Shown here: piece after piece, positions 1 through 64,000 of the stretch
Layout of the letters: every line of letters starts with the position of its first letter
Numbering within the stretch: the first letter of the stretch is position 1
Sequence record: PX853108.1
Reading direction: 5' to 3' (one strand)
Length of the DNA: 64,000 nucleotides
Source: a phage
Translations under genes and position numbers: made by a program
Notes under the pieces: model-generated
The model's input: the letters and a program-made list of their open reading frames with translations, nothing else
Told to the model about the DNA's origin: nothing
Database searches by the model: none

Positions 1-156
1 ATGGTTGAGGTATCTATCCTCTATTCATCATAGCGTTTGATACTTAAAACCTCATACAGCTTACCATTTACAAGTAATGGTCCTCCCACTTCTATGAAAG
101 CCAGACTGTGTACTATCACTGGTTCAGGTAAGCCCTTGACTGTTACATACCACATG

Positions 157-486
157 TTAATCCTTATACGCAGTTAAATAGGAGGGAGCATACACCAAGT
201 GAGGGGTTTGTAATTCATTCGTAATACCAAAGGTTAGAGAGTACTTATCCGTATTCACATGCCAGGGGGAGTACATGTAAGAGGACCATGGTAGTTCCTT
301 TCCTGGTTCAAGAACTTCTACAATAGTTTCCTTATTTAGTAATAAAGCTAATCCTTTAACTTCGTGTAGTGTTTGTTCATCCGGTACTAGGATAATAGGA
401 GTGAGCCTACCTGGTACAAGGTCTTGTAAGGTTGTATGGGTAGTGGGGTTAGAACTACGAGCATAACCTATCTTAGTAAGTTTCAT
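157..486 (-). CDS. Small early-region protein, paralog 1 of a 7-member tandem family
   Basis: 109 aa ORF; shares the motif ILVPDEQ(T/S)LHE..GL..L....E...LEPG...W....SPWH(V/L)NTDKY with ORF 932-1216 (about 50% identity over ~55 aa) and weaker versions with five neighbours. Confidence 0.5.
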   Translation of the reverse strand: MKLTKIGYARSSNPTTHTTLQDLVPGRLTPIILVPDEQTLHEVKGLALLLNKETIVEVLEPGKELPWSSYMYSPWHVNTDKYSLTFGITNELQTPHLVYAPSYLTAYKD

Positions 487-520
487 TTAATATCCTAAGT
501 GCTTGGGTTAGTAGCATATG

Positions 521-892
521 TTAACTTTTTGTGATTACATCCCAATGAGGTGGCATATTAATATCCCAAGGAAGCATCTTTCCAGATTCAAGTATTCTTA
601 CAGACCTGAAGGAGTTACCTTCTTTTACCATACTGGTTCTTACTGTTACTGGTAAGAAGATATGAAAGTAGTCACCTTCTGGTGCAAGGTAAGTATCCCC
701 TTCATTGAGAATAACTATCTTTGCATTGCTGTTAGTAAGAAGTTTATGCCCCTGTGCAAAGTCTGCTAACTCTCCTGGTTCCATTATTAGCGTTGGAGTT
801 CCATAGGTCATAATGTGGATGATTGCTTTCTCCGGTTCTGAGGAATAGTGCAGTAAGTCTGTACCATTCATACCTAAGAGCTTAACGTTCAT
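521..892 (-). CDS. Small early-region protein, paralog 2 (divergent)
   Basis: 123 aa ORF; carries IVILNEGDTY and LESGKMLPWDINMPPHW, matching the family motifs (hxhxxE.D..HE then LEPG..W..PW). Confidence 0.45.
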   Translation of the reverse strand: MNVKLLGMNGTDLLHYSSEPEKAIIHIMTYGTPTLIMEPGELADFAQGHKLLTNSNAKIVILNEGDTYLAPEGDYFHIFLPVTVRTSMVKEGNSFRSVRILESGKMLPWDINMPPHWDVITKS

Positions 893-931
893 GTTTTAGT
901 ACCTGTATCTGATAAGGAGATGTGTTTAGTT

Positions 932-1216
932 TCATTGCCTTTCCTTGTAGATTGGGGTGTTACCCTCGAAGGATAGGATGTACTTGTCTGTATTGAGATG
1001 CCAAGGACTAAAGCTACCCTGCCAGGACATAGGTGTTCCTGGTTCAAGTAGATGTACTTCTGCCTTCTTACTGTATAAGAAAAGTAATCCTTGTAATTCA
1101 TGCAGAGACTGCTCATCTGGAACCAAGATAAGTACATCAGCGTCTAGATTCGCTATATCTTTATGACGGTAGTAGTCATCCTCATGTACTGCTGAATAAA
1201 TTTTACTGATAACCAT
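932..1216 (-). CDS. Small early-region protein, paralog 3
   Basis: 94 aa ORF; LILVPDEQSLHELQGLLFL...LEPGTPMSWQGSFSPWHLNTDKY; start ATG overlaps the stop of the upstream gene (TAATG). Confidence 0.5.
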   Translation of the reverse strand: MVISKIYSAVHEDDYYRHKDIANLDADVLILVPDEQSLHELQGLLFLYSKKAEVHLLEPGTPMSWQGSFSPWHLNTDKYILSFEGNTPIYKERQ

Positions 1217-1536
1217 TAGAGGCTCTCGTCGCTAGATAAATATGAGGTAGAAGGATAGAGGGTAATAAGTCTACCTGTTAGGGTAGTAACTACCATAGGC
1301 TCAGCAGTAGATAGTACGAATACCTGTGCAAACTCAGATATCTCAACTGATGTATCTATCTTAATGAAAGTGATGGGTATGCCTAACATTAGACATGTAC
1401 CTATGAACTCATCAGCCTCTTCATTTGGTTCATATAGGATAGTAGTTCCATCCAGCTCACCATTTAAACAATCCCGTTTAGTTGCTTTACTGCGATAGCA
1501 ACTTGTACTTAGTGCAACTAATGAGTAGAAGTGCAT
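1216..1536 (-). CDS. Small early-region protein, paralog 4 (divergent)
   Basis: 106 aa ORF; ILYEPNEEADEFIGTCLML resembles the ILVPDEQ.LHE..GL core; same strand and tandem context. Confidence 0.4.
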   Translation of the reverse strand: MHFYSLVALSTSCYRSKATKRDCLNGELDGTTILYEPNEEADEFIGTCLMLGIPITFIKIDTSVEISEFAQVFVLSTAEPMVVTTLTGRLITLYPSTSYLSSDESL

Positions 1537-1539
1537 AAC

Positions 1540-1854
1540 TTACTTCCTTACATAGTAGTAACGGTATTCACCCTTCTTATAACGACTCTCCCATTGGTAG
1601 TCATCAGATACCATCATGTATGGGATAGGGTCATTGGCGTTATAGTTGGTATAGACAGAAGGAGGGATAATACATACAACCTTACGGTCATTACCTGCTA
1701 GAAAGAGTTGTCCCCTTACTTCATGGTAGTCCTCTAAGGTAGGAACCAGGATTACTTGATGGGGGTTGCTGTTCATGACTTCTTCTAAAGTGAAGTCAGT
1801 TGTGTACATAGGCTCCCTTTCAGCAAAACTGGGGATGGTCATTATGAATTTCAT
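1540..1854 (-). CDS. Small early-region protein, paralog 5
   Basis: ORF 1540-1929 trimmed to internal ATG (MKFIMT) because the longer form overlaps the 3' end of gene 1820-2218; contains VILVPTLEDYHEVRGQLFL. Start uncertain (alternatives 1842, 1809). Confidence 0.4.
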   Translation of the reverse strand: MKFIMTIPSFAEREPMYTTDFTLEEVMNSNPHQVILVPTLEDYHEVRGQLFLAGNDRKVVCIIPPSVYTNYNANDPIPYMMVSDDYQWESRYKKGEYRYYYVRK

Positions 1855-2218
1855 GATGGATTTTCCTTCCTTTAGGAATGGGTCTGAAGTAAATGGATAG
1901 TGTTTTATTAAAGACGTTATGGTCAACAATCATTTCCCAGCCAGGTACTTTATAGAATCTGATTCCTGGAAAGAATGTTTCGAAGTTCGAGTACTCAGTA
2001 AGATCATACACCTTTGGTTCAGTAAGTATCTCAGTGTTAAGTTGCAGGTTGGATAAGAAAAAAGAACCAATAATCTCGTGTGATTCCTCGCAATCAGGAA
2101 AGAATACTGATTGCCTCGGGGATAGCATCTTACTTACTACCTCTGGTTCCTCTAGGTAATATGGTTCTTGCTTGCGTAGTACACCGGTAATATCAATATC
2201 AAAAGCGTAGATGCTCAT
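1820..2218 (-). CDS. Small early-region protein, paralog 6
   Basis: 132 aa ORF; VFFPDCEESHEIIGSFFLSNLQLNTEILTEP matches the family core. Confidence 0.45.
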   Translation of the reverse strand: MSIYAFDIDITGVLRKQEPYYLEEPEVVSKMLSPRQSVFFPDCEESHEIIGSFFLSNLQLNTEILTEPKVYDLTEYSNFETFFPGIRFYKVPGWEMIVDHNVFNKTLSIYFRPIPKGRKIHHEIHNDHPQFC

Positions 2219-2231
2219 AATTGCATTCCTC

Positions 2232-2270
2232 CAGAAAAAGAAATGGGGTAGAGCCTCTCGACTCTACCCC
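2232..2270 (-). terminator. Intergenic hairpin with T-tract on the minus strand (putative intrinsic terminator/attenuator inside the paralog array)
   Basis: Perfect 9-bp stem GGGGTAGAG/CTCTACCCC (2245-2253 / 2262-2270) with 8-nt loop; minus-strand 3' flank reads TTTCTTTTTCT. Confidence 0.4.
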
Positions 2271-2418
2271 TTACCGTTTTCTATCACGGGTCAGTTCATC
2301 ACCCTAGATACATGTGTATCGTTAGCCTACTAGGTAGGAAAGGAGCCGGGCAACCCTGACTGTAGAAGTTATTAACTCTTTACGAGTACCGCCACTGTCT
2401 ACTAGGCGGCATGACTAA

Positions 2419-2709
2419 TCACATCGTCACCGTCATCCGAACACTGTCTTTGCTTCGCCTGACGGAGACACTATGAGGTAATTTTGTGAAGAACACAAGA
2501 GAGGAATGACGTTTTTCTAAAGAGTAAGTTTCTCTTGGTTCTAAGATTTTAATGCCGGGTCGATTCTCTAAAAGCATCATCCCAGCTAATTCATGATAGG
2601 TATCTTCATCGTGAGTAATGATAATATCATTTGAAAGAATACCAGCTTTGGTGTGGTCTAGTTCTTTGTATTCATCTTTAGAGTCGTGGACTCTCATATA
2701 GATTCTCAA
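2419..2709 (-). CDS. Small early-region protein, paralog 7 (first gene of the array)
   Basis: 96 aa ORF with TTG start at 2709 preceded by AAGGAG at 6 nt spacing; IIITHDEDTYHELAGMMLLENRPGIKILEP matches the core; C-terminus lacks the W..PWH motif. Confidence 0.45.
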   Translation of the reverse strand: MRIYMRVHDSKDEYKELDHTKAGILSNDIIITHDEDTYHELAGMMLLENRPGIKILEPRETYSLEKRHSSLVFFTKLPHSVSVRRSKDSVRMTVTM

Positions 2710-2880
2710 AGGTTACTCCTTTTGGGAATAGGGTCATCGGAACATTACATACTATTTAGTATCATGAACTTTTTCTATATCATGACTAAAGTGTAACTGT
2801 ATGGTATCGTTTCTTCAAGGGGTAACTCATCCCAAGAAAAGAATCTTCTTTAATAGACATAACTTTGTAGCGAGATAAGT

Positions 2881-3570
2881 ATGAGTGAACTAACTAAGCA
2901 GCAGATTATTAATGCCTTACCTGCTAACTTCAAAAACAGTGTGACCCAGGAGTTGGTAGACACAATCAACAACATAACCCAAGACCAACTGGTTGCTGAG
3001 TCCTTCCGTGAAAACTTTATCTCCTACTCTGGTGTAATGAAGGAAGGTAAGTTTAAGACACAGGACTACATGAATGCAGTTCAGTATGTGACTTACAAAC
3101 ACATGGGTTACTCAAATAAGGAAGCCTACTTCAAGACATTCCCTAACCGACAAGCAGAACTTGTTGCACGAGGAACCAGTGAGAAAGACATTAGTGCTTA
3201 TGTATCCGCTTACCACAGAGGTAAGCTAGTTAACCTCATCATGGAACAAAGTTTGGTTCCAGTGTGGATTGTGAACCAGGACAACTATCAGAAGGCAATC
3301 AACGTTCAGGTTGAACTGATGACTACAGCAGCAAGTGAAAAAGTAAGATGTGATGCAGCTAACTCTATCCTTACTCACTTAGCTAAACCGAAAGACCAGG
3401 TAACGAATATCAATCTGGACTTGAGAGAGAACTCTGGATTAACTGACCTCAAGGCAACACTTGCTGCATTAGCTGAACAGCAAATTAACGCAATCAATAG
3501 TGGTGTACCTACCAAAGAGGTTGCTGGTTCTAAACTAGTACGTGCAGATGAGGACATTACAGATGTCTGA
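2881..3570 (+). CDS. Putative terminase small subunit / packaging protein
   Basis: 229 aa ORF immediately upstream of and overlapping the terminase large subunit (ATGTCTGA overlap); first gene of the plus-strand late block. Call rests on position only. Confidence 0.3.
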   Translation: MSELTKQQIINALPANFKNSVTQELVDTINNITQDQLVAESFRENFISYSGVMKEGKFKTQDYMNAVQYVTYKHMGYSNKEAYFKTFPNRQAELVARGTSEKDISAYVSAYHRGKLVNLIMEQSLVPVWIVNQDNYQKAINVQVELMTTAASEKVRCDAANSILTHLAKPKDQVTNINLDLRENSGLTDLKATLAALAEQQINAINSGVPTKEVAGSKLVRADEDITDV

Positions 3571-5152
3571 GTTAATTAAACAGGAACTAGATGAATGGCT
3601 AGACCAGGTGGATTACTCCCACCTTAATTCGTCTAACTATGTTCCTAGTCAGTTTGCTCTTACCTTTGCCAACTTTATTAAGTTGGTTAATGGTAAAGAG
3701 GGTGAATCCAACAAAACACCTCCAGTTCACCTGAAGATGCTGGATAAGATGATTAGTCCTAACCAGTATGTAGTTAACCTGTGCTTCCGTGGTGCAGGTA
3801 AGACTGCTGTGTTTATGGAATACTTTACTTTGTTCCTGGCAGTGTTTGGACACTTACCAAGTCTGGGTAAAGTAGAAGGGATGATTTACGTATCTGACTC
3901 AATGGATAACGGTGCTAAGTCTGCACGTAAGAACATTGAGTTTCGTTATAAGAATAGTGAGTTCCTACAGCAATGGATACCTGAAGCTACCTTTACGGAT
4001 AACCTATTAGAGTTTCGTAATGTAGAAGGACATCGACTTGGTGTTAAGCTGTTCGGTGCTAAGACAGGTCTTCGTGGTACGAAGATATATGGTAAACGCC
4101 CAACACTCTGTGTACTGGATGACTTGATTAGTGATGGTGATGCTAACTCCAAGACTAGCATGGAAGCTATTAAGGATACTGTTTATAAAGGTGTGAACCA
4201 TGCTCTTGACCCAACCCGTCGTAAAGTAATCTTCAACGGTACTCCCTTTAATAAGGAAGACATTATCATTGAAGCGGTAGAGTCTGGTGCATGGGATGTC
4301 AACGTATGGCCTGTGTGTGAGAAGTTCCCTTGTAGTAGGGAAGAATTTCAGGGTGCATGGGATGACCGTTTCTCTTACGACTATATTAAAGCCCAATATG
4401 ACATGGCAGTTAAGACGGGTAAGCTGGCAGGCTTCTATCAGGAACTTATGCTCCGTATTAGCTCTGAAGATGAGAGACTGGTTCAGGATAGTGAAATTAG
4501 ATGGTATAGCAGACAGCAACTATTAAGGATGAAGTCCTGCTACAACTATTACATTACAACTGACTTTGCTACTTCGGAGAAACAGACCAGTGACTACAGT
4601 GTCATATCAGTTTGGGCTTATAGTTCTAATGGAGATTGGTTCTGGGTTGATGGTGTGGCTAATCGTCAGCTTATGGATAAAAACTTTGATGATCTGTTCC
4701 GTCTGGTTCAAGAATACCAACCACAAAACGTTGGAGTCGAAATCACAGGACAACAGGGTGGATTCATCTCTCTCCTTCAGAAAGAAATGATTAACCGTAA
4801 TGTCTTCTTTAACTTTGCATCCTCCGAGGGTGGTAAGCCTGGCATACGTCCTGTAACCTCTAAGCTGTCACGTTTTAACCTGGTAGTTCCTTGGTTCAAA
4901 GCTGGTAAGATGTACTTCCCAGAAGAGTTGAGAGATTCAACTATCATGGGTCTGTTCATGGGGCAGATTAAACTAGCTACCATTAATGGAATCAAAGGTA
5001 AGGATGACTGTATTGATACTATCTCTATGCTGGGTTATCTCAATCCTTGGAAACCACAAGCAGGTATGACTATGGTGGATAACAAGGGTGACCCAATGTG
5101 GGATGACGAAGAAGAAGATAGTGTTAACCCACTACGTTCATACATTGTGTGA
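3563..5152 (+). CDS. Terminase large subunit
   Basis: ORF 3542-5152 begins at GTG; first ATG with an RBS (GAGGA) is 3563. Deviant Walker A (CFRGAGKT), Walker B-like LCVLDDLISD, size ~530 aa, position at head of structural block. Confidence 0.8.
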   Translation: MSELIKQELDEWLDQVDYSHLNSSNYVPSQFALTFANFIKLVNGKEGESNKTPPVHLKMLDKMISPNQYVVNLCFRGAGKTAVFMEYFTLFLAVFGHLPSLGKVEGMIYVSDSMDNGAKSARKNIEFRYKNSEFLQQWIPEATFTDNLLEFRNVEGHRLGVKLFGAKTGLRGTKIYGKRPTLCVLDDLISDGDANSKTSMEAIKDTVYKGVNHALDPTRRKVIFNGTPFNKEDIIIEAVESGAWDVNVWPVCEKFPCSREEFQGAWDDRFSYDYIKAQYDMAVKTGKLAGFYQELMLRISSEDERLVQDSEIRWYSRQQLLRMKSCYNYYITTDFATSEKQTSDYSVISVWAYSSNGDWFWVDGVANRQLMDKNFDDLFRLVQEYQPQNVGVEITGQQGGFISLLQKEMINRNVFFNFASSEGGKPGIRPVTSKLSRFNLVVPWFKAGKMYFPEELRDSTIMGLFMGQIKLATINGIKGKDDCIDTISMLGYLNPWKPQAGMTMVDNKGDPMWDDEEEDSVNPLRSYIV

Positions 5153-5158
5153 GGAACC

Positions 5159-5869
5159 ATGCAGAAATTATCGGAAGTATATCGTGGCTTGGCACTAAGT
5201 ACCTTGAAGGGTACTGGTGCAGTCACTGATGACAGATTAGGCATTGAACCAGATAGCAAGCCTGAAATATTGGCAGCTATTAATGAAGGGCTGGTACGAC
5301 TACATAGTCGTTTCCCTTTAAGGACTAATAGCTGCATTGTGGAGATGAAGGAAGGTCGTACTGATTATCCCCTTCAATCCAGATATGCTTACTCCAAATT
5401 TATTAAGCCTACTCTTGAGATTCAATACCCATATATCATGGATGGGTTCATGAAACCTTTCCAGGATGATGTCATTAAAATCTTAAATGTGTTTGATAAC
5501 TCAGGGAATCGACGTAGACTGAACGACGATTCAGACCCTCATGCAATCTTTACTCCTCGGCCTGATACTATTCAGTGTATGCGACCTCGACACTTCGAGG
5601 CACTTAACGTAACTTATCAAGCTAAGCACCCTGTACTTACGGGTGATGAAGAACAGGAAGTTGATTTAGCTGATACGCTAATGACGGCACTTCATAACTG
5701 GGTGGGTTATCGTTACCACACTGGTTTGAATACTCCGGAAGCTAATGCTAAGGCAGCAGAGTATCTGCAAACATATGAAAGCATCTGTGGTGAGGTTGTT
5801 GATTACGACCTGGCTAATGGAAGTATTTCAATTACCGAAACTAAATTTGAACAACGAGGATGGCGATGA
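5159..5869 (+). CDS. Virion structural protein (tail-associated by position)
   Basis: 236 aa ORF with RBS GAGGAA; lies between terminase and the tailspike-like genes. Confidence 0.3.
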   Translation: MQKLSEVYRGLALSTLKGTGAVTDDRLGIEPDSKPEILAAINEGLVRLHSRFPLRTNSCIVEMKEGRTDYPLQSRYAYSKFIKPTLEIQYPYIMDGFMKPFQDDVIKILNVFDNSGNRRRLNDDSDPHAIFTPRPDTIQCMRPRHFEALNVTYQAKHPVLTGDEEQEVDLADTLMTALHNWVGYRYHTGLNTPEANAKAAEYLQTYESICGEVVDYDLANGSISITETKFEQRGWR

Positions 5870-8547
5870 ACGCACATACCCCCTTTGATGCAAAACAGGA
5901 TTGGACCAATCCTTACTGCCAAAACAGTTCCAATGACCCAATGGTAGATGCATTACTTGGTAATGCTTACCATGTGGTTCGTACTGTTTACTGTAACTTG
6001 GGTAACCTTAAACTTTTGTATGATTTCCTGAACCAGTATGGAATGGTTCTTGGTGTACAGTCAGAGGCAGAACTTAAAGCATTAACTACTAAAGCTAAGT
6101 ATGCACGTATCTATGGCTTTTCTCGTACAGGTGACCGGCAGGTAACTGACTACCTGTATGTGGAAGGTGATCGTACAGGCATTATCCCTGATGACCCAAA
6201 GGCAACAGGTTCATGGATTACTGTTGCTACTTCTGGTTCCACCGGTGGTGGTACTTCTTCCAGCGAAGGTGCTTACATTCCTTGGGTATACAGCAATGGT
6301 TCCGCTACTGGTGGGGAAACCACAATCAACGTACCAGATGGTACGGTAGGTGTGCCTTTCATTATTGTTAATGGCGACATGCAGTATGTAGGCCGTGGCT
6401 TTGAGTTTAATATTGACAGTCTGTCTGTAACTCTGGCTCAACCTTTAGAAGAAGGGGATGAAGTAGTATTCCTTCTGACAGGAGTGCCTGCTGTACCAGA
6501 TAATCCTAACGTTAATGACTGGGTTCAGATTAACTGGTTATACAACAATGGTGCTGCTGTAGGTGGTGAACAGGTTATTACTATTCCTTACACCTTCCAG
6601 TCTATTCCGGCTGTGTATAAGAATGGACTACGTTTGTATAAAGGATTAACTACTGAGTCCTATACTGCTGACCCAGATAACCAACGTATTTTTCTTACCG
6701 AACCACTGACAACCAATGACCGTCTGATTGTACAGATTGGAGGGGAAACACAGGTACTGGAAACATCAGACCATACTATTCAGGAAGTTGCTCGTGCAGC
6801 TAACGTTAAGGATAGTGAGGTAATTCTTAGTACTGACGTTACTCAATTCTTAAATGGTAAGAAGATTGTTTATTCTGTTAGTGAGCAGAAGGCTTATGGG
6901 TTACCTTCTTTGCCTACCAATGTGTACATTCAATCCGTAGAGAACGGTAAGCTTACATACTCCCCTGGAGCCGTGGAAGTAGATTTAGTTCCTATCCCTG
7001 GTTCCTCTGAAGAATTAAAAAATAGTTTAATATCTGATACTGGGGCTGCCATAGTGAGCACTAGTTCTGGTGCAACTGTACAAGCAGAACTTGATAATAT
7101 TACAGAGAAATTGGGGGACTCTTACCCAAATATAAGAGGTAATATTAATACACCTGCAACTGGGTATGTATTCCAACCATATACCCGCTATTACGGCGAC
7201 CATGACATTCGATACATTGGGGGCGGTAATCCTAAGTCAACTAAGCGATTTAAAAAAGATGGGCATGAAACAATAACTCTTACTGGGATTTCTACGACGG
7301 CATCTAATCCTCCAACCATATCGGTGGATACAGTTGCATATGTAAACCCTGCTAGTGCTGACCCTGATGATAGAACCTTCCCTGCAAGTATTACCTTTAA
7401 CGGCCTAGCCTTTGTAGGTGATGATGATGAGACGGGGGAAGTTGGATTAACCATCCTTCAGGGTCAGAATTTCCAGATTCAAGATTGTGGTTTTAGTAAG
7501 ACTAAACTGGCAACTTGGTTTGTAGATGTATGGATGACCAGTGTGAGTAATTCCACCTTCTTTGGGCAGGTTCGCCATGATGGAGGTACTAGCTGTTTCT
7601 ACACTAACTGTTATGCCACTGTACATGATGCCTCAGTACCACTAGGTGCATACAGAATTTCTAATATTCAGTATGGTAATATGACCTCTTGTGCCTCGGA
7701 TGGGACGATAAATGGTGCTTACTGGTTTAACGGTAATAATGGATTAACAGTTAATAACTGTGGGTCAGAAGTTCCTACCACAATGGACAGGAACTATGGT
7801 ACTGCTGCGCACTTTGAAAAAAGTAATGAGATGGTACTTACCAATTTTTATACTTTACCCGCAGAAGGTACTAACATGCTCATATCAGTAAAAGATGATA
7901 ATGAGTTAGTATTCAATAACATGATGGTATACGGTAGCCCTGATAGATACAGCCGGGATTTCTGGTTTACAGGCACGAACAATAACTTGATTATTAATGG
8001 GGGCATCTTTGGTAATCGAGGAGACTTCCCACGTATTGCCACAGACCATGCAGGAAACACTGTAATTTACAATGCTGTTAATGGTAACTCATACATATGG
8101 AAAACTAAAACAGCGGCCATCACTGCTGTATGGGAACCAAAGTACCTTTCACAGACATTGGATACTACATCTGATGTCGTATTTACGAACAGCGGTCCTG
8201 TAACAGGAGGAACACGAGATATTAAATTCACTAAGAATGGTAATACTGCTACTGTTGAATTTGATATTACTATTCCAAGTGTTTCTGGTGCAGTGGGACA
8301 ACTTCGTATAAATGGTTTGCCTTATGCTGCTGCTCAACAAGCTAGTGGTAGTGTAGCTATAGCCATTGGTTTAGGTACGGGTGTTGGTAATATTTCTTGT
8401 GCCGTTATCAGAAATGGGACTGAGATACTGTTCTATAAATCTACAACAGCAGGCGGTGTATCATCCGCACTTGTGCCATCAGACCTAACCGATGGATGCA
8501 GCCTTCGCGGTAGTATTACCTACTCCTGTGTATCCGATTGGGATTAA
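5860..8547 (+). CDS. Tail fibre / tailspike-like protein with beta-helix-type C-terminal region
   Basis: 895 aa; Gly/Thr/Asn-rich repetitive C-terminal half typical of parallel beta-helix receptor-binding proteins; internal ~70 aa module (nt ~6781-7015) homologous to the N-terminus of the next gene. Alternative start ATG 5866. Confidence 0.45.
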   Translation: MAMNAHTPFDAKQDWTNPYCQNSSNDPMVDALLGNAYHVVRTVYCNLGNLKLLYDFLNQYGMVLGVQSEAELKALTTKAKYARIYGFSRTGDRQVTDYLYVEGDRTGIIPDDPKATGSWITVATSGSTGGGTSSSEGAYIPWVYSNGSATGGETTINVPDGTVGVPFIIVNGDMQYVGRGFEFNIDSLSVTLAQPLEEGDEVVFLLTGVPAVPDNPNVNDWVQINWLYNNGAAVGGEQVITIPYTFQSIPAVYKNGLRLYKGLTTESYTADPDNQRIFLTEPLTTNDRLIVQIGGETQVLETSDHTIQEVARAANVKDSEVILSTDVTQFLNGKKIVYSVSEQKAYGLPSLPTNVYIQSVENGKLTYSPGAVEVDLVPIPGSSEELKNSLISDTGAAIVSTSSGATVQAELDNITEKLGDSYPNIRGNINTPATGYVFQPYTRYYGDHDIRYIGGGNPKSTKRFKKDGHETITLTGISTTASNPPTISVDTVAYVNPASADPDDRTFPASITFNGLAFVGDDDETGEVGLTILQGQNFQIQDCGFSKTKLATWFVDVWMTSVSNSTFFGQVRHDGGTSCFYTNCYATVHDASVPLGAYRISNIQYGNMTSCASDGTINGAYWFNGNNGLTVNNCGSEVPTTMDRNYGTAAHFEKSNEMVLTNFYTLPAEGTNMLISVKDDNELVFNNMMVYGSPDRYSRDFWFTGTNNNLIINGGIFGNRGDFPRIATDHAGNTVIYNAVNGNSYIWKTKTAAITAVWEPKYLSQTLDTTSDVVFTNSGPVTGGTRDIKFTKNGNTATVEFDITIPSVSGAVGQLRINGLPYAAAQQASGSVAIAIGLGTGVGNISCAVIRNGTEILFYKSTTAGGVSSALVPSDLTDGCSLRGSITYSCVSDWD

Positions 8548-8601
8548 TATTTATATAGCCTCCGTAACTGGAGGCTTACTTAGAAAAACAAAGAGGTTGT
8601 T

Positions 8602-10485
8602 ATGAACGAAATGTTCTCACAAGGTGGTAAAGGTTCAACTGGTATTCTTACCAATAAGCAAGCCATTGCCCGTAAGTTTGGTGTTAAGCAGAATGAAGTA
8701 GTCTACTTTTCTGTAGGTGTAGACTTAGGTGGATACAAAGTCATTTATGATAAGACTACTCAACGTGCTTACTCATTGCCCGTACTTCCAGTAGGAACCA
8801 CTGCTGTAAGTCTCAGTGAGCAGGCAGTCCTGGTTCATTCAGCAGGTACAGTTGATTTGGGTGAACTGGCTGCTACACGTAGGGAATTCGTAAGCCTGTC
8901 TGATACGTTTGCTACTGGTTTGGTAGTGAATACTCGAAATGAGATTCTGATGCATGATGGTATAGGTTATACCTATTTAGGTGCTCTACCTGTAACTATT
9001 GCCGCAGGAACTAACCCTGTCGGTAATTCTGACTGGAAGGCTCAGACAGACCCATATTTACGCACAGACTTGGCTAGTTCTGATGTAAACAAAGGCGCAT
9101 CGATTATCAACACTACTTCTGGTTTAAACGTTCAGGAGTCGCTAAACACCCTGAGGTTATCGGCTACCGCGAGTTCTATTTCGGCCAATCTGGCTTTAGG
9201 CTCCGCAAAAGTTATTGACTCCGTATCCAGTGCCGATTCTTTTATCCTCCCATCCTTCGCTACGTTAGAAGGGGGAGATAATTTCTTAACCGGCTTCATA
9301 GGAACCTCATACCAGAAAAACAAAACTATTCGTAAATCAAGTAATACAACTGTTACGTTAACAAACCAAGACCCCAGCGCTGGGAGTCAATCCGTGGACG
9401 CGGTTGTATACCAAGACCCGGCATGGCCAGGTGGCGCTGTATTTCCTCAAAAATCGGCATTAAAGCATATTACTATTGAGGGTAACTCTGCTGCTAACCC
9501 TAGTCAGGCCGGTTTTTTTGTATTACAAGGCGGAGTAGTTGACATTGAGAATGTGGATTTCATCAACTGCACCTATGCGATATGGGCTAAAGATATCTGG
9601 CAAAGCCGCATCTCCAGAGTATTCTCCAACAACGGAAAGATTCGCCTTGATAACGGTACGTCTGTTGTACTAACAGGATGTGGGTTGGCTTCTGCCGATA
9701 CTACAAGAACAGGCGCATTTGATCTTACGGGCATGAAGTATTCAACGCTTATTGGTTGTACATCAGACCATACTACCAATACTGCCTATTCATTCGATGC
9801 TTGTGAAGGAATTGTGCTGGACGCTTGCGGATGTGAGGGGGCCAACACCACAACAGCTAATTCTGGAACGGCTCTGGCTTTTAAAGATAACAATCATAAT
9901 ATAGTGGTCAACGCTTTCACATGTTTCCCGGTAGCTGACCAAGGCCCCGCTTTGATATCATTCGGTAGTAACAACCAGGTAACCCTAAACTCGTTCGAGG
10001 TTATACCAGGAATTACATATAATGGGGACATATACCTTTATGGGGCTAATTCTCATATCACTATAAACGGGGGACGCTTTGGTTCAGACGGCAATGCTAT
10101 GCCTATTGTAACGGCTTCGGCTAATGCCATTGGCTCCACTATAACATATCATCACCGCAGGGGTATTACGTATACATACACAGTAACAGCCGCAGGAATT
10201 GTAACTCCGGTACAACATTTCCGCCCTATTGTGTCTGCTGTTATTAACTCTGATGGTACTGTTAGAAGCGGTTTCGGCGTTAATAATGTAACTAAAAATA
10301 GCACAGGTTCTTACACTATTAATTTCACTAGTGAGATTGCCACGGGATATGCGATCCAACATTTATCCTCATTTGGATTTGTGCAGGTGAGCGTTTTCGA
10401 CTCAACAACACTAACGGTATTATTCCTTGACCCAAGCAAAACACCAACTGATACGGACTTCTCGGTTAATATAGCTGGCTGGTAA
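8602..10485 (+). CDS. Tailspike-like protein, pectate-lyase-like beta-helix (putative depolymerase)
   Basis: 627 aa; RBS AAGAGG; N-terminal module (nt ~8665-8866) shared with gene 5860-8547; Asn/Cys-rich repeats (ITIEGNSAA...VDIENVDFINCTYAIWAK...) suggest a right-handed beta-helix. Confidence 0.45.
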   Translation: MNEMFSQGGKGSTGILTNKQAIARKFGVKQNEVVYFSVGVDLGGYKVIYDKTTQRAYSLPVLPVGTTAVSLSEQAVLVHSAGTVDLGELAATRREFVSLSDTFATGLVVNTRNEILMHDGIGYTYLGALPVTIAAGTNPVGNSDWKAQTDPYLRTDLASSDVNKGASIINTTSGLNVQESLNTLRLSATASSISANLALGSAKVIDSVSSADSFILPSFATLEGGDNFLTGFIGTSYQKNKTIRKSSNTTVTLTNQDPSAGSQSVDAVVYQDPAWPGGAVFPQKSALKHITIEGNSAANPSQAGFFVLQGGVVDIENVDFINCTYAIWAKDIWQSRISRVFSNNGKIRLDNGTSVVLTGCGLASADTTRTGAFDLTGMKYSTLIGCTSDHTTNTAYSFDACEGIVLDACGCEGANTTTANSGTALAFKDNNHNIVVNAFTCFPVADQGPALISFGSNNQVTLNSFEVIPGITYNGDIYLYGANSHITINGGRFGSDGNAMPIVTASANAIGSTITYHHRRGITYTYTVTAAGIVTPVQHFRPIVSAVINSDGTVRSGFGVNNVTKNSTGSYTINFTSEIATGYAIQHLSSFGFVQVSVFDSTTLTVLFLDPSKTPTDTDFSVNIAGW

Positions 10486-10490
10486 AACTA

Positions 10491-10515
10491 AGGCCCCAAA
10501 GGGGGCCTTTCTTGT
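10491..10515 (+). terminator. Intrinsic terminator after the tailspike gene
   Basis: Stem AGGCCCC/GGGGCCT with AAAG loop followed by TTTCTTGT, 6 nt after the stop codon. Confidence 0.6.
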
Positions 10516-10741
10516 ATAGAGTTTACTGTTTGCATTACCCTAATAGATACTGCTGTTAGGGTGATTACTTGTCCGGATATGTTAAACATATCTAGCTGAA
10601 TACCATCCACCATGAATGGGTCTGTTGAACCAAGTGTGTATGTAGCTAATACATTGTCTCTGTTAGCAATGTCCGTACCTTGTACCTTAACACTAACATC
10701 TGAACATACTACTGTAGTTCCATTGGTTCATCTTGTTTGTG

Positions 10742-10777
10742 TTGCCATTCCCTTACCGTGCCAGCACTTCTTATAAT
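10742..10777 (+). promoter_or_regulatory. Candidate late promoter (perfect -10 TATAAT, no convincing -35)
   Basis: TATAAT at 10772-10777 in a ~380 bp ORF-free gap about 115 nt upstream of the lysis cassette; a missing -35 fits N4-type late promoters, which depend on the phage SSB. Confidence 0.2.
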
Positions 10778-10892
10778 AGTTCCTAGGGCAGACACTATGT
10801 CTGGATGTACCTCATCATACTAAGTATTATCTAATGGTCATCTTATGATATGACCCTATTGGGGTTCCTAACTACACAACTACGGTAATATT

Positions 10893-11222
10893 ATGAATGA
10901 ATCGGGTGAACTGCTTCTAGTCAGACTGGAGGAACGATTGAAGACTCTGTTTGATAACCAGGCAAGAGACAGACAGGACCGTGAGAAACTGGAGGAAACT
11001 CTGGTAGAACTACGGGATTCAATCAATGACATAGGTAATAGATTAAAGAATGTGGAGGATAGCTTAGCTAAGAATGAACCTACTATTGAAGAGTTCATCA
11101 CCATTAAGCATAAAGTTGTTGGTGCTGGAATTTTTGGTAAGTGGGTATGGGCTGGGGCAGGTGCAATTATCGGTGTATTAGCTGCTGCAAGACGGGAGAT
11201 ATTCGCATGGTTCGCAGGCTGA
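10893..11222 (+). CDS. Membrane-anchored coiled-coil protein (lysis-associated; antiholin/holin-like)
   Basis: 109 aa; charged coiled-coil N-terminus and one C-terminal hydrophobic Gly/Ala-rich segment (VVGAGIFGKWVWAGAGAIIGVLAAA); first gene of the lysis cluster. Confidence 0.35.
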   Translation: MNESGELLLVRLEERLKTLFDNQARDRQDREKLEETLVELRDSINDIGNRLKNVEDSLAKNEPTIEEFITIKHKVVGAGIFGKWVWAGAGAIIGVLAAARREIFAWFAG

Positions 11223-11467
11223 GAAGAAAAGTAGAGTTAGTACCCAACTGGAAAAGGTGCTGGAAGTGGGCATCCATTCAGATTAGTACCGTTGGCTTAA
11301 TTTTATTTTCTGCCATAGATATTATCCAACCAATGATGACAGGATTACCTCGTCACATCCTGGAAGATATTCCCCATGGTTCCAATATTGCAATTGCACT
11401 GTTTGCCTTGAACATCATAGGCAGATTAATACGATTCCGACCAAAGGAAGATTCTCATGAAAGCTAA
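11207..11467 (+). CDS. Holin candidate (two predicted TM segments)
   Basis: ORF 11141-11467 trimmed to ATG 11207, which overlaps the upstream stop; two hydrophobic segments; stop overlaps the endolysin start (ATGA). Confidence 0.4.
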   Translation: MVRRLRRKVELVPNWKRCWKWASIQISTVGLILFSAIDIIQPMMTGLPRHILEDIPHGSNIAIALFALNIIGRLIRFRPKEDSHES

Positions 11468-12092
11468 ACAGAAACTTGCTGCGAAAGGTGGTGCAGTGGG
11501 AGGAGTTGTCGCTGCTATCCTGGGGGCAGTGTTTTATATGGAAGGGGGATATGTAAACAATCCTCGTGACCCAGGTGGTGAAACTAATCATGGTATTACC
11601 CAAGCAGTAGCTAAGACCCACAAAGAAGTTCTGGCTACTGAATACGGTTGGGATGGTTCTATGAAAGGTTTATCTAAAGAGATGGCTGCTGAGATATACA
11701 TTGATGACTACGTACTTAAGCCTAACTTCGTAGCCTTCGCTGATATATCTCCTGCTGTAACACATAAGCTGGTAGATGCTGGTGTTAACACTGGTGTAAC
11801 CCGTCCTGCTAAGTGGTTGCAATTATCTCTTAATGAGATGTCCCGTAATGGCAAAGACTACCCTAAAATACAGGTTGATGGTAAAGTCGGTACAAGTACT
11901 GTTAATGCATATAAAGCATTACAGAAAAAACGAGGCAAAGTTGAAGCATGTAAAGTAATGATTAAGTTACTTGATGCTAAACAACTGAACCACTACACCT
12001 CATTAAACATGCCAGACTTTACGTATGGTTGGGTAGCTAACCGAATAGGCAATGTGCCACTGGAGGCATGTAATGAAGATGCTAATCTCTAA
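11457..12092 (+). CDS. SAR-type endolysin, N-acetylmuramidase (GH108-like)
   Basis: 211 aa; N-terminal weak Gly/Ala-rich hydrophobic segment (signal-anchor-release-like) followed by EGGYVNNPRDPGGETNHGIT, the EGGY catalytic motif of GH108 muramidases; RBS AAAGGAAG. Confidence 0.75.
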   Translation: MKAKQKLAAKGGAVGGVVAAILGAVFYMEGGYVNNPRDPGGETNHGITQAVAKTHKEVLATEYGWDGSMKGLSKEMAAEIYIDDYVLKPNFVAFADISPAVTHKLVDAGVNTGVTRPAKWLQLSLNEMSRNGKDYPKIQVDGKVGTSTVNAYKALQKKRGKVEACKVMIKLLDAKQLNHYTSLNMPDFTYGWVANRIGNVPLEACNEDANL

Positions 12093-12579
12093 AGGTTGGC
12101 CTTATCTTCTGGTGGTGGTCCTAGGGGCCACCATTTACTTTTGGGGTAATTCCAATGGACAGTCTACTGTTCAAAAGAAGTGGGATGACCAAAAGGTTGA
12201 AGATCAGAAGGCAATGCAAAAACTACAGGACAAATACAATGCTCTCCAAAGAAACCATAGTTATGAAGTCGGGTTACTCACTTCCCGGTTGCAGACGGCT
12301 GAGAGTAATTACGCAAGCGAGCTTGCTCGCGTTAGCAATGATTACGACAGCCGGATGCAACAGTCTGAAAGACGAGCATCGGTATATAAACGTCAAGCCG
12401 AAGCCGGAACCTTTGAGTGCAGAAGTCTTGCAAGCCATGCAGCCAGACTCGACAACAGTCTTGAAGAAGGCAGACGTTTGGTTGAAGAACTCCGGGCAAC
12501 TGTTAGACTCCGTGACAGCCAACTAATTGAGTTGGGTAAACAGATTCAGGCTGACCGTAAACTTTTTGAACAGGAATAA
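12073..12579 (+). CDS. i-spanin (Rz-like)
   Basis: ORF 12052-12579 trimmed to ATG 12073 (GGAGG at 6 nt); N-terminal TM helix then long charged coiled-coil; directly follows the endolysin. Confidence 0.55.
12263..12526 (+). CDS. o-spanin (Rz1-like), embedded in the +1 frame of the i-spanin gene
   Basis: Within ORF 12155-12526: hydrophobic leader ending in lipobox-like TTAGC, then proline-rich mature region ([11 protein letters not shown]); start codon uncertain (12239 or 12263). Confidence 0.45.
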   Translation: MKSGYSLPGCRRLRVITQASLLALAMITTAGCNSLKDEHRYINVKPKPEPLSAEVLQAMQPDSTTVLKKADVWLKNSGQLLDSVTAN

Positions 12580-12581
12580 CT

Positions 12582-14852
12582 ATGGAACACCAAGACACTT
12601 TTAAGCCTTTACCAGACCCGGCTCAATCAGAGAAGTTAACGGACTGGAAGAAGGAACCAAGTATCCAATTGCTGAAAGGTGATTTGGAATCGGCTAAACC
12701 TGCTCACGATGCAATCATGGCTCAGATTCGTGAGTGGAATGATTTAATGGAAGTTAAGGGTAAGGCTAAACCCCCAAAGGTTAAAGGACGTTCGCAAGTC
12801 CAACCTAGACTGGTTCGCCGTCAGGCAGAATGGCGTTATGCACCATTGTCTGAACCATTCCTCTCATCCAATAAACTCTTTAAGGTAACTCCTGTTACTT
12901 TTGAAGATGAGTTAGCTGCACGTCAGAATGAATTAGTTCTTAACTACCAATTCCGTACCCAGCTTAATAAAGTAAAACTAGTGGATGATTACGTACACAG
13001 TGTCGTAGATGACGGTACTGGTATTGCTCGTATTGGTTGGGAACGTAAGACTGTTAAGATTAAAACAGAAACCCCAGTCTTCCAGTTGTATCCAATTGAG
13101 AACCAGGAACAAGCAGATATTCTTCAGCAGGCTTTACAGCTTCAGGCAGAGAATCCTCGTGAGTATGATGAAACAATGCCGGAAGATATTAAGGAAGCTG
13201 TTAACTACTTCAATGAAACTGGAGAAGCTACCTATGCAATCCAGACAGGTGTTACTGAAGTAGAAGTTGAAAAAGCATTGGTTAACAGACCTACTGTTGA
13301 AATGCTTAATCCTAATAACGTAGTCATTGACCCAAGCTGTAATGGTGATTTGGATAAAGCTCTGTATGCAGTTATCTCATTTGAGACTTGCAAAGCAGAC
13401 CTCATGAAGAACAAGGACCGTTATCACAACCTGGATAAGATTGACTGGGAAAGTTCTAGTCCTATGACTGACCCAGACCATGAAAGTAAAACTCCTGGTG
13501 ACTTCCAGTTTAAGGATGCACTTCGTAAGAAAGTCATTGCTTATGAATACTGGGGATTCTACGACATTAATGATGATGGTTCACTGGAACCAATTGTTGC
13601 TACCTGGATTGGTTCTACCCTTATTCGTATGGAGAAGAACCCATTCCCTGACGGTAAGTTACCGTTGGTAGTTGTTCCTTACATGCCCCGTAAACGCGAA
13701 CTCTACGGTGAAGCTGATGCTGAACTGTTAGGAGATAACCAAGCAATTCTTGGTGCAACTATGCGTGGGATGATTGACCTATTAGGTAGAAGTGCAAACG
13801 GTCAACGTGGTTATCCTAAAGGGATGTTAGATACCCTGAACCGACGTCGATATGATGATGGACAAGACTATGAGTACAACCCAATGCAGGGCAATCCTAG
13901 TCAGGCCATTATGGAGCACAAGTTCCCGGAATTACCTCAGTCAGCAATAGTAATGACTCAGATGCAGAACCAGGAAGCAGAAGCACTAACTGGTGTTAAA
14001 GCATTCTCTGGTGGTGTAACTGGTGCAGCTTACGGAGATGTGGCTGCTGGTATTCGTGGTGCACTTGATGCAGCATCCAAACGTGAGATGGCAATTCTTC
14101 GCCGATTAGCTAAAGGTATGGCAGACATTGGTACTAAGATTTGTGCAATGAATGCTGTGTTCTTATCTGAGAAAGAAGTAGTACGTATTACTAATGAACA
14201 GTATGTAGAAATTAACCGAGAAGACCTTAAAGGTAATTTCGATATTGAGGTTGATATTAATACTGCTGAAATTGATAACCAGAAATCCCAGGACTTGAGC
14301 TTCATGGTTCAAACATTAGGTAATACAGTTGACCAGACTATTACGTTATCTCTTGTAGCTAAGATTGCAGAACTTAAACGTATGCCAGACCTTGCACATG
14401 AATTACGTACCTGGAAACCACAACCAGACCCTATGGAAGAACAGCTTAAGCAATTAGCAATTCAGAAAGCACAGCTTGAGAATGAAGAGTTGAAAAGTAA
14501 GATTGCACTTAATAATGCTAAGGCTAAAGAAACTATTTCTAGTGGTGACCTTAAAGACCTGGATTATCTGGAACAAGAATCTGGTACTAAACATGCTCGT
14601 GATATGGAAAAACAAAAAGCACAATCTCAAGGAAACCAGAACCTTCAAATAACTAAGGCGTTGACAACACCTACTAAAGAAGGTGAAACTACCCCCAACA
14701 TATCTGCTGCTGTCGGATATAACGCTTTGACTAACGGGAACTCTTTACAGGAACGTGACTTAGCTGCACAGCAAGACCCGACTTATTCACTAAGTTCCCA
14801 GTATTATGACCCTAGCCAAGACCCAGCATCGGCTCTTGGTATGAACTTATAA
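12582..14852 (+). CDS. Portal protein
   Basis: 756 aa; RBS AGGAA; size and position (lysis cassette upstream, scaffold and capsid downstream) match N4-type portal. Confidence 0.65.
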
Positions 14853-14865
14853 GGCAGACCTTCAC

Positions 14866-15210
14866 ATGAGTAAAGAATCAACAATCGCAGGACTGGAACA
14901 TCGACTGGAAGCTGCTAAAGGTGCAGTTGCACATGCAGAAGATGTACGTAAACTTCTGGAGAATCCACTGTTCCGTAAAGTAATCCTTCGTCAGTTCTGT
15001 GTAGAAGATTGTGCACGTTACGTGCAGGAGTCTGGTGACCCACTGCTTGAACCTAATAACCGTGCAGATGCACTCAACATGGCTCAAGCTGCTGGTCACT
15101 TACGTCGTTGGCTCGACCTCGCCATTCGTATGGGTGAGAATGAAGCTGACGTTATTCTACAGGTAGAAGAAGAACTCGACGCAGTTCGTGCTGAACCTGA
15201 AGACGAATAA
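14866..15210 (+). CDS. Hypothetical head-assembly-region protein
   Basis: 114 aa ORF between portal and scaffold-like gene; no recognised motif. Confidence 0.35.
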   Translation: MSKESTIAGLEHRLEAAKGAVAHAEDVRKLLENPLFRKVILRQFCVEDCARYVQESGDPLLEPNNRADALNMAQAAGHLRRWLDLAIRMGENEADVILQVEEELDAVRAEPEDE

Positions 15211-15229
15211 TTAACCGGAGATATTTCTT

Positions 15230-16450
15230 ATGACTACGGAAGCTGCAACCACAGCTTCCGACATTCTCGCAATGTCGGATGATGAGATTCTGAATATGGA
15301 AGCCCCAGCTATTATTGCTGAGGAAGATACTTCCACTCAGAACAACCCAGAAACCAACGGCGTACAGACTCCTGATGAAGAAGTTGACACCTCTGCTGTT
15401 GAAGACCTACCAACCGAAGAAACCTCCCCTGAAACTGATCCAGATGAAGATGATTCAGCAAATTCTTTAACTTCTGATAAAGTTGATGATAAAGTTGTTG
15501 ACACAGAAGTTGATAGTAACGGTAAGCCGATTACTGAAGCTGAACCTTCTACTACTGAACCAGGCCAGGAACAGAAAGAAGAAGGCAAACAGTCTGAAGG
15601 TCTGCCTGCTGACTTCAACTATAAGGAAGGTTATGAGAAGTTGATGGCTCCTTTTAAAGCTAACGGCAAAATGATTACTCCCCGTTCTCCGGAGGAGGCC
15701 ATTAGCCTGATGCAGATGGGTGCTAACTATACTCGTAAGATGCAAGAACTTCAGCCGTACCGTAAGGTAATGCTGATGTTACAGAACAACGGTTTAATGG
15801 ATGAGGAAAAACTTTCTTTCCTGATTGACCTGGATAAGAAGAATCCTGAAGCCATTAAAAAGTTGTTGAAAGACTCTGGTACAGATCCTCTGGACTTTAA
15901 TCCTGATGAGGAAATTAACTACCAGGGTGGCAATTACCGTGTTACAGACACCGAAGCAGATTTTGCAACCGAAATTGACGACTTAAAGTCTACTCAAGAA
16001 GGACAAGCTACATTAGGTGTTATTAGCTCGACATGGGATGCTGCCAGTAAAGATGCTCTTTATCAGAATCGTGGCTTACTCCACACCATTCACGAACAAC
16101 GTGAGAATGGTATTTATGACACCATTGCTAACGAAGTGAATCGTCTTCAGGTGTTGGGTCAGATTCCGGTAGGTACTCCGTTTATTCAGGCTTATAACTA
16201 CGTTGGTAACCTCCTTGCACAACAGGGAGCATTTAACCAAGTGGCTAAGCCTGAGCCAGTACAAGCAGTTAAACCAGCTGTTCAGCCGGTAGTGCGTGTA
16301 GCACGACCTAAGCAGACTCTGGCTAATAACGAGCAAGCTAAAGCAGCTTCCCTTAATCGGGCTGCTACACGTAAAGCAACACCTATTGTAAACCCACTCG
16401 CTATGAGTGATGAAGATTTCGCTAAACTCCCAGTACCGGGTAGTCTTTAA
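15230..16450 (+). CDS. Scaffolding-like protein (highly acidic N-terminus)
   Basis: 406 aa; RBS GGAG; Asp/Glu/Thr-rich low-complexity N-terminal ~130 aa, then helical region; immediately upstream of the capsid gene. Confidence 0.45.
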   Translation: MTTEAATTASDILAMSDDEILNMEAPAIIAEEDTSTQNNPETNGVQTPDEEVDTSAVEDLPTEETSPETDPDEDDSANSLTSDKVDDKVVDTEVDSNGKPITEAEPSTTEPGQEQKEEGKQSEGLPADFNYKEGYEKLMAPFKANGKMITPRSPEEAISLMQMGANYTRKMQELQPYRKVMLMLQNNGLMDEEKLSFLIDLDKKNPEAIKKLLKDSGTDPLDFNPDEEINYQGGNYRVTDTEADFATEIDDLKSTQEGQATLGVISSTWDAASKDALYQNRGLLHTIHEQRENGIYDTIANEVNRLQVLGQIPVGTPFIQAYNYVGNLLAQQGAFNQVAKPEPVQAVKPAVQPVVRVARPKQTLANNEQAKAASLNRAATRKATPIVNPLAMSDEDFAKLPVPGSL

Positions 16451-16466
16451 ACAGGAATGAGATGAT

Positions 16467-17669
16467 ATGTTAAACTATAACGCTCCAATTGACGGTCAGA
16501 AATCTAGCATTGATGGTGCTGGTTCCGACCAGATGAATACCTATTACTGGCTGAAGAAAGCTATTATTCAGTCCCGTAAAGACCAGTATTTTATGCCTCT
16601 GGCTAACACCGTTAACATGCCGAAGAACTACGGTAAGACTGTTAAGGTGTATGAGTACGTTCCTCTGCTCGATGATAAGAACATTAACGACCAGGGCATT
16701 GATGCTAATGGTGCTACCATCGTTAACGGTAACCTGTACGGTTCTTCTAAAGACGTTGGTAACATCACTTCTAAACTGCCCCTGCTGTCAGAGAATGGTG
16801 GTCGAGTTAACCGCGTAGGTTTTACTCGTCTGGCTCGTGAAGGCTCTATTCATAAGTTCGGTTTCTTCTACGAATTTACCCAAGAGTCTCTGGACTTCGA
16901 TTCTGATGACCAACTGAAAGAACATCTGTCCCGTGAACTGATGAACGGTGCCGTACAGTTGACTGAAGCTGTTCTCCAGAAAGACCTGCTGGCTGCTGCC
17001 GGTACTGTACTGTATGCAGGTGCTGCTGTCTCTGATGCTACCATCACCGGTGAAGGTTCTACCCCGTCTGTAGTTTCTTATAAGAACCTAATGCGTCTTG
17101 ACCAGATTCTTACTGAGAACCGTACTCCGACCCAGACTACTATCATCACTGGTTCTAAACTGACAGATACCAAAGTACTTGGTGGTACTCGTGTAATGTA
17201 CGTTGGTTCTGAACTGGTTCCAGAACTGAAAGCGATGAAAGACCTGTTCGGTAACAAAGCATTCATCGAAGTTCAGCACTATGCTGATGCTGGTACTCTG
17301 ATGAATGGTGAAATCGGTTGTATTGATAAGTTCCGTATTATCCAGGTTCCTGAGATGCTGCATTGGGCAGGTGCTGGTGCACAGGTTGGCACTAACCCTG
17401 GCTACCGTTCTTCCATGGTTGGTGGTCAGGAACACTACGACGTATTCCCGATGCTGGTAGTTGGTGATGACTCCTTCTCTACCATTGGCTTCCAGACTGA
17501 TGGTAAGTCTGTTAAGTTCACCATCATGACTAAGATGCCGGGTAAAGAAACTGCTGACCGTAATGACCCGTATGGTGAAACTGGCTTCAGTTCTATCAAG
17601 TGGTACTATGGTATCCTGGTTAAACGTCCAGAACGTCTGGCTCTGATTAAGACTGTTGCTCCTCTGTAA
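16467..17669 (+). CDS. Major capsid protein
   Basis: 400 aa; follows the scaffold-like gene and is followed by a strong hairpin; codon usage looks highly expressed. Size and position match N4-type MCP. Confidence 0.65.
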
Positions 17670-17686
17670 TAGTCCGAAATAAAACA

Positions 17687-17706
17687 AGGGGGACATAAGT
17701 CCCCCT
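17687..17706. terminator. GC-rich hairpin after the capsid gene (terminator or RNA-stability element)
   Basis: Stem AGGGGGAC/GTCCCCCT with ATAA loop; the U-tract is on the minus-strand side (TGTTTTATTT), so the plus-strand terminator role is uncertain. Confidence 0.4.
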
Positions 17707-17736
17707 CTTAATAAAACTAAATGAACCACAGGAAAT

Positions 17737-18375
17737 ATGAACATGAGCATTAACGATAAACCGACCACTGACGTAGAAGTAAACGTACAGGGCAACGAAG
17801 ATACCGTTAACGATATTGCAATGCCTAGCGAACTTGAAGTTCTTAAGCAACGTGCAACGTTGATGAATATCAAGTTCTCTAACAACATTTCCGTTGAAAA
17901 GCTTCGTGAGAAGATTGAAGCTGCACAGGTAAAAGATGAACCAGTAGTAGAAGCTGCTGTTAATCCACTGGGTGCTAACCAAGAAGCTGGTGTTAAGAAG
18001 ATGACTCTGGGTCAGAAGATTCGTGCAGAACAGACTCGACTGATTCGTGTACGTATCCAGAACCTTGACCCTAAGAAGAAAGACCTGCCTGGTGAGATTA
18101 TCACCGTAGCTAACGAATACATGGGTACTGTACGTAAGTTTGTTCCGTTCGGTGAAGTAACCGACAATGGTTATCATATTCCGTACTGTATCTACGAGTT
18201 CCTTAAAGAGCGTAAGTTTATCAACATTACGACCCGTAAAGGTAAGAATGGCTTACCGGATATCCGTGCAACAGAAGCACGCGAGTTCTCCATTGAAGTA
18301 CTGCCTCCGTTGACTGAAGCTGAATTAGCTCAACTGGCTCAAGCACAGATTGCTGCTGGTAGCCTTAACGATTAA
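17737..18375 (+). CDS. Virion structural protein
   Basis: 212 aa; RBS AGGAAAT; located between capsid gene and a terminator. Confidence 0.4.
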   Translation: MNMSINDKPTTDVEVNVQGNEDTVNDIAMPSELEVLKQRATLMNIKFSNNISVEKLREKIEAAQVKDEPVVEAAVNPLGANQEAGVKKMTLGQKIRAEQTRLIRVRIQNLDPKKKDLPGEIITVANEYMGTVRKFVPFGEVTDNGYHIPYCIYEFLKERKFINITTRKGKNGLPDIRATEAREFSIEVLPPLTEAELAQLAQAQIAAGSLND

Positions 18376-18396
18376 CGTATAAGCTACAGTTCAACA

Positions 18397-18433
18397 CGGC
18401 TCACTGGGGTAACTCCGTGGGCCGTTTCTTTTT
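18397..18433 (+). terminator. Intrinsic terminator
   Basis: Stem CGGCTCAC/GTGGGCCG (one G-U pair) followed by TTTCTTTTT. Confidence 0.6.
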
Positions 18434-18445
18434 GAACCAAGAGGA

Positions 18446-19288
18446 ATGATTATGTCTTGTTCTGCTGAGGTAGAAGCTAACCGACTCTTAGAAGAGTTAA
18501 CTAAGGGTGATGACTTTACCCTTCCTGATATTGATATGTCCGGTCCTGAATGGGATATACCTGGTGGAGATGCTTCTCCAATCTTTGGTGCTATTTCTAA
18601 AGTAACTAATGAATCCCTTACTACCCGTGAAGTAGGTGGCAGTGGTACGTTTGATGCATTAATGGAATCTGCACACAATCACCTTAAGGCTGAGTTTAAG
18701 GCTAACCGTATTACTGGTGGTGAATATACCAAAGCATACATTGCTATGATGGAATCCTGCATGAGTAATGCTGTTCAGTTCTTACTTGGCCGTGACCAGG
18801 CATACTGGGCTGCTGCACTGGCACAGATTCAGGCAGTTACTGCTCGTGTTACATTGGCAACTTCTAAAGCACAGTTTGTACTGGCTAAGATTCAGGCACT
18901 GTCTGCTAAGAGTGAATATGCTCTTACTAAGATGAAGATTGCTACTGAGTCTGAGACATACTGTGCTGCATTGTTTAACGCCAGTCAGATGTTACCTCAA
19001 CAGCTTAAGCTGGTTACTGAGCAAACCGAATCACAACGTGCACAGACACTAGATACACGTAGTGATGGTGCTACTGTTACTGGTTCTGTAGGTAAACAGA
19101 AAGAACTGTACTCCCAACAGATTACTTCTTACCAACGTGATGCAGAGGTTAAGGCATCTAAGCTGTTTACTGATGCATGGATTACTCAGAAGACTATTGA
19201 TGAAGGCTTGAACCCACCAAATGGTTTCACTAACGCAAGTATTGATACCATTCTGGCCAAGCTGAAGTCTAACAACGGGCTGAACTAA
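18446..19288 (+). CDS. Virion structural protein
   Basis: 280 aa; RBS AAGAGGAA; Ala/Gln-rich helical sequence; structural block context. Confidence 0.4.
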
Positions 19289-19289
19289 T

Positions 19290-21944
19290 ATGGGCTTATT
19301 CAGTGGGAAGACCAAAGTATACGTAGCATCCTCTGTCTATAACATGGCAGGGGATATACATAAACGTCCTAACTATATGAAGACTGTAGTCATTGGTAAC
19401 ATTGTTTCCAATACAGGATTCACTATGGCAGATACTATCTCTGATAGTTATCTGAATGGACCAGGTATTCGTATGCGACTGTTCTCCAGCTGGAGTAAGA
19501 ACCACTATGATTCAGAAGTTGGTATGGCAGGTTCTTCATTGGGTGTACTGGCTAAGATTGATCCTACTGTAATAGAGGGTCAAATTACACCTCCTGCTGG
19601 GGAATCTGTTTATGTTCAGGCAGCAGAGATTGGCTTTGCTGACTTTGAGCAATGGTGTGACCAGTATCTTTATGAGAATGCACCCAGTCGAATCATGGAA
19701 CGATTCGACGTAGACATTGATGAAGATACTAATGAAATTACTATGACCTCCCTGGATGGAGGTTCTACTATTAAATTCACGCCTACTAACTTTGAACCAG
19801 GTGCTTTGTATCTCTATGCTGATTACTCTTTCTATAAATCTCCTGTTACTAATCCGCCAGTAGTAGGACCAACTACTGTCTATGATAGTGAGGATGACTT
19901 ACCATCTACTTTGTTATGGACTACCATCTCAAGTGACACAACAGCTAATACAACTAATCTTACCAAGACAATACATACCCATTCTGTTTACTCTGATGGT
20001 AGACCAGATGAAGACAGTACTGTTACTGAACCAAGTGTGGATAACTGGAACTCTTACGTTAAGGTCTACCGTAGAGGATTTACCGAGAAACCTGATGACG
20101 TAACTGTAGTTGTATCTGACAGGGTAATGACTCATAAAAAGTTCGGTGAGATTCAATCAAGTACTACTGTAACTACTAATGTAGTTGATATAGGTGGTGG
20201 TGTTACTCGTACTGACACAATTACTACAACCACAGAGACACTGGTTCGTAAGTATTCATCTCAGACTACTCGTACTGATACTGAGATGACTGCTGTTGGC
20301 ACACCTAAGATGCTTATTTATAAACAGAATTCCGGTAACGTTGTACTGGATTCACTGTTTGAAACCGAGGCTACTGACAACCGATTCTACCCATTCATTC
20401 CAATCAGGAATGATAAACAATGGGTAGAGAATGACCCAATCTACCCACACTGTAAGAAAGCTCTTTATAAAGCTACTGGTGGAAAAATTGATAAGGTAGT
20501 GACAGAACTTAAGAAGAATAAGGATATAGGTGATATTCAGTACATTTACGGTACATTCGGTGTATCTCTTAATACCCCAGAGGATACTGCTAAGGAATAC
20601 ATCTACCGTTTCTTTCAGATGGCTACTGAAGCATTCCCACCTGACCCAACCTACCCGACTTTGGAAGCAGTAATTGCAGGTTATCAGGCAGCTAATGATG
20701 CAGTTGATGCATATGTAGAATGGTGGAACAGGACGGAAGGGCACACTATTGGAACTCCCCCACCACTGCCAGAATACCCTGTCATACCTAAGCGAGAGTT
20801 TAGGGTACACAGTAATAAACACTACAAGTACGATATGACCATTGGTTGGAATTACGTGTCTGAAACTACCCACTCAGGACAAGCATGGTCTGGTGCTAAG
20901 CAGGGTCAACTTCGATCCAGGTATGCAGGAGATATAACTCTTACTCGCAAGAATATACGTACTGCTAGTAACTCAGGTTCAACTAAGAAGCTGGAGGTAA
21001 CTACTACGTTCTATTCAATGCAGGAGTATGAGTTGCTTTGGCAGGATGGTAATGACACTTACCGTAAACTCAGAGTACTGGGCCTAAATCACAATAACAG
21101 AGTATATAAGAATAAGTCAGTACATATTGATGTTGCCGGGGCAATGGGTGATGCAGAGGAGAGTGGATTCATTATTCCATTACACACTAACATCTACCGT
21201 TCCATGTCACTGGTTCGAAGTACTCAGCTATCTACTGCCTGTTCCTACTTAGTGATGAACTCATATAAGAAGGTTAAGAAGAAATGGTATCAGACTGGGG
21301 CATTTAAGATTGTTGTTGTTGTGGTCGCTGTGGTTATCTCTGTATTTACAGCTGGTGCTGGTGGTGCAGGTATACTTGGAGCGTATGGTGCAGTTGGTGC
21401 ATCTCTGGGTTTTGTTGGATTAGCTGCTGTAATAGTCGGTGCTGTAGCAAACGCCATTGCTGGAATGATTCTGGTATCTATTATCACTAAAGTATCCGCC
21501 TCACTGTTCGGTGATAAACTCGGTTTTATTATTGCAGCTATTGCTTCAATGGTAGCTATGAATGTTGGTACTGCATTGTCTACTGGTACATCATTATCTA
21601 CCTTAGCTAGTGAAATGATGAATGCCCAAAACATTATGCAGCTTACCAGTTCAGTAGGTAATGGTATTAGTCAGTATATTAATGCATCTACGGCTGCTAC
21701 TATTCAGAAAGCAGAGAAAGTAATGCAGCAGTACAATACTGATATGATGGCAATCAATAAGCAGTATGAAGAGATGTTTGGTACTGCTGGGCAGGGTGTA
21801 ATTGACCCAATGCAATTCGTGTCAATGGAGTCACTGGATTCATTCTTATCCCGTACTCTCATGACTGGTTCAGATATAGCTGACTTGTCTCTAGACATGA
21901 TTGGCAACTACTCTGACATGACCCTTAATACAGACCTTGTTTAA
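19290..21944 (+). CDS. Large internal virion protein with C-terminal Gly/Ala-rich multi-TM region (putative ejection/channel protein)
   Basis: 884 aa; residues ~670-780 (nt ~21300-21600) form consecutive hydrophobic glycine-zipper-like segments (FKIVVVVVAVVISVFTAGAGGAGILGAYGAVGASLGFVGLAAVIVGAV...). Confidence 0.4.
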   Translation: MGLFSGKTKVYVASSVYNMAGDIHKRPNYMKTVVIGNIVSNTGFTMADTISDSYLNGPGIRMRLFSSWSKNHYDSEVGMAGSSLGVLAKIDPTVIEGQITPPAGESVYVQAAEIGFADFEQWCDQYLYENAPSRIMERFDVDIDEDTNEITMTSLDGGSTIKFTPTNFEPGALYLYADYSFYKSPVTNPPVVGPTTVYDSEDDLPSTLLWTTISSDTTANTTNLTKTIHTHSVYSDGRPDEDSTVTEPSVDNWNSYVKVYRRGFTEKPDDVTVVVSDRVMTHKKFGEIQSSTTVTTNVVDIGGGVTRTDTITTTTETLVRKYSSQTTRTDTEMTAVGTPKMLIYKQNSGNVVLDSLFETEATDNRFYPFIPIRNDKQWVENDPIYPHCKKALYKATGGKIDKVVTELKKNKDIGDIQYIYGTFGVSLNTPEDTAKEYIYRFFQMATEAFPPDPTYPTLEAVIAGYQAANDAVDAYVEWWNRTEGHTIGTPPPLPEYPVIPKREFRVHSNKHYKYDMTIGWNYVSETTHSGQAWSGAKQGQLRSRYAGDITLTRKNIRTASNSGSTKKLEVTTTFYSMQEYELLWQDGNDTYRKLRVLGLNHNNRVYKNKSVHIDVAGAMGDAEESGFIIPLHTNIYRSMSLVRSTQLSTACSYLVMNSYKKVKKKWYQTGAFKIVVVVVAVVISVFTAGAGGAGILGAYGAVGASLGFVGLAAVIVGAVANAIAGMILVSIITKVSASLFGDKLGFIIAAIASMVAMNVGTALSTGTSLSTLASEMMNAQNIMQLTSSVGNGISQYINASTAATIQKAEKVMQQYNTDMMAINKQYEEMFGTAGQGVIDPMQFVSMESLDSFLSRTLMTGSDIADLSLDMIGNYSDMTLNTDLV

Positions 21945-21957
21945 CAGGAGAATCCCC

Positions 21958-22401
21958 ATGGATTTGTCATTCTTAACAGGCAACCAAACCCCACAGCCAG
22001 CTGCTATGTCTTGGATGTCTAATAACAATCAGAACTTTAATACCCCGGCTATGAACTATAACCCTGGTGCAACTATTGGCATGGGTACGAATTTGGGTAC
22101 ATCTGCTTCTACTCCTTTCATGTCTGGCTCAGCTGGTCAATTGGGCATGAACGTACCTACCTTCCAACTAGGACTGGGTGCTCTTGGCTCATTAGCTAAT
22201 ATCTATAGTGGTTTCCAGGCTAATAAATTAGCTAAAGACCAGTTGAACTTTGCTAAGAGTGTTACTAACACTAACCTGAATAACCAGATTAAGTCTTATA
22301 ACACTGCACTGGAAGACCGTGCTCGTAGCCGTGCTGTTGCAGAGAACCGTGACCAATCCACTGCTGATGCTTATATTGCAGCTAATAAATTAACCCGTTA
22401 A
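21958..22401 (+). CDS. Small virion protein
   Basis: ORF 21937-22401 trimmed to ATG 21958 (AGGAGAA at 6 nt); Gly/Ser/Asn-rich. Confidence 0.4.
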   Translation: MDLSFLTGNQTPQPAAMSWMSNNNQNFNTPAMNYNPGATIGMGTNLGTSASTPFMSGSAGQLGMNVPTFQLGLGALGSLANIYSGFQANKLAKDQLNFAKSVTNTNLNNQIKSYNTALEDRARSRAVAENRDQSTADAYIAANKLTR

Positions 22402-22413
22402 TAGGAAACCATC

Positions 22414-24369
22414 ATGGCTCAAATTACATGGCGTAATGTTGATGCACCTAACTTCTCTGGAGTTGGTGACAGCATTCGTACATTTGGCAACATGATTGGT
22501 AACGCTACCTCCGGCTTAAGTGATGCACTGGGTAATTTCCAGAACGCTGCCAAGCAGGAGGCTGGCAATGCCGTCATGATGAATGCTATGCGATACCAAG
22601 ACCCTACTGAGTATCGTAATGCTTTGGCATCTGGTGCATTGTTTCAGGGGGTTGACCCTTCATTGGTAAGCCAGCGTACTCTTCAGAATCTGGATGAGCG
22701 AGCAGGTACTCTTCTGACTCAGCAAGGTCAGCAGGGAACCAATGACTACAATGCTTATAATTTTGGTCGCTTAAAGGATGTTAACTCTGCATTAGATAAT
22801 GCATCTCCAGCTATTCGTTTACTGTCTGAGGCTTATCAGTCTGGTGACCAGAACCGTATTAATGCTGCATTGGGTCAGACTCGTGATGCATTATCTGCAC
22901 TTCCTGCTGACCAACAACTGGATTTGTTGAGTCGTCTGCAAGGTCAAGGCGGTCAGGCTATTAACCAAGCACAGAACCGTTTTGATTTGGGAGTGGCTCA
23001 ACGTAATGATGCTGATAGTCAGGCAGCTATGGGTGTAATGTCACAGATTACTCGTGGTGCTGAGAATGCTGACGATGCCCGTATTCTGGCAGAGTCTTAT
23101 AGTAAGCATCTGTCTCCGGTTGCCCAGGCACGTTTACAGGAAATGCTTGCACGAGCATATCCGGGTGTTTACGGTAACAATGTTGGCGCTACATCTGCTC
23201 CTGGTACTGCTGGTACTCGTCAAGGTTCTCCTTACGATGTTACTTACCAATTTGCTGGTACATCTACTCCTATTACTCAGATGAGTATTGGTGATGTAAT
23301 TAAGCACCAGGATAGTATGAAGACGAACCAGGGTGCTTCACCTGTTGGTGCATTCCAGATTAACCAAGCTACTCTACTAGACTTCGCTCCCAAAGTTCTC
23401 GGTTCAGATTGGCAAAGCCAGCCTCTTTCTCCAGAGAACCAGGATAAGATTGGTAAGGCTATCTTCGAGGCTCGTAAGAATGGTAACCTTAAAGATACCT
23501 GGGCTGCTTTACCTAACTCTACCCCAGGTGCTTATAAGGATATGACTTGGGAACAGATTAAGCCTGTTATTGCTCAAGCTGAGGTAGGGGCTGACCCACT
23601 GGCTATGATTCAGAATAATCAAGGTAATCAGGCAGTATCTACTCTGGCTACCGGTATGATTGGTACTCGTTCTATGGAGGACAATGCTGGAAGTATTGCT
23701 CCTGATTATTTACCTGCCTTAAATGACACCTCTACTGTTGGGGAGGTTGCTAATAGATTACTGGAGGGTGATTTTAAGGGGGCAGATAAAAAATGGGTTG
23801 TGGCTCGTATTAGTGATATCGCTCAACGTGCTAATGTATCCCCTGCTATGGCAGGTGTTGTTGTTCAACGTGCAATGACTAATGCACCAGAAAGTTATAC
23901 AGGGCGTCTTATTGATTATCTAACCATAGGACAAACCCCAGAAGCCGGTAATGGCTTGCGTCTTAATGATGCTGCTGTAGACCAAATGGTTGAGGGGTTA
24001 AAACGTGGTGAACCCCTTGAAGCAAGTGTTCGTAACCTTGGTCGTGCTCAGGCTATGCAGAACATTCAGGCAGCACAGACTGCATATGATGCTGCTGTAG
24101 CTGCACTGACAAATACCCAGAATAAGATTGCTACTGGGCAGACAGCACTCACTGCGTTACTTCCGTCACGACAGGAACAAGTGCGTAGAGCTGCTGAAAT
24201 GCTTAAAAATGCACAAGGCCAAGTCCAGGCTGACCCACAAAACCTGGCTCCACGTAACTTTCGGTCACAGGCTTCCGTAGATCGAGAGGCTGAGAAAGAA
24301 AACCAGGAGCGTGCTATACGGTATATACGCCAAGCCCAGGGCATACCTGGGTATGTGAAAATGCCTTAA
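22414..24369 (+). CDS. Internal virion protein with lytic-transglycosylase-like (SLT-type) motif
   Basis: 651 aa; RBS AGGAAA; contains DSMKTNQGASPVGAFQINQAT, resembling the SLT signature ES-x7-SPVGA-(GLMQ) but with Asp in place of the catalytic Glu. Confidence 0.4.
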   Translation: MAQITWRNVDAPNFSGVGDSIRTFGNMIGNATSGLSDALGNFQNAAKQEAGNAVMMNAMRYQDPTEYRNALASGALFQGVDPSLVSQRTLQNLDERAGTLLTQQGQQGTNDYNAYNFGRLKDVNSALDNASPAIRLLSEAYQSGDQNRINAALGQTRDALSALPADQQLDLLSRLQGQGGQAINQAQNRFDLGVAQRNDADSQAAMGVMSQITRGAENADDARILAESYSKHLSPVAQARLQEMLARAYPGVYGNNVGATSAPGTAGTRQGSPYDVTYQFAGTSTPITQMSIGDVIKHQDSMKTNQGASPVGAFQINQATLLDFAPKVLGSDWQSQPLSPENQDKIGKAIFEARKNGNLKDTWAALPNSTPGAYKDMTWEQIKPVIAQAEVGADPLAMIQNNQGNQAVSTLATGMIGTRSMEDNAGSIAPDYLPALNDTSTVGEVANRLLEGDFKGADKKWVVARISDIAQRANVSPAMAGVVVQRAMTNAPESYTGRLIDYLTIGQTPEAGNGLRLNDAAVDQMVEGLKRGEPLEASVRNLGRAQAMQNIQAAQTAYDAAVAALTNTQNKIATGQTALTALLPSRQEQVRRAAEMLKNAQGQVQADPQNLAPRNFRSQASVDREAEKENQERAIRYIRQAQGIPGYVKMP

Positions 24370-24385
24370 AATACTTCATACTAAT

Positions 24386-24410
24386 AAAAGCCCTACGGGG
24401 CTTTTTTCTT
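24386..24410 (+). terminator. Intrinsic terminator upstream of the vRNAP gene
   Basis: Stem AAAAGCCC/GGGCTTTT with TACG loop, followed by TTCTTT. Confidence 0.7.
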
Positions 24411-24472
24411 TAACTGGCTTACTGTAGAGTAAGTTACCTATATACGATATAAGTTTGAATAGGAAACATGCT

Positions 24473-27400
24473 ATGTCAACATTTGACCGTCTGGCAGGTT
24501 TCGCAGACAGCATCACTAATGCTAAGCAAGTCGATGTCTCTACTGCAACCTCCCGGAAGCAAGCTGCACAGGGGCAAAGCCCTTTCCAATTAACCCCAGA
24601 TAATGCTTACAATCTACAGACTGGACGAGTAGGTAATCTTGGAATCGGTGCATACGAACCAGGTTCACTTCAGGCAGATTTCACTCAAGCCTCCCCCTTA
24701 GAAATCATTAATAAATATGGTAATGAGCAAGGTCTACAGATTCTTAATAGTCGAGCTAATGCTGCTGATGCTGTACGTCAGGACTTATCTAAACAACGTA
24801 CTAACGCAGAAGCATTTGGCGATATCCTTTCTGGTGTTGGTCTTGGTGTTGCTAATACCCTTGGGGGCATTGCTGCTCTTGGCACAGGCTTGGTCAATGA
24901 TAATGCCGGGGCATCCATTGCTTCCGGTCTTGACTGGTTGAATAAAGGTGTACACAACCTACAGTCCGATGCACTGAATGCTCGCCGTAATGTAGTACAG
25001 AACCAGAACGTAATATCTGCACAGGAAAATGAGAAACTCTATAAGCAAGATATTGCTAAAGGAGAAAGCGAACTCGTTGCTTCCCTGTCTCGCATTGGTC
25101 GTGATGCTTACGATTCTGTTGCTAATACCCTGTCTAACGGCATGGCTGCTACTGATGGTATTGCTGAAGGTGTAGGTTCTCTGTTTACTGGTGGCCCATT
25201 AATCCGTGGTGTATCTGCACTCGGTAAGGTAATGGTAGGTGGAGATAAAGCTGTTAAGGGTATTACCTTAGCTGCTGAGTTAGGTTCACGTCCTGCACGG
25301 ATTGCACAGTCTGCTGGTCGTGTTGCTGCACCTGCTATAGCAATTGGTGGTATGGAAGCTGGTGGTGCATACCAACAGACTGCTAATGAAATTATGGAAA
25401 TGCCATTCAGTGAACTGGCTGCTAAATCTCCAGTATACCAACAGCATATTAAAGATGGTTTATCTCCTGAAGAAGCACGTCGTCAGACTGCATCTGAAAC
25501 AGGTATTACTGCTGCTGGCTTAACTGCTCCAGTTGCTGCTCTTACTGGTCCACTGGTATCCAAGTTTGAACTTAACCCACTCAAGGTAGGTTCACTGGCT
25601 GGTGCTGGTTCTAACATGCTGCGTGAGACTGTAGAAGAAGGTATCCAGTCTGGTACAAGTCAGTTCGCACAAAACACTGCAATCAAGGAAAATGTTGATG
25701 CATCTCGTGACATCCTCAAAGGTGTAGGCGAACAAACTGGTCTTGGTGCATTGTATGGCTTTGGTTCTGCTGGGGTTGCTCAAGCTCCTGGTGCAACTGT
25801 TAAGGCTGCTGGTGCTGCCGTTGGTCCTGCTGTACGTACTACCCTGGCTGGTGCTTCTTTGGCTGGTAAGGCACTAGCAAAAGTAGCCTCCCCTATTACT
25901 AACATCCTGGTTCAGCGTGGTGAAGAAGTAGCTAAACGTAACGAACAGGCATCTCCTGTATCTGATGCTACGGTTAATGCTGCTGCACAGGAAGCTACTG
26001 CTCAGGCAGAACAGGCCCAGGCAACCGTACAGGAAGCAGTAGATGCAATGGATATTTCTCCAGAAGAGAAAGCTGCTGCTACCCAGTATGCTGCTGACTT
26101 AACTCAGGTAATGAAGTTTGATCCAGTAGAACTGGAACAAGCTAGCCCTACAGTCCGTGAAGCTGTTTCTGGTTCCACTAACCGTGTTGAAGCTATTCAG
26201 AAGATGGCTGACCTGGTTAATACTGCCGAAGACCCTAACGTTCAAATGGAAGCTGCAATCCAGATGTACGACAACATCATGTCTATGGATAGCTTCATTA
26301 ACCGTGACCCAGGTGCTCTGGCTAATCTGGAACAAGGCTCTCCTGCTGCTAATATCGTTGACCAATTCTCTGGCCTGATGGCTAACGTTCAGAATACACC
26401 GAAAGTACTTCGTGCATTCCGTGCTATTCATTCCATGATTCAGGAACAGGCAGAAGCAGGTAAACTGAAAGCTACTGAAGAAGCTAACCAAGCCCAGGCA
26501 AACAATATTGCCATGGCTGCTGATATGTCTCCAGAAGTACTGGATGCAGATTCAGTAAACATGGTTCTGAAACATGCAAGTGAAGGTAAGATTACACTGG
26601 GGAATCGTCAGCGTGCTGCCCTGCAATCTGCTGCTGCCTTGTTACAGGGTGCACGAGAATTTGACGCTAAAGCAGAAGAACTAGGCTTACGTCCTCAAGA
26701 CATTGTTAGTAAACAGATTAAAACCGACGAGTCTCGTTCTAATGAAGGCCAGTACTCTGCGTTGCAACATGCTAAACGCATTCGTTCTGCGTACAACTCT
26801 GGTAACTTCGATTTGGCTTCCGCTTATCTCGACGACTTTATGAAGTTCGCCCAGCACATGCAGAATAAGGTCGGAGCGTTGAATGAGCATCTGATTTCTG
26901 GGAATGCGGATAAGAATAAGTCTGTCCATTATCAGGCTCTTACTCCCTCCCGTGAATGGGTACGTAGTCGTACTGGCCTCGGTGTCAATCCGTATGATAC
27001 CAAGTCTGTTAAGTTTGCCCAGCAAGTAGGACTGGAAGCCAAGACCGTAGCTGATATTGCTAACGCACTTGCTACGGCTTACCCGGAGCTTAATGTTTCT
27101 CATGTTAAGGTTACCCCATTGGATTCCCGTTTGGACAAGCCTGCTGCCCAAGTAGTTAAAGAGTTCCGTCAGGGCAATCTTGATGCTGCTCAATCCCAAC
27201 AGACCAATGAACCAGTGAATCAGGTTGATGAATCTCCTGTTACAAAACAGGAACCAGTTACCCCTACTGTACAGACTAAACCCTCTGTTAGTGAAGCTGT
27301 TAAAACAGAACCTACTATTAAAGAGTCTAAACCACAGACTGCAAAAGAACCTGAGAACCAGTCTGAAAAACAGGATGCTGTTGAACAGCCTACTGAATCT

Positions 27401-30400
27401 GAAAGGGATGCTTATGTAAAAGAGAATACTATTTCTCAAGAAACTCTTAATAAGTATGGTGACCGTAGGGAGAGTCCTTGGCTATTTGCTGATGGTACTG
27501 TTGTTGGTTCCAATGGTGACCATATCAGCCTGTCTGATGTATTTGGTCATGATGGTTATCGTGACATGTCTTTGGATACTGGTGCTGTACGTTCTACTTT
27601 CTACAAAGGAAGTGAGCAACCGTTCGTATCCCTGCAATTGTTTGATAATCAGAAGCTAACTGCTGAACAATTCAATACTGTTCAATCATTCGTAGAAGCA
27701 AACAATGCACTGATTCAGATTGGTGTAGATACATCTGGGCTTAATACCAATAACGTTGAGAAAGAAGAAGTATCACTGGCTCAACTGAAAGCAGACTATA
27801 CCGTTGGTGGTAAACCCCTATCTCAAATGGAAACAGTGTTCCCTGTCTATAACAATGAAAAGACATCGAACCAGTTCCTTAAAGCATTTTCTCTACCAGA
27901 GGAGCCTAAGTCTCGTACCATTGGTTCTGAATCTCCTTTGACTGATGTTAAGAAAGCACTGTCTTCTGCTGCCCGCTTTGAAGCATTCACTCAAAAAGAA
28001 AATAACGCACTCACGAGTGATGTGATTAAGCGTTACCAGGATTTGTTTGATTTTGGTGAAACTTTGAAGACCACTCTGTCTGACCGTCTGGCTAAGTTCC
28101 TTGCTAACAAGAACGTTGGTAAACGTTTTGCAGAAGGTACTGAGGCTAACCGTTGGGTGGGTGGTAAGTTACTTAACATCGTAGAGAAAGATGGTGATAC
28201 CTTTAAGTTCAACGACCAGTTGTTAGAGACTGCTGTACTTGCAGGTTTGCAATGGCGACTAACTGCTACACAGAATGCTGCTGTTAAAGACATGAAAGAC
28301 GTAGCTGCTATTACTGGTGTGGAAGCATCTCTGCTACCAGAAGGTATCCTCGCAGAGTTTGAGAATGCTCAAACCTTAGTAGAGGCTACTAACTCACTGG
28401 CTCAGAAGATTGAATCCTATTGGGGGCTTAATCGTAATGCTGATGCACCATTGGGTTATACCAAGGGTATCCCAATGGCAATGGCTACAGAGATTCTGTC
28501 TTCTCTCATTGAGATGGGTGAAGTTAAAGAGTCCATGCTGGATGTGTCTGAGATTGACCCAGAATCTAATAAGACCGTTGGTTTGTATACCATTGAGAAG
28601 TTAGATGATAACGATGCCATTAATAAATTCCCTACTGCTATTGAGGAAGCAGTCCTTCTAGAACCAGTAGAGAAATTGTACTTGGGTGATGATATTCCTT
28701 CAGTGGCTCAAACTCAGTTACGTAACCCGGCTGTCAAGAATACCCCGGAACAGAAAGCTGCTCTTAAAGCAGAACAGGCTACTGAGTTCCGTGTACACAT
28801 GCCCATGGTTAACTTCTATGAAGCATTGGGTCGTGACAACATTCTGGAATTGATGGGTGCTGGTGCTCTTAACCCAGAATTGCTGAATGTGAATACTGCT
28901 AAATCTCTGGAAGGTAAAAACCTGTCCGTGTCTATGGCATATGATTCCTTGTTTGGTGTTATCAATCAGATTAAGGAACAGGAGAATGGACTGGATACAC
29001 CTATTCACTATGGTTACAACATGACCCGTGTAGGTCGTATGCAGATGCTTGGTAAAAATAACCCACAATCCAGTAAGCTGGTCCGTGAAGCAATCTTACC
29101 AACCTTCTCTACCATCGACTTGAGCAATGAAAACAGTCAAACGTTCTCCGATTTCCAGTTAGGTCTGGCTCAGGCATTGGGCATCAAAGTTCATAAAATG
29201 TCTCGCGAAGTTATGTCAGATGAACTGACTAAAGCTCTGGAAGGTAAACTGAAACCTGCCGTTGATATGATGGTTGAGTTTGATAAGTCTGGACACTTAC
29301 CTACTGATGCAGTGGATATTCTGAAGACCTCTTTGGGTAATGATAAATCATTTGTAGCTCTCATGGCTCTTATGGAATATGCCCGTTACCTTAACAGTGA
29401 TGACCGTGCCAACTTTAATACCCCACTGTACGTTGAAGCTGATGGTGTAACCAACGGACCAATCAACGCAATGGTATTAATGACTGGTGGTAAGTTCACC
29501 CCAGACTGGATTAAGAATACTGCTAAAGGTGGCTTGTTCTTCGGTAAAGCTGGCAAGACTATGAACGAGCATCATTCGCACGAGGACAGTGTTGACCTGT
29601 ATGAAGCATCCACTAATGGTCTGCAACAAGCACTGAATGAATTACGTAGTACTTACCGTAACAACGTTCCTGTTATGAACCAGATGAACCATCTCCAGAA
29701 ATTAATGGACCTGTTCATTAAAGATTTCAATCTTAAGGAAGATGGTACTCTGGACCTGAAACGTGGTATTGCGAAAAACCCACTGACCATTACCATTTAT
29801 GGTTCTGGTGCTCGTGGTATTGCTGGCAAGATGGTTAGTGCAATTACTGATACCATCTACGAACGCTTCAGTGACGTTCTACAAGCTCGTGCTGCTGACC
29901 CTAGCATTTCACCAGCTATGGCTATGTTTGGTAAGGAGGCTGCGTCTGAGGCTGATGCTCAGGCTATGCTGGATACTTTCCTTACTTCTATGGAAGCATT
30001 GACTGGCAATGTTCCGGTTATGCGTAAAGGTGAGTTGTCTATTCAGCAGGTAGAAGGTGCTCTGACCGGTAAATTAGACCCTCAGAAGTTTACTGTATCA
30101 GGCAATGCTCTGAAGAATTTACAAGAGAACATGCTTCACTTGTTCGTTGAACCAATGCGTACTGGTATCCGAAATACTGTTGGCGAAGGTTTGATGTACT
30201 CTACTGAGAATTTGCAGAAGGCTACCCAGATTCAGTCTCTGGTATTGCAGGATATGTTCCAACAGGCAGTACAGGCTAAGCTGGCAGAAAAAGAAAAAGA
30301 CCCAACATGGAAGAAAGGTGATTTCTTAACACAGAAAGAACTGAATGAAATCCAGAATAGCTTAGCTCCACTGGCTCCAATGATTGAGACTGGTTCACAG

Positions 30401-33400
30401 ACTTTCTACATTGCTGGTAGTGAGAATACTGATGTTGCTAACCAAGTATTGGCTACTAACTTAGATGACCGTATGCGTGTACCAATGAGCATCTATGCTC
30501 CTTCACAGGCAGGCGTTGCAGGTATTCCGTTTATGACCATCGGTACTGGTGATGGCATGATGATGCAGACCCTTTCTACTATGAAAGGTGCTCCGAAGAA
30601 TACCCTGAAAATCTTTGATGGTATGAACATTGGTATCAACGATATCACCGATGCAAGCCGTAAAGCTAATGAGGCTGTATATACTTCCTGGCAGGGTAAC
30701 CCTATCAAGAATGTTTATGATTCCTTTGCTAAGTTCATGAAGAATGTAGACTTCAGTAAACTGTCTGATGAAACCAAACAGGCTATCGCTAAGTCTGCTC
30801 TGGAGTATGACCAGCGTGAGGGTGCTACCGATGACCTGTTACGTGTTGGTGCTGAACAGATTGAACGTAACCTGCGTAACATTGCTTTGGGTGTAGATAT
30901 TCGTCACAAGGTAATGGACCAGGTACAGGTCACCGTTGACCAGATGGCTGCTGTTGGTGCTCCTTACGTGAACAACGGTAAAATCTCTCTGGAAGGTCTG
31001 ACTGTAGACCAGCAAGTAGCTAAGCTGAACGAACTGTTTGATGCTGAATTAAACAAACGTCGTGATGCAGTTCGTGCTGCTAAAGCAGAACCAGTGAAAG
31101 AAGTACCGGCTATGGAGAAGGTTGGTCGTGTACTGAAGTCTGGTGTACGTCTGTTGTCTAATACTGCCATTACTAAGCTGGCTAAAGAGATGTCTCCTGA
31201 ACAGCAAGCAGTATTGAAAGAAATACAGAAATCCCTCGCTGCTAAAGACTATAAGGTTGTTTACGGTACACCTGCTCAACTGGATGCTTATGCTATTGAG
31301 AAGAATATTACTCGCCCAGCACCGGAAGATATTGAAGCTGCTGAAGCTGGTAATGCATATGGCTGGACTAACTTTGAAGATAAGACCATCTACTTAGTTA
31401 CCCCTTCCTTAGAGACTCTGGTTCATGAATTGGTACATGCTACTACTTTTGAATCTGTACTGGCTCATTATGAGGGTACTCCTAATGAAGCAGTACAGAA
31501 TATTGAAGACCTGATGAACCAGTTCCTTACTCTGGATGTTAAGGATGAATCTCCGGCTGTACGTGAAGCGTATGCCGATGCACTGAATACCATTAATGGT
31601 CATTTGTCTAATGGCTTCATTGAACCCGCAATGGCTAAAGCTGCTGCATTGAACGAGTACATGGCTTGGGGTTTAACCAACCGTGAACTGATTAGCAAGC
31701 AGAAGAAAACTACTGCACTTAAAACTATGGTTCAGGCTGTATATGAAGCAATCAAACGTCTGGTATTTGGACGTAAGAAAGCTCCAGCTAATGCAGATGA
31801 TATGTTCTCTGGCTTACTGTTTAACTCTGCTGTAGTAATGCGTGGGCAAGCTCCTACTGCTGCTGTAGCTAAAGACACTACTCTGTTCCATAACAAAGCA
31901 TATGGTGACAATACTCGTCTGGAAGAGTTAGGTAAGACCTTTGATAAACTGATTACTGACTACATTGGTTCAGAACCAGTACAGCAAGTAATTCGTAAAG
32001 GTAAATTCTCTGATGCAGTAGTGAATGCAACTAAAGTAACCCGTGATGTTCAGGCTCATGGCTTCACCATGAATATGCAGGAACAACGCCTCTTCACTAA
32101 CATTGTTGCTGCATTGGCTACTGAGGCTGCTATTAACCCTGCTGCTCTTGCTCGTGCACAGGAATACTACACGCATGTTACTAAAAACCTGACTGTTGAA
32201 GCATTTATGGCTGACCCTGATAGTACTAACCCTGCTGACCGTTATTATGCACAGCAGAAGTTCGATACTATCATGGGTGCTAACAACATTGAGTTTGATG
32301 CACAAGGTCGTTCTTCCTTACTGCCTACCTTTGTTGGTCTGGCTATGGTAAGTGAAGAAGTACGTAAGGTTCTGGCTGATATTCCTGTTATGAAAGCAGA
32401 TAAGAAATCAGGCAATACTGTTGACGCAATGCTGACTAACATTGGTACTGCTGCAATGGCTAGCCTGAATGCTCGTGTAGCAGGTGATACTAAAGCCACT
32501 AACGTACAGGAAGGTATGGATGCACTGGCTCAGACAATCATGCAGACCAGTCTTAATGCAGAATCCTTCTATGATTCCGTTGCTACCCCTACTGGTAATG
32601 CTATCGACCGTGCTAACCAGTATCTGGTGGATTCTATTGATGTACTGTCTACCCGTGCTTTGGAAGGTGCTCGTGAAGTTGCAGCTAATACCAAGAACCC
32701 GTTGGTTAAAGGTGCTGCTCATGCTGCACAATTGGTAGCTGCTATTGCTACAGAGAAGAATGGTGCAATCGTAGCCGAAGGTGTTATGGCTGCAATGAAC
32801 CAGGGTAAAGTATGGCAACCCTTCCATGACCTGGTTAATGACATAATCGGACGTACTAAGAGCAATGCTTCTGTATACGATTTGATTAAAGCAGTTCGTG
32901 CACAGGTACAGGCTGACCGTCAACAGTTCCGTGAACACTTGCCTACCACTATCGCATCCAAGTTCAGCCGTAAGCTGACTAATGATGAGTGGAAAGCAAT
33001 GCATACAGGTATGGGTAAAACTGACTTAGCTGTTCTGCGTGACACTATGTCTCTGGATGAAATCCGTGACCTGCTGTCTGACCAAAAGATTGTTGACCGT
33101 GAGGTTAATAAACTGGAAGCAGATTTGCAGAAACAAGCAGGACGTAACTGGCCTCTGATTAGTCGTAAATCTAAGCAACTGGCTCAGTACATGATTAATG
33201 GTACGGTTGGTAATAACCTGTTGCGTAATGCTACTGCAATTTCTCGTTTACTGGGTGAACGTAAGACTACACGTTCTGTTGTAGATGTAGCTCAACTGGA
33301 TAAACTCATTACCCTGTATGCACTGGAAGCAATGAATAAAACTGACCGTGAGATGTTATCTTCACTGGCTCAGACAGAAATTGAAGGTATGGACTTTGCT

Positions 33401-35227
33401 ACTTCTTACCTGGTTGGTCAGCGTAAAGATGAAATGGCTAAAGCTAAGTCTGATAGTCGTGCAACCCTGAACCAGTACAAAGGGTATATTCCTGGTGAGA
33501 ACAAACAGGGTGTTAACCTGATTGTTGCTGAAGATAGTCAGTTTGCTGATTTGATTGAGAAATCCTATGTACGACTGGGTACTTATCAGGGTAGCTCTGC
33601 TAATCGTGGTCCAGCACGTAGTTACTACTTTGCACCGGTACAGGCACAGGCTCCATTCTCACAAGGTATCCTACAGAACGTTCGCAATACTGCTGGTGGC
33701 GTAGACCTTGGCACAGGCTTTACGATGGGAACCATGGTAGCTGGTCGTATTACTGACAAGCCTTCTGTAGACCGTATCACTAAAGCACTGGCTCGTGGTG
33801 AACGCGGTAATGAACCACTGCTGCCTGTATATGATGCCAATGGTAATGTGGTTGCTTACGAGCAATCCATTGACCCTAACATGCTGAAGCACATCGAAGG
33901 TGAGAACCATCTTGCTCGTGCAATTGGTGTATGGCGTGGTCGTCAGGTGGAAGAAGCTAAGGCTCAGCGTTTCAACGATATGCTGATTGAGAACCTGCAT
34001 AGCATGTACGAGAACGACATTAAGATGTCTGCTTCTAATAAGTCCCAGTACGTTAACCTTCTTGGTTCGAAACTGGACCCAGTAACTGCCGATGCTCTTA
34101 AACTGATGAACAGTGAAACTCGTCAGAAAGCAGAAAGTCTGTTTGGACCGGGTGAGTTGTGGGTACGTCGTGACATGCTCAACGATGCACTGGGTTATCG
34201 TGCAGCTTCTGTTGGTGATGCCTGGTCTGGTAATTCTCGTTGGTCCCCAGAAACACTAGATACCTTCAAGAAAGCTATGCTGGGTGTCTTTGGAAACCGT
34301 GCTTATAAGTACGTAATGGGTGGTGAGAATCTGGTTCAAAACTTAGTTAAAGAAGCCAAGACTCTGATTGTAGTTAAGTCAGTAGTCGTACCTGCTGTTA
34401 ACTTCCTGGCTAACCTTTACCAGATGGTTGCTCGTGGTGTACCTGTTAAGAACATTGCTAAGAGCATCCCACAGAAAACTGCTGAGATTAATCAGTATCT
34501 GAAATCTCGCCTGCGTCAGGTAGATGCAGAAGCAGAATTACGTGCAGCTACTAACCCTAACCAGATTCGTAAGCTGAAGGCTGAGATTCAGTCCATCACG
34601 GATAGCCATAAGCGTTTGAGTATCTGGCCTCTGTTAGAAGCTGGTGAGTTTTCTTCAATTGCAGATGCTGGTATTGGACGTGATGACATCCTGATTACTG
34701 AAGGTAAACTTCACGAATACATGGAAAAGCTGGCTGATAAGTTGCCTAAGTCTGTACGTAATGCTGGTCGTTATGCACTTATCACTAAGGATACTGCTCT
34801 CTTCCAGGGTATCCAGAAGACGGTTGAGTACTCTGACTTTATTGCTAAAGCAATCATCTATGATGAACTGACTCAGCGTAAAGGTAAGACCCGAGAAGAA
34901 GCACTCGGACGTGTAACGGAAGAGTTCATTAACTATGACCGTTTGCCTGGCCGTTTCCGTGGGTATATGGAAAGTGTTGGTCTGATGTGGTTCTACAACT
35001 TTAAGATTCGTTCTGCAAAAGTTGCAGTGTCCATGATTCGTAACAACCCAGTACATGCTGCTATGGCTATGTTGGCTCCAACTCCTACCATGTTTGGTAA
35101 CGTTGGTCTGCCTATTAAGGACAACATCTTTAGTATTGCTGCACAGGGCAACCTCGGTTACTCCTTCGGATTCGGTATGGGCTTACGTGCCCATACCCTG
35201 AACCCGTGGCTCAACCTCACTAACTAA
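24473..35227 (+). CDS. Virion-encapsidated RNA polymerase (N4 gp50-like giant vRNAP)
   Basis: ORF 24455-35227 begins at TTG; first ATG with RBS AGGAAA is 24473 (~3,584 aa). Central region has T7-like motif A (ADGVTNG, nt ~29423), motif B (RGIAKNPLTITIYG, nt ~29762) and motif C (IFDGMNIG, nt ~30611). Confidence 0.85.
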   Translation: MSTFDRLAGFADSITNAKQVDVSTATSRKQAAQGQSPFQLTPDNAYNLQTGRVGNLGIGAYEPGSLQADFTQASPLEIINKYGNEQGLQILNSRANAADAVRQDLSKQRTNAEAFGDILSGVGLGVANTLGGIAALGTGLVNDNAGASIASGLDWLNKGVHNLQSDALNARRNVVQNQNVISAQENEKLYKQDIAKGESELVASLSRIGRDAYDSVANTLSNGMAATDGIAEGVGSLFTGGPLIRGVSALGKVMVGGDKAVKGITLAAELGSRPARIAQSAGRVAAPAIAIGGMEAGGAYQQTANEIMEMPFSELAAKSPVYQQHIKDGLSPEEARRQTASETGITAAGLTAPVAALTGPLVSKFELNPLKVGSLAGAGSNMLRETVEEGIQSGTSQFAQNTAIKENVDASRDILKGVGEQTGLGALYGFGSAGVAQAPGATVKAAGAAVGPAVRTTLAGASLAGKALAKVASPITNILVQRGEEVAKRNEQASPVSDATVNAAAQEATAQAEQAQATVQEAVDAMDISPEEKAAATQYAADLTQVMKFDPVELEQASPTVREAVSGSTNRVEAIQKMADLVNTAEDPNVQMEAAIQMYDNIMSMDSFINRDPGALANLEQGSPAANIVDQFSGLMANVQNTPKVLRAFRAIHSMIQEQAEAGKLKATEEANQAQANNIAMAADMSPEVLDADSVNMVLKHASEGKITLGNRQRAALQSAAALLQGAREFDAKAEELGLRPQDIVSKQIKTDESRSNEGQYSALQHAKRIRSAYNSGNFDLASAYLDDFMKFAQHMQNKVGALNEHLISGNADKNKSVHYQALTPSREWVRSRTGLGVNPYDTKSVKFAQQVGLEAKTVADIANALATAYPELNVSHVKVTPLDSRLDKPAAQVVKEFRQGNLDAAQSQQTNEPVNQVDESPVTKQEPVTPTVQTKPSVSEAVKTEPTIKESKPQTAKEPENQSEKQDAVEQPTESERDAYVKENTISQETLNKYGDRRESPWLFADGTVVGSNGDHISLSDVFGHDGYRDMSLDTGAVRSTFYKGSEQPFVSLQLFDNQKLTAEQFNTVQSFVEANNALIQIGVDTSGLNTNNVEKEEVSLAQLKADYTVGGKPLSQMETVFPVYNNEKTSNQFLKAFSLPEEPKSRTIGSESPLTDVKKALSSAARFEAFTQKENNALTSDVIKRYQDLFDFGETLKTTLSDRLAKFLANKNVGKRFAEGTEANRWVGGKLLNIVEKDGDTFKFNDQLLETAVLAGLQWRLTATQNAAVKDMKDVAAITGVEASLLPEGILAEFENAQTLVEATNSLAQKIESYWGLNRNADAPLGYTKGIPMAMATEILSSLIEMGEVKESMLDVSEIDPESNKTVGLYTIEKLDDNDAINKFPTAIEEAVLLEPVEKLYLGDDIPSVAQTQLRNPAVKNTPEQKAALKAEQATEFRVHMPMVNFYEALGRDNILELMGAGALNPELLNVNTAKSLEGKNLSVSMAYDSLFGVINQIKEQENGLDTPIHYGYNMTRVGRMQMLGKNNPQSSKLVREAILPTFSTIDLSNENSQTFSDFQLGLAQALGIKVHKMSREVMSDELTKALEGKLKPAVDMMVEFDKSGHLPTDAVDILKTSLGNDKSFVALMALMEYARYLNSDDRANFNTPLYVEADGVTNGPINAMVLMTGGKFTPDWIKNTAKGGLFFGKAGKTMNEHHSHEDSVDLYEASTNGLQQALNELRSTYRNNVPVMNQMNHLQKLMDLFIKDFNLKEDGTLDLKRGIAKNPLTITIYGSGARGIAGKMVSAITDTIYERFSDVLQARAADPSISPAMAMFGKEAASEADAQAMLDTFLTSMEALTGNVPVMRKGELSIQQVEGALTGKLDPQKFTVSGNALKNLQENMLHLFVEPMRTGIRNTVGEGLMYSTENLQKATQIQSLVLQDMFQQAVQAKLAEKEKDPTWKKGDFLTQKELNEIQNSLAPLAPMIETGSQTFYIAGSENTDVANQVLATNLDDRMRVPMSIYAPSQAGVAGIPFMTIGTGDGMMMQTLSTMKGAPKNTLKIFDGMNIGINDITDASRKANEAVYTSWQGNPIKNVYDSFAKFMKNVDFSKLSDETKQAIAKSALEYDQREGATDDLLRVGAEQIERNLRNIALGVDIRHKVMDQVQVTVDQMAAVGAPYVNNGKISLEGLTVDQQVAKLNELFDAELNKRRDAVRAAKAEPVKEVPAMEKVGRVLKSGVRLLSNTAITKLAKEMSPEQQAVLKEIQKSLAAKDYKVVYGTPAQLDAYAIEKNITRPAPEDIEAAEAGNAYGWTNFEDKTIYLVTPSLETLVHELVHATTFESVLAHYEGTPNEAVQNIEDLMNQFLTLDVKDESPAVREAYADALNTINGHLSNGFIEPAMAKAAALNEYMAWGLTNRELISKQKKTTALKTMVQAVYEAIKRLVFGRKKAPANADDMFSGLLFNSAVVMRGQAPTAAVAKDTTLFHNKAYGDNTRLEELGKTFDKLITDYIGSEPVQQVIRKGKFSDAVVNATKVTRDVQAHGFTMNMQEQRLFTNIVAALATEAAINPAALARAQEYYTHVTKNLTVEAFMADPDSTNPADRYYAQQKFDTIMGANNIEFDAQGRSSLLPTFVGLAMVSEEVRKVLADIPVMKADKKSGNTVDAMLTNIGTAAMASLNARVAGDTKATNVQEGMDALAQTIMQTSLNAESFYDSVATPTGNAIDRANQYLVDSIDVLSTRALEGAREVAANTKNPLVKGAAHAAQLVAAIATEKNGAIVAEGVMAAMNQGKVWQPFHDLVNDIIGRTKSNASVYDLIKAVRAQVQADRQQFREHLPTTIASKFSRKLTNDEWKAMHTGMGKTDLAVLRDTMSLDEIRDLLSDQKIVDREVNKLEADLQKQAGRNWPLISRKSKQLAQYMINGTVGNNLLRNATAISRLLGERKTTRSVVDVAQLDKLITLYALEAMNKTDREMLSSLAQTEIEGMDFATSYLVGQRKDEMAKAKSDSRATLNQYKGYIPGENKQGVNLIVAEDSQFADLIEKSYVRLGTYQGSSANRGPARSYYFAPVQAQAPFSQGILQNVRNTAGGVDLGTGFTMGTMVAGRITDKPSVDRITKALARGERGNEPLLPVYDANGNVVAYEQSIDPNMLKHIEGENHLARAIGVWRGRQVEEAKAQRFNDMLIENLHSMYENDIKMSASNKSQYVNLLGSKLDPVTADALKLMNSETRQKAESLFGPGELWVRRDMLNDALGYRAASVGDAWSGNSRWSPETLDTFKKAMLGVFGNRAYKYVMGGENLVQNLVKEAKTLIVVKSVVVPAVNFLANLYQMVARGVPVKNIAKSIPQKTAEINQYLKSRLRQVDAEAELRAATNPNQIRKLKAEIQSITDSHKRLSIWPLLEAGEFSSIADAGIGRDDILITEGKLHEYMEKLADKLPKSVRNAGRYALITKDTALFQGIQKTVEYSDFIAKAIIYDELTQRKGKTREEALGRVTEEFINYDRLPGRFRGYMESVGLMWFYNFKIRSAKVAVSMIRNNPVHAAMAMLAPTPTMFGNVGLPIKDNIFSIAAQGNLGYSFGFGMGLRAHTLNPWLNLTN

Positions 35228-35233
35228 ATGAAA

Positions 35234-35255
35234 AAGCCCCTCTAATGAGGGGCTT
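35234..35255. terminator. Bidirectional intrinsic terminator at the plus/minus convergence point
   Basis: Stem AAGCCCCTC/GAGGGGCTT with TAAT loop, 7 nt after the vRNAP stop; the minus-strand side has a TTTTTCATTT tract. Confidence 0.6.
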
Positions 35256-35290
35256 CTGCTAGTACTCATACTTGATGTGCTGTAAAGGAT

Positions 35291-35524
35291 TTAATCACAT
35301 TTTTTCCACATCTTAGGCTTACGCCCTTCACTTGGAAATTTACCAGTCTCTTTAATCTTCCGTAGCATTTCCTCTGATGGGAACCACAGGAATGAGAAGT
35401 AAAGTTTCTTAGCTACGTAACGAGTTACTCCTAGTTTCTCTGCGATTTCATCAAATGAATATGTACGAACAGTATTGTTGAGAATGGCTTCACGAACAAC
35501 AGAGGTAATAGATACTTGTGTCAT
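35291..35524 (-). CDS. Small DNA-binding (HTH-like) protein
   Basis: 77 aa; FDEIAEKLGVTRYVAKK resembles a helix-turn-helix; last gene of the minus-strand block. Confidence 0.4.
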   Translation of the reverse strand: MTQVSITSVVREAILNNTVRTYSFDEIAEKLGVTRYVAKKLYFSFLWFPSEEMLRKIKETGKFPSEGRKPKMWKKCD

Positions 35525-35545
35525 GCTATTTTCCTATAAATGAGA

Positions 35546-35566
35546 AAGCCCTCACTAGGAGGGCTT
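35546..35566. terminator. Second hairpin terminator (plus-strand oriented T-tract) inside the minus-strand block
   Basis: Stem AAGCCCTC/GAGGGCTT with 5-nt loop, followed on the plus strand by GTTTTGTTTTGG. Confidence 0.45.
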
Positions 35567-35647
35567 GTTTTGTTTTGGCTTCATGAGCCTTACTACTTTG
35601 TCGGGTAGTTCAGTACCTTTCGGTAAAAACTACCTTACACCTTTGAA

Positions 35648-36028
35648 TCAGATTGTACAACCACCACCGTCACAGGTATTGTTCTCTGCAAAGGAAGCCA
35701 GAGCCTTAGCAGTCTCTTCTTTCTCATGTAGTGCCTGACGTAGCAGGTAACCCTCTAATTCCCAAATCTTATTGAATGCATTTTCATATGCATACTGACG
35801 GCCCTTTTGCTCATCATAGATAGTCGGGTCTACACAGGCAGATACGCCTTCGACTTTGAATCCATTTTCCAGAATTATTACACAATAGGTTACCAGACCC
35901 AGGTTAGCCAAATCATCTGCCGGTAGTGCAGAGGGGTCAACGAATGCAGACTTCACTGCATCTGCACCATTAAAATAGTAGACGCTCTTAATCTTAGATT
36001 CGATTGCTTCTTTACTTACTGTTGCCAT
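35648..36028 (-). CDS. Hypothetical protein
   Basis: ORF 35648-36040 trimmed to the internal ATG (MATVSKE); C-terminal Cys-rich tail (CDGGGC). Confidence 0.4.
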   Translation of the reverse strand: MATVSKEAIESKIKSVYYFNGADAVKSAFVDPSALPADDLANLGLVTYCVIILENGFKVEGVSACVDPTIYDEQKGRQYAYENAFNKIWELEGYLLRQALHEKEETAKALASFAENNTCDGGGCTI

Positions 36029-36174
36029 TATTAGCCTCATAGAGTGGTTTGAGTTTGTACTTAAACATGACTGCGTTGTTATAGGCTACGCTACCTGCAA
36101 ATACCAAGTATTTATGTCCTCGATTATCCGTTACCTCATAGGCATACGGGGTAGAGATTAGGTCAATCATAACT

Positions 36175-36450
36175 TCAGCTTAGTGTTGTTGATTTAACAT
36201 AGGTTTCCCGGAATATATCCGGTTTACAAGGATATAACTCCCCATGTATGCCCTGGATAATATAGTCATTAGGTGAAGCAGTTAAGATACCCTCCAAGGT
36301 TCTAATACATAATTTACTATCATTCCCAGAGAACCAGACTACCCCATTACGAAGGGCATCTACTATCCAAGCTGGTTCTTTGTTCAGATTAAGACTTCCG
36401 TCCCATTGAAAAGCTTCAATCTCAACAGGTTTTTTACGATATTTAGCCAT
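36175..36450 (-). CDS. Hypothetical protein
   Basis: ORF 36175-36558 trimmed to ATG 36450 (MAKYRKKPVEIEAFQWDG), which has AGGAGA at 7 nt; the longer form would run through a terminator hairpin. Confidence 0.45.
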   Translation of the reverse strand: MAKYRKKPVEIEAFQWDGSLNLNKEPAWIVDALRNGVVWFSGNDSKLCIRTLEGILTASPNDYIIQGIHGELYPCKPDIFRETYVKSTTLS

Positions 36451-36467
36451 AGTATTTCTCCTACTTT

Positions 36468-36497
36468 CAAATAAAAAAGTCCCTCCGAAGAGGGACT
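36468..36497 (-). terminator. Intrinsic terminator (minus strand) downstream of the tRNA region
   Basis: Stem AGTCCCTC/GAGGGACT with CGAA loop; the minus strand reads the hairpin followed by TTTTTTATTT. Confidence 0.6.
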
Positions 36498-36754
36498 TAG
36501 TAGCTTTAACGCAGCTAACGAGGCTTGTATGAGTGCTAGGATTTGTAACTCCCAGCATATCCCCACCGTTTTAGCTGACGGCAAACAGAGATTGATAGTC
36601 TCAGAGGATACTTTACTCAGGCGAGTATTATAGTCTACTCATACTCACACTACCCTAACGGGTAGTATGTTTGCAATACCTAGAGTGCCGGACTGTCTCA
36701 CCGGCATTGTCTTTAGAGTGCAATGCAATCAGGACTATGTTCTCTATTAATGAG

Positions 36755-36828
36755 TACCCACTACTGGATTTGAACCAGTGACCTTCCGATTATTAGTCGG
36801 TTGCTTTCCCCGTCTAAGCTAAGTGGGC
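36755..36828 (-). tRNA. tRNA, hand-folded anticodon AAT (Ile?); no encoded CCA
   Basis: Minus-strand sequence GCCCACT-TA-GCTT-AGACGGGGA-AAGC-A-ACCGA-CTAATAA-TCGGA-AGGTC-ACTGG-TTCAAAT-CCAGT-AGTGGGT-A: 7-bp acceptor (G1-U72), D arm, T arm with TTCAAAT loop, 7-nt anticodon loop with U33 and A37. A34 is unusual. Confidence 0.7.
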
Positions 36829-36833
36829 ATAAA

Positions 36834-36909
36834 TGGTTACCCGGACAGGATTCGAACCTGTGTCCTAGTTGGTTTACTAGTGGGGCTTTACCACTAAGCC
36901 TACCGGGTA
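36834..36909 (-). tRNA. tRNA-like gene with encoded CCA but non-canonical anticodon arm
   Basis: Minus-strand TACCCGG-TA-GGCT-TAGTGGTAA-AGCC ... ACAGG-TTCGAAT-CCTGT-CCGGGTA-A-CCA: perfect acceptor, D and T arms; the anticodon region CCACTAGTAAACCAACTAGG folds only as a 5-bp stem with 6-nt loop or 4-bp stem with 8-nt loop. Confidence 0.6.
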
Positions 36910-37493
36910 TTAATGAGTGAGTCACGCCAGACTTTAACTGGCTCCTTCTTCGCAATCCTTACATACCCCTACATAATTATTGCGTTAAGCTTTTTTGTTT
37001 AAGTTTAAGTGAAGGCGTTCTTGCTGACTCATAATAGGTTGGGCGTTTGACGAATGACTAGTTCGTTACTACCCGTTTGCCATAAGTACCTGGCGACTTT
37101 GGTTTGAGGTGGGAGTCCGAGTCCTGTACAGCCTTACCGTTCACACATTGGCAGCGTATCTAGAATAGCACTTCCGGCAACTGGATTTAACTGTTACACC
37201 TCAAATCTGGTAGGGGCGTCCAGAAGTCTCATCTGGTACTTACGCCGTCGTATGGTTACGACTTACCCCCATAATCTTTCTAATTCAGAGTAGCACTGCT
37301 CCACGTTTGGCCTTTGAACTCCGGGATGGATTAGTGCAATGCTACTTTGAATTAGTTGTCAGGGATTCCACCTGGCTCCATCTGTTTTTATAGTCACTCA
37401 GATATCGTCTGGACTCTTTACTATGGGACTCACCGGCTACTTAGAGTAACTACGGTAAATATTATTCCACAGCTTACATTGATGTCGCATCCC

Positions 37494-37577
37494 ATCAAAG
37501 AGTACACTAGCACTGGGCCACGCATAAGTGGGCATCGGCCTTCCTCCCACAGCTAATCTACTAATGTACTCATTGAT
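37494..37577. repeat. Repeat unit A bounded by 17-bp imperfect terminal inverted repeats
   Basis: 5' end ATCAAAGAGTACACTAG and 3' end CTAATGTACTCATTGAT are reverse complements at 15 of 17 positions; followed by a GC hairpin at 37582-37608. Confidence 0.5.
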
Positions 37578-37749
37578 TGGCCCCCCGTTTCTAATACATG
37601 GACGGGGGAACTCCACGGTCGTTTGATAATCAGGACGACTCACTCCTGACTGACGCTTGGCTTATTAGGCTGCCATCAGAACAACATCATCGTTTGCATT
37701 TATGTTATTGGTTCGTTTCTAAAAAACCGCATAATCGCTTACGAAAACT

Positions 37750-37850
37750 ATCAAAGAGTACACTAAGCACAGGTAGCTATCCTGCCGTCTTCTCCACCTA
37801 CACCGGCTACAGTGTAAACCTCCGCACGTTAGCTTAATGTACTCATTGAT
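37750..37850. repeat. Repeat unit B, second copy of the TIR-bounded element
   Basis: 5' ATCAAAGAGTACACTAAG and 3' CTTAATGTACTCATTGAT (16 of 18 complementary); ends nearly identical to unit A, interior diverged but shares CTTC(C)TCC(C)AC. Confidence 0.5.
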
Positions 37851-38035
37851 AGGATGTCATAATAGGGGAGGGAGGACGAGTCCCTCTTTACCCTATGATT
37901 TAGTTTGCATGTAAGACCTAACAATTCGATGCTGTAGGTAGCTATGCTATCCGACATTTAACCCAGCCCATATAGGGGCTTATGTGATTAAAATGCTCAA
38001 CATTGAGCGGTTAGTTGATAAGGGATCTGAAGCCT

Positions 38036-38063
38036 TATCCCAAAGATACTAACCTTTGGGATA
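38036..38063. other. Perfect 10-bp stem hairpin in the ORF-free region
   Basis: TATCCCAAAG-ATACTAAC-CTTTGGGATA; neighbouring hairpins at 38080-38105 (AATGGCC / CCTATAGGGAGA loop / GGCCATT) and 38164-38194 (CTGACG...GGGG-GGCCA-CCCC...CGTCAG). Confidence 0.4.
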
Positions 38064-38582
38064 TAGCCTAAGATTCAGAAATGGCCCCTATAGGGAGAGG
38101 CCATTGATTAACCCGAATGTTGCTTTACCTTTTATGTGATAACCCATTCTTAAAATAGTCTAGCTGACGGATGGGGGGCCACCCCTAGCGTCAGTGCCAT
38201 ACGGCAAAGATTAAGTTAAGAAAGGTTATGATAGGAGTTCCTATCTCAAAGGATTCTAACAGAACCCTTCACGATATTAACTACTCAACGTGAAATTCTT
38301 TGATTCCCTCGACAGGTTCTACACCCCAGGAAAAAGCTAACTTTTCCATTTAATTTTGATTGAACCAATGGACTGGGGAGAGTATTCCAATCCACTGGTT
38401 CGGTTGTTGTTGTTACTCTGGCGGCTTGTCACCACCGTTTTTATCACTGAGTTTCCAAAGTATAAGCACAGTGATGATAAATGCTATGTATGGAGCCGAC
38501 ACGTCCAGAATCCTGATAAGCAATAGCATCAGAATTACGAACACTACCACAAATAGCAGCAGCTTCTGAGCCACCTACCAGA

Positions 38583-39023
38583 TTAACTACGTTTAAGGCC
38601 AGCGAACAGTGAAGGCTTAGTAGCAGGTTTCTCTGCTGGTTCTTCAGCCTTAACTTCTTCCTGCACAACTTCTTCTTGTGCTTCTGGTTCAGTCACTGCT
38701 TCTTCTTTAGGTTCCGGCGTAGAACTCTCGTTCTGACCACCAGTAGAGGTCTGGGTTTCTTCTACCTTTACCTCTTCAACTACTTCTTCCGGCTCTGATT
38801 CTACTGGACGGTGTTTAGCTTCTTGTGGGTTCTTACGAGAACGACGAGTTTTCTTCTCTACTCCCACGGGTGGGGTATCTTCGTGAACCTCTTCGTTGAT
38901 GCCTACGGAGGCTGTACCATCTGCATTGATGACAATATTAACGTCACCAGCAAGATTGATTTGATCATCGACATAAGCCTGTACAGCAGCTTCTACTTCG
39001 GACTGGTTCAAAATGATTTGCAT
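38583..39023 (-). CDS. Acidic low-complexity protein (hypothetical)
   Basis: 146 aa; C-terminal half extremely Glu/Pro/Val-rich (EEVVEEVKVEETQ...); first gene downstream of the ORF-free region on the minus strand. Confidence 0.45.
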   Translation of the reverse strand: MQIILNQSEVEAAVQAYVDDQINLAGDVNIVINADGTASVGINEEVHEDTPPVGVEKKTRRSRKNPQEAKHRPVESEPEEVVEEVKVEETQTSTGGQNESSTPEPKEEAVTEPEAQEEVVQEEVKAEEPAEKPATKPSLFAGLKRS

Positions 39024-39024
39024 A

Positions 39025-39579
39025 TTACGCCTTTAATAACTTAATAAGGTTCTGGAAAGCTGGGAGATTTACACCAGCATGGATTGCACCGATTGCATCA
39101 GCTAAGTGCTCATTCTTATTCAGAAGTTTGCCCTTCTTATCTGTGAGCCAGTTGGCTTCAGGATAGAAGGCATGAGCAGCACGAATCATCGTGTCTTTGG
39201 ATGCGGTTTTATCACCGACCAGTGCAAGTTTGTTTTCAATTGGGGATACTTCAAAGATTGGACAACCCAATGCACGAAATGCACCTATTAATCCTACGCA
39301 TACTCCATAGGATTTCATACCATTAGCAGACTGGGAGCCTACTGGTACTTCTACGAATACTGCTTTAGCAGACCGTAACCATTCCTCACAACCAAGAAAC
39401 AAATCGTGAGCGGCTTGTATATCTTTGGAGTTGGTTCGAACTTGTTTGTTGTGGTCAACTTCAGTTTGAACCAGTTTAAGTTCGACCTGCTCGAAGACGC
39501 CGGACTCAATGTCCAGCGTCCCACGAGCTAAACCCCAATTGCGGAGACTAATGTCTGCACCAACAATTGGGATTTTCAT
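39025..39579 (-). CDS. RuvC-like Holliday junction resolvase
   Basis: 184 aa; N-terminal IVGADISLRNWG (catalytic Asp), FVEVP, and C-terminal HLADAIGAIHAG resemble RuvC-fold motifs. Confidence 0.5.
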   Translation of the reverse strand: MKIPIVGADISLRNWGLARGTLDIESGVFEQVELKLVQTEVDHNKQVRTNSKDIQAAHDLFLGCEEWLRSAKAVFVEVPVGSQSANGMKSYGVCVGLIGAFRALGCPIFEVSPIENKLALVGDKTASKDTMIRAAHAFYPEANWLTDKKGKLLNKNEHLADAIGAIHAGVNLPAFQNLIKLLKA

Positions 39580-40376
39580 TAACGTTTACCGAACAGTGAT
39601 TTACCACCAGCAGGAGTAGTACTCGTGCCAGCACCTGGTTTAGGAGGTAAGCCACCTTTACCATTACCACCAGCAGAACTCTTAGTCTTGTCGCGAGTTT
39701 TGCCTTTGTTCTTCTCCAGCCATGCTGCGTAGAATACAGCCAGTTCTGGGGTCAGCTCTTTTTCAGCCTTCTCTGCTTCCTGAGCCTCGACGACTGTGAC
39801 CAGCAGTTCCGGGTGAAACACTTTCTGAATCTCGTTTACTTCACGGGTTTCACCGGAGTCAACGTAGCCGTTGTCACCTTTAACCTGCTTGGATTCCAGA
39901 ACTTTTTCCAGAGCGAAGGTAACAGTCTGGTTTACCAGATCAACTGGAACCATGACAGACTTATTAACTTCTGCTTTAGCATCGAAATCGTAGACTTTAA
40001 CAATCTTCTCTTCGAAGTCTGCTTCAGGCAGTTCAGTACCAGTAGCCATTAGCATCATGTCGTTAATGACAGTGTAGCCAGGCAAGAAGTATTCTTTACC
40101 GTTCTTCTCGTAAGTAGGCTTGTTGCCTTTAGCATTACCAGAAGTGAAATATACCTGAGCACGGAACTCACCAGCAGGTACGCCATCTGAGTTTTTCATG
40201 TCATCAATGATTAACTGCATCCAGTCTGCCCCAGAGTCAGCTTTGCCTACGTAAGCTACTTTTACATTACCGGTGTAGATATCGGTTTCTTTTGCACCGA
40301 AGCCACCTCCACCCAGAGAGTCTTTAACAGCTTCAACGTTTTTGGTTTTTTCTTTCAGATTACTGAACAATGACAT
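39579..40376 (-). CDS. Single-stranded DNA-binding protein (N4 SSB-like)
   Basis: 265 aa, the length I recall for N4 SSB; Gly-rich N- and C-terminal tails; sits between the resolvase and the recombination ATPase. Assignment by position and composition only. Confidence 0.45.
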   Translation of the reverse strand: MSLFSNLKEKTKNVEAVKDSLGGGGFGAKETDIYTGNVKVAYVGKADSGADWMQLIIDDMKNSDGVPAGEFRAQVYFTSGNAKGNKPTYEKNGKEYFLPGYTVINDMMLMATGTELPEADFEEKIVKVYDFDAKAEVNKSVMVPVDLVNQTVTFALEKVLESKQVKGDNGYVDSGETREVNEIQKVFHPELLVTVVEAQEAEKAEKELTPELAVFYAAWLEKNKGKTRDKTKSSAGGNGKGGLPPKPGAGTSTTPAGGKSLFGKR

Positions 40377-40415
40377 ATGATTTTCCTAATAAGTGATTAA
40401 CAACCAGGCAAACAC

Positions 40416-41168
40416 TTAAGCGTAGTATTCAGCCAGATGGTCTAAGAGTTTCTGGGCATCGTTATCAATGTAAGTCTCGGACTTATCGAACATACCCATT
40501 GGGGAACGAAGTCGTTTGCCAACAGACTTCTTGGTTGGACGGGTCTGGAATACGTGTTTATAGCCTAAGTCACGTTCTTCTTCCGTAATTTCTAGCATCT
40601 TGTTTCCGTACTTCTCCAGTTCTTTAATGTCTACACGTTCTGCGTAAACCACTGTAGAGAAGTAGGCTTCAAGCCCGTTATTCTTAAGAGAACCTTTCAC
40701 TGGGATGAATGTTTTCATCACACCGGCAGCTTCATCAAGTTCGTCTTTAGCATGTGCAGTAATGATTACTGGCTTACCAAACTTAACGACTTTCTGTTGC
40801 AGCAGTATCTTAAAGAACTGTGCAAAATCCCCCCATGCTTTCTGCGTATTTGCAGAAGGCAATACGTACTGGGATTCCAGCATATCCATCATAAAGGTTG
40901 CTGAGTCAATGATGATACCATCAACATCATCTGCCATTTCTCCACCAGGAGATGCAACATCAAATGCTTCCCAGATTTGGTAAGGGTCTTCAATGTTGTA
41001 AGTATTGAACTTGTTACGGAAAGGCAGACGCTTACCTGCTTCAGTATTCAGATAGAGCCAGCGTTCCTGGTTCCGGATGTTACGCAGTGATGCTGATTTA
41101 CCACTCGCAGAGAATCCTGCAATCAGGATTAGCTGAGTGTTCATATCATTGGGAATTGCTTCGGACAT
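40416..41168 (-). CDS. RecA-fold ATPase (AAA_24 / Sak4-like recombination protein)
   Basis: 250 aa; Walker A GFSASGKSA and Walker B IIIDSA. Confidence 0.5.
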   Translation of the reverse strand: MSEAIPNDMNTQLILIAGFSASGKSASLRNIRNQERWLYLNTEAGKRLPFRNKFNTYNIEDPYQIWEAFDVASPGGEMADDVDGIIIDSATFMMDMLESQYVLPSANTQKAWGDFAQFFKILLQQKVVKFGKPVIITAHAKDELDEAAGVMKTFIPVKGSLKNNGLEAYFSTVVYAERVDIKELEKYGNKMLEITEEERDLGYKHVFQTRPTKKSVGKRLRSPMGMFDKSETYIDNDAQKLLDHLAEYYA

Positions 41169-41224
41169 TATTTTTCCTCATTTAATTTAGGAGTCCTTCA
41201 AACCAAAGAAAGACTCCCGTTTGC

Positions 41225-43378
41225 TTACTTGCCAGCGAAGCGTTTAGCCACGGTGACCATTACGGTTGCATTCAATTCATCATCTGGTAATGGATTAGCC
41301 AGTTTCTTATTGAATGAGTGGACGGCTTGCTGTACTTGGGCAAAATCCCAACCACTGTCAACCAATGCCAGTGCGTACTTAATCATTTGATTATTACGAT
41401 TACCGGTAGCAATACGACTAGCGAACCAACGCTCCAGATTATCCAAGGACTGTACTTCCTTCATCTGGTTCCGGAACTGCTCGTTCTTACTAGTACGAGG
41501 AATAAAGTCACGCACGTCCAACAGATTTGCTTCAAGGTTGTAATGATAAGAACCAGTCTCGCAGGACATCCATTTCTTGGCTCGTTGGTTAGCAGATTCA
41601 TCCGTTTCGAATGGTAGCCAAGACATAACGTTATTCATGAACTCTTTGTATTCCTCGGTGTCGAGGTGTAACTCATAGTTCATTGGAATAATCAGTCGGA
41701 AGCGGTTCTCTTCATCAGAATGACGCTTAGTGGTATAGGTCATGAACTTATATTCCTTCATTAGTTCATGGCACGTATGCAGTGGTACTCCACCATCACA
41801 GTCAATAACAATCATGTTAAATCCTGGAATAACGTTCTCTTCAGAACGGTGTCCATTCTTCATGTGATGGTTTACCCAGTGCATACCGGGAGCTTGGGTT
41901 AATACATGCAACTGGTCGAACGGTACACGTTCACCAATGTAGTCATAAGCAAAGCTATCACTATATGCCACTATCATCTCATTGATGTCAGTCTCTTTCA
42001 GAGTCTCACCACGGAAGAACTCAATACCTTCGTTGAAGGTTTTCTTAATGATGATGTGCTGTTTGTAGCCCCATGCTGTAGCAAGGGTCATCATCTCATT
42101 ACGAGCTGCATTGCCACTCTTATAGAACGGCAATGACTCTAGTAAGTCAGCATGAGTCACTTCTTTACCTACAGAGGCAATGTACTTAGCCAGCTTCACA
42201 TAGGCTTTCTCACGATTGAGAATACCCTGGAATGCTGCTCCAGATTCTTCTACAAGCAAAATTGCTTGTTTAAGATGAGACATCTCAATGAATGAACTCT
42301 GGTCAACAAATGCCAGTGCTCCAGCTAGTTTAAGTGCTTTGAAGTAACGGTGGGAGATTTCAGCCTTACGAATTTCTTCGTGGTCAGCCATAGCTTCTGC
42401 TTGTTTCTCACAATCAATTTTGTAAGTAATCAGAGCAATCCCCACTGCATCTTCTACAACCATCTTAAAGCCAAACAGGTTCGGGTCAGCCAGACTATGG
42501 AAGTGGTTAGCCCACTTACCAAGAGACTGTACGTTATCCTGCTTAATCAGGTTACGGTAGATTTCTTCCGGAGACATTGTTGCATGTGCTCGTTTGTCTA
42601 AATGCCCAATGGCAAACAGACAGCGACGTGCATATCCTGTATCGAGGAAGTCATAGAACTGGTCTTCAGTCTGACCACCATCCAGTAGCTTACTTGGTGT
42701 ACCAAACAACAACAGGTTAGCTGGAGTCTTACCATCCAGTTCTTCACCACGAACACTTTCAGCAGTGTTTTTGGTTAGCTTCTGCTTAACCTTACCCTGG
42801 TCATATAATTCCAGGAACAGGGTTAACACATCTGTGTTAGCCAGCAGGTTCGAACCAATTTCATCAATCTGAAGGTTGATTGAACCACACCCAGCCATTA
42901 ACAGCTTATGACGTAGCTGTTTAACTGCTGGTGGAGTACCAGAGTCAAACGTAAACGGATATGCCCCGGCACGTTTATACTCTGCTTCAACTTTATCAAA
43001 CTCATCATTCTGGTCTGTACCTTGACGAGCAGCACGTTCGTTAGCAATCTTCCATAAACGGTCATTTGCAATGACGGGCATGGTGTCTTCCATAAAGCGT
43101 TTACGGAAGCCAGTCATGAACCCGTCTTCAATAATATTTACCGAGTGACCTTTACCGAAACCAGATGTAGCCAACGCAATGGCGTAGATGTTTACCGGCA
43201 GGTCACCACGGTCTTTAGTTACAATGGTTGCACCCATGCAGGATGCCATTTTAGCCAAGAAGTAGGCTACTTCGACACGGAAAAATCCCCGGTCATTATT
43301 CTGGGTTTTATTGCAGAGCACATCTACGATTTCTTCAATCGCTGGATGGTGACTGATGCCAGTAAGGTCGATACTCAT
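41225..43378 (-). CDS. DNA primase (AEP-type prim-pol domain with PriCT-like C-terminus)
   Basis: 717 aa; N-terminal P-loop-like ATSGFGKGHS; C-terminal half has IVIDCDGG (DxD) and PLHTCHEL (His motif) as in archaeo-eukaryotic primases, then a PriCT-like tail. Confidence 0.5.
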   Translation of the reverse strand: MSIDLTGISHHPAIEEIVDVLCNKTQNNDRGFFRVEVAYFLAKMASCMGATIVTKDRGDLPVNIYAIALATSGFGKGHSVNIIEDGFMTGFRKRFMEDTMPVIANDRLWKIANERAARQGTDQNDEFDKVEAEYKRAGAYPFTFDSGTPPAVKQLRHKLLMAGCGSINLQIDEIGSNLLANTDVLTLFLELYDQGKVKQKLTKNTAESVRGEELDGKTPANLLLFGTPSKLLDGGQTEDQFYDFLDTGYARRCLFAIGHLDKRAHATMSPEEIYRNLIKQDNVQSLGKWANHFHSLADPNLFGFKMVVEDAVGIALITYKIDCEKQAEAMADHEEIRKAEISHRYFKALKLAGALAFVDQSSFIEMSHLKQAILLVEESGAAFQGILNREKAYVKLAKYIASVGKEVTHADLLESLPFYKSGNAARNEMMTLATAWGYKQHIIIKKTFNEGIEFFRGETLKETDINEMIVAYSDSFAYDYIGERVPFDQLHVLTQAPGMHWVNHHMKNGHRSEENVIPGFNMIVIDCDGGVPLHTCHELMKEYKFMTYTTKRHSDEENRFRLIIPMNYELHLDTEEYKEFMNNVMSWLPFETDESANQRAKKWMSCETGSYHYNLEANLLDVRDFIPRTSKNEQFRNQMKEVQSLDNLERWFASRIATGNRNNQMIKYALALVDSGWDFAQVQQAVHSFNKKLANPLPDDELNATVMVTVAKRFAGK

Positions 43379-43890
43379 TTGATTAATCCTACGCTCTTAT
43401 TAGTGACGGCATATTCTCCGAAGTATTTTACGGCAGCTAAGTCATACGCTTTGGCTGCTTCAATTGCTTCCAGGAATACACCTAAATGAATTGATTTACG
43501 GTTTACTTTGATTTTGGCTAAGTAGTTACCCCTGAACTTAGTAACACCCATAAAACCACTGGTGTTGTTTTTATTCAGTCCACGGTTAGCACCATTGGTG
43601 CTTTTATCCGCTTCCCTTAGATTGTCTATCCAGTTGTGGTGACGTATGGTGTCTTTATGGTCTATTAAACCAGTAGGCCACATACCGTACACGTACAACC
43701 AAGCTAACCTATGAGCAGCTTCCCGTTTGGAATCAACTGTTATGTAGAGATAACCGTCACTGTTATTGAGCGACCCAGCAACACTACCGACAGGTGTTCG
43801 GTTACTGAGGGAGATGCGGCGAGTAAATATCCCAGTAAGTGGGTCATAATGCAGCAACTCTTTTAGCCGTTGCTGAGTCAGCTTAATCAT
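43375..43890 (-). CDS. HNH homing endonuclease with C-terminal AP2 DNA-binding domain
   Basis: ORF 43375-43947 trimmed to ATG 43890 (MIKLTQQRLKELL), which overlaps the upstream stop as ATGA; HNH core HRLAWLYVYG...IDHKD...N..NLREA; AP2-like SGFMGVTKFRGNYLAKIKVNRKSIHLGVFLEAIEAAKAYDLAAVKYFGEYA. Confidence 0.75.
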   Translation of the reverse strand: MIKLTQQRLKELLHYDPLTGIFTRRISLSNRTPVGSVAGSLNNSDGYLYITVDSKREAAHRLAWLYVYGMWPTGLIDHKDTIRHHNWIDNLREADKSTNGANRGLNKNNTSGFMGVTKFRGNYLAKIKVNRKSIHLGVFLEAIEAAKAYDLAAVKYFGEYAVTNKSVGLIK

Positions 43891-44867
43891 GATGGAAAAT
43901 ATCTCTCTCTTTGTTTGCAAATGGACGCGACAGGGCAGTATAGACAACGCTTAACCTGCCCCTCCACGACCTTGATAGCACCCTTGCCACCTTTTTCAGC
44001 CATGAAGATACGAGCAGATGCCATATCGTCAAAGTTTTTAGTACTTCTGGCTCCAGGTACATCTACCTTAGAAGCATCAGAGAAGTATTTGAACTGTGGC
44101 TCTGTTCGCCACAACTCCTCGTCAGTACATTCAGGAATTTCCTCTTCAGGTGCATTCCAGTACTTCTCAATGAGGTGAATCTTCTCTTCTACCCAACGTT
44201 CAGTCTTATCGACAGATAGCAACGGAATATCCTTATGCATAATACGATTAGCAGGATAGTTCGGATTGCTATTAGCCATGTGCTTCATGAAGTCAGTGAA
44301 GATGTAGTTAATACGAATTACATCCTCGGTAATGATGTCGTTGTGAATCCAACGATACAAGCTGCCTTGCATCTTGTGTTCATCATCACGGGAACCAGCA
44401 ACCCAGGAATAGGTTGAAGTAGACTTAAAGTCCTGCAACAGACCTTCTGTTACGATGTCGAACTTACCACCGATAGTCCAACCCTTAACTACCCTGGTTC
44501 CACGTTGTTCAATGTAGATTGGGATAAGGTCAGGGTTAGCATCAAAGTCTGCTTCGGTTGGGTTAATGACTACTGCATCAATTACTCGTTGAGGATATCC
44601 CAACTTCTTCAATGCAGTTTTATGGCCTAACTTCCAGGCTTTCTCGATAGAATCATGTAAACCAGTACCCATTGATGTGGAGACAAAATCCATAACATCA
44701 ATCGACTGGTCACTAAGATCTACACGATGTTTCATGACGATTTGCTTAATAGGCTTAAGCAATGTAGTAACAGACAGGTACTTAGGATTGTCTACGTAAT
44801 CATACTCGTCATGTAATAGCCATACAGCCAGAGCCAGTGAAACATCATGGTTGTTGGTTATCTTCAT
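43887..44867 (-). CDS. PD-(D/E)xK nuclease, Cas4/RecB-like
   Basis: 326 aa; FDIVTEG...QDFK motif and C-terminal CLYCPVASIC (Cx2Cx5C) as in Cas4/RecB-family exonucleases. Confidence 0.5.
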   Translation of the reverse strand: MKITNNHDVSLALAVWLLHDEYDYVDNPKYLSVTTLLKPIKQIVMKHRVDLSDQSIDVMDFVSTSMGTGLHDSIEKAWKLGHKTALKKLGYPQRVIDAVVINPTEADFDANPDLIPIYIEQRGTRVVKGWTIGGKFDIVTEGLLQDFKSTSTYSWVAGSRDDEHKMQGSLYRWIHNDIITEDVIRINYIFTDFMKHMANSNPNYPANRIMHKDIPLLSVDKTERWVEEKIHLIEKYWNAPEEEIPECTDEELWRTEPQFKYFSDASKVDVPGARSTKNFDDMASARIFMAEKGGKGAIKVVEGQVKRCLYCPVASICKQRERYFPS

Positions 44868-45129
44868 TATAAGCCTTTTTCAATATGCGATTGGCATAGT
44901 GCACAATCTTCTCTGAGTCGTACACAGAAGAGTTTCCAGGTTTACCATTACCCATACGGGCAGCAGCATTTCGCCACAGAGCTTTAAAGGCACAACCTTC
45001 ATCGAAGGTCATGCCCAGTGCTTGGATAATATCCTCACACTCTGCTTGGTATGGCTCTTGCTCTTCCCGTTGGGGATTCTTAATTAGAACTACATAGTAG
45101 TTATTAAGACCACCGGAGAGCTTAGTCAT
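44845..45129 (-). CDS. Hypothetical protein
   Basis: 94 aa ORF; start overlaps the stop of the upstream gene (ATGA at 45129). Confidence 0.4.
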   Translation of the reverse strand: MTKLSGGLNNYYVVLIKNPQREEQEPYQAECEDIIQALGMTFDEGCAFKALWRNAAARMGNGKPGNSSVYDSEKIVHYANRILKKAYNEDNQQP

Positions 45130-45434
45130 TATTTATCCTTAGGAATCATGTTTGCCTGGAACTCTGGTTCAGACATCAGACCCAGGTTGCTAAGAGACAG
45201 ATAAACAATGTCTTTCAAGTCAACTGAGGTATCGAAACGCTGGTCCAGACTAATCTTCATGGAGTGATTGGCACGGGCCAAATCTTTATAAGTCACATAA
45301 GGTTCATCAGTGAGCAACATTGTGTTCATGGTAAGCAGGGAACCATCATCCACTTTAGGAAGTTGGAAGACTACCTGTGCTGCTACCATCCAATGATATT
45401 TTCTGACTACAGTTTCTTTAGTACTTTTGGTCAT
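45129..45434 (-). CDS. Hypothetical protein
   Basis: 101 aa ORF; translationally coupled to the DNA polymerase gene. Confidence 0.4.
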   Translation of the reverse strand: MTKSTKETVVRKYHWMVAAQVVFQLPKVDDGSLLTMNTMLLTDEPYVTYKDLARANHSMKISLDQRFDTSVDLKDIVYLSLSNLGLMSEPEFQANMIPKDK

Positions 45435-48010
45435 GCGAATGCCTTTTGAATTATTTGATGAACTTCTTCTGGGGTAGCGTGATTTGGAATTTCAATCTCG
45501 TTAGCCCACGTTGGGTAGAACAAGGATAGTTCCCCACCCAAACCAACTTCTGGATGAGCAATATCAGGATGATCTTGCCAGTTAACAGCTTCAACCAAGT
45601 GCTTGTTCGTGAACTGCAAGGTATCCATGTTGTCACGAATCATGAAGTACTGGGCATCATGAATATGAATACTAGGACGAATATCTAACCTGAACTCACT
45701 GGCTCTGACTTTACGCATAAACTCTGAACCAGCACGGTTATTCAGTAGACACCAGCTTTGCCCTAAAGCATTACCAGCAGTTCTGCCTTCTGCTTCTGCT
45801 TCATACGGAGTCTTACATGTCCCACGTAAAACCTGAGCCAGTAAAGGAGTACGCACTCTCAAACCGAATGCGGCAGTAACATAACCAGTTTTGGCAGCTT
45901 CGTCCAGTTTAGCCTGAACCCACATGTCGCTAACTACATAGAGGTCGTGATAACGTTTCTCTGTAGTCTTAGCCTTTTCTTCAGAGAAGCCACAGTTTTT
46001 CATTAAACCCATATACGTACCACCATAAGTAAGCAAGAAGGTTGGAGCCTTCGAGTCACTACGTAATGATTTGTACTTATGCTGGATGGAGTTAATGGAT
46101 TCTACTGTGTCTTCGATATCTGGCATCTGCTCACCGAAGTAAGCATATGCACGGAGACTGTGCCCATCATAACCATCGGTATATACCTTAAGCTTCTGTG
46201 GGTCTTTAGTAGTTAAAGCTGAGATACGGTCTTCAAGGCTTGCAAAGTCCAGTCCACAAAAGATCCAACCTGGTGGGGCTTCGAAGCATTTTTTAATCTT
46301 CTTGGCATATTTGGAGCCAGACGGTATGGTTTGCAAGTTTGGCTCGGAGGCAGATAATCTACCAGAAACCGTTCCCCCCAGATTGAGGTTGCCGAATAGA
46401 TAGTGCCAGCCATCCGGTCCTGGTTGTGCATTCCTGAAAGCCGGGATGAAGCTAGTGATAATCTTATCCACGAGCTTATAGTCGATAAGTGCATTGAGCA
46501 GTTCCTTAACATCTTCACTCTGCGTATGTGTACGCAGTGCTTTAATAGTGTCACCGTCAGTAGCAGGTTGCTTGCTCTTAGTAAGACCAAGAACTGGTAA
46601 GCCAATATAATCAAATAACAGCTTCTGTAGTTGTGGACCAGAGTTTGGATTAAACTCGATGTCACAGTCAGCAAGCGTTACTTGCTTCTTCTTGAGCTTA
46701 GCATTCTTATCATCTACCCATTCCTGACGAAGCATCAGGGTAAAGTTCTTCATGAGCTTAGACTCACGAATAGTTTTCAGAGCTTGGTTCCTGTCAGTTT
46801 CCATCTCCTTAGCTACTTGGTTAACGGTATCCATATTCATAGGCATACCGGTTAATTGCATCTGGATGATGTCTTCACAAGCTGGCTTAAAGATGTTGTT
46901 GTAAACATCTAGCTGGTCATCAGCAATTAGAGTATCCCAGTGCTTCTCGTAGGTGTACCAGGTACACAAACCATCAATGAGGTTGTAGCGTAACAGCTGC
47001 TCATTGGGGATAAGACAAATGTCTTTAATATCATCCTGAGCATAGTTACCAGCATACTCCTGAGCCTGGTCTTTCAGACTAAGGTGATTGCCAGCACAAC
47101 TATTAGTAGCCAGATAGGTGATTAACTTAGTGCAATCCCAGTTACGTAGCATGATTTCCATGCCATGCAGTAAGCCTTCCGTATCAATCAGGTTATCCAT
47201 GAATAACTGATAGATGAGTACGTACACGTCATAGCTAATGTTGTGATACATCTGCCGTTGGGTGTACTTAATAAAGAACTCACGTAGAAGATTTCGAACA
47301 ATATCATTTCTGTTGATACGCCCATAAGGTGCTTCAGTAGCCCCAGGGATTGGCTCGTAGTCCACATTAAAGGCTATGCCTTGTGTCTTACTCCAACAGA
47401 GTGTAATTGTCCCTATACCGGCGTTATAGTGCTTTAAACCAAATGCCTCAATGTCTATAGCTAATGGCTTATTCATCTCAAGCAACTGGTCTAGCCAGGC
47501 TTTAATTTTCTCTGGAGTATCTGGATAGGCTTCAAACTCAATGATTCCCTGACCTGGTTCAGCATACTGTCCACGTATGTGGTTAAGTAATGCATCCATA
47601 CCCTGAGCAATCTTAGATTTCACTACAGGTGGATCATAGAAGACCTGCCTGTAGCTGGGTGCATAGATAACCTTCTGTTTACCCCATACTGAGTCACAAA
47701 CATAGCCGAGGTTAGCCTCTGCTTTAGCCTCTTTAGTCAGTATTTTGAAGTAGTCAGAATCGGTACAGATAATGTATTGAGTCTCTGCATCATCCAGTAC
47801 TTGTTGCAGTTCCTGCTGTATGAACTCTTTAATTTCCCTTGCAGGAGTCTTCTTCTTGCCTGGGGCAGAATGAAGTTCAATGAAGATGAAATCTTCCATG
47901 CTTAGGTCATTAGGCAGCAGGTAGGTTTTAATCATCTCCTCCCTTCGGATTTGATGACCGAGGATAGCAATAGGATACTTACCCGTATCTTGAGAGGTGA
48001 TGTAACGCAT
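45431..48010 (-). CDS. DNA polymerase, family A, with 3'-5' exonuclease domain
   Basis: 859 aa; Exo I-like LAIDIEAFG; motif A GLDFASLEDRI; motif B SDSKAPTFLLTYGG (K...YG); HD motif IHIHDAQ. Confidence 0.85.
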   Translation of the reverse strand: MRYITSQDTGKYPIAILGHQIRREEMIKTYLLPNDLSMEDFIFIELHSAPGKKKTPAREIKEFIQQELQQVLDDAETQYIICTDSDYFKILTKEAKAEANLGYVCDSVWGKQKVIYAPSYRQVFYDPPVVKSKIAQGMDALLNHIRGQYAEPGQGIIEFEAYPDTPEKIKAWLDQLLEMNKPLAIDIEAFGLKHYNAGIGTITLCWSKTQGIAFNVDYEPIPGATEAPYGRINRNDIVRNLLREFFIKYTQRQMYHNISYDVYVLIYQLFMDNLIDTEGLLHGMEIMLRNWDCTKLITYLATNSCAGNHLSLKDQAQEYAGNYAQDDIKDICLIPNEQLLRYNLIDGLCTWYTYEKHWDTLIADDQLDVYNNIFKPACEDIIQMQLTGMPMNMDTVNQVAKEMETDRNQALKTIRESKLMKNFTLMLRQEWVDDKNAKLKKKQVTLADCDIEFNPNSGPQLQKLLFDYIGLPVLGLTKSKQPATDGDTIKALRTHTQSEDVKELLNALIDYKLVDKIITSFIPAFRNAQPGPDGWHYLFGNLNLGGTVSGRLSASEPNLQTIPSGSKYAKKIKKCFEAPPGWIFCGLDFASLEDRISALTTKDPQKLKVYTDGYDGHSLRAYAYFGEQMPDIEDTVESINSIQHKYKSLRSDSKAPTFLLTYGGTYMGLMKNCGFSEEKAKTTEKRYHDLYVVSDMWVQAKLDEAAKTGYVTAAFGLRVRTPLLAQVLRGTCKTPYEAEAEGRTAGNALGQSWCLLNNRAGSEFMRKVRASEFRLDIRPSIHIHDAQYFMIRDNMDTLQFTNKHLVEAVNWQDHPDIAHPEVGLGGELSLFYPTWANEIEIPNHATPEEVHQIIQKAFA

Positions 48011-48019
48011 AGCTTTACC

Positions 48020-48550
48020 TTAGAAAATCAGATGGGAAGCTGCATAGTACTCAATAGAGGGAAGAATCTTCTCATACTGTTTTATTGCCATAGGATCACC
48101 AGCAAGAGTCCAGGCTGCTTCACGAGTACGTGGCAGTTCCTTATACTTACCAGTCTGGTCTTGAGCTACCAGGCATTCAGGTAAAGCATCACGTACATCC
48201 TGATAGGACATACAACCACGCACCAGACGATATACAGTCTGGTTCACAAGGTGTACTTCCATAATCAGACGACTGGAGGCTTTCAGATACTTGTCCATTG
48301 CAGGCCACAGTTCTGGATTAAGAGTTAATCGTTCACCGTAGGTTGGAGGTCTGGAAGCATTAGAACGCTGATAGAACTCCCCTTGATAAAGGAATCCAGC
48401 TGATACATCAATACCATTGATACGGTCATTCTTATCAATGATACCGTTTAACACATTATCAAGACGAACCAGTTCTGCTAAGAACAGGTGTTTGACTATC
48501 TCACTGCTATTGGCAACTTGACCAATAGTCGCTGAACCAATCTGAGGCAT
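48020..48550 (-). CDS. Hypothetical replication-module protein
   Basis: 176 aa ORF between helicase and polymerase; no recognised motif. Confidence 0.45.
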   Translation of the reverse strand: MPQIGSATIGQVANSSEIVKHLFLAELVRLDNVLNGIIDKNDRINGIDVSAGFLYQGEFYQRSNASRPPTYGERLTLNPELWPAMDKYLKASSRLIMEVHLVNQTVYRLVRGCMSYQDVRDALPECLVAQDQTGKYKELPRTREAAWTLAGDPMAIKQYEKILPSIEYYAASHLIF

Positions 48551-48560
48551 ATATCCTCCC

Positions 48561-49871
48561 TTAGAAAGTTAGACCACCATACTTACTGGCAAGATTGCCA
48601 TAGAACACTACTCGCTTACGGGCACGAGATACAGCGACGTAAAGCAGACGGGCAACCATATCTGGTTGGCGACAGCTTGAGAGGTCATTTGCATCAATGA
48701 AGATTGTGTCGTAAGTAGAGCCTTGTGATTTATGGACAGTACATGCGTGAGTAGCACGTAGGTCTGGAATGGTTTCTTTAAGACGGAAGTAAGGTTCCCA
48801 GTTTTTCTCTTTACCTAGCCACTTAACCAAACGGTTGAAGTATTCTGGGTCAGTAGGTACTGGAACTTCACTTACAATACCACCATAACCAAGGTCCAGA
48901 GTACTATCACGAACTTCCAGTTCCAGGTCACCTGTAACCTTAATCATGCGAGTACTGCTATCCTGGTCGATGAGTTTTACGTCTTGCTCGATAGATAAAC
49001 GGTCTTCCCCACCTAAGCGAACAGCAGAGTTAGAAACTAACTGTTCACCGATGGAGTACTCGCCTACATAGCCATTAGCTTCACGAATGTAGTTATTGTA
49101 ATTAATAACTTGGTCATTTGTGTAAGCAACAATACGGCTATTGGTAGGTTGAGTGAAGTGACTGAGAACCAGTTTCTCCATCTCTTCCCCCTGTACCCAG
49201 TCAATAATGCCTGGAATACATTTAATAGGCAGGAAACCCGTCTTACCTTCCACCGTATCACGTAATTGCTGATGCAATGCTTTGAGTTCCGGTGCATCGG
49301 TACGCATCTGTTCAGTCAGATAATGTGTTGGGATATTACCTGCATACACTGGAGACTTATTCTCTTTAACAGGCAGAAGCTGAGAAGCATCGCCTACGAA
49401 TACCAGTTTGCACTGGTGAGTACCTTCACGAGCATACTTAAGTAACTGACGGTCAATCATGGATGCTTCATCTACGAAGATGATTTTGTTCTTCTTAATA
49501 TTGAATGATTTAGACGGTACGACATTAGCCTCACCGGTCTTAAAGTCATTCTTAACAATCAATCCCTGGAAGGAATGATAGGTAGATGTAGGACGTCCAG
49601 TAGCCTGAGCCAGAACTTCGGCAGCTTTGTTCGTGGTCGCAGTCATAACAACTTCGTTATACAGAGGCTTGGTTCCCATAAGGGAGCAAGTTTCCATATA
49701 TGCAGGCATTGTGTCATCAATGAGATGCGACATCAGGAATGTCTTGCCAGTTCCCCCTGGGCCACTAATATTGAATTCGGTAGCATTAGGGTTGAGCAGG
49801 AAGTCGAAGAACTCCTTCGCAACCGCTTCTTGCCCCTTGTTCAGCGGGGCTTTGGTAGGTTTGGAAAACAT
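48561..49871 (-). CDS. SF1 DNA helicase (Dda/RecD-like)
   Basis: 436 aa; Walker A GPGGTGKTF, Walker B IIFVDEASMI, C-terminal TVHKSQGSTYD. Confidence 0.75.
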   Translation of the reverse strand: MFSKPTKAPLNKGQEAVAKEFFDFLLNPNATEFNISGPGGTGKTFLMSHLIDDTMPAYMETCSLMGTKPLYNEVVMTATTNKAAEVLAQATGRPTSTYHSFQGLIVKNDFKTGEANVVPSKSFNIKKNKIIFVDEASMIDRQLLKYAREGTHQCKLVFVGDASQLLPVKENKSPVYAGNIPTHYLTEQMRTDAPELKALHQQLRDTVEGKTGFLPIKCIPGIIDWVQGEEMEKLVLSHFTQPTNSRIVAYTNDQVINYNNYIREANGYVGEYSIGEQLVSNSAVRLGGEDRLSIEQDVKLIDQDSSTRMIKVTGDLELEVRDSTLDLGYGGIVSEVPVPTDPEYFNRLVKWLGKEKNWEPYFRLKETIPDLRATHACTVHKSQGSTYDTIFIDANDLSSCRQPDMVARLLYVAVSRARKRVVFYGNLASKYGGLTF

Positions 49872-49904
49872 TAAAATCTCCAGTAAAAAACCCTCCGTAG
49901 AGGG

Positions 49905-50360
49905 TTAGATGTAAGGGGTTAAATCCGGGGGAGTGTAGTCTTTCCCTTTCATAACTTTCATATTCTCATTGAAGACAGGTTCACCATCTTCAAACTTAGA
50001 ATAGTTTGAGCGATTGACCTCAGCCAATGCTCCAGGGACATTCATCCCAAGGAAAGTACCGACGCCAGTTGCTGTAACAATCTGATCTGCCAGTGAATCC
50101 AGTAGGTTGGTACTAGCGTCAATGCGATAAGCATCGTCATTACGTTTCATACGGTTTGCCAGATTTGTAAGAGCATCCTGTGCACGTTGCAGTAATTCTG
50201 CATCGTAACTACCATTTGGATGAATGGTCTGAAGCATTTCTTCTACTTCTTCCAGATGGCAACCAATCTGGGTACTAATGTTCTTACTTGTTGGATTTGC
50301 TACTGCTTTCCGGAACCAGGCTTCCGTATTTGCCAGCGTACAAACGGATGAACTTGTCAT
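49905..50360 (-). CDS. All-alpha nucleotide pyrophosphohydrolase-like (MazG-like?) protein
   Basis: 151 aa; acidic clusters HLEEVEEM and LLDSLADQ; first 77 nt overlap the upstream HTH gene in another frame, so the real start may be ATG 50237. Confidence 0.3.
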   Translation of the reverse strand: MTSSSVCTLANTEAWFRKAVANPTSKNISTQIGCHLEEVEEMLQTIHPNGSYDAELLQRAQDALTNLANRMKRNDDAYRIDASTNLLDSLADQIVTATGVGTFLGMNVPGALAEVNRSNYSKFEDGEPVFNENMKVMKGKDYTPPDLTPYI

Positions 50361-50679
50361 GCTCAGTCTCTTGGTTAAGGTGGCGATTGTTATATGCCTC
50401 CAGAATCAAGTCTCTTACGTATGAGCGAATCTCATAAGCAGGACCAACTTGCTCTGACAGCCAATCAACCACATGGGTTGGTAAAGGTTTTAATACGTTT
50501 TCCATGAACGTCCGACGTGTGTCGGCTGGTTCAATGTTTAGAGAACGCAATCGCAAAGTAACCGTAGTGGGGTGAACCCCCAACGTCTTAGCGATAGTTG
50601 CGAGGGACAGACCAACAGCATTCATACGAATGATGTCTTCATCAGTTGCTTTGCGATTACTTCTGAATACTTTAGACAT
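50284..50679 (-). CDS. HTH DNA-binding protein
   Basis: 131 aa; helix-turn-helix-like LSLATIAKTLGVHPTTVTLRL near the N-terminus. Confidence 0.45.
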   Translation of the reverse strand: MSKVFRSNRKATDEDIIRMNAVGLSLATIAKTLGVHPTTVTLRLRSLNIEPADTRRTFMENVLKPLPTHVVDWLSEQVGPAYEIRSYVRDLILEAYNNRHLNQETEHDKFIRLYAGKYGSLVPESSSKSNK

Positions 50680-50741
50680 AGCTTATTTCCTCTTCAAATA
50701 TAGCCTCACTTTATTATAAGTGAGGCTATTTGAACAGGCTA

Positions 50742-52790
50742 TTACTTAGCAGCTTTGACCAGATTGGTAGCTAATTTAGCTTCTTCTTCAGTCAGACCCA
50801 TTGCAGTGAATGACTTCTTAGCATGACGCTTATAGTCTTGCAGAGCATGGCCTTTCTGATAGTCGGAGTACGTCGTATCGTTCAGGATGCTACGCAGATT
50901 ATCAGCATGTTTACCAGACGGAGCTACTTTAGTGGCAGCAGCAGAACGCGTAGGTTTAACTGTCTTATCCTGCTTAACAGCTTTAGGTGCAGGAATGCGA
51001 GTACTACGGATAGTAGCAATAGCGTCTACTACATCGCTACCTACATCGAATGCACCCCAGGGCTTACGAGCTTTACCACGCAGTTCTACCAGAAGGTCAG
51101 CAGCAGCTAACTTATCTTCTGGGGTTGTTGCATTGAGGAACTCTTTGACCAGTTCCTGGATTTGTTCTTTCACAGTAGGAGCCTTCTTATTAACTGGTTT
51201 AAGGTCGGTAGCTTTCACTGGTTCAGCAGCTACAGCTTCATTCAGTGACTCTTCCATGTTCAGTGCTTCTTTACTAGCAACTGTACGGAATTGTTCTACA
51301 GAACCAGATGTGAGATTAGTGTATTTGAGGTTAGTACCACGATGACCACCAACCATAATAAGTGTGGTGGGTGAACTATGGTTCCCAACAATGGCATCAT
51401 TAAGTAACTTCTTACCTACTTCTGTTTTAGACAGGTAGATACCATTGTTAACGTTATTACGTTCCTCTTCAGGCAGTTCAGCAATAATATGATACGCAGA
51501 TACACGCATCTTATTGGTGCTGTACTCAGGAACAGCAAATACATCTTCTGGTGCTACTTTACCAAGGATTGTTACGTTACCACCGAAGCTACGGATATAG
51601 CTCATGGATGCTACGTGCAGACCGTTAGAGCAGTCCTGACGACGGTCAGGGTCTACCAGGTCTTCACGTACCTGCACTTTACAGCCTACCCACTGACGGA
51701 TGTTACCTGAGTGACAGTCAACGAATACACGTTTACCATCTTCTGTTCCTTTATACTGAAGGCGTTTCAGAAACAGGATAGAACCATCATCAGCAATAGG
51801 TAGCTCAGCAGTCTCCATGAATTTCATCAGGTCTTCTACTGAGTGCAGGCGGTCTTTAATAACCGGAGCCAGACGCTCAAGGAACTTAGTAAAGCCCTTG
51901 TAGTCTTTCAGCTTGGCTGACTGACGTAAGTGTCGATGCAGGTTTTCAACTCCAGGGATAACCCCATTGTTGGTAACAGCAACAACCACTTCATCTTCCT
52001 TCACTTCAGTGTGGAAGTTAGCATCATCAGTACTAATAGCACCCAATGCAGCTAACTTCTCAGAAGCAGCAGCCAGCTTGTCCTGGTTCGCAGTTTTAGC
52101 TACTTCAATGTAAGGTGGTGGGGTATGTTTACGGCTGGTGAATACAATGTGTACTCCTTTGATGTGTTTGGCTTGTTTGGCAAACTCGCTCATTTCATCA
52201 TCAGATACTGCACGAATTGCAATAGGCCATTCCTGTGCAAGGGTACGGTTGGTATGGTCATAACCATAACGCAGTACGTCATTGATAAAACGAACCAGTG
52301 CAGGATGGTTATGGTCCTTATCCCAGCCAGTAACCCACATCAGGTTATCACGTCTGTCATAACAACCATCTGTTACAGTTACTTCTGGTTCATTAGCCTG
52401 TACAGCCAGGAAGGTATCTATAGCTTTAGACACCAGTGTCTTAGTAGGATTGCCCAGCTTAATATCTGAGACGATACGTGCAGGTGGAATACCTGTACCA
52501 TCCTGGAAGAACTCTTTCAGTTTAGCTTTGGCTACCTTGAAGAAACGGACAAATCCGTTAGTGTTCTTCTCTGCTTCCAGATACTCAGTACGCAGGCTTA
52601 CTTCTGGTGCAATGTTTACTTCTATCAAGTCTTTGGTAGTTCCCAGACCTTTGGTTTGTGCTTCAGATACAATGCGAGCAACCCGTGGGTCGCTCTGTGG
52701 GTATACAATTGTGGAGCCATCAGGCTTCCACAGTGTGAGGTTACGACTGTCAACTGCCAGTGCGATGATAGAAATCAGTTCGATTTTCAT
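50742..52790 (-). CDS. rIIB: rIIB-like protein
   Basis: 682 aa ORF immediately downstream of the rIIA-like gene; assignment by size and synteny. Confidence 0.45.
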   Translation of the reverse strand: MKIELISIIALAVDSRNLTLWKPDGSTIVYPQSDPRVARIVSEAQTKGLGTTKDLIEVNIAPEVSLRTEYLEAEKNTNGFVRFFKVAKAKLKEFFQDGTGIPPARIVSDIKLGNPTKTLVSKAIDTFLAVQANEPEVTVTDGCYDRRDNLMWVTGWDKDHNHPALVRFINDVLRYGYDHTNRTLAQEWPIAIRAVSDDEMSEFAKQAKHIKGVHIVFTSRKHTPPPYIEVAKTANQDKLAAASEKLAALGAISTDDANFHTEVKEDEVVVAVTNNGVIPGVENLHRHLRQSAKLKDYKGFTKFLERLAPVIKDRLHSVEDLMKFMETAELPIADDGSILFLKRLQYKGTEDGKRVFVDCHSGNIRQWVGCKVQVREDLVDPDRRQDCSNGLHVASMSYIRSFGGNVTILGKVAPEDVFAVPEYSTNKMRVSAYHIIAELPEEERNNVNNGIYLSKTEVGKKLLNDAIVGNHSSPTTLIMVGGHRGTNLKYTNLTSGSVEQFRTVASKEALNMEESLNEAVAAEPVKATDLKPVNKKAPTVKEQIQELVKEFLNATTPEDKLAAADLLVELRGKARKPWGAFDVGSDVVDAIATIRSTRIPAPKAVKQDKTVKPTRSAAATKVAPSGKHADNLRSILNDTTYSDYQKGHALQDYKRHAKKSFTAMGLTEEEAKLATNLVKAAK

Positions 52791-52794
52791 CAGA

Positions 52795-55362
52795 TTAGTT
52801 ACCTTTCAGTTTATTTAGACGATTACGGTAGAGGGACTTAAACCCAGGAATATCCTCTGGATTCTTCTTGAGGTGTTTTACCAAACTACCTAAGTCCAGC
52901 GTCTGTAGGATGTCATTTTTATTCCAGCTGTAGCTGAATAAACCTTTGTAACCATTAAGTATTTCAAAGTACTTATGGTTACGTGGATTAGTCATCACTA
53001 TATATGGCTCTAGGTCATCTACTGATTTAATACAATCCATTTCAACAAGTTTTTCTTTGTTGTTATGTGGTCGATTTCGTAAAAAGTCATATGCCCATTC
53101 ATATTCTGGTTTAAAAATCAGATTCTGTAATGGTTTGAAGGTTAAACCTAGTATGTCGAGGATTTCCCAGTATTCTCTGTCGTCCAATCCTACATATTCC
53201 AGAATACCAATACGGTGTTCAGTAACATATTTCTTGAAGCCTTTACTGGTAATAACTGACATCAATTTACTGTAGCGAACATCATCAATGTGGATAGCAC
53301 CACGCCGTTTGGCCTTGTTAGCCTCGATTTGATTGCGACAGACAACTGTCTCTGCTTTCATCTCATCGGATAACTCATACCATTTCCACATGGTTCCAAT
53401 TCGAGCAGTTACAGGACTACCAGAACTAATCTGATTAGCCAGTACATAGTACTTAGGCTGTTCTATCTCAACGAAACCATACTTCTCATGGAAGCTAGGA
53501 TCAGTAAAATCCTTGTCAATGTACGGTTTAGAATCCCAATCCCCACTTTTATTCCGTACAGGGGTAGTGCCGAGAACTGCATTCAATGAAATCAGAGCAT
53601 TAGTTTTACCTCCTGCTTTGGTTTTATTAGCAGCTATTGTCTTAGCTCGCTTCTCAGCAGCTAACTTAGCCTGTTCCCTGCGGTAGTTAGTCGGTTTGTC
53701 CCACTCATTATATTGAGTAAGGTCAATTACCCGATAACCCATAGCAGTGAACTTAGCTACAGCTTCCTCTGCTGCACCCTTCTTAGGACCAACAACGTGA
53801 ACAAAAGCTGTACGCTCCAGATCACCTCGGTTGTACTCAGGGAAGTATGAGAAAGAGTCTGCACAATCAGATAAACGTCGGGTAACTACAACGTTTTTGG
53901 TAGTGAATATGCCAATACTTTGGTGGGAGTTATTGTATATCCTAAAGTAGTCAGTAAGTTTACCTTTTACCAAGTCAACACGGTTACCTTGATTCATTAT
54001 GTAACCATACCACTTAATACCAGAGGTTTTCAAAGCAGCCAGCTGAGGTAAGTGCAGATGGCGATATACTAATTCCGAGAATGGGGAGTATGTACTTTCT
54101 TCACGAGTATCCTTAAGAGCACGCATAGCCTTACCATATAGTTTCTTAAGACCTGCATACTCAGGACGAGCTAATAATGCCTTATTGGATAAATTACGCC
54201 AGTGCTTGATGCGATGCTTACGTTGCTTAGCCCATAAACTAGAGGACATATAACGTTGAACAATAGGGTCTGTAACAGCAAGTAGGAAAGAAGGATATTC
54301 CCAGAAGCGAGTAGAGGATTTAGAGGCGTATTCTTCAACTTGCTTAATAGCTTCAGGAATCTTAGCCTTAATCTCTTTCTCCATACGGTCTACTAAATCT
54401 ATACACAGAGTAGTAATACCATCGTCGGTTAACTTCTGATTGGACAGCGTTTCTCGACTAGGAGCAATAGCTAGAGTATCCGGTGCAGCCTGAACTACTA
54501 AATTAGATGCTCCAATAATATTCATGAAGTTGAGAATAAGACCTACTGCCTCTTCACTAGCAGGGCTGGATACAATTGGGTACATTACGTTACCGTAACG
54601 AACGAAAATGTTACTGTTACCCATATAACCCTTATACCATCTATCAGACATATCATATGAACCAGGTTCAAATGACATACCCAGCGTATCCAGCAGAGTG
54701 TAGTCGCCTTGCTGAATGTTAATGCCTTCTTCTGTTTTAACGAGTTTAGTGGTACTTAGCTCAGCTTTAATCTCACCGTTAAACACGATTGATCTGATGT
54801 AATGCACGAAGGTATTTACGTCATGCTTACCTAACTGGAACTTAACTTCCAGACCAGATTCCTCAGTGGGAATATTGGTAACAATGGGGACAATACCAGG
54901 CTTACCATCATTCTCAATCGCAGCCTTAGCTACGTTGTATACAGACATCTTCCCTTGGTTCCATGAAGTAACCTGGAAGCTATCTGTATAAGCGAATGGG
55001 GATTTACATCCCAGACCAAAGCCACCAGTAACACTACTGTTGGCTTTCTTAGTAGATGCACCATAGACACCATAAATGGAGCCAATGAGTTCATCCGGGA
55101 TTCCGTTACCGTAGTCACGGAAGGTAATAAAGTTGTCTTTATCAATGGTAATACGAATAGGGGTATCAGTCTTACCTGCTTCAATATGAGCATCCCAACT
55201 GTTACAGATAGTCTCACGAACTACTGCCAAAGTAGGATTGTTATACAAGGAAGTACTTAATACATGGAAGAATGCCGGGTCATCAGAGATGCCAAAGGCA
55301 ATTGTTTCTTTGCCACCCAGTGTCGCTGAGGTAGCTACTTCATTGGTATCTGCAACTAACAT
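52795..55362 (-). CDS. rIIA: rIIA-like protein with N-terminal GHKL (histidine-kinase-type) ATPase domain
   Basis: 855 aa; N-box-like ETICNSWDA, G1-box RDYGNGIP, G2-box GGFGLGCKS within the first ~120 aa, as in T4 rIIA. Confidence 0.65.
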   Translation of the reverse strand: MLVADTNEVATSATLGGKETIAFGISDDPAFFHVLSTSLYNNPTLAVVRETICNSWDAHIEAGKTDTPIRITIDKDNFITFRDYGNGIPDELIGSIYGVYGASTKKANSSVTGGFGLGCKSPFAYTDSFQVTSWNQGKMSVYNVAKAAIENDGKPGIVPIVTNIPTEESGLEVKFQLGKHDVNTFVHYIRSIVFNGEIKAELSTTKLVKTEEGINIQQGDYTLLDTLGMSFEPGSYDMSDRWYKGYMGNSNIFVRYGNVMYPIVSSPASEEAVGLILNFMNIIGASNLVVQAAPDTLAIAPSRETLSNQKLTDDGITTLCIDLVDRMEKEIKAKIPEAIKQVEEYASKSSTRFWEYPSFLLAVTDPIVQRYMSSSLWAKQRKHRIKHWRNLSNKALLARPEYAGLKKLYGKAMRALKDTREESTYSPFSELVYRHLHLPQLAALKTSGIKWYGYIMNQGNRVDLVKGKLTDYFRIYNNSHQSIGIFTTKNVVVTRRLSDCADSFSYFPEYNRGDLERTAFVHVVGPKKGAAEEAVAKFTAMGYRVIDLTQYNEWDKPTNYRREQAKLAAEKRAKTIAANKTKAGGKTNALISLNAVLGTTPVRNKSGDWDSKPYIDKDFTDPSFHEKYGFVEIEQPKYYVLANQISSGSPVTARIGTMWKWYELSDEMKAETVVCRNQIEANKAKRRGAIHIDDVRYSKLMSVITSKGFKKYVTEHRIGILEYVGLDDREYWEILDILGLTFKPLQNLIFKPEYEWAYDFLRNRPHNNKEKLVEMDCIKSVDDLEPYIVMTNPRNHKYFEILNGYKGLFSYSWNKNDILQTLDLGSLVKHLKKNPEDIPGFKSLYRNRLNKLKGN

Positions 55363-55405
55363 TTATTTACTCTCCAGATTAAATGTTGCTTCTTGGTTAT
55401 GACTA

Positions 55406-55600
55406 TTAAGAATCTAATGCTGATTTACAGGCTTCAAAGATTACTTTACGTAATTCCCGTTCTTTTTCCGGTTCCTCATGGGGACTGTAACCAAAAGGAC
55501 TGTTTTGCATAAAACCAGCCAGAATTAGTAAATCTTCTTCAGATAGACCATCAATAGTTATGGAGTATTGGTTTTTGCTTTTTACTGTAGCGTTAGCCAT
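55406..55600 (-). CDS. Hypothetical small protein
   Basis: ORF 55406-55630 trimmed to ATG 55600 (GGAG at 8 nt). Confidence 0.35.
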   Translation of the reverse strand: MANATVKSKNQYSITIDGLSEEDLLILAGFMQNSPFGYSPHEEPEKERELRKVIFEACKSALDS

Positions 55601-55909
55601 TTCGTTTCTCCGCCATTGCTTGTAATACAAATACTACAGTGTCTGAAATTTGGTCATCAGTTGGTTCAACTAATTGACCGTTCTCGTCATACATTTCTTT
55701 CAGAAGTGCATTTAGTTCAGCCATACCAGCCAGTATCATTTCTTTACTTGGTTCCAGCCATAATTTTCGTTCCTCTGCTAGTGCAGCGATGCACATACAT
55801 AGAGAGGCAATGTTAGCTGGGCAAGCAGCAATATCACCAGTTACTGCAATCTCACTAAGTGGGACAGCTTTACCGGTTTTACTATGAATAACTTCAGGAT
55901 TAATCATGG
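55593..55909 (-). CDS. Hypothetical protein
   Basis: ORF 55593-55955 trimmed to ATG 55909, which overlaps the upstream stop (ATGA) and has GGAG at 8 nt. Confidence 0.4.
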
Positions 55910-56112
55910 ATTTGCTCCAGGTTATGGGCAGGAATAGGGAAGCATGGATAGTCACCTGTAGGGTCCAGTGTTACTGACACATGCAGTGTATTGGTCATTT
56001 GGGTTAGCATTTGAGCAGCATTGAAATCATCCTGAATACAGGCATATACAATGTCACCTTTCTCACCTTCACACATTACTGGTGTGTCTTTGATGCGGTA
56101 TTTAGCAGGCAT
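55900..56112 (-). CDS. Hypothetical small protein
   Basis: 70 aa ORF; gene-dense minus-strand context. Confidence 0.35.
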   Translation of the reverse strand: MPAKYRIKDTPVMCEGEKGDIVYACIQDDFNAAQMLTQMTNTLHVSVTLDPTGDYPCFPIPAHNLEQIHD

Positions 56113-56121
56113 ATCATTTCC

Positions 56122-56346
56122 TTATTTTTTAATAACAATGGGATTTCTGTAATTCCAGGCTCTATTAAGCTTTTCCAGCCTAAATCCTGCATATCCTGAT
56201 TCTTTAGACAGGATTTCTTCCGCAGTATCTATTGCATTAATTTTGCATAAACGCCCATCTATACAGATGTTTTTAAAACTGCCCGTAGATTCTCTGTATA
56301 TTCCATTGGAGTCTTTCTCCAACATAGTTGCATACCAACTTGCCAT
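56122..56346 (-). CDS. Hypothetical small protein
   Basis: ORF 56122-56376 trimmed to ATG 56346 (AGGAGG upstream); the longer form would start inside the A-tract of a terminator. Confidence 0.35.
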   Translation of the reverse strand: MASWYATMLEKDSNGIYRESTGSFKNICIDGRLCKINAIDTAEEILSKESGYAGFRLEKLNRAWNYRNPIVIKK

Positions 56347-56373
56347 AAGTCCTCCTGGGACAGTAATTGAAAC

Positions 56374-56401
56374 CAAAAAAAGACCTCCCGGAGGAGGTCT
56401 T
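56374..56401 (-). terminator. Intrinsic terminator (minus strand)
   Basis: Stem AGACCTCC/GGAGGTCT with CGGA loop; minus strand reads hairpin then TTTTTTT; 5 nt after the stop of gene 56406-56642. Confidence 0.6.
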
Positions 56402-56405
56402 AGGT

Positions 56406-56642
56406 TTACTTACTATTCTCTTCAATGAAGCGTCTCATACGTTTCTTTGCTTCATCATGTTCCTTAATGGCTACATAGTCTCGTGCATAATAATATACAC
56501 ACCATAGGCCAAGAACACATGCAGAGAAGCGAGCCACCACGAAGAACATCTCTTCTAGGCTCTGAGCATTATGTAATGAAAATACAAATTCCAGAACCAG
56601 GATGATACTTACAATCATTGCTTGAATAGCTAAGCGTTTCAT
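56406..56642 (-). CDS. Small membrane protein (2 predicted TM segments)
   Basis: 78 aa; two hydrophobic segments and a basic C-terminus. Confidence 0.4.
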   Translation of the reverse strand: MKRLAIQAMIVSIILVLEFVFSLHNAQSLEEMFFVVARFSACVLGLWCVYYYARDYVAIKEHDEAKKRMRRFIEENSK

Positions 56643-57583
56643 TCAGTAATAGTCTCACCAGGGATTAATTTACGGAACTGGATAAAGTGGAGTAGGTTGC
56701 CTGAGTACAGATTCCCCTCTTTATCCATGGAAGTAACACCTTGTTCCCATGTAACTGGGTTCATGTTATTCACGTACTTCTCACTAAGGTTCATGGGCGT
56801 AGCTTGATGTTCCGTTGGGGAAGCATGAATAGGTTGGTTTTCAACTAATTTAGCAAATAAACTAAGGTCTTCTTCAATAGTAGATGGACGTCCTTCAAAG
56901 TTGTTATAGGAAGCACGAGCACAGCGTGCAGCACTTACTTTGAGAAGTAGTCCATGCACTTCTGCATCACTTGGTTCATCACGTGTAATTCGATTACGTT
57001 TGCAGAAATTGTAAGCCCCAACACGATCAATATGAGCAATATATGGCAGATGCCATTGCCCATATGGTAATGCCCTTGGCGTACTTTCTTCATGTGCCTT
57101 ACGCATTGCTTGAGCCAGTTCACGAATCTCTGGTTGTGCATCTTTGTGGTCACGCAATCCATAGAAATTAGCCCAGCTAGTTGAAGTTACCACTACACGG
57201 ATATGAGTGAAGGGTTCCAGAATACGGTTAACAATCTGCTTATGCACTTGCCCACGACGCAGCATTTCTGCATAGGTAGCAACACTAGATGCAGCCTGTT
57301 CCCAGATAAAAATTGCATCACTGCGTTGGTCTTCAGATAGCTCTTCAAATGCCTGCATACCTTTCTGGTTCTTACCCCAGTGACTAGGCATCACTGGTTC
57401 ATTACGAACCTGTTCGATGAACTTAGAAGTAGGGATAGCACGACTGCTTGAAGCGTTACGGTTAAATACACGGTGGGTCATAAATTCACTGTGAATGAAT
57501 CGGGGATAAACCAATTCAAAGGTTGTGATACGAGTTCCTGTTTCTGGATGAACGGAATCTGCAATAACTGATGCCTTAATCAT
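56639..57583 (-). CDS. thyX: Flavin-dependent thymidylate synthase (ThyX-like)
   Basis: 314 aa; FMTHRVFNRNASSSR fits the ThyX signature (R/T)HR-x7-S-x-R. Confidence 0.5.
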   Translation of the reverse strand: MIKASVIADSVHPETGTRITTFELVYPRFIHSEFMTHRVFNRNASSSRAIPTSKFIEQVRNEPVMPSHWGKNQKGMQAFEELSEDQRSDAIFIWEQAASSVATYAEMLRRGQVHKQIVNRILEPFTHIRVVVTSTSWANFYGLRDHKDAQPEIRELAQAMRKAHEESTPRALPYGQWHLPYIAHIDRVGAYNFCKRNRITRDEPSDAEVHGLLLKVSAARCARASYNNFEGRPSTIEEDLSLFAKLVENQPIHASPTEHQATPMNLSEKYVNNMNPVTWEQGVTSMDKEGNLYSGNLLHFIQFRKLIPGETITE

Positions 57584-58026
57584 TAGAATGACCTTAGATA
57601 GTTGGTGATACCACTTCTCGTCTCTGTGATTCTCTTAACCTGAACGTATACCAGCTTAAACTCACTACGAGGTAGTTCTTGTAATACTGCCACACCTTCA
57701 GTAAGGGCCACAGAACACGCTACAGCGGTTTCTTCTTTAAAGGAGTACAAGTCTTCATACATGAGGGCTTCATACTCTTTACGGAGCATACAGAGAGCAT
57801 CTCTTGCTTTATCACTTACTTCTTGTGAACCAGCAGACATAGCTAAGCTGTATATGATAAAGACTTGTTCAAAAACAAAGTCCAGTAATTTATCAGGGTT
57901 GCTAGTACCCATAAATAATTTTGTTGTGTAGGAACGAGCTTTACTGTTGAGTTCATACTCATCCTCTATGCCTTTATTGTAAAGAACAGGATTTCGTTCC
58001 CTTTTTCTTAGGAATGGGATACGCAT
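57583..58026 (-). CDS. Hypothetical protein
   Basis: 147 aa ORF; stop overlaps the thyX-like start. Confidence 0.45.
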   Translation of the reverse strand: MRIPFLRKRERNPVLYNKGIEDEYELNSKARSYTTKLFMGTSNPDKLLDFVFEQVFIIYSLAMSAGSQEVSDKARDALCMLRKEYEALMYEDLYSFKEETAVACSVALTEGVAVLQELPRSEFKLVYVQVKRITETRSGITNYLRSF

Positions 58027-58406
58027 TAGTATTTACTACCTCTTCTATACCAGGGGTAGTGGTGAGTAGTGCTTTTACTTTTGAACACATCCTTAGTACG
58101 GGGGTTCTTTTGTATTTGAGCCAGATAAAGTTGTGTATCGTCTTTACACGGGTTAAGCCAGAACTTATCTATGATTCGGTCTACCTTAGATTTCAGATGA
58201 GGTTCTGGGGGAATGTATGAAGGAAATGATCTGCTAGTGGCCCATTTTTTCTGAATAAGAACCTGCATTGTTGCATAAATATCTGCTTCAATTTCATTAT
58301 CCACCCGGTCATGGATAGCTTTACCCAAAGCAAGCATTGCAGTTTGTTCCAGCTTACCGAAGTCCATCCCTTGAAAGATAGACTTACCATTTTGTCTGTT
58401 TGACAT
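58026..58406 (-). CDS. Hypothetical protein
   Basis: 126 aa ORF, preceded by a terminator hairpin. Confidence 0.45.
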   Translation of the reverse strand: MSNRQNGKSIFQGMDFGKLEQTAMLALGKAIHDRVDNEIEADIYATMQVLIQKKWATSRSFPSYIPPEPHLKSKVDRIIDKFWLNPCKDDTQLYLAQIQKNPRTKDVFKSKSTTHHYPWYRRGSKY

Positions 58407-58422
58407 AAGAGTACCTGTAATT

Positions 58423-58448
58423 AAAAAAGCCCACGGGTTAGGTGGGCT
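58423..58448 (-). terminator. Intrinsic terminator (minus strand)
   Basis: Stem AGCCCAC/GTGGGCT with 7-nt loop; minus strand then reads TTTTTT. Confidence 0.55.
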
Positions 58449-58523
58449 TGGGTTAGGAGATGGATAAGCAATGAGCTGGAAGTAACTTCCACAAGCACCA
58501 CTATGTAATGATGCTTAGATTAG

Positions 58524-58766
58524 TTACTCTGCTTTACTGCCACCATTGGTTTGAACAACAGTTACATTTGTAACCTGGTTCTGACCTTTGTTGGACAGTG
58601 ACCAAATCAGTGCTACTACCCAGAATACTAGTGACCAGCCTAATACGATATTAAGCACACCAATACCCCACTTAGAGGCATGGCCTCGTGAAAAAGCAAT
58701 GATAGTAGGGATAAGGTATACAGCTAATACAAATAACAGAACAAGGATTGCTGCTAAAGATTCCAT
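58524..58766 (-). CDS. Superinfection-immunity-like (Imm family) small membrane protein
   Basis: ORF 58524-58802 (GTG) trimmed to ATG 58766 (AGGAA at 5 nt); PTIIAFSRGHASKWGIGVLNIVLGWSLVFWVVALIWSLS matches my recollection of the Imm superinfection-immunity family pattern. Confidence 0.5.
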   Translation of the reverse strand: MESLAAILVLLFVLAVYLIPTIIAFSRGHASKWGIGVLNIVLGWSLVFWVVALIWSLSNKGQNQVTNVTVVQTNGGSKAE

Positions 58767-58839
58767 GATGGTTCCTATGTGGGGTTGAGTTAGTTTCTTC
58801 ACAAATAGCCCAGCATAGTTGGGCTATTTAGGCAGTTAC

Positions 58840-59049
58840 TTACTCAGCATCTTTGCTTGCAGGAGCAAGAGCTTTCTTCAGGTAATTACGTACTGAACGA
58901 TAGGTTTCTTTGGTTTCTATATAGTTATTATCTACAAATATGACGCGTGCATGGTCAGACTGTGGAATCTGTTCTACTGCAATTACATTTGCAGCATTAA
59001 TGGTTAAGCGTACATCTGAGGTTGCATGAGTTACTTGAAATACTGACAT
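58840..59049 (-). CDS. Hypothetical small protein
   Basis: 69 aa ORF between the dCTP-deaminase-like gene and a hairpin at 58804-58828. Confidence 0.35.
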   Translation of the reverse strand: MSVFQVTHATSDVRLTINAANVIAVEQIPQSDHARVIFVDNNYIETKETYRSVRNYLKKALAPASKDAE

Positions 59050-59058
59050 GAGTTTTCC

Positions 59059-59565
59059 TTATTTACTGCTTCTTGCAGCTACTGGTTTGTTTTCCTGGTT
59101 CTGATACTTGCCATTGTAATTAGCAGGTTCCTGAACCAGATGAAATAATACTTGAGCTATCCCAGAACCAGCCGGGATATGCAATTTCTTGCGACCATGA
59201 TAGACCAGTTCAAGAGTCAGATACCCTTTCCATCCTGGTTCTATTACGGTATTGAACACAGATAATGCACGTCTTGCCCATGTAGACTTATCGTGAACGA
59301 TAGCTACACAGGACGGGGACATGTTGAACTTCTCAATTGCTGAAGCTAATGTGAATTTACCGAAATGTCGTGATACTTGATTTCCATCAACAACCTTCAC
59401 CATTGGAATCAACCCAAATAAGCGATAAAAGGTAATATCTTGTTTGATACGAATATCATAACCAGCTTCACCTAATCCATAGCTTACACCATGCTCTGAT
59501 ATCTTATGGTCTGGGACATCCAGCAACTGAGATGAACGATAAAGAGAATTACCATTAACAACCAT
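59059..59565 (-). CDS. dcd: dCTP deaminase / dUTPase-fold protein
   Basis: 168 aa; VIEPGWKGYLTLELVYHG resembles the Dcd/dUTPase beta-barrel motif (D/E-P-G-F/W-x-G ... LE). Confidence 0.45.
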   Translation of the reverse strand: MVVNGNSLYRSSQLLDVPDHKISEHGVSYGLGEAGYDIRIKQDITFYRLFGLIPMVKVVDGNQVSRHFGKFTLASAIEKFNMSPSCVAIVHDKSTWARRALSVFNTVIEPGWKGYLTLELVYHGRKKLHIPAGSGIAQVLFHLVQEPANYNGKYQNQENKPVAARSSK

Positions 59566-60770
59566 TATTTCATTCCTTTAGGGATATGAACTACCTCCCC
59601 AAAAGGTACGGTAGCATTAGGATTATTCAGAACACACCAGATGATAGGAATATCAAATGGCAGTTCTTCCATTGGATGAACATACATATCGGAGAATATG
59701 ATTGCAGCGGTTGGCTTATTCTTAATAATCCACTCGCGTACTGGTTCCAGGTTTGTACCACCACGACCGGTAATCTTAATCTCTTCAAAAGTATCTTCTT
59801 CAGTGATGTCCATCTCTTCTTGAATAATATCGTCGAAGGTAATTAGGGACATCTTCTTAGGATTGAACTGGCTCTTAACGTAGGCAACCTCTGAGTTAAA
59901 ACGCAGAGAATCAGCACTACTAATAGAACCAGATACATCCTCAAAGTAGGCTAGGTGTCGCAGACGTCCTTCGTCATCTTCCAGCGAAGGTAGATAGATG
60001 TCAGTGTAACGACGGTTAGGTCTGGCCCACGTATAGTGTGTATCATCAATGTCGGTAAAGAAGTTCATCAGAACTTCTTGCCATGGAACCACTGGTTTAA
60101 GGAATTGGGTAATGACCTCTTCCATACGACCAGCACCTTTACCGGGCATCTGTCCACCAGCCATCTTCTGGCTCTGCATTGCACGTACTACGTTGTTGAC
60201 GACAGCACCCTGGGACTGCCCCGAAGAGGGGGATTTCATGTCGCCAGCAAGACCTGCTCCAGCACCCCCTGACGGCTTCTGCCTTTTCTGAGGGTTCTTC
60301 ATCAGGTCATCGTAGATGTCTTCTTCGACCCATCCTTTATATTGAGGATCTTTGCAAATGCCTTCATTAATACCAGTGAACTTGTAACCATCCTCTTCTA
60401 ACTGAAGGTTAATGAAGTGGTCACATGCCTGGTTCCAGACTTCTGGGTCACGGCTTCCACGACGAATGTCATGTAGATATGCTACATGCCATAGTTCATG
60501 CATAAGCACCGTTTCTCTTGCATCTGGACACATCCAGATAAAGAAGTCTGGGTTGAAATGGAGTTCTATCCCATCAGTACATGCAGTGGGACAATTCTCA
60601 CGTTTCCATGAGAACTTAAGACTACACAGTAATGAACCAAAGAACGCAGCAGACTTGCCTAGGAAAGCCTGAGCCTGAATACGGTCATACTCACGCATGA
60701 GTTGTTCATCACTAAGTGTGTGCTGAGGAAATTGGTTCATTATTTTATCCGTGAATGTAACGAGAGACAT
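59565..60770 (-). CDS. VWA-domain protein with N-terminal HExxH metallopeptidase-like motif (MoxR partner)
   Basis: 401 aa; HELWH near the N-terminus; MIDAS-like DVSGSIS in the C-terminal half; overlaps the upstream AAA ATPase gene. Confidence 0.6.
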   Translation of the reverse strand: MSLVTFTDKIMNQFPQHTLSDEQLMREYDRIQAQAFLGKSAAFFGSLLCSLKFSWKRENCPTACTDGIELHFNPDFFIWMCPDARETVLMHELWHVAYLHDIRRGSRDPEVWNQACDHFINLQLEEDGYKFTGINEGICKDPQYKGWVEEDIYDDLMKNPQKRQKPSGGAGAGLAGDMKSPSSGQSQGAVVNNVVRAMQSQKMAGGQMPGKGAGRMEEVITQFLKPVVPWQEVLMNFFTDIDDTHYTWARPNRRYTDIYLPSLEDDEGRLRHLAYFEDVSGSISSADSLRFNSEVAYVKSQFNPKKMSLITFDDIIQEEMDITEEDTFEEIKITGRGGTNLEPVREWIIKNKPTAAIIFSDMYVHPMEELPFDIPIIWCVLNNPNATVPFGEVVHIPKGMK

Positions 60771-61797
60771 TAGCAGCAGCCTTACGCCATTCAGGTGTAG
60801 CCTGAATTTCTGGTAATGCTTTGCCTACTGTACGGAAGTACAGAATTTTATGAGTGAACGTTTTAAAGCGTTCAATGTACTGAAGAACATCAACAAAGTT
60901 CTCTTCAGTAGTTTTGTTAGCCAGATGGTTAACGGTAGCCCAGCACAGATTGTTATCTTCCGGTAGTGCACAGCCCAGTGGGTCTTTGACTACCTTCTCA
61001 ATCGTAATGATACGATTATATACCTGAGTAAACTGAATAAATTCTGTAGCCTTACCAGCAGTAACGTGACCTGCATAGTAGATAGAATCTTCGTCAGGCA
61101 GAGCACCTTCTGGCTGATTCTTGAGGTCTTTGTTAACAAAGTCCCAGGTACGTGGGCAACAGAATGTTTTGTTCTTATGAGCTGGGTCGAAGTCATGCAG
61201 GTAACCTGGGTTAGCATGTAAGAATGCAACCAGACGTTCATCCCATTGCTGAGGAATCATTACGTCTTCAACAAAGATGTCGAAGTTAAGTTCCATTTCA
61301 AAGTGAACCACACGAGACTGCATTGCAGTACCTAGTGGGTTAACAATGGCACGGTCAGTAGCTTTGTTACCTGCACAGACAATCATCACATTAGGATGAA
61401 GTTTTTTCTGACCAGTCATACGGTCTAGAATCAGTTTATATGCAGCAGCTACTACTTCTTTCTTAGCGGAGTTGAACTCATCTAGGAATAATAGCCAGCC
61501 ATTATAACCTTCGGGTACTTCATCCCCCTCAATCGGGAATAGGTCAGCGAATGGAATAAACTCTGCACGGTCACCATTACGGAATGGTAGACCAGAAAGA
61601 TCTTCTGGGGCAGAAGTAGACAGACGGTGGTCAATTAACTTCATACCAAATTCTTCTGCAATAGAACGAATGATTGCAGATTTACCCATACCTGGGGATG
61701 AAGTCAGGAACGGTACGTTACCTGCTTTTAAGGCACGAATAATAAAGTTACGAGCTTGACGTGAATTACATACAGTCAAGGAGTCAATGCTTGTCAT
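60745..61797 (-). CDS. MoxR-like AAA+ ATPase
   Basis: 350 aa; Walker A SSPGMGKSA and Walker B LLFLDEFNSA. Confidence 0.7.
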   Translation of the reverse strand: MTSIDSLTVCNSRQARNFIIRALKAGNVPFLTSSPGMGKSAIIRSIAEEFGMKLIDHRLSTSAPEDLSGLPFRNGDRAEFIPFADLFPIEGDEVPEGYNGWLLFLDEFNSAKKEVVAAAYKLILDRMTGQKKLHPNVMIVCAGNKATDRAIVNPLGTAMQSRVVHFEMELNFDIFVEDVMIPQQWDERLVAFLHANPGYLHDFDPAHKNKTFCCPRTWDFVNKDLKNQPEGALPDEDSIYYAGHVTAGKATEFIQFTQVYNRIITIEKVVKDPLGCALPEDNNLCWATVNHLANKTTEENFVDVLQYIERFKTFTHKILYFRTVGKALPEIQATPEWRKAAANVSRYIHG

Positions 61798-61831
61798 TTA
61801 CTTACTCTCCTAAAGCTAATGGGATTACTGA

Positions 61832-62161
61832 TTAAGATTTGGTGCAGGGATATGCCTTATGTACTGAGTACACAATAATTTGGGATGTATTCTTCAATTT
61901 AAGGATTGCAGAGTCATAAATAACTACTTTGGCAATCTTAGGCAAAATGACTGAGTATTTGATACCTTCTGGAACACAGTTATCTGTGCTCTCTATGTAA
62001 GAGATCATACTGCCCATGAAGAACCCTTGCCCGAACGCATCACGGGTGTCGTCCAGGTAAGCCTGAGCACCTTCCAGAATTGGTTCTGGTTCAATTGCTT
62101 GTGCATTTGGGGCCAAAGCTATCAGTGCAGCTACTGCAACACCTTTAAGTAAAGTTTTCAT
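61832..62161 (-). CDS. Secreted/periplasmic protein (signal peptide)
   Basis: 109 aa; N-terminal MKTLLKGVAVAALIALAPNAQA looks like a Sec signal peptide with an AQA cleavage site. Confidence 0.45.
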   Translation of the reverse strand: MKTLLKGVAVAALIALAPNAQAIEPEPILEGAQAYLDDTRDAFGQGFFMGSMISYIESTDNCVPEGIKYSVILPKIAKVVIYDSAILKLKNTSQIIVYSVHKAYPCTKS

Positions 62162-62347
62162 TTAGTTACCTTTCATTTCATTGAGTTGAAGTACACCGAT
62201 AGGGGTTAATGACCACCCAAGACCAGCATTGAACTGTACTAAGCCCAGCTTCTTAAGAGACTGTGCGGTTTTGTTATTACGGTTGCTGGTGGCAGAGCCA
62301 CCTTGAACCATACGAAGGAAGATTGCCTGGGACTGGGTAAGTTTCAT
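62162..62347 (-). CDS. Hypothetical small protein
   Basis: 61 aa ORF, tightly packed with neighbours. Confidence 0.3.
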   Translation of the reverse strand: MKLTQSQAIFLRMVQGGSATSNRNNKTAQSLKKLGLVQFNAGLGWSLTPIGVLQLNEMKGN

Positions 62348-62532
62348 TTCTTCTCCGGTATGAACTGCATTACACAGTTTTGATTACGAGGGATATTAAG
62401 TTCACATTCATGCTTGAGGGTTTGAGTTACGGAGTTTGGAGTAGAACCAAAGTAGGTATTAGAAATAGCTACAAATCCTGCACCTATTAAACCACCCAGC
62501 AAGAATGAGAAGAATGCAATTTCTTTATACAT
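62344..62532 (-). CDS. Small membrane protein
   Basis: 62 aa; hydrophobic N-terminus FFSFLLGGLIGAGFVAI; preceded by a terminator. Confidence 0.35.
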   Translation of the reverse strand: MYKEIAFFSFLLGGLIGAGFVAISNTYFGSTPNSVTQTLKHECELNIPRNQNCVMQFIPEKK

Positions 62533-62557
62533 TTCCTGTCTCCAGAATGTTTAAGTC

Positions 62558-62587
62558 AAAAAAAGACCTCCCTTCAATAGGGAGGTC
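62558..62587 (-). terminator. Intrinsic terminator (minus strand)
   Basis: Stem GACCTCCC/GGGAGGTC with 7-nt loop; minus strand then reads TTTTTTT. Confidence 0.6.
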
Positions 62588-62637
62588 AAACTTGAGGGTT
62601 TCATTTCAGGGTTTATAACCCCAAACAAAGGATACTC

Positions 62638-63471
62638 TTATTCTGCAACAGTAACAGCGATGGTTACATCGACCGTACCGTTGGTAACTACTACAGAAGT
62701 AGCTTCACCAGCAGCCACTGGTTTAACTGTCAGTACGTTGCCAGCAATGGTAGCTGTAGCACGGGCAGAATCTGGAGCAGTCTTGATAGACAAAGCACCA
62801 GCAGAAGAGCCAACAGGCATAGCAACAATTGTTACAGTCTTACCAGCAGCAAGATCGGCAGCAACAGACAGAGCCAGTGAAGCAGGAGTAGCTACCAGTG
62901 AGCTTGCTTCGTAGTAGCCTATAGCTAACAGCGACTCATCTTCTACCGTGGTTCCATTAGCATCGGTAACAATCACTTTATAAGTACCAGCAGAAGCAGC
63001 TGTTACATCATTAAGAGTCAATGTTGCAGTAGCAGCAGATGGGTTAGTACTGGAGCTAATATCAGCGAATACTGCACCAGCGGTATCAGCTTTGAATTGC
63101 CATTTATAAGTAAAGGGTGCTTTACCACCTGCTACATCAACATGCCAGTTGATGTTTTCACCTTCAATAGCGGAGACTACACGAGGCAGTTTGGTAGCAA
63201 TAGTCAGTCGTGGAGTAGCTTTCATATCAATAGAAATAGACTGCATATCCACGATGTTGTTAGGCCAGAAGCCTTCTTCAGCTGGGTTTTTAGCAGAACG
63301 TTTATATAACAAATCACGAACACCATGAAAGATAACTAAGCTATCTGGGTAAGTGGCATCCGGGTGTACAAAAGTACCCACTTCTACGGAATCCTCTGGG
63401 ATAGAACCACTGGCATCTAGTACAGTTGCAACGTTAGTGGTTTTGTTAAAACCTACTTTCAAAGTTGGCAT
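62638..63471 (-). CDS. Ig-like domain protein (capsid-decoration-type)
   Basis: ORF 62638-63630 trimmed to ATG 63471 (GAGGA at 8 nt); Thr/Ala/Val-rich beta-strand repeats (TYKVIVTDANGTTV, VTIVAMPVGSSAG) typical of Ig-like folds; follows the RNA polymerase gene as the decoration protein does in N4. Confidence 0.45.
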   Translation of the reverse strand: MPTLKVGFNKTTNVATVLDASGSIPEDSVEVGTFVHPDATYPDSLVIFHGVRDLLYKRSAKNPAEEGFWPNNIVDMQSISIDMKATPRLTIATKLPRVVSAIEGENINWHVDVAGGKAPFTYKWQFKADTAGAVFADISSSTNPSAATATLTLNDVTAASAGTYKVIVTDANGTTVEDESLLAIGYYEASSLVATPASLALSVAADLAAGKTVTIVAMPVGSSAGALSIKTAPDSARATATIAGNVLTVKPVAAGEATSVVVTNGTVDVTIAVTVAE

Positions 63472-63545
63472 ATCAATTTCCTCATAAGTAAATAGCAGGA
63501 TTAGTATACATGATGAATAAAAATAAAAACCCTCCAAAAGGAGGG

Positions 63546-63761
63546 TTAGTTGTTTACACAGTAGATAGCAAAAGCTATCCATCCTGCCATTACAAAGCAA
63601 CCAAGTGAGTATGCTCCATAATAGTAGCAAGCAAACTTAGACTTGTGGGCATGAACTATTGTAGACAGAGCCAGTACAGATAAAACTATCAGTATTAGCT
63701 GAAAGATTACTTCAAAAGGGATTAGCATAGTTGTTACCTCCAAGCAAAAAATAAGCCTCAC
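63546..63761 (-). CDS. Small membrane protein
   Basis: 71 aa with two hydrophobic segments; start uncertain. Confidence 0.3.
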   Translation of the reverse strand: MRLIFCLEVTTMLIPFEVIFQLILIVLSVLALSTIVHAHKSKFACYYYGAYSLGCFVMAGWIAFAIYCVNN

Positions 63762-63785
63762 TCCCGAAGGAATGAGGCTAGTTTA

Positions 63786-64000
63786 TTAACTTAATGCATA
63801 ATCTGTTTCAAGAATGTCCTGCCAGAGGCTGTCATCCAGTTTACCAGCAGAGAACTCTTGCCCCAGTACCTGAGACAGGATGAAGCCCAGTAAGTCACTC
63901 TTAGCAATGTCAGACAGAATCTGATTGTACTGACGACGCAAGTCATTACCGTAGTTAGGATGGCAACGGAAGCAGTCATGTACAGTCATTACAGGGAATG
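63786..64000 (-). CDS. T7-like single-subunit RNA polymerase, C-terminal fragment (gene continues beyond the window end)
   Basis: C-terminus ...SAGKLDDSLWQDILETDYALS parallels the T7 RNAP C-terminus (...KGNLNLRDILESDFAFA); VHDCF resembles motif C (HD). The ORF is open to the window edge. Confidence 0.55.
   Translation of the reverse strand, partial: FPVMTVHDCFRCHPNYGNDLRRQYNQILSDIAKSDLLGFILSQVLGQEFSAGKLDDSLWQDILETDYALS

Follow-up and report, generated by a model that had tools for sequence, protein, structure and literature searches.

In this G7C-like coliphage (Gamaleyavirus, N4-type), genes A and B most probably encode a host-recognition appendage with two branches, and we put the probability of this reading as a whole at about 0.88. 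A would form a homotrimer, in which the anchor (residues ~3-124), fixing it to the adaptor/portal region of the tail, is followed by XD2, XD3, D1, a helical neck, the beta-helix body and, last, a C-terminal domain. B carries no virion anchor: a conserved 17-residue peptide leads into a D1-D2 head, after which come the neck, the beta-helix body and the C-terminal domain. The head of B would dock in trans on the free face of the XD3 trimer of A, so that each appendage would bear two enzymatic spikes. The D1 of A would share the fold of B's D1 but sit in cis behind XD3, topping A's own spike.

The window (the whole stretch of 64,000 nucleotides of record PX853108.1 that was analysed) has ~93% nucleotide identity to PD205/Bp4, and over 24 kb the identity to PD205, Bp4 and PD38 is 93-94%. 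Given this level of identity, and Bp4's classification as Schitoviridae; Gamaleyavirus, the window is identified by its nucleotide sequence as a Gamaleyavirus, i.e. a G7C-like N4-type podophage of E. coli. A and B are adjacent on the + strand, as are all features described below, with 54 nt between them. For context, the upstream neighbour of A is an N4 gp68-like head-to-tail adaptor gene (5159..5869), whose product matches by sequence the PDB entries for Moo19 Gp83 (9d80_B, E=2.5e-108) and the B2 adaptor Gp50 (9d83_B, E=2.9e-32), as well as Pfam SU10_adaptor (E=1.3e-5). In homologous virions this adaptor is the tail component that the A-type anchor adjoins. Between A and B lies a hairpin (AGCCUCC-GUAACU-GGAGGCU, 8557..8576) with an MFE of -13.8 kcal/mol and a z-score of only -1.7; for the G7C set, a stem-loop resembling a terminator has been described between genes 66 and 63.1 and proposed as a recombination landmark (bioRxiv 10.1101/542787). 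Directly 3' of B, an intrinsic terminator-like site (10490..10519; 8-bp stem with 6 GC pairs, T-rich tail) closes the A-B unit.

Gene A (5860..8547) is, from the ORF list and homology, a gp66-type anchored tailspike of 895 aa. Its true start is probably the ATG at 5866, which would give 893 aa, because GAGG lies 6 nt ahead of this codon, the ATG overlaps the stop codon of the adaptor gene as ATGA, and M3 does not vary among 893-aa homologues. The protein matches the Moo19 gp82 'tail fiber' over residues 1-410 (9d80_D, E=6e-156), B2 Gp49 over residues 16-380 (9d83_D, E=2e-138) and the phrog_12242 tail protein (E=4e-282). Its anchor domain (residues ~3-124, 5866..6231), virion-binding by homology, was the sole match of the anchor profile in a six-frame search of the window (E=1.5e-76), and residues 3-79 also resemble the N-terminal end of the N4 '60 kDa protein' (9lc0_A). 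For the homologues Moo19 gp82 and B2 gp49, there is an in situ model of anchor residues 10-74 on the tail (PMC11654681).

The anchor is followed by two T4 gp10-like jellyrolls, XD2 (residues ~140-208, 6277..6483; profile i-E=2.4e-11) and XD3 (residues ~220-296, 6517..6747; i-E=2.8e-48), which form a tandem repeat (31% identity, E=2e-11). The XD2 region matches CBA120 TSP4-N (7rej) at residues 91-210, TSP2 (6w4q) from residue 139 and the Kp9 fibre (7xy1) at residues 137-204. After a linker of only ~8-10 residues comes the D1 head domain (residues ~304-378, 6769..6993), assigned by homology to B and TSP2; it aligns with TSP2 residues ~171-245 (6w4q), the solved D1 head of TSP2 being residues 169-244 (PMC7506556). 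The remainder of A comprises a helical neck (residues ~383-420, 7006..7119; model helices 383-391, 395-398 and 407-420), a right-handed, putatively glycan-degrading beta-helix body (residues ~460-760, 7237..8139) supported by the model, Foldseek and homology to B, and an all-beta C-terminal beta-sandwich domain (residues ~765-895, 8152..8544; pLDDT ~80-89), which lies outside the A/B alignment and is not common to B. The model of A is weak over its first 500 residues (pLDDT <50 at 1-151 and about 55-66 in D1); the D1 and XD folds of A were assigned by sequence homology to solved structures and not from the model.

Gene B (8602..10485) has its own RBS (AAAGAGG, 8590-8596) and, from the ORF list and the homology of its head, encodes a gp63.1/CBA120-TSP1-type tailspike of 627 aa. 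Residues 1-163 match CBA120 TSP1 (4oj5, E=3e-55) and B2 Gp48 (9d84_A, E=2e-54), residues 1-158 match G7C gp63.1 (4qnl, E=2e-53), and TSP3 and TSP4 were also matched. The first 17 residues (8602..8652) form a peptide specific to the B type, with the consensus MNExFSQGGKGSTGILT kept in 44 homologues; it falls below a pLDDT of 50 in the monomer model and outside the A/B profile-profile alignment. Contact with XD3 might be made by this peptide or by D1 itself, and we can only infer a docking role for the peptide. D1 (residues ~18-88, 8653..8865; pLDDT 82-91) and D2 (residues ~93-150, 8878..9051; i-E=1.4e-31) follow, with a weak Pfam PF18668 Tail_spike_N match at residues 93-139. The D2 profile matched B alone in the six-frame search of the window, and none was found after the D1 of A; the lack of D2 in A, as in CBA120 TSP2, had gone unremarked in the original prediction. 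B then continues with a helical neck (residues ~153-197, 9058..9192; model helices 153-158, 165-169, 177-184 and 190-197), a right-handed beta-helix body (residues ~200-530, 9199..10191; pLDDT mostly >85, weak Pfam Beta_helix match) and an all-beta C-terminal domain (residues ~536-627, 10207..10482; pLDDT 83-91).

The original prediction held that a ~70-aa module, internal in the 895-aa protein and N-terminal in the 627-aa protein, is shared by A and B; the span it singled out, 6781..8866, runs from residue 308 of A to residue 88 of B. This observation is real. A single pairwise comparison by BLASTP (A308-397/B20-104) gives only 36% identity over ~70-90 residues, as chance or composition might produce, yet its E-value is 2e-7, and the Smith-Waterman score of 95 compares with 26.8 +/- 5.0 (maximum 54) for 5000 shuffles, i.e. 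a significant alignment with a Gumbel p of 1.2e-8. Furthermore, family profile against family profile (hhalign, A306-381/B18-93) gives a probability of 99.1% and E=8e-19. Detection is reciprocal over ~200 homologues: the A module retrieves the N-terminus of 84 B-type homologues at 31-47% identity, and the B module retrieves position ~300 in 117 out of 120 A-type homologues at 30-49% identity. Both copies also map onto solved D1 domains. With shuffles, reciprocal searches and hhalign refuting it, a chance or compositional origin has practically no probability left.

This module is what has been described in branched tailspike complexes as the D1 head domain. The head of TSP2 is D1 alone, with the same fold as the D1 of TSP1/3/4 and gp63.1 (PMC7506556); D1 has been solved in CBA120 TSP1-4, G7C gp63.1 and Shigella phage B2 gp48/gp49. 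A D1 profile gave 335 matches against 1.84 billion representatives, and the best 150 of these start at residues 10-23 (67), ~137-189 (22), ~285-305 (58) or ~340 (3), four discrete classes that correspond to TSP1/3/gp63.1-, TSP2-, gp66- and TSP4-type architectures, respectively. In the window, six-frame profile searches place D1 in A and B only, XD twice in A only, D2 in B only and the anchor in A only, and the domains come in the same order in Bp4 as well as in three contigs from metagenomes or SRA.

As to how the spikes are held, published work points to XD3. In CBA120, the D1 of TSP1 binds the XD3 of TSP4 (PMC8825819). In G7C, gp63.1 is bound to gp66 and gp66 to the particle (PMC6872550), and gp63.1 binding requires the XD3 of gp66, not XD2 (PMC8825819); both spikes have been reported in G7C virions. 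In Shigella phage B2, gp48 and gp49 co-purify, and both are found in virions by mass spectrometry (PMC11654681). By analogy, we infer that the head of B docks on the XD3 of A. The original prediction regarded the module as a docking module of both proteins: for B this stands by homology (D1 onto the XD3 of A), but for A it does not, given its separate N-terminal anchor, through which A would bind the tail.

A K1-5/SP6-like arrangement, in which the shared module docks both A and B on a separate third adaptor, or two spikes in one socket, is very unlikely. The presence of the module in both proteins, the existence of adaptor-only A-type proteins (B2 gp49, 410 aa) and the small adaptor gene immediately upstream of A are in its favour. 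However, A possesses its own anchor, homologous to the segment seen tail-bound in situ (PMC11654681), and its module is internal, behind 300 residues that include XD2-XD3; a six-frame profile search of the window found no XD-bearing protein other than A; and the socket in G7C and CBA120 is the XD3 of the anchored spike (PMC8825819). Also very unlikely is that the D1 of A docks in cis on the partnerless XD2, or on a neighbouring trimer, with equivalent D1-XD contacts holding both spikes. In its favour, PMC8825819 assigns no role to the XD2 of gp66, the bodiless, adaptor-only B2 gp49 retains D1, and profile searches of the window and of four related loci found no third D1 protein. Nevertheless, all complexes are still assembled by TSP4-N335, a form without D1 (PMC8825819), TSP2 is disordered over its 168 N-terminal residues beside an ordered D1 (PMC7506556), and the XD3-D1 linker of A is short. 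Docking of B on the XD3 of A is the reading we retain.

Both proteins are beta-helix tailspikes in fold class, as predicted. The model of B (pLDDT 86) has Foldseek matches to the CBA120 TSP3/TSP1/TSP4, Sf6, Dettilon and AS12 tailspikes and KP32gp38, and that of A, whose body reaches a pLDDT of 70-95 from residue ~510, best matches the TSP2, Dettilon and AS12 tailspikes; whole-chain TM-scores are low (0.2-0.4) because domain orientation is arbitrary in monomer models. The similarity extends beyond the ~70-aa module, since the bodies, whose homology the original prediction had missed, align over A393-754/B163-533 (BLASTP, 29% identity, E=3e-34), with invariant acidic residues at D490, D614, E637 and D700 of A and D266, D389, E412 and D476 of B. 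The two bodies are paralogues of one beta-helix family with the same invariant Asp/Glu, and hence the two distinct activities that had been proposed are most likely two specificities within one enzyme family. By analogy with homologues, each body is probably an active depolymerase acting on polysaccharide (O-antigen or capsule), with different specificities for the two.

Given that the homology of A and B is collinear across D1 and the whole beta-helix, a recent in-genome duplication was considered, by which A would have arisen from a copy of B joined to an adaptor, making the module a by-product rather than an ancient assembly domain. This is highly improbable: the D1 copies of A and B are 31-36% identical, as divergent as A-type and B-type D1 are across the family (30-49%, ~200 homologues), the bodies are far from identical, and that of B is 87% identical to a Vequintavirinae fibre. 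Moreover, one related contig carries a near-identical A (97%) alongside an unrelated B-type body, and another a near-identical B (96%) alongside an unrelated A-type body; therefore the bodies arrived independently and have been swapped independently among related contigs. The conserved block stops at residues 360-439 of A in 111 of 120 homologues and at residues 140-199 of B in 64 of 83, so the two necks, just after the heads, are the junctions where homologues diverge. Recombination at the neck would exchange bodies on a constant chassis of anchor-XD2-XD3-D1 in A and peptide-D1-D2 in B.

Taken together, A and B belong to an already known kind of branched tailspike system, the G7C gp66/gp63.1 and CBA120 TSP type, of which the shared module is a hallmark (PMC8825819, PMC6872550, PMC11654681). 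In podophages of Klebsiella, E. coli and Salmonella, the KP32, KP34, K1-5 and SP6 systems follow the same anchor-branch or adaptor logic: the first RBP or adaptor bears a T4-gp10-like domain that creates the branch, and a second RBP docks by its conserved N-terminus. In contrast, their second RBPs use short conserved peptides (7-29 aa) instead of a folded D1-D2 head, and they have T7 gp17-like anchors; the only sequence relationship that emerged with A or B was that of the Kp9 XD (7xy1).

In the Shigella phages B2 (gp49 adaptor and gp48 tailspike, 9D83/9D84) and Moo19 (gp82, 9D80), A resembles gp49 and gp82, and the head of B resembles that of gp48; the gp48/gp49 complex was solved by cryo-EM, with both proteins in virions. 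However, gp49 ends after D1 and is bodiless, the bodies of gp48 and gp82 are esterases, and Moo19 has one fused chain. In CBA120 (Kuttervirus, TSP1-4), the counterparts are TSP2 (6W4Q) for A and TSP1 (4OJ5) and TSP3 (6NW9) for B. Residues 139-400 of A match XD2-XD3-D1 of TSP2 (E=8e-31), both having D1 without D2; residues 1-163 of B are about 75% identical to the TSP1 head; and D1 stands at the N-terminus of TSP1/3 but inside TSP2/4, exactly the B/A pattern noted in the original prediction, with the D1 of A being the head after an XD2-XD3 platform as in TSP2 and TSP4. CBA120 is, however, a myovirus with four spikes and a baseplate anchor (TSP4 AD-XD1) unrelated to that of A, while the phage here has two spikes and one XD2-XD3 pair.

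A likeness in layout also exists to gp66/gp63.1 (4QNL) of Escherichia phage G7C (Prokhorov et al. 2017, via PMC6872550 and PMC8825819), encoded by adjacent genes of a phage in the same genus. The body of B is a beta-helix, not the esterase fold of gp63.1, with homology to 4QNL ending at residue ~158, and the bodies of A and B are paralogous here and differ in allele from those of G7C. Nevertheless, A is laid out like gp66 (anchor, XD2, XD3, head and body), the head of B is that of gp63.1, both phages have a stem-loop between their two tailspike genes, and by analogy with G7C a 1:1 docking of the short spike on the XD3 of the long spike would be expected.

The two tailspikes are encoded by adjacent ORFs on the same strand, the first for a gp66-type anchored protein (hereafter A; 5860..8547, 895 aa) and the second, directly downstream, for a protein of the gp63.1/TSP1 type (hereafter B; 8602..10485, 627 aa). 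A 24-kb part of the window is 93-94% identical to the Escherichia phages PD205, PE007, PD38 and Bp4, and Bp4 is classified in Schitoviridae, Enquatrovirinae, Gamaleyavirus; on this basis, the phage is a G7C-like, N4-type coliphage, and the window covers most of its genome. On the 5' side of A lie a gp70-like gene, the large terminase and a head-to-tail adaptor gene that matches Moo19 Gp83 (E=2.5e-108), and on the 3' side of B lie holin, endolysin and spanin-like genes followed by portal and capsid protein genes. Such a position for A and B, between the adaptor/terminase and lysis/portal genes, is the G7C-type setting in an N4-like genome. Further on, an ORF of 3590 aa with a TTG start (24455..35227) is as long as the N4-type virion RNA polymerase and lies where that gene would be expected, which fits the Schitoviridae assignment. 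A strong terminator-like hairpin (10490-10509) stands directly 3' of B, and the gap of ~370 bp after it (10486-10892) contains no convincing ORF. The same slot holds a reverse-strand hypothetical gene of ~208-217 aa in Bp4 (orf14) and in the ENA metagenome contigs L003 and L004; this gene seems to be missing from the window's gap and is probably missing as well from the related contig L002, whose corresponding gap has no called gene on the reverse strand.

The original prediction aligned residues ~308-385 of A with ~22-88 of B, and this similarity is real. In BLASTP, A308-397 and B20-104 are 36% identical (E=2e-7), and a Smith-Waterman alignment of the two module regions scores 95 against a mean of 26.8 (sd 5.0, maximum 54) over 5000 shuffles, giving a Gumbel p of 1.2e-8; the pairwise alignment is significant by both measures. 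When used as a query, the A module finds the N-terminus of 84 B-type homologues (31-47% identity), and the B module finds position ~300 in 117 of the 120 A-type homologues (30-49% identity). Profile-profile alignment of the two families with hhalign equates A306-381 with B18-93 at a probability of 99.1% (E=8e-19). A second block of similarity, overlooked in the original prediction, pairs A393-754 with B163-533 at 29% identity (E=3e-34), and the ~75 residues of B between the two aligned blocks (89-162) have no counterpart in A. Homology upstream of the module, by way of a 'Q(x)GG' motif found at the end of the XD3 domain of A and in the N-terminal peptide of B, was considered and rejected, since the local profile-profile alignment begins only at B18/A306.

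Tailspike heads are composed of the domains D1 and D2, both of which are present in TSP1, TSP3 and TSP4, while TSP2 has D1 only (residues 169-244), with the same fold as the D1 of TSP1/3/4 and gp63.1 (PMC7506556, PMC8825819). Residues ~171-245 of TSP2, that is, the D1 segment of PMC7506556, align with A 304-378, and B 18-88 covers the N-terminal half of the TSP1/gp63.1 head and lies within the gp48 head match too. Together, these alignments argue that the module shared by A and B is the published D1 head domain. In the AlphaFold models, D1 of B has a pLDDT of 82-91 and the chain matches TSP heads; D1 of A reaches a pLDDT of ~55-66 only, and in this low-confidence model the elements follow each other as in B (one helix, six short strands, neck helix). 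A two-sequence D1 profile was run against 1.84 billion cluster representatives and matched 335 proteins at E<=1e-3, 264 of them at E<=1e-10. Among the best 150 of these 335 matches, the position of D1 falls into four discrete classes: it starts at 10-23 in 67 (TSP1/TSP3/gp63.1 architecture), at ~285-305 in 58 (gp66), at ~137-189 in 22 (TSP2) and at ~340 in 3 (TSP4). It is known of this family that D1 stands at the N-terminus of some spikes and inside others. As in the window, a single gene for an anchor-XD-XD-D1 protein precedes a single gene for a D1-D2 protein in Bp4 and in three metagenomic/SRA contigs.

The whole window was translated in six frames and searched with domain profiles built from homologues. 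The D1 profile matches only A (aa 304-378) and B (aa 20-87), and the D2 profile only B (aa 93-150). The XD profile gives two matches, both in A (aa 140-208 and 220-296; XD2 and XD3, 31% identical, E=2e-11), and the anchor profile is confined to A aa 3-124; neither the anchor nor the XD profiles match B in this search. By PDB sequence search, A is matched over residues 1-410 by the Moo19 gp82 tail fibre (9d80, E=6e-156), over 16-380 by B2 Gp49 (9d83/9d84, E=2e-138), over 139-400 by CBA120 TSP2 (6w4q, E=8e-31) and over 91-210 by the N-terminal fragment of TSP4 (7rej), and its XD region also matches Kp9 (7xy1). Domains of the XD2/XD3 type are related to T4 gp10 (PMC8825819). The N-terminus of A is homologous to the particle-binding domain of gp66-type proteins (phrog_12242), and the N-terminal block is common to 120/120 homologues. 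In the AlphaFold model of A, the part after residue ~510 is good; the part before it is poor and hence gives no confirmation of the XD or D1 folds. The layout of A is anchor-XD2-XD3-D1-neck-beta-helix-C-terminal domain; A is gp66-like at its N-terminus and TSP2-like in lacking D2.

The true start of A is probably ATG 5866 and not the annotated ATG 5860. This codon has a GAGG 6 nt upstream and overlaps the adaptor stop codon as ATGA (window 5856-5869), an arrangement that suggests translational coupling; it is the invariant M3 of A and the first Met of 893-aa homologues. Residues 3-79 of A (window 5866-6100) also match the N-terminus of the N4 '60 kDa protein' (9lc0_A, E=8e-5) and phrog_29955 'appendage'. 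From this match, the tail-attachment peptide of A, and not the rest of the protein, appears to be common to N4 itself.

For B, the PDB sequence search matches residues 1-163 with CBA120 TSP1 (4oj5, E=3e-55), as well as with B2 Gp48 (9d84_A), G7C gp63.1 (4qnl), TSP3 and TSP4, the head matches to 4oj5, 9d84_A and 4qnl ranging from E=1e-53 to 1e-55. In its AlphaFold model, which is good (pLDDT 86), a disordered peptide (1-16) leads into a D1 of alpha/beta structure and a D2 of beta structure; helical segments at 153-197 form the neck, and a long beta-helix and a beta domain at the C-terminus follow, so that the layout of B reads peptide-D1-D2-neck-beta-helix-C-terminal domain. In the sequences of A and B, no Pfam or NCBIfam model detects D1, the XD domains or the anchor. 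The sole relevant Pfam match is a weak one (E=0.015) of PF18668, 'Tail spike TSP1/Gp66 receptor binding N-terminal domain', to B aa 93-139 (window 8878-9018), where it covers D2 and not D1. Automated annotation will therefore miss the branched architecture.

In G7C, gp63.1 makes no contact with the particle and is bound to gp66, which is itself attached by its N-terminal domain (PMC6872550); this binding requires XD3 of gp66, and not XD2 (PMC8825819). In CBA120, the D1 head of TSP1 binds XD3 of TSP4 (PMC8825819). Both gp48 and gp49 of Shigella phage B2 are detected in virions, and they co-purify; their complex has been solved by cryo-EM, and the anchored protein has been modelled on the tail beside the adaptor over residues 10-74 (PMC11654681). 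All parts that match the docking system of these homologues are present and well conserved in the window. On these grounds, A would attach to the tail through its anchor and offer XD3 as a socket, into which the head of B would insert, resulting in two beta-helix spikes per appendage. As in the homologues, A and B would form a physical complex through XD3, and both would be present in virions. The domain homologies to G7C, CBA120 and B2 thus bear out the proposed dual, branched tailspike system in its essentials. The accompanying idea of a shared docking module holds in part: the module is common to A and B, but by homology it would serve for docking only in B, and in A it would be a homologous head in cis. 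The N-terminal peptide of B (aa 1-17) is strictly conserved, B-type-specific and not covered by the homology with A; this peptide, rather than D1, may be what decides docking in trans on XD3.

By Foldseek, A also matched the 69-residue Gp49 chain of the B2 gp48/gp49 complex (9d84_B) at 68% identity. We rejected this match as a pointer to the docking domain, since gp49 is ~70% identical to XD2 and to XD3 alike and the match cannot tell which of them docks. Nor is the system of the K1-5/SP6 type, in which RBPs dock by peptides of 7-11 aa onto a separate, body-less adaptor, because A has a body of its own and B would, by homology, dock via a folded head. In Bp4, the genes for the gp66-like protein (600 aa only) and the gp63.1-like protein are separated by a third small 'tail fiber' gene (orf12, 304 aa; 5809-6723 in Bp4). 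The D1 profile finds no D1 in orf12, so that this gene is no evidence of a third D1 protein bound to XD2, and orf12 has no counterpart in the window.

Both proteins had been taken for beta-helix tailspikes, and Foldseek agrees. Against the PDB, B matches TSP3, TSP1, TSP4, gp48 and gp63.1, and then the beta-helix tailspikes AS12, Sf6, Dettilon and KP32, with a probability of 1.00 for TSP1-4, Sf6, Dettilon, AS12 and KP32gp38; the best matches of A are TSP2, Dettilon and AS12, also at 1.00. With the alignment of their bodies, A and B fall into one beta-helix family and are paralogous. Bodies of the gp63.1 type (SGNH/esterase) can be dismissed, both by these folds and by the homology to 4qnl, 9d84_A and 9d80_D, which ends at the head/neck. 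Across 37 non-redundant homologues, four acidic positions are invariant (B/A: D266/D490, D389/D614, E412/E637 and D476/D700) and D331/D556 is nearly so; the four invariant positions are put forward as candidate catalytic residues only. Given that carboxylate pairs form the catalytic machinery of the CBA120 spikes (PMC7506556), A and B are both predicted to be, probably, active glycan-cleaving enzymes. As the bodies are paralogous (29% identity) and keep all family-invariant Asp/Glu, the targets of the two spikes might be two chemical variants of a single surface glycan, e.g. a differently substituted or phase-variable O-antigen or capsule. We regard this as unlikely; if true, it would make adsorption robust to receptor modification, and would not widen the host range to unrelated serotypes.

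The bodies are also the mobile part of both proteins. Conservation of the N-terminal block breaks off at the necks, at aa 360-439 in 111 of 120 homologues of A and at aa 140-199 in 64 of 83 homologues of B, and the many different C-terminal Pfam domains of A-type homologues include pectate-lyase-like, endosialidase, SGNH, GDPD and peptidase S74 domains. The body of B (window 9082-10482) shares 87% protein identity with the 'lateral tail fiber' of PaulScherrer, a phage of 150 kb, and 57% with a protein of 44-kb vB_EcoS siphophages; other contigs join it to N-termini of the P22 head-binding (PF09008) or T7 tail-fibre (PF03906) type. These contexts show that one receptor-binding body circulates among four different tail architectures, a family moving between N4-like podophages, rV5-like myophages, siphophages and P22-like/T7-like N-terminal contexts. 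For the body of A (window 7000-8547), which is rare among isolated phages, the best match in the phage collection is at 42% (phages E20 and F22), with no close relative there, and a 97% copy is found in two ENA metagenome contigs (L003 and L004). Beside this copy stands a B-type gene with an unrelated body, which carries PF27114 and whose homology to B ends at aa 161. Conversely, a 72.5-kb contig derived from SRA has a 96% copy of B behind an A-type gene with a body unrelated to that of A, the homology ending at about aa 385-430. The two pairings show that the bodies of A and B have been exchanged independently, and the paralogous pair in the window is one particular combination. A conserved couple or a recent local duplication was rejected, the bodies assorting independently in the related contigs.

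The 54-nt spacer between A and B contains the RBS of B and a 7-bp GC-rich hairpin (8557-8576). A similar stem-loop between genes 66 and 63.1 of phages of the G7C set has been proposed as a recombination landmark (bioRxiv 10.1101/542787). The hairpin in the window has no T tail and its stability against shuffles is not significant (z=-1.7), and so we claim no function for it.

Taken together, the locus is a new allele of a known tailspike system, whose branched architecture, D1 fold and docking logic are already published and structurally solved; it raises no new question. The original prediction needs three refinements, in that only B would be docked by the module, A has no D2 and the bodies are paralogous. 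At the junctions (A aa ~380-440 and B aa ~140-200), receptor-binding bodies are exchanged by natural recombination while the assembly chassis stays constant; these neck junctions are the sites used in retargeting phages, and the domain map should be useful for annotation and engineering. As in G7C gp66/gp63.1, the anchor and the tandem XD2-XD3 are carried by the long RBP, and the D1-D2 head by the anchor-less short RBP. The bodies of G7C gp63.1, B2 gp48 and Moo19 gp82 are of the esterase type, whereas those of A and B are beta-helices, and in having D1 without D2, A is like CBA120 TSP2.

Follow-up and report, generated by a model that had tools for sequence, protein, structure and literature searches.

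Why does the late operon of an N4-like phage, in which genes are otherwise tightly packed, contain a seemingly empty space of about 400 bp just before its lysis genes, and does this space hold the promoter from which those genes are transcribed? The sequence that we analyzed, 64,000 nucleotides of record PX853108.1 (hereafter the window, to which all coordinates refer), comes from a G7C-like N4-like coliphage (Gamaleyavirus, Schitoviridae) whose late genes lie on the + strand. The late block includes a gp66-like tail protein gene (5860–8547) and a gene for a tailspike of 627 amino acids (8602–10485, stop codon at 10483–10485). The first gene 3' of the space encodes a homolog of N4 gp63 (10893–11222, 109 amino acids, phrog_5211), after which come homologs of holin gp62, endolysin gp61, spanin gp60 and portal gp59 (compare Bp4 orf15–19 and the N4 annotation). 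In many GenBank records gp63 homologs are labeled as tail length tape-measure proteins, which is implausible for the 109-residue homolog of a podovirus; a predicted C-terminal hydrophobic stretch and the place of the gene before holin suggest a lysis-associated membrane protein.

The original prediction described the space as a non-coding gap of about 380 bp without an open reading frame on either strand. The gap is there, and it measures 407 bp (10486–10892) from the tailspike stop to the ATG of the gp63 homolog at 10893, more than any other intergenic space among the late genes of the + strand. The term non-coding did not hold, for most of the gap, about 70% of its length, is the sequence of a dead gene on the opposite strand. 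Our reading is that the gap is probably a composite of a terminator, a pseudogene remnant and a regulatory stretch. As a finding, a pseudogene remnant next to a terminator and a candidate promoter is ordinary, with an evolutionary side story that is modestly interesting. It carries a lesson for annotation, namely that a seemingly empty gap within a tightly packed phage late operon can be the remnant of a gene.

At the left end of the gap, scans and folding identified a stem-loop at 10490–10509 with an 8-bp stem containing six GC pairs, a 4-nt loop and the tail TCTTGTAT. The predicted folding energy is −15.4 kcal/mol on the + strand and −15.3 kcal/mol on the minus strand, and the stem-loop is followed by a T-run on the + strand and by TTTT on the minus strand. 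This is the arrangement, a GC-rich stem-loop and then a T-run, of an intrinsic terminator, so that the tailspike terminator that had been assumed in the original prediction is indeed predicted here, on both strands. The element is conserved in Gamaleyavirus and in Ackermannviridae. It would stop transcription that comes from the tailspike gene and also, in relatives, from the convergent gene described below.

The nature of the sequence beyond the terminator was revealed by a BLAST comparison of 10400–11000 with phage genomes. In about 12 Gamaleyavirus genomes the match to this region was split by about 370 extra bases. In phage nithesis the extra bases complete a minus-strand gene of 208 amino acids, which we call the knob gene. 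The segment 10512–10788 of the window is the 3' third (codons 118–209) of this gene: its DNA is 85–91% identical to the minus-strand gene annotated in nithesis, Bp4, pSb-1 and the UE-S5/UE-M phages, and it lies where the intact genes of nithesis, Bp4 and pSb-1 lie, in the interval between the tailspike terminator and gp63 and on the opposite strand. A tblastn search of the window with an intact knob protein (P0001) gave 93% identity over 76 amino acids (residues 133–208), and the translated remnant (71 amino acids) matched phrog_17779 with an E value of 5e-33 at profile positions 139–207 of 208.

The window copy carries several lesions. The deletion of knob codons 1–117 took the start codon ATG and the Shine-Dalgarno sequence with it, the loss of one nucleotide at about 10744 shifts the frame, a CGA codon has become a premature TGA stop at 10728–10730, and the original stop codon has been lost by a TAA to CAA change at 10512–10514. 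Thus, neither a complete reading frame nor a start codon nor a ribosome-binding site, as expected of a functional member of the family, is left. Because the segment has lost its first 117 codons and bears a frameshift and a TGA and yet still matches phrog_17779 with an E value of 5e-33, it is a pseudogene remnant of the knob gene, a conclusion of which we are nearly certain.

The history of the remnant may be outlined as follows. The knob gene would once have stood tail to tail with the tailspike gene and head to head with gp63; the loss of about 370 bp would have taken away its first 117 codons, and the frameshift, the nonsense codon and the loss of the stop would have come after. In the intact genes the segment that is missing from the window is flanked by the imperfect direct repeats GATACGAACACT and GATACCAGACACT, which lie beside a 7-bp palindrome, and this arrangement suggests that the deletion arose by slippage between the repeats next to the palindrome. 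Phage ShWW44 has the same knob-gene deletion as the window, and an exact search of IMG/VR for the deletion junction of the window returned no match. Other genomes have lost more of the gene: ZQ2 and ECBP1 keep about 35 codons of it and PBM-3 and U1G none, and all four retain gp63 and the lysis genes. Two further sequence features deserve mention. A 10-mer, ACTACGGTAA, recurs at 37450, which by our own estimate is expected by chance. A perfect hairpin with a 7-bp stem and a 3-nt loop (GATATGT-TAA-ACATATC) occurs within the remnant at 10576–10592 and is missing from nithesis; the window has five perfect hairpins of these dimensions against 3.45 in shuffled sequences, which is not informative.

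The knob family itself comprises 57 protein clusters of 170–225 amino acids with a conserved C-terminal domain of about 150 residues. The intact protein matches phrog_17779 with an E value of 2e-116, and a comparison with Pfam gave no match. An AlphaFold model of the intact homolog P0001 had a pLDDT of 80, and its best fold matches were the tail-needle knob of Sf6/HS1, TNF-like lectins and PRD1 P5, to which the sequence identity is only 10–17%. Some members of the family have collagen-like N-termini, and some records carry the labels 'protease' or 'tail needle knob' without evidence. Intact family genes are also found near lysis and tail-fiber genes in FSL SP-058 (L032, Ithacavirus), CLB_P1 (L033, Kayfunavirus, gp18.8) and ZPAH14 (L034, Chaseviridae), the last with a collagen-like N-terminus; several genes of this set are annotated as protease without support.

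Could the gap nevertheless encode a small product? The absence of open reading frames noted in the original prediction is correct for long frames only, since two short ones are present, a 41-aa frame on the minus strand (10488–10613) and a 54-aa frame on the + strand (10612–10776). The 41-aa frame is the tail of the knob pseudogene; it starts at an internal Met, ahead of which we saw no Shine-Dalgarno sequence. The 54-aa frame matches no PHROG family, and five of seven relatives have a stop in it; the stop falls at codon 10 in nithesis, Bp4, pSb-1, PC3 and SKML-39. Neither frame is credible as a gene. A scan for tRNA genes in the gap found none, and a scan against Rfam with E values up to 10 found no family above noise.

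A structured non-coding RNA would most plausibly be sought at the hairpin ACCCTAA (10538–10544)/TTAGGGT (10557–10563), which the original prediction had listed beside its promoter candidate. The hairpin is present, and folding extends it to 13 pairs at 10534–10566; as + strand RNA it has an energy of −17 kcal/mol, with z = −5 relative to shuffled sequences. As a control element it did not stand. It lies within the remnant, antisense to the knob codons for ITLTAVSIRVM, and 49 further sites in the window, each assessed over 41 nt, have folds of equal or greater stability. Its covariation score in eight sequences (0.092) was not above the shuffled mean (0.093): a single pair had both of its bases changed, and in nithesis, PC3, Bp4 and SKML-39 pairing is disrupted by several changes that affect one partner only. 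Thus, although two short frames exist, the hairpin is stable, and a promoter-like site on the minus strand (see below) could transcribe the remnant, the stop at codon 10 in five relatives, the origin of the 41-aa frame in the knob C-terminus, the Rfam result and the lack of covariation leave almost no room for a small protein or a structured RNA encoded here.

The central claim of the original prediction concerned a perfect TATAAT on the + strand at 10772–10777, which was put forward, together with activation by the phage SSB, as a −10-only promoter of the lysis cassette. Its premises are sound. The late promoters of N4 resemble sigma70 promoters weakly and are activated by N4SSB (PMC4496689, PMC9163698), and the SSB-like gene that had been named, 39579–40376, is of the N4SSB type (phrog_743, E 4e-88). 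The hexamer is also as described: it matches the consensus at six of six positions, lacks a TG extension, and has as its best −35 candidates, at 17–18 bp spacing, TCCCTT and TTCCCT, which match TTGACA at one or two of six positions. From base composition about 0.2 TATAAT would be expected per 407 bp of one strand. The presence of the hexamer in the gap is not trivial, because it is strongly depleted genome-wide: the whole window contains 11 copies on both strands, compared with 48.2 ± 6.1 in dinucleotide-preserving shuffles, a more than 4-fold depletion. Of the five copies on the + strand, those at 10018 and 10772 belong to the exchange-prone tailspike cassette and the remnant.

The comparison with relatives spoke against a role for the hexamer in the lysis cassette. 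The site, which lies inside the knob remnant, is lineage-specific and is altered or absent in all relatives compared, reading TGCAAT in nithesis, pSb-1 and PC3, TGTAAT in Bp4 and TACAAT in ShWW44; four phages with the same lysis cassette, ZQ2, ECBP1, PBM-3 and U1G, lack the whole segment that contains it. Because relatives that lack the segment keep gp63 and the lysis genes, neither the TATAAT nor the 10534–10566 hairpin can be a conserved control element of the cassette, as judged from these alignments. Both would be by-products of a former coding sequence that is drifting. It seems that hunting for promoters by consensus alone selected such a lineage-specific by-product instead of the conserved element.

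We still had to consider that this hexamer serves as a functional, SSB-activated −10-only late promoter of the lysis and portal genes in the window phage itself. A perfect consensus with only four other copies on the + strand of a genome depleted of it more than 4-fold, and the weak resemblance of N4 late promoters to sigma70 promoters, favor such a role, and the steps toward consensus in the two lineages sharing the deletion, from TGCAAT in intact genes through TACAAT in ShWW44 to TATAAT in the window, might reflect recruitment of a new promoter. But the sequence is conserved in no relative, lies in what was coding sequence of the opposite strand, is absent in four phages with the same downstream operon and has neither a −35 element nor a TG extension; moreover, both changes in the series are G:C to A:T transitions, which fits drift in an A+T-leaning pseudogene. 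We therefore regard a functional role for it as very unlikely.

A different picture emerged for the stretch between the remnant and gp63. From 10789 to the ATG the alignment of the nine Gamaleyavirus loci has no large gaps, and the invariant blocks include CTGGATG, TAAGTATTATCTA and CATCTTATGATA. Within the stretch we noted TGGATG (10802–10807) and TATTAT (10825–10830), separated by a 17-bp spacer on the + strand, with a predicted start at about 10837. TATTAT matches the −10 consensus at five of six positions and TGGATG matches the −35 consensus TTGACA at three of six; both hexamers are invariant in nine of nine loci, those without a remnant included. In AV101, TGGATG is retained and the −10 reads CATTAT. 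The pair lay below the threshold of the sigma70 consensus scan and was not called by it. RNAfold predicted two small hairpins at 10837–10866, the 5' end of the putative gp63 mRNA: GTCAT-ctt-ATGAT at 10837–10849, which begins six nucleotides past TATTAT at the predicted transcript start, and GACCCT-att-GGGGTT at 10852–10866.

Other N4-like groups, with a gp63 only 68–77% identical to that of the window, show this layout as well. There, too, a terminator and then a promoter-like site precede the genes for gp63, holin, endolysin, spanin and portal, in the order terminator, TAnnnT, six nucleotides, GTCA-hairpin and ribosome-binding site. In most of these groups a hairpin begins 7 nt after the −10-like hexamer, with arms that differ (GTCAGA/TCTGAT, GTCA/TGAC); in two loci, L009 and L020, no hairpin was predicted at this place. 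From the recurring layout we infer that the gp63 transcript begins with a hairpin. The overall identity of the 91 nucleotides upstream of gp63 (mean 90.4%) equals that at the third codon positions of gp63 (90.6%) and is therefore unusable as evidence of constraint, so that the case for constraint rests on the pattern of invariant blocks and on recurrence across genera. N4 itself has an aligned TGGATG-17-TACTAT, but it is not clean support for the promoter model because a terminator-like hairpin follows before gp63.

These observations lead us to place a candidate promoter of gp63 and the lysis cassette at TGGATG-17-TATTAT (10802–10830), a placement for which we judge the chances to be about even. 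The stretch 10789–10892 would then include a late promoter of the sigma70 type, weak and starting near 10837, which would restart transcription of the gp63, holin, endolysin, spanin and portal genes after the terminator and which the phage SSB presumably activates, as in N4. Thus, the kind of promoter that had been expected in the gap, a weak late promoter dominated by its −10, is plausible, whereas its position was probably not the predicted one, the conserved candidate being about 50 bp further downstream. The literature searched contained no transcript mapping for any Gamaleyavirus. A perfect TATAAT in a genome that avoids the hexamer could fire, alone or with SSB, and read-through of the terminator could supply the lysis transcripts with no promoter in the gap.

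Three other sequence elements were considered as late-promoter signals and put aside. The palindrome TACT-N(0-5)-AGTA occurs 15 times in the window against a chance expectation of 12.4 ± 3.4 and was dropped as post hoc; as a shared late-promoter element it is broken in PBM-3 and absent in a second genus group. TACT-N(1-4)-AGTA stands beside a −10-like hexamer in each of the three larger + strand intergenic regions (2750–2761, 10818–10826 and 24420–24431). TATNAT-N6-GTCA occurs once in the window and is locus-specific. The palindrome (G)CAGACA-cta-TGTCTG(G) at 10790–10806, which can be read on either strand, has stem and loop lengths that fit the hairpin promoters of the N4 virion RNA polymerase. 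These have a 5–7 bp stem and a 3-nt loop with −11G and −10G, inside a GC-rich heptamer (PMC4496689). The palindrome was rejected as such a promoter, its loop being CTA on the + strand and TAG on the minus strand, with no central G-rich heptamer.

The same palindrome marks the right end of the deletions; PBM-3 and U1G lack its left arm. In the phages with an intact knob gene it forms a perfect hairpin of 7 bp with a 3-nt loop, located between the knob Shine-Dalgarno sequence and a sigma70-like site on the minus strand. In the window this site, ATGACC-16-TATGAT at 10814–10841, was found by the consensus scan and points into the remnant. It is the only two-hexamer sigma70-like match in the gap, and one such match is not above chance by itself. 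In nithesis the site stands in the same place, and after it come the palindrome, a Shine-Dalgarno sequence (GAGG) and the ATG of the knob gene; it is probably the promoter of this gene in relatives. In the window it may still drive synthesis of a non-coding RNA of about 300 nt, with the bidirectional terminator at its 3' end. Decay of its −10 in phages without a knob gene showed no clear pattern, and PBM-3 reads TATAAT there.

The remnant also led outside the family. By BLAST, 10482–10784 matches Ackermannviridae phages with genomes of about 155 kb at 80–86% identity. The 3' piece of the knob gene lies after a tailspike gene and before a VriC-like gene in PC3, SKML-39, LHE287, fGh-Ecl02 and CAU_YEP3; A221, RPN242, PH4 and YX22 match the piece at the level of sequence. 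Indels or stops differ from one inspected remnant copy to the next. Tailspike-module exchange between these genera has already been published, and a conserved 20-nt terminator motif ('motif three'), found downstream of receptor-binding-protein genes in Gamaleya-, Kutter- and Justusliebigviruses, has been proposed as a recombination hotspot (PMC10408124). The terminator at 10490–10509 appears to be this motif, a match made by description and not by sequence. The knob remnant is not described in that paper, nor in two Ackermannviridae papers searched by term.

Nithesis and PC3 are 95–100% identical across the receptor-binding domain and the terminator, 84–86% identical in the anchor domain and about 90% identical in the knob sequence. 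The drop in identity at the anchor domain and the knob sequence therefore places putative recent crossovers at those borders, that is, at the junction of the anchor and receptor-binding domains and just inside the knob sequence. Nithesis (L001, positions 1–669 and 1226–3307) and PC3 (L024/L002) are 97–98% identical over 0.67 kb and 2.1 kb of tail genes, and this shared DNA is, as read from the identities, a very recent exchange between Schitoviridae and Ackermannviridae.

The tailspike clusters of AV101 and SKML-39 also contain pieces of the gp63 promoter region and of gp63. In AV101 (L035, Agtrevirus), 49 nt of knob remnant follow one tailspike gene (3560–3608); the palindrome, the gp63 promoter region and gp63 codons 1–26 follow another (6001–6185); and gp63 codons from about 18 to 55 lie about 4.9 kb further on (11092–11167), so that the gp63 remnant appears to have been split by two tailspike genes. 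In SKML-39 (Agtrevirus; L029 and L003, the end and start of the record) a gp63 remnant covering amino acids 17–83, with 73% identity, lies between two tailspike genes.

The ends of the knob remnants nearly coincide across the families. The end falls at gene nt 354 in the window (10785–10788) and at nt 352 in three Ackermannviridae phages (at about 5306 in L002, 5157 in L003 and 3275 in L028). A second near-coincidence is seen between ZQ2/ECBP1 (nt 525) and CAU_YEP3 (about nt 514). The shared boundary may reflect either a deletion hotspot or common descent.

Is the remnant, then, kept for a purpose? Together with the terminator it might be retained as a homology arm for swaps of tailspike cassettes between Gamaleyavirus and Ackermannviridae. 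The piece is matched in all nine Ackermannviridae phages named above, the fall in identity between nithesis and PC3 just inside the knob sequence looks like a recent crossover, and the 20-nt motif had been proposed as a hotspot before. Every remnant, however, is disabled in a different way, and in several Gamaleyavirus genomes the remnant is shortened stepwise or absent, the pattern of neutral decay; usefulness in crossovers requires no selection for the remnant, and we found no exchange in which the copy of the window took part. Retention for this purpose is in our view unlikely. The broader proposal, in which remnant and terminator form a cross-family 'landing pad', a right-hand homology arm for receptor-binding modules of Gamaleyavirus and of Agtrevirus/Kuttervirus, possibly with the birth of a promoter through TGCAAT, TACAAT and TATAAT as well, we hold to be quite unlikely. 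We prefer to see the remnant as a decaying footprint of DNA flow between two unrelated families, one that stretches the published 20-nt motif to a homology of about 300 bp. For tailspike swapping in G7C-like phages, the cassette can be taken to end at the terminator, with 10512–10788 removable and 10789–10892 to be kept.

Several known systems resemble parts of this locus. The intact homolog of the knob protein is modeled as the same TNF-like jelly roll as the Sf6/HS1 knob, PLTL, BC2L-C and PRD1 P5, and collagen-like N-termini are found on some members of the family as they are on trimeric fibers; the window copy differs in being a fragment that cannot fold. Like 'motif three' (PMC10408124), the terminator of the window lies directly after the tailspike gene and is common to Ackermannviridae; the published motif has 20 nt, whereas here the cross-family homology runs about 280 bp further, because this stretch is the remnant of a neighboring gene. 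Gene remnants at the borders of exchanged phage modules are alike in that a truncated flanking gene travels with the cassette and decays. The knob gene is intact in Gamaleyavirus and truncated in Ackermannviridae, which suggests a direction of transfer; Gamaleyavirus, however, also has copies that are truncated, at a point no more than 2 nt from the Ackermannviridae boundary, and simple one-way hitch-hiking is therefore insufficient. Finally, the late promoters of N4, which are used by sigma70 RNA polymerase with N4SSB (gp45), offer a parallel to the candidate promoter: it heads a late gene block of the leftward type, it combines a good −10-like hexamer with a poor −35, and the window genome has a homolog of N4SSB. 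It differs in that the aligned hexamers of N4 precede a terminator-like hairpin and in that the start site in the window is a predicted one.

Follow-up and report, generated by a model that had tools for sequence, protein, structure and literature searches.

Among the lysis systems described so far, that of coliphage N4 is the closest to the genes reported here. A 2025-26 preprint (Awuah et al., bioRxiv 10.1101/2025.11.12.688109) shows by experiment that the N4 proteins comprise a pinholin and a lysis regulator together with a SAR endolysin and a bimolecular spanin of the embedded type; as early as 2015, the N4 muramidase had been termed a SAR endolysin. In those experiments, gp61 complemented endolysin defects with a canonical holin and with a pinholin alike, and charge substitutions in its N-terminal domain led to rapid lysis, while gp63 complemented the S21 pinholin only and gp60/gp60a complemented lambda Rz/Rz1 (bioRxiv 10.1101/2025.11.12.688109). 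The N-acetylmuramidase activity of purified gp61 is credited there to earlier work (Stojkovic & Rothman-Denes 2007, as cited in bioRxiv 10.1101/2025.11.12.688109).

Organization of the lysis cassette

We analyzed a window of 64,000 nucleotides of phage DNA (sequence record PX853108.1), in which every gene and gene segment described below lies on the + strand. Between 10800 and 12700, the DNA is ~96% identical to many Gamaleyavirus records, the gene order is that of Bp4, G7C and N4, and the five cassette proteins share 58-71% identity with N4 gp63, gp62, gp61, gp60 and gp60a. These genes are very probably the late lysis genes of a Gamaleyavirus, a G7C-like, N4-like podophage of E. coli, orthologous to N4 gp63-gp62-gp61-gp60/gp60a, with SAR, pinholin and spanin working assigned by homology. 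The organization of such a cassette and the roles of its genes are already known, through the N4 experiments and the deposited G7C-like phages. For the copy in the PX853108.1 phage, we show how the genes are arranged and which orthologues, domains and fold they have, as well as their conservation and the dual-coding constraint.

A sequence-only reading had placed an endolysin and an embedded spanin pair at 11457-12579, and family matches, conservation and N4 homology bear out both these coordinates and the three assignments. Its extent for the cassette held for these genes but missed two genes upstream, at 10893-11222 and 11207-11467. Our own calls of transmembrane domains (TMDs) and lipoboxes are predictions from composition and pattern checks, together with the TMHMM and LipoP notes left by depositors on homologues. 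When 10300-12800 was scanned for promoters and terminators, the + strand showed no signal beyond shuffled expectation; the sole plausible terminator in that range is a hairpin at 10490-10509, 3′ of the tail-spike gene, and the terminator-like hairpins within the cassette genes are probably incidental.

The gp63-like and gp62-like genes

The first gene of the cassette (10893..11222) encodes a 109-aa protein with 69% identity to N4 gp63 and a match to phrog_5211 (E = 4e-50). It comprises a cytoplasmic helical N-terminal part, a ‘Receiver’ stretch (PTIEEFITIKHK) that is identical in N4 gp63, and a C-terminal Gly/Ala-rich TMD (residues ~80-97). By homology, this product would be a pinholin, partnering a SAR endolysin within one cassette. 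N4 gp63 has an alternative start at Met17, whereas the matching codon in the PX853108.1 phage is TTG.

The next gene (11207..11467) encodes 86 aa from ATG 11207, although its frame is open upstream to GTG 11141 and ATG 11147. Its product is a gp62-like, holin-like lysis regulator candidate with 66% identity to N4 gp62, matching Pfam DUF7940 (53 bits, cutoff 27) and phrog_1356 ‘holin’ (E = 8e-30). Its two predicted TMDs correspond to hydrophobic segments at residues 23-40 and 58-75.

A GH108 endolysin with a SAR-type N-terminus

The endolysin gene (11457..12092) encodes a 211-aa protein of N-acetylmuramidase type with 71% identity to N4 gp61. The GH108 assignment made from the sequence alone stands, as both Pfam matches exceed the gathering score: GH108 (PF05838) at residues 24-113 with 72.3 bits (cutoff 21.2), and PG_binding_3 (PF09374) at residues 117-196 with 31.8 bits (cutoff 24.6). 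The EGGY motif, E29 to Y32 (11541..11552), directly abuts a hydrophobic segment, and E29 and G31 are invariant in an alignment of 64 sequences; E29 is the putative catalytic Glu. The modelled fold agrees, since the AF2 model (pLDDT 94.7) matched 6v40, 6v3z, 7dnp and 2ikb in Foldseek with probability 1.00. The closest solved folds are TtsA (6v40) and Sen1395 (6v3z), the latter also found by phmmer (E = 6e-27).

Residues 1-28 (11457..11540) form, by composition and a helix predicted by AF2 at 12-29, a SAR-type N-terminal segment. It consists of a basic MKAKQKLAAK with four Lys in residues 1-10, followed by the uncharged 18-residue stretch GGAVGGVVAAILGAVFYM (residues 11-28), and then EGGY. Gly and Ala make up 50% of this stretch, compared with 44% in P1 Lyz, 56% in phage 21 R and 22% in the TMD of the i-spanin. 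A crude 18-residue Hessa sum was +2.0 for the segment and +3.5 for the i-spanin TMD, and fell between −0.2 and +0.3 for N4 gp61, P1 Lyz and R21. A crude hydrophobicity scan on the Hessa and Kyte-Doolittle scales did not set the segment apart from the cassette's other TMDs. Of the weakly hydrophobic, Gly/Ala-rich segment that had been noticed before EGGY, the richness was confirmed and matches known SAR domains; its hydrophobicity was not separable from that of the other TMDs by the crude sum. Because the scan does not discriminate, the SAR reading draws on Gly/Ala content and homology.

Since residues 1-25 are masked in tblastn for their low complexity, conservation of the N-terminus was read from protein sets. 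In all 102 sequences that match EGG[Y/F/W] among the 120 best homologues, this motif is preceded by a basic part and then by at least 14 uncharged residues; the other 18 carry variant motifs, with a similar N-terminus by eye. Taken together, the Gly/Ala-rich segment, its conservation and the homology to N4 gp61 support the prediction of a SAR-type endolysin. The homologue in phage Philippe is named ‘SAR endolysin N-acetylmuramidase’ at NCBI.

Two other readings of the segment have to be weighed against the SAR reading. It might be a cleavable Sec signal peptide that leaves the muramidase free and active in the periplasm, as proposed for the endolysin of Oenococcus phage fOg44. The n-region and h-region layout is indeed signal-peptide-like, and many homologues, N4 included, carry a small-x-small motif such as V-F-A directly before V-EGGY; in the PX853108.1 phage and the G7C clade, however, the corresponding residues are V-F-Y-M, so that no small residue stands at −1 beside the motif. 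A cut there would also delete conserved GH108 residues, as the Pfam match begins at residue 24. In N4, moreover, negative charge in the segment made lysis faster instead of blocking export, and gp61 is reported as membrane-associated and as requiring the pinholin for synchronous lysis (bioRxiv 10.1101/2025.11.12.688109). On the missing −1 residue, the domain boundary and the N4 genetics, we rejected cleavage as very unlikely.

A release step would be absent if the segment were a stable signal anchor, with the enzyme permanently tethered and either acting in place or needing a large-hole holin. This would fit the crude hydrophobicity of residues 11-28, which resembles that of the i-spanin TMD, but not their Gly/Ala content, which is that of validated SAR domains and more than double that of the same TMD. 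Slow lysis independent of a holin is caused by the N4 homologue, which also functions with a pinholin, whose holes are impassable to proteins (bioRxiv 10.1101/2025.11.12.688109). In addition, a permanently embedded helix with the catalytic Glu at its end would keep the active site against the bilayer. Given the Gly/Ala content, the pinholin-compatible lysis of N4 and the position of the Glu, a permanent anchor was rejected as very unlikely, and we retain the SAR reading.

The boundaries of the catalytic domain bear on how such an enzyme might be held inactive. The hydrophobic stretch already contains the first residue of the GH108 Pfam match (residue 24) and that of the Sen1395 alignment (residue 23), which suggests that the membrane helix contributes its final ~6-7 residues to the GH108 fold. 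As the N-terminal segment contains no Cys, caging by a P1-type disulfide is inapplicable. From these alignment boundaries we infer a refolding or inactivation step: the helix that ends at the catalytic Glu would be the first helix of the GH108 domain, its residence in the bilayer would leave the active site incomplete, and release would double as a folding switch in place of the disulfide caging of P1 Lyz. We tentatively propose, with slightly less than even confidence, that GH108 SAR endolysins are kept inactive by such a fold-specific mechanism and, given the intact gp63 ‘Receiver’ stretch, that G7C-like phages may share N4-type lysis inhibition. In the literature we found, signal-arrest-release was paired with GH108 in a general review only, and a structural demonstration of helix-held inactivation was absent for any GH108 enzyme. 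For use of the endolysin as an enzybiotic, the N-terminal membrane helix would need to be removed or accounted for.

The i-spanin and its embedded o-spanin

The i-spanin gene (12073..12579) encodes 168 aa from ATG 12073, the likely start, with GGAGG 6 nt upstream, or 166 aa from the alternative ATG 12079; the listed ORF begins at 12052. Its product shares 58% identity with N4 gp60 and matches phrog_6197 ‘Rz-like spanin’ (E = 1.8e-77). A TMD is predicted at residues ~8-25, and a single-sequence AF2 model (pLDDT 77) shows helices at 9-110 and 116-167, the two long helices being predicted to be periplasmic. The hydrophobic segment, the helices and the PHROG match all agree with the transmembrane protein recognized from the sequence alone.

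Wholly inside this gene, in the +1 frame [(12263-12073) mod 3 = 1], lies a gene for an o-spanin lipoprotein with an 87-aa precursor (12263..12526). The ORF as listed spans 12155-12526, and we place the start codon at ATG 12263, which is preceded by a weak Shine-Dalgarno (SD) sequence, with ATG 12239 as the alternative. The predicted signal peptide is long (31 residues) and ends in the lipobox T-A-G-C, followed by Asn at +2 in a PROSITE PS51257-like pattern; the codon of the lipobox Cys32 is at 12356-12358. Thr is uncommon at lipobox position −3. The mature part is 56 aa long, which is the length that the preprint gives for N4 gp60a (bioRxiv 10.1101/2025.11.12.688109), and contains no Cys besides the one predicted to be lipid-modified. 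Identity is 60% to N4 gp60a and 97% to G7C gp60′. In phage Paxi, a LipoP lipobox was reported for the homologue by its depositor.

The 87-aa product has no match in Pfam or PHROGs, so the case for its reality rests on conservation and on dual-coding analysis. A lipobox ORF occurs in the +1 frame in six further N4-like phages from five host genera; a seventh, HN04, also has the lipobox ORF, but its i-spanin is not annotated, so that the frame comparison covers the other six. The motif YINVKPK..EPLS..LQAMQP.ST..LKKAD.W..NSG.LLDSVT is conserved in the seven further phages, and the hosts spanned are Escherichia, Klebsiella, Achromobacter, Pseudomonas, Stenotrophomonas and Burkholderia. Across five diverged phages, identity at the third position of i-spanin codons reaches 0.77 where the mature o-spanin overlaps, versus 0.37, 0.41 and 0.43 elsewhere. 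The embedded frame is real and under dual-coding constraint, and a fully embedded lipoprotein ORF in the +1 frame, as first read from the letters, holds in its coordinates, frame offset, lipobox pattern and conservation.

The lack of a Pfam or PHROG match and the weak SD before ATG 12263 are what one would expect of a chance ORF, in which case the i-spanin alone would be made and the outer membrane disrupted in some other way. Chance would hardly keep the frame, the lipobox Cys and a long motif across phages of six host genera, nor raise third-position conservation so far above that outside the overlap, and co-expressed N4 gp60/gp60a complement lambda spanin defects (bioRxiv 10.1101/2025.11.12.688109). 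We therefore rejected a chance ORF, whose likelihood is close to nil, and treat the pair as a bimolecular spanin.

Proposed lysis mechanism

By homology to N4 and under the general pinholin/SAR model, the export, tethering, release and catalysis of the endolysin and the function of the spanins in the PX853108.1 phage would proceed as follows. The GH108 muramidase would be exported by Sec and kept inactive in the inner membrane, with its Gly/Ala-rich N-terminal helix, left uncleaved, as the tether; this helix would end at the catalytic Glu29 and contribute its last ~6-7 residues to the GH108 fold. Triggering of the gp63-like pinholin would depolarize the membrane, upon which the helix might exit the bilayer, the enzyme refold and the murein be degraded; some muramidase would be released stochastically, without the pinholin. 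The gp62-like protein may act as an accessory holin-like lysis regulator. The helical i-spanin, anchored in the inner membrane, and the o-spanin, an outer-membrane lipoprotein, would join in a complex that reaches across the periplasm, which could disrupt the outer membrane once the murein is gone.

Comparison with known systems

As in lambda Rz/Rz1, the i-spanin gene wholly contains, in its +1 frame, the gene of the o-spanin lipoprotein, and as in lambda Rz, an N-terminal TMD of the i-spanin is combined with two helical segments (PMC6139136). Unlike the lambda proteins, the i-spanin belongs to phrog_6197, and its lambda-related evidence consists of weak matches to other Rz-like PHROGs; the pair is further distinguished by a mature o-spanin with the lipid-modified Cys as its sole Cys. 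The main text of the spanin survey mentions neither N4 nor G7C (PMC6139136).

The soluble GH108 muramidases TtsA of Salmonella (6v40), Sen1395 (6v3z), Brucella SagA (7dnp) and the endolysin of Erwinia phage S6 share the catalytic fold and EGGY with the endolysin described here. In contrast to it, the S6 enzyme has no hydrophobic N-terminal segment; S6 and Sen1395 carry a short polar stretch before EGGY instead (e.g., VIGK-EGGY and ILGK-EGGY). With P1 Lyz and with phage 21 R and its S21 pinholin, the cassette would share its logic, namely a Sec-exported, uncleaved Gly/Ala-rich helix, exit upon depolarization and a pinholin partner. Those two enzymes, however, are T4-lysozyme-like GH24 proteins, whereas the PX853108.1 endolysin has the unrelated GH108 + PG_binding_3 fold, with the catalytic Glu directly after the helix, unlike in P1 Lyz and 21 R.

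The cassette has the same five genes as N4 in the same order, adjoining the portal gene and with overlapping gene ends, a SAR-type N-terminus that abuts EGGY and a +1-embedded o-spanin with a 56-aa mature part. It differs from N4 in belonging to the genus Gamaleyavirus, not Enquatrovirus, in having the lipobox TAGC instead of IVGC, and in lacking the proximal Met just before the h-region of the o-spanin. Because this Met of N4 is absent, the o-spanin probably carries the long signal peptide of 31 residues.

The Gamaleyavirus records are closer still. In the 25 best of them (G7C, Bp4, nithesis, PD38, St11Ph5 and others), the cassette DNA is 95-96% identical to that of PX853108.1 and differs from it by point substitutions only. 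The G7C proteins are 69-97% identical (gp61, 94%; gp60, 96%; gp60′, 97%), and gp60′ is already described in the G7C record as ‘embedded within ORF60’. Several other Gamaleyavirus records label the gp63 homologue, wrongly, a ‘tail length tape-measure protein’ or leave out the embedded o-spanin. Dozens of G7C-like phages in the databases carry a near-identical cassette, and the parts of its N4 orthologue have been tested; the relevance of the cassette lies mainly in correct annotation.

Organization of the lysis cassette and orthology with coliphage N4

Upstream of the portal gene (12582-14852, + strand, 756 aa; Pfam SU10_portal), the ORF list and sequence reveal a compact run of + strand genes encoding a gp63-like pinholin by homology (10893-11222, 109 aa), a gp62-like protein with two transmembrane domains (TMDs; 11207-11467, 86 aa), an endolysin (11457-12092, 211 aa) and an i-spanin (12073-12579, 168 aa), with an o-spanin gene (12263-12526, + strand, 87 aa) nested in the +1 frame of the last. 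Adjacent genes share 16, 11 and 20 nt of overlap, a common arrangement in co-translated lysis cassettes. A sequence-only reading had placed an endolysin and spanin pair at 11457-12579, exactly from the endolysin start through the i-spanin stop; the sole addition to it is that the pinholin and gp62-like genes also belong to the cassette.

Gene order is alike in N4, where the cassette also adjoins the portal gene, and identity to the N4 proteins is 69% for gp63, 66% for gp62, 71% for gp61, 58% for gp60 and 60% for gp60a. The cassette is thus orthologous to N4 gp63-gp60a. The DNA at 10800-12700 is ~96% identical to that of phages nithesis, Bp4, PD38, ZQ2, St11Ph5 and many others, and matches 89 records, the majority from Escherichia phages of the genus Gamaleyavirus (Schitoviridae, Enquatrovirinae).

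The tail-fibre/tail-spike module immediately upstream (5860-10892) is mosaic, with at most 34% covered by any single phage record (megablast) compared with the ~96% identity of the neighbouring cassette to many, and probably represents an exchanged receptor-binding (host-range) module. At 10490-10509 lies a terminator-like hairpin, and the ~380 nt after it contain no long ORF. On the minus strand, ARAGORN found two neighbouring tRNA genes (36754-36909), a tRNA-Ile (anticodon AAT) and one with an irregular anticodon loop.

The annotated gp63-like start, ATG 10893, has no obvious Shine-Dalgarno (SD) sequence. TTG 10938 (codon 16), with GGAGG five nt upstream (10928-10940), occupies the position of the alternative N4 gp63 start Met17; G7C has CTG and no SD there, so this feature is not kept across the genus. 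The gp63 'Receiver' stretch, PTIEEFITIKHK, is the same in the window and N4, and T65I and T71A, which cause rapid lysis in N4, fall in it (bioRxiv 10.1101/2025.11.12.688109). In the gp62-like gene, 22 more in-frame codons are open before ATG 11207 (11141-11206, to GTG 11141 / ATG 11147), overlapping the end of the gp63-like gene, where its TMD is encoded. The open stretch is likewise exactly 22 codons long and has a start codon in G7C, N4, KP8, JWAlpha and HN04 but not Paxi, and the extension, which could be a dual-start (holin/antiholin-like) motif, agrees with the alternative starts noted for N4 gp62. Several public Gamaleyavirus records call the gp63 homologue 'tail length tape-measure protein' or 'tail needle protein', and several leave out the embedded o-spanin; in Bp4, the gp63 homologue lies at 2594-2923 and the spanin is annotated only as a 225-nt fragment. 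Such mislabels and omissions are annotation errors spreading by similarity.

A probable SAR-type GH108 muramidase

The endolysin, so labelled in PHROGs, matches Pfam Glyco_hydro_108 (residues 24-113, 72.3 bits against a cutoff of 21.2) and PG_binding_3 (residues 117-196, 31.8 bits against 24.6), and its nearest solved folds are all GH108 muramidases (TtsA, 6v40; Sen1395, 6v3z; SagA, 7dnp; NMB1012), which bears out the family first assigned by eye. E29 and G31 are invariant among 64 aligned sequences. The AlphaFold2 model built from this alignment is confident (pLDDT 94.7) and gives residues 12-29 as a single helix with E29, the putative catalytic Glu, at its end.

The N-terminus reads MKAKQKLAAK GGAVGGVVAAILGAVFYM EGGY: four lysines, then 18 uncharged residues with 50% Gly+Ala, then immediately the EGGY motif. 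This design (1-2 basic residues, an uncharged Gly/Ala-rich run, EGG[Y/E/W/H]) recurs in all 120 best database homologues. The search pattern EGG[Y/F/W] fitted 102 of them, with runs of 15-21 residues in 101 and of 14 in one; the other 18 carry variant motifs on N-termini judged alike by eye. In contrast, the endolysin of Erwinia phage S6, a more distant soluble relative, lacks the hydrophobic segment and has a short polar stretch before EGGY, as does Sen1395. The Gly/Ala-rich segment proposed by the sequence-only reading stands; crude hydrophobicity sums, with reference signal-anchor-release (SAR) sequences for comparison, gave no separation from ordinary TMDs.

By analogy, these features support a SAR-type muramidase. 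The homologue P0093 of phage Philippe carries the depositor's name 'SAR endolysin N-acetylmuramidase', the N4 enzyme was already named a SAR endolysin in a 2015 genome announcement (PMC4319500), and purified N4 gp61 is a membrane-associated N-acetylmuramidase according to 2007 work as cited in bioRxiv 10.1101/2025.11.12.688109. N4 gp61 complements endolysin defects with either a large-hole holin or a pinholin, leaks slowly when alone, and acquires negative charge in its N-terminal domain in spontaneous rapid-lysis mutants (bioRxiv 10.1101/2025.11.12.688109).

A cleavable signal peptide is unlikely, as the V-F-A-type site of N4 reads V-F-Y-M in the window endolysin, cleavage would remove conserved domain residues, and N4 genetics favour the opposite reading. 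That the segment is instead a permanent membrane anchor is also unlikely, given its Gly/Ala composition and the holin-independent and pinholin-dependent behaviour of the N4 endolysin.

In the SAR-type reading, the last part of the membrane helix may at the same time form helix 1 of the catalytic domain, because the Pfam GH108 match and the Sen1395 alignment begin inside the hydrophobic stretch (residues 24 and 23, respectively).

An o-spanin gene embedded in the i-spanin gene

The i-spanin fits PHROG 6197 'Rz-like spanin' (E = 1.8e-77), with a single N-terminal hydrophobic segment (residues 8-25) and two long predicted helices (9-110 and 116-167, modelled from the single sequence with moderate confidence; pLDDT 77), in agreement with the transmembrane protein proposed earlier. 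The o-spanin ORF is shifted by one base ((12263-12073) mod 3 = 1); its start was assigned to ATG 12263, which has a weak SD, with ATG 12239 possible. The precursor has 31 residues before Cys32 in a PROSITE-type lipobox (Thr at -3, Asn at +2), and a mature part of 56 residues, as in N4 gp60a (bioRxiv 10.1101/2025.11.12.688109). The product had no match in Pfam or PHROGs. However, the ORF, the lipobox Cys and the motif YINVKPK..EPLS..LQAMQP.ST..LKKAD.W..NSG.LLDSVT are also found in G7C, N4, KP8, JWAlpha, ZC03, Paxi and HN04, in the +1 frame in the six with an annotated i-spanin, and the G7C record describes gp60' as 'embedded within ORF60'.

For five diverged phages (the window, N4, KP8, JWAlpha and Paxi), the i-spanin genes were aligned by codon and compared at the third position, which is the second position in the o-spanin frame. 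Identity was 0.77 over the mature o-spanin, versus 0.37 upstream, 0.41 over the signal peptide and 0.43 downstream of the stop. This pattern is a signature of selection on both frames and excludes a chance ORF, so that the embedded lipoprotein gene is upheld. Overall, the original observation is confirmed, and its reading as a SAR-type GH108 muramidase with an embedded spanin pair is supported.

Proposed mechanism and comparison with known systems

The analysis establishes the gene anatomy, the family membership and the fold, along with conservation, dual coding and N4 orthology, onto which a mechanism can be projected from N4 and the pinholin/SAR model. The muramidase would be exported by Sec and held by its uncleaved helix. 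It would be inactive there because this helix, which runs up to Glu29 and contains the beginning of the catalytic domain, would be buried in the bilayer. Depolarisation by the gp63-like pinholin would free it to degrade murein, after which the i-spanin/o-spanin complex would break the outer membrane.

In N4, gp60-gp63 are enough for rapid lysis (Ramsey laboratory preprint, bioRxiv 10.1101/2025.11.12.688109); gp63 complements only the S21 pinholin, gp62 is a non-essential holin-like regulator, and gp60/gp60a complement lambda Rz/Rz1 (same preprint). Embedded, overlapped and separated spanin genes are textbook architectures (PMC6139136). The lysis system as a whole is already known, and the phage lineage already sequenced. 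The lipid-modified Cys is the sole Cys of the mature o-spanin, and the i-spanin has one, in the linker between its helices (also in G7C, N4, KP8 and Paxi; absent in JWAlpha); any covalent linkage between the window spanins must therefore differ from that of lambda Rz/Rz1.

Follow-up and report, generated by a model that had tools for sequence, protein, structure and literature searches.

An open reading frame (ORF) in phage sequence record PX853108.1 encodes a protein with a long hydrophobic zone toward its C terminus. Is this zone part of a channel that crosses the host envelope, or does it serve another function in the virion? We examined the locus within a window of 64,000 nucleotides (the whole stretch of DNA analyzed, numbered from its first letter). 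A sequence-only reading of this DNA had described the product as an internal virion protein with a C-terminal glycine zipper, consistent with an ejectosome component that spans the envelope. The gene boundaries given in that reading coincide exactly with a single ORF, from ATG to TAA (Table 1).

The ORF very probably encodes the tail plug of an N4-like phage

A search of the PDB with the ORF product matched gp53 of coliphage N4 (9YFT_FA; E = 0; residues 1 to 883), and the two proteins are 55% identical by tblastn. They are also alike in length (884 aa, compared with 885 aa for N4 gp53) and in genomic position. The profile of PHROG 2220, which is listed as "unknown function," matched residues 1 to 883 of 884 (E = 0); no family was matched when Pfam and NCBIfam were searched. 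The globular core of the product has a fold that is common to solved or docked plugs. The tail plug of N4-like phages (gp53) is an already known kind of protein, and we concluded that the ORF product is, with high probability, a member of the gp53 family and the single-copy tail plug of an N4-like podophage.

The surrounding genes are arranged as in N4, with the same order from gp69 to gp50, and the plug ORF lies between the orthologs of gp54 and of gp52, gp51, and gp50. The product of the upstream gene matched 9D80_C ("Tail protein"; 1e-147), N4 Gp54 (9LC0, 9YF4, and 9YFT; 3e-123), and the DEV tail tube protein gp75 (3e-20) in the PDB, and it is 67% identical to N4 gp54. The plug ORF starts one base past the stop codon of this tail tube gene. 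On the other side, the gp52 ortholog matched PDB entry 9YF4_OA ("16.5 kDa protein"; 9e-46), with the alignment starting at residue 8 of the ORF as listed, and the tblastn match to N4 gp52 begins at position 21958. N4 gp50 matched positions 24473 to 35224 of the window with 60 to 70% identity (tblastn). The window is from a G7C/Gamaleyavirus-like member of the N4 family (Schitoviridae). The G7C-type phage group has been used in therapy-oriented work.

N4 gp64 and gp65 gave no tblastn match in the window; the flanking genes gp63 and gp66 (N terminus)/gp67 were present and syntenic. The slot of gp64 and gp65 is occupied by genes for an 895-aa G7C gp66-like tail protein and a 627-aa tailspike. In N4, the gp65 sheath (gp64/gp65) holds the plug via C-terminal domains D9-D10 (PMC13434306), whereas the window has G7C-type tail and tailspike genes and lacks a clamp of this type. 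Since gp64 and gp65 are missing, the plug-retaining, receptor-coupled partner or gating complex must differ from that of N4.

TABLE 1 Coordinates of the plug gene, its segments, and neighboring genes
Feature	Residues	Nucleotides	Strand	Basis or remark
Tail tube gene, N4 gp54 ortholog		18446..19288	+	PDB and tblastn; tube sealed by plug
Probable tail plug gene, N4 gp53 ortholog	884 aa	19290..21944	+	ATG 19290, TAA 21944
N-terminal knot segment	29-56	19374..19457	+	N4 residues 29-56 in knot; numbering unshifted in alignment
Beta-feather, four long strands, Ser/Thr-rich	211-334	19920..20291	+	AF2 and N4 gp53 description
Basic/aromatic collar KKVKKKWY	660-667	21267..21290	+	Directly precedes hydrophobic zone
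Hydrophobic zone	667-774	21288..21611	+	108 residues
Cork ("hydrophobic knot") part of hydrophobic zone	674-720	21309..21449	+	Matches cork seen in N4
Second half of hydrophobic zone, two more hydrophobic segments	721-774	21450..21611	+	Mostly beyond N4 model end
Acidic C-terminal tail	775-884	21612..21941	+	Conserved, 110 residues
gp52 ortholog, small ejection protein stored in tail lumen above plug		21958..22401	+	PDB and tblastn
gp51 ortholog, ejection protein		22414..24369	+	PDB 11MN_A ("66 kDa protein") 3e-132; 49% identity with N4 gp51
Virion RNA polymerase, gp50 ortholog, third ejection protein		24473..35227	+	tblastn

The hydrophobic zone is a conserved feature of the plug family

The Gly/Ala/Val-rich hydrophobic run of the sequence-only reading was readily confirmed. 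Gly, Ala, and Val make up 50% of the zone but 19% of the remainder of the plug protein (composition of the zone, A21 V17 G16 I11 S10 L9), and 92% of its residues belong to the set GAVILMFST. Only four residues are charged (K673, K734, D742, and K743). The 60 residues from aa 674 to 733 are free of D, E, K, and R, and the cork segment is also free of H, N, and Q. The Kyte-Doolittle mean over 19 residues reached a maximum of 2.53, with four hydrophobic peaks at about aa 674-692, 701-732, 722-740, and 745-763. In a hydropathy scan of all six frames of the window (ORFs of at least 60 aa, read from the first Met), the plug ORF had the largest number of hydrophobic 19-residue windows. The zone does lie toward the C terminus, as had been proposed, but the polar, conserved tail comes after it.

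The term "glycine zipper" fits the zone only loosely. There were no matches to GxxxGxxx(G,S,T) in the zone, and the relaxed pattern (G,A,S)xxxGxxxG matched once, at A737-G741-G745, a site that includes D742 and K743 (P = 0.58 versus shuffles). GxxxG occurred twice (P = 0.69 versus composition-matched shuffles). We rejected a classical glycine zipper because these counts were not above those of composition-matched shuffles. Shorter spacings were enriched in the zone: GxxG was observed 6 times versus 2.15 expected (P of about 0.01) and GxxGxxG 3 times versus 0.29 expected (P of about 0.005), with a GxxG periodicity at 694/697/700/703 in the cork. Small-xxx-small patterns were mildly enriched (P of about 0.02).

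The hydrophobic zone is kept even in homologs as distant as 34% overall identity. Column identity averaged 0.64 in the zone, versus 0.42 to 0.48 in the outer domains. Compared with N4 gp53, the parts that face the tube or its lumen are 62 to 79% identical (76% for the N-terminal 70 aa, 69% for the C-terminal cork segment, and 70% for aa 729-774), whereas the outer core and feather are only 38 to 41% identical. G703, G707, A713, and N721 are invariant, and many Gly and Ala positions are at least 90% conserved; in the second half of the zone, G741, G745, I747, and G766 reach this level. At aa 674-686, only hydrophobic character is conserved. The conservation of Gly, Ala, and Asn at the level of identity in aa 694-725 suggests tight packing of helices.

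The same pattern extends across the family. All 143 representatives (clustered at 50% identity) have the hydrophobic run; in the median, their longest uncharged run is 62 residues long and stops 158 residues short of the C terminus. A search with the C-terminal 245 aa against 1.84 billion representatives found the module in 1,186 representative proteins. Among the best 150 of these 1,186 matches, the module was always at the C-terminal end, feather-less proteins included, and none lay outside the plug family. Because the zone is conserved across the family, we rejected an origin by chance, low complexity, or drift.

The hydrophobic zone matches the cork of the N4 tail tube

By cryo-electron microscopy, N4 gp53 has been identified as the tail plug, a single-copy protein in a 12:6:1 symmetry mismatch (Bellis et al., Nat Commun 2026; PMC13434306) that sits mostly outside the tail tube (9YFT; PMC13434306). 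Residues 29-56 and 670-716 of N4 gp53 come together as six short helices in a hydrophobic knot, the cork of the tube (PMC13434306). None of these helices has membrane length, and the knot takes in the first half of the hydrophobic zone (9YFT). N4 residues 670-716 align to aa 674-720 of the present protein (offset, +4), which is exactly the run without polar residues. The N4 model comprises residues 9-724, residue 724 corresponding to residue 728 here, and the remainder is "lost in the tail lumen" (PMC13434306). The C-terminal 160 residues of N4 gp53 lie in the lumen and have been proposed to act as a "ripcord" for luminal gp52 (PMC13434306).

The present protein shares with N4 gp53 both knot segments, the beta-feather, and the acidic C-terminal tail. 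AF2 predicted helices at aa 29-40 and 46-55 and four feather strands at aa 211-234, 241-266, 272-302, and 305-334 (pLDDT mostly 80 to 93). Ser and Thr account for 34% of aa 206-340, and the feather matches a deletion of aa ~185-337 in a class of homologs of ~700 to 760 aa. In the collar, W666 is invariant, and conservation is at least 90% at K663, K665, and Y667. The second half of the hydrophobic zone was predicted as helix with a pLDDT below 50, as for all of aa 686-884, and the N4 knot was not reproduced; since AF2 was unable to model the cork, we took the knot from the N4 literature. The C-terminal tail has 13 D/E versus 4 K/R residues, with G831, E847, R855, T856, and G860 invariant, and is expected to lie in the tail lumen.

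Our plug assignment combines two kinds of evidence: orthology, synteny, conservation, core fold, and helical propensity were computed here, and the literature on N4 shows where the plug lies, that it is present once per virion, that it forms the knot, and that it stays on emptied particles. By homology, the N4 plug arrangement should also hold for the present phage. A literature search returned nothing specific on Gamaleyavirus (G7C) virion proteomics or plug structure, and the gp53 and gp54 named in PMC4819975 belong to other phages only. In Pseudomonas phage DEV, gp74 has been given the same plug role ("N4 gp53-like"; PDB 9ZE4_M), and virion proteomics has been cited for the conserved plug protein (PMC12892993). 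DEV gp74 has the conserved N terminus and the hydrophobic C-terminal module; unlike the present protein, it is 740 aa long and without a beta-feather, with ~12 to 14% identity in structural alignments. It is held by a gp56-gp55-gp54 receptor-binding fiber, with no sheath.

The sequence-only reading had named two observations that would speak against it, absence of the protein from virions and a soluble beta-sheet in the hydrophobic region. N4 gp53 was detected in virions by LC-MS (PMC13434306), and Moo19 gp70, a 70% identical ortholog, is present in virions by mass spectrometry; the density at the Moo19 tube tip is too weak for identification. The hydrophobic region is predicted to be helical by AF2, and the KP8 homolog is annotated with four transmembrane (TM) helices (Phobius). 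Hence, neither observation was made. The term "internal" is apt in that orthologs are in virions and the hydrophobic part is expected to lie inside the tube lumen, but the protein is not an internal head protein.

The plug is not the envelope-spanning channel of N4

The reading as an ejectosome component spanning the envelope was not supported, and gp53 is not a known ejectosome component. The N4 ejection channel consists of gp52, gp51, and gp50, of which gp52 and gp51 form pores in lipid bilayers (PMC13434306); these are products of separate genes adjacent to that of the plug. We nevertheless considered whether gp53 could itself be an internal protein that is ejected from the virion to become part of the channel. 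Its C-terminal region is hydrophobic and helical, its gene adjoins the ejection cassette, and the C-terminal 160 residues of N4 gp53 lie beside gp52 in the lumen, where an unassigned "double ring" density was also seen (PMC13434306). However, the folded external part, a globular core and feather of ~670 residues, is too large for a channel of ~35 Å unless it unfolds. Moreover, plug density is seen on both full and emptied N4 particles, the emptying being in vitro and not into cells (PMC13434306).

The podophage ejection proteins (T7 gp14/15/16, N4 gp52/51/50, and DEV gp73/72/71) are virion-borne, like gp53, and are encoded adjacent to the plug gene; some of them have hydrophobic segments that form membrane pores. 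Unlike these proteins, gp53 is single-copy, mostly external, and kept on emptied particles. It is also non-homologous to them: the PDB search returned plug proteins only, and none of the known ejection proteins (N4 gp50/51/52, DEV gp71/72/73, or T7 gp14/15/16). The C-terminal part of the plug had no sequence similarity to gp52 (E above 1). We conclude that an ejected, channel-forming gp53 is very improbable.

Membrane insertion and assembly as alternative functions

A stopper could have a second use. After extraction at the outer membrane, a module of ~100 residues, especially aa 721-774, might insert into the bilayer and either anchor the tail tip or seed the gp52 pore. The four hydrophobic segments score marginal to good as TM helices, in line with the Phobius annotation of the KP8 homolog; summed values on the Hessa scale were about 0 (aa 674-692 and aa 711-732) or +2 (aa 722-740 and aa 745-763). 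The conserved KKVKKKWY collar lies ahead of the first segment, and a hydrophobic domain exposed close to a bilayer should tend to partition into it.

There are precedents for such a role. The L-loops of the phi29 tail knob protein gp9 (Xu et al. 2016/2019; PMC6542822) form a hydrophobic helix bundle within the knob that, like gp53, blocks the distal end of a podophage tube before infection. Unlike gp53, gp9 is non-homologous, is present in six copies, and uses loops of the tube protein itself, and its host is Gram positive. Experiments on phi29 show the L-loops leaving the knob as a barrel of hydrophobic helices that penetrates the membrane; a comparable step for gp53 would be hypothetical. 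In phage T5 (Linares et al. 2023; PMC10038345), as in the gp53 model, the tube is plugged and hydrophobic segments are in the lumen. Receptor binding is mechanically coupled to unplugging, and the pb3 plug shifts aside and is not lost; pb3 refolds into membrane-anchoring beta-hairpins, and hydrophobic segments of tube-stored pb2 enter the outer membrane, as seen or inferred from nanodisc complexes (PMC10038345). T5 pb3 differs from gp53 in that it is a non-homologous, trimeric baseplate-hub protein of a siphophage.

Several observations weigh against membrane insertion. The plug is still on empty N4 particles, apparently re-seated via the knot, and gp52 and gp51 alone suffice for pores in bilayers. 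The identity-level conservation of Gly, Ala, and Asn is more in keeping with a specific folded knot than with helices that face lipid. Since each virion has one copy of gp53, the protein cannot alone make a DNA-sized channel. On balance, we consider a second use of the cork in the membrane unlikely. A specific form of this idea is that receptor-driven extraction brings aa 721-774 and the acidic tail into the outer membrane first and that they nucleate the gp52 pore or set its position; for G7C-type phages without gp65, the trigger would be a different plug-holding partner, e.g., the gp66-like tail protein. We regard this form as speculative and quite unlikely; if it is true, gp53 would be the true initiator of envelope penetration.

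Alternatively, the hydrophobic segments might act in morphogenesis, either by anchoring newly made gp53 in the inner membrane or as a core for assembly of the gp54 dodecamer and luminal gp52, with corking as a by-product. The TM-like segments follow a large soluble domain in the chain, translation of gp53 is coupled to that of gp54 (a single base separates the stop and start codons), and the very strong conservation of the C-terminal tail implies specific protein contacts. Nonetheless, in the solved N4 structure the segment already serves as a structural element of the mature virion, and nucleation of assembly is compatible with the plug explanation rather than an alternative to it. A role mainly in morphogenesis is highly unlikely.

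Proposed mechanism of plugging and release

We propose that the first ~670 residues, comprising the globular core and the beta-feather, would sit outside the distal end of the dodecameric gp54 tube. The chain would then re-enter the tube, where aa 674-720 and aa 29-56 would fold into a compact, Gly/Ala-packed knot of short helices. This knot would cork the gp54 tube and keep DNA and ejection proteins inside, while the last ~160 residues, with two hydrophobic segments and the acidic tail, would run up the lumen beside stored gp52. When receptor-binding proteins engage the host, the plug would be pushed sideways and the cork and luminal tail pulled out. Unplugging would free gp52, and then gp51 and the giant RNA polymerase, to form the trans-envelope channel. 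By homology with N4, the luminal tail may free gp52 as a ripcord in the present phage also.

Several TM-like helices in a row do not by themselves make a phage structural protein a membrane channel; in the present case, they would be a stored hydrophobic stopper. The role of the second half of the zone and the tail after unplugging, and the way in which the plug is held in G7C-type phages, bear on the coupling of receptor binding to ejection. The homologs of the plug gene could all be renamed tail plug (N4 gp53 family). In the phage records that we examined, they are mostly labeled "hypothetical protein," and a few are labeled "membrane protein," "4 transmembrane helical domains containing protein," or "baseplate wedge protein."

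Window gp53 is the homologue of the N4 tail plug

The sequence-only reading placed a protein with a Gly/Ala/Val-rich hydrophobic C-terminal region at 19290-21944, and a single ORF ("window gp53"), separated by one base from the preceding gene's stop codon, matches these coordinates. Its DNA shares ~92% identity with N4-like coliphages and Shigella phages of the Gamaleyavirus type, e.g., pSb-1, ECBP1, Bp4, and EC1-UPM. We used tblastn with gp50 to gp69 of coliphage N4 against the window and found that synteny is complete except for gp64, gp65, and most of gp66. The order is gp69, terminase gp68, gp67, the gp63 to gp61 lysis genes, Rz, portal gp59, gp58, gp57, capsid gp56, gp55, tail tube gp54, window gp53, gp52, gp51, and the virion RNA polymerase gp50 (3,590 aa). 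Genes adjoining window gp53 match solved virion components of N4, Pseudomonas phage DEV, and phage Moo19.

Features of the window (nucleotide positions)
Feature	Position	Strand	Details
Window gp53	19290-21944	+	ATG to TAA, 884 aa
Hydrophobic zone of window gp53	21288-21611	+	aa 667-774; by composition
Slot of gp64/gp65/gp66	5860-10485		holds the next two genes
G7C gp66-like tail protein	5860-8547		895 aa
Tailspike	8602-10485		627 aa
gp57 orthologue	15230-16450		406 aa; adjoins capsid gene
Two adjacent tRNA-like genes	36754-36909	-	first is tRNA-Ile, anticodon AAT

Window gp53 and N4 gp53 are 55% identical (tblastn). A PDB sequence search matched window gp53 over its whole length to N4 "Gp53" (9YFT chain FA; E = 0) and, hydrophobic zone included, to the DEV "N4 gp53-like protein" (9ZE4_M; 5e-19). 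Searches of Pfam and NCBIfam with window gp53 returned no model; PHROG 2220, labeled as unknown function, spans it end to end. An AF2 model built on a 40-sequence alignment was confident over residues 7 to 670, with a globular core and four very long strands at 211 to 334 (the "beta-feather"), whereas residues 686 to 884 were modeled as helices with low confidence.

Public labels of gp53 homologues are inconsistent: most are "hypothetical protein," and others are "membrane protein," [quoted passage not shown] "baseplate wedge protein," and "putative tail protein." In pSb-1, Bp4, and several Rhizobium phages, the annotation divides the homologue between two CDS. For three neighboring genes, the mechanical ORF calls probably place the start too far upstream: N4 gp52 aligns from ATG 21958 rather than TTG 21937, so that its ORF no longer overlaps the gp53 stop, N4 gp50 from ATG 24473 rather than TTG 24455, and N4 gp54 from 18452 rather than 18446.

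The first half of the hydrophobic zone corresponds to the cork of the N4 plug

Gly, Ala, and Val make up 50% of the hydrophobic zone versus 19% of the rest of the protein; GAVILMFST residues account for 92% of the zone, and only four residues are charged. A run of 60 residues (674 to 733) is free of D, E, K, and R, and 47 residues (674 to 720) lack any strongly polar residue. Among ORFs of at least 60 aa in the window (first Met, any frame), hydrophobic 19-residue stretches were most numerous in window gp53. The zone has four hydropathy peaks; summed Hessa-scale values were ~0 kcal/mol for residues 674 to 692 and 711 to 732 and ~+2 for 722 to 740 and 745 to 763, suggesting marginal to good transmembrane propensity. 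The region had been described as C-terminal and as a glycine zipper. It is strongly hydrophobic, but a polar, acidic, well-conserved tail of 110 residues follows it. "Glycine zipper" is a loose label: the single relaxed motif (A737-G741-G745) and the two GxxxG motifs equal the expectation from composition, whereas GxxG (P, ~0.01) and GxxGxxG (P, ~0.005) are enriched, at 694/697/700/703.

[quoted passage not shown] In the N4 orthologue, this feature has already been reported. In that structure, gp53 is the plug, present as a single copy on the dodecameric gp54 tube with its greater part outside. The base of the tube is corked by a "hydrophobic knot," six short helices contributed by residues 29 to 56 and 670 to 716, and the luminal part of gp53 may contribute, with gp52, to a poorly resolved double ring. 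In the PDB-search alignment, N4 residues 29 to 56 equal window residues 29 to 56, and N4 670 to 716 equal window 674 to 720, exactly the polar-free run. This correspondence identifies the first half of the hydrophobic zone as the predicted cork. Residues 721 to 774 and the acidic tail (775 to 884) correspond to the N4 luminal part that lacks a model. Other reports agree with the N4 picture: in DEV, the equivalent plug is gp74, and another receptor-binding fiber holds it (PMC12892993); Moo19 gp70, 70% identical to window gp53, was found in virions, with weak unassigned density at the tube tip; and four transmembrane helices were predicted for the homologue in phage KP8. Window gp53 is thus very probably a tail plug, whose hydrophobic segment would cork the tail-tube lumen and whose C-terminal tail would sit among stored gp52 copies.

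An envelope-spanning ejectosome component had been proposed from the sequence. The protein does appear to belong to the virion and to have a hydrophobic part that is hidden there, but we consider a role as an ejected channel component very unlikely: its folded domain of ~670 residues is located outside the tube, and separate, adjoining genes without similarity to gp53 encode the ejectosome proteins. In N4 the trans-envelope channel is assigned to gp52, gp51, and gp50, and gp52 and gp51 form bilayer pores (PMC13434306). A morphogenetic membrane anchor or assembly core is similarly improbable; it would add to the plug explanation rather than supplant it.

The authors of the N4 structure proposed that receptor binding shifts the plug laterally and that its C terminus acts as a "ripcord" for luminal gp52 (PMC13434306). 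The main rival reading, insertion of the extracted cork into the outer membrane, which is compatible with a plug and has precedents in the L-loops of phi29 gp9 and in T5 pb3/pb2, seems rather unlikely, since the N4 plug is kept, apparently re-seated, on emptied particles and there is one gp53 copy per virion. The fate of the cork after unplugging is one of two points of remaining interest, the other being the missing gp65 partner.

Tube-facing parts are more conserved than the outer surface

Across 40 homologues, with identity down to 34%, the N terminus, residues 601 to 666, and the hydrophobic zone were best conserved (mean column identity, 0.64 to 0.71, versus 0.42 to 0.48 for the outer domains). 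G703, G707, A713, and N721 are invariant; G694, G697, G710, G717, A720, A722, A724, A725, G741, G745, and G766 are nearly so. A KKxKKKWY collar directly precedes the zone. Only hydrophobic character is kept in residues 674 to 686, whereas residue identity is kept in 694 to 725, a pattern that, we infer, would suit a folded knot with specific helix-helix packing better than helices that face lipid. A search with the last 245 aa against 1.84 billion representatives gave 1,186 proteins at an E of ≤1e-3, and the module was C-terminal in all 150 matches listed (the best 150 of 1,186). Homologues fall into two length classes, ~850 to 950 aa and ~700 to 760 aa, the latter with the feather (residues ~185 to 337) deleted.

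Relative to N4 gp53, the tube- and lumen-facing parts are 62 to 79% identical versus 38 to 41% for the outer core and feather. Genes gp64 and gp65 of N4 encode sheath and receptor-binding functions, and the plug is clamped there by gp65 (PMC13434306). In contrast, gp64 and gp65 were not found in the window by tblastn with the N4 proteins, and conservation of gp66 is limited to its first 72 residues; a G7C gp66-like tail protein and a tailspike are present instead. [quoted passage not shown] A plug-holding partner differing from that of N4 would agree with the weaker conservation on the outside of the plug.

Other features of the window

PHROGs and N4 RefSeq label gp57 "tail length tape measure protein," which is odd for a head-block gene of a short-tailed phage and may be a propagated misannotation. 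Late and structural genes on the + strand end with the virion RNA polymerase gene, and coding thereafter is on the - strand; cumulative GC skew turns over at this switch, near 35 to 36 kb (~35200-36600). ARAGORN gave the second tRNA-like gene the label "tRNA-???" and an anticodon of two bases (ac), and it is therefore an odd or degenerate tRNA.
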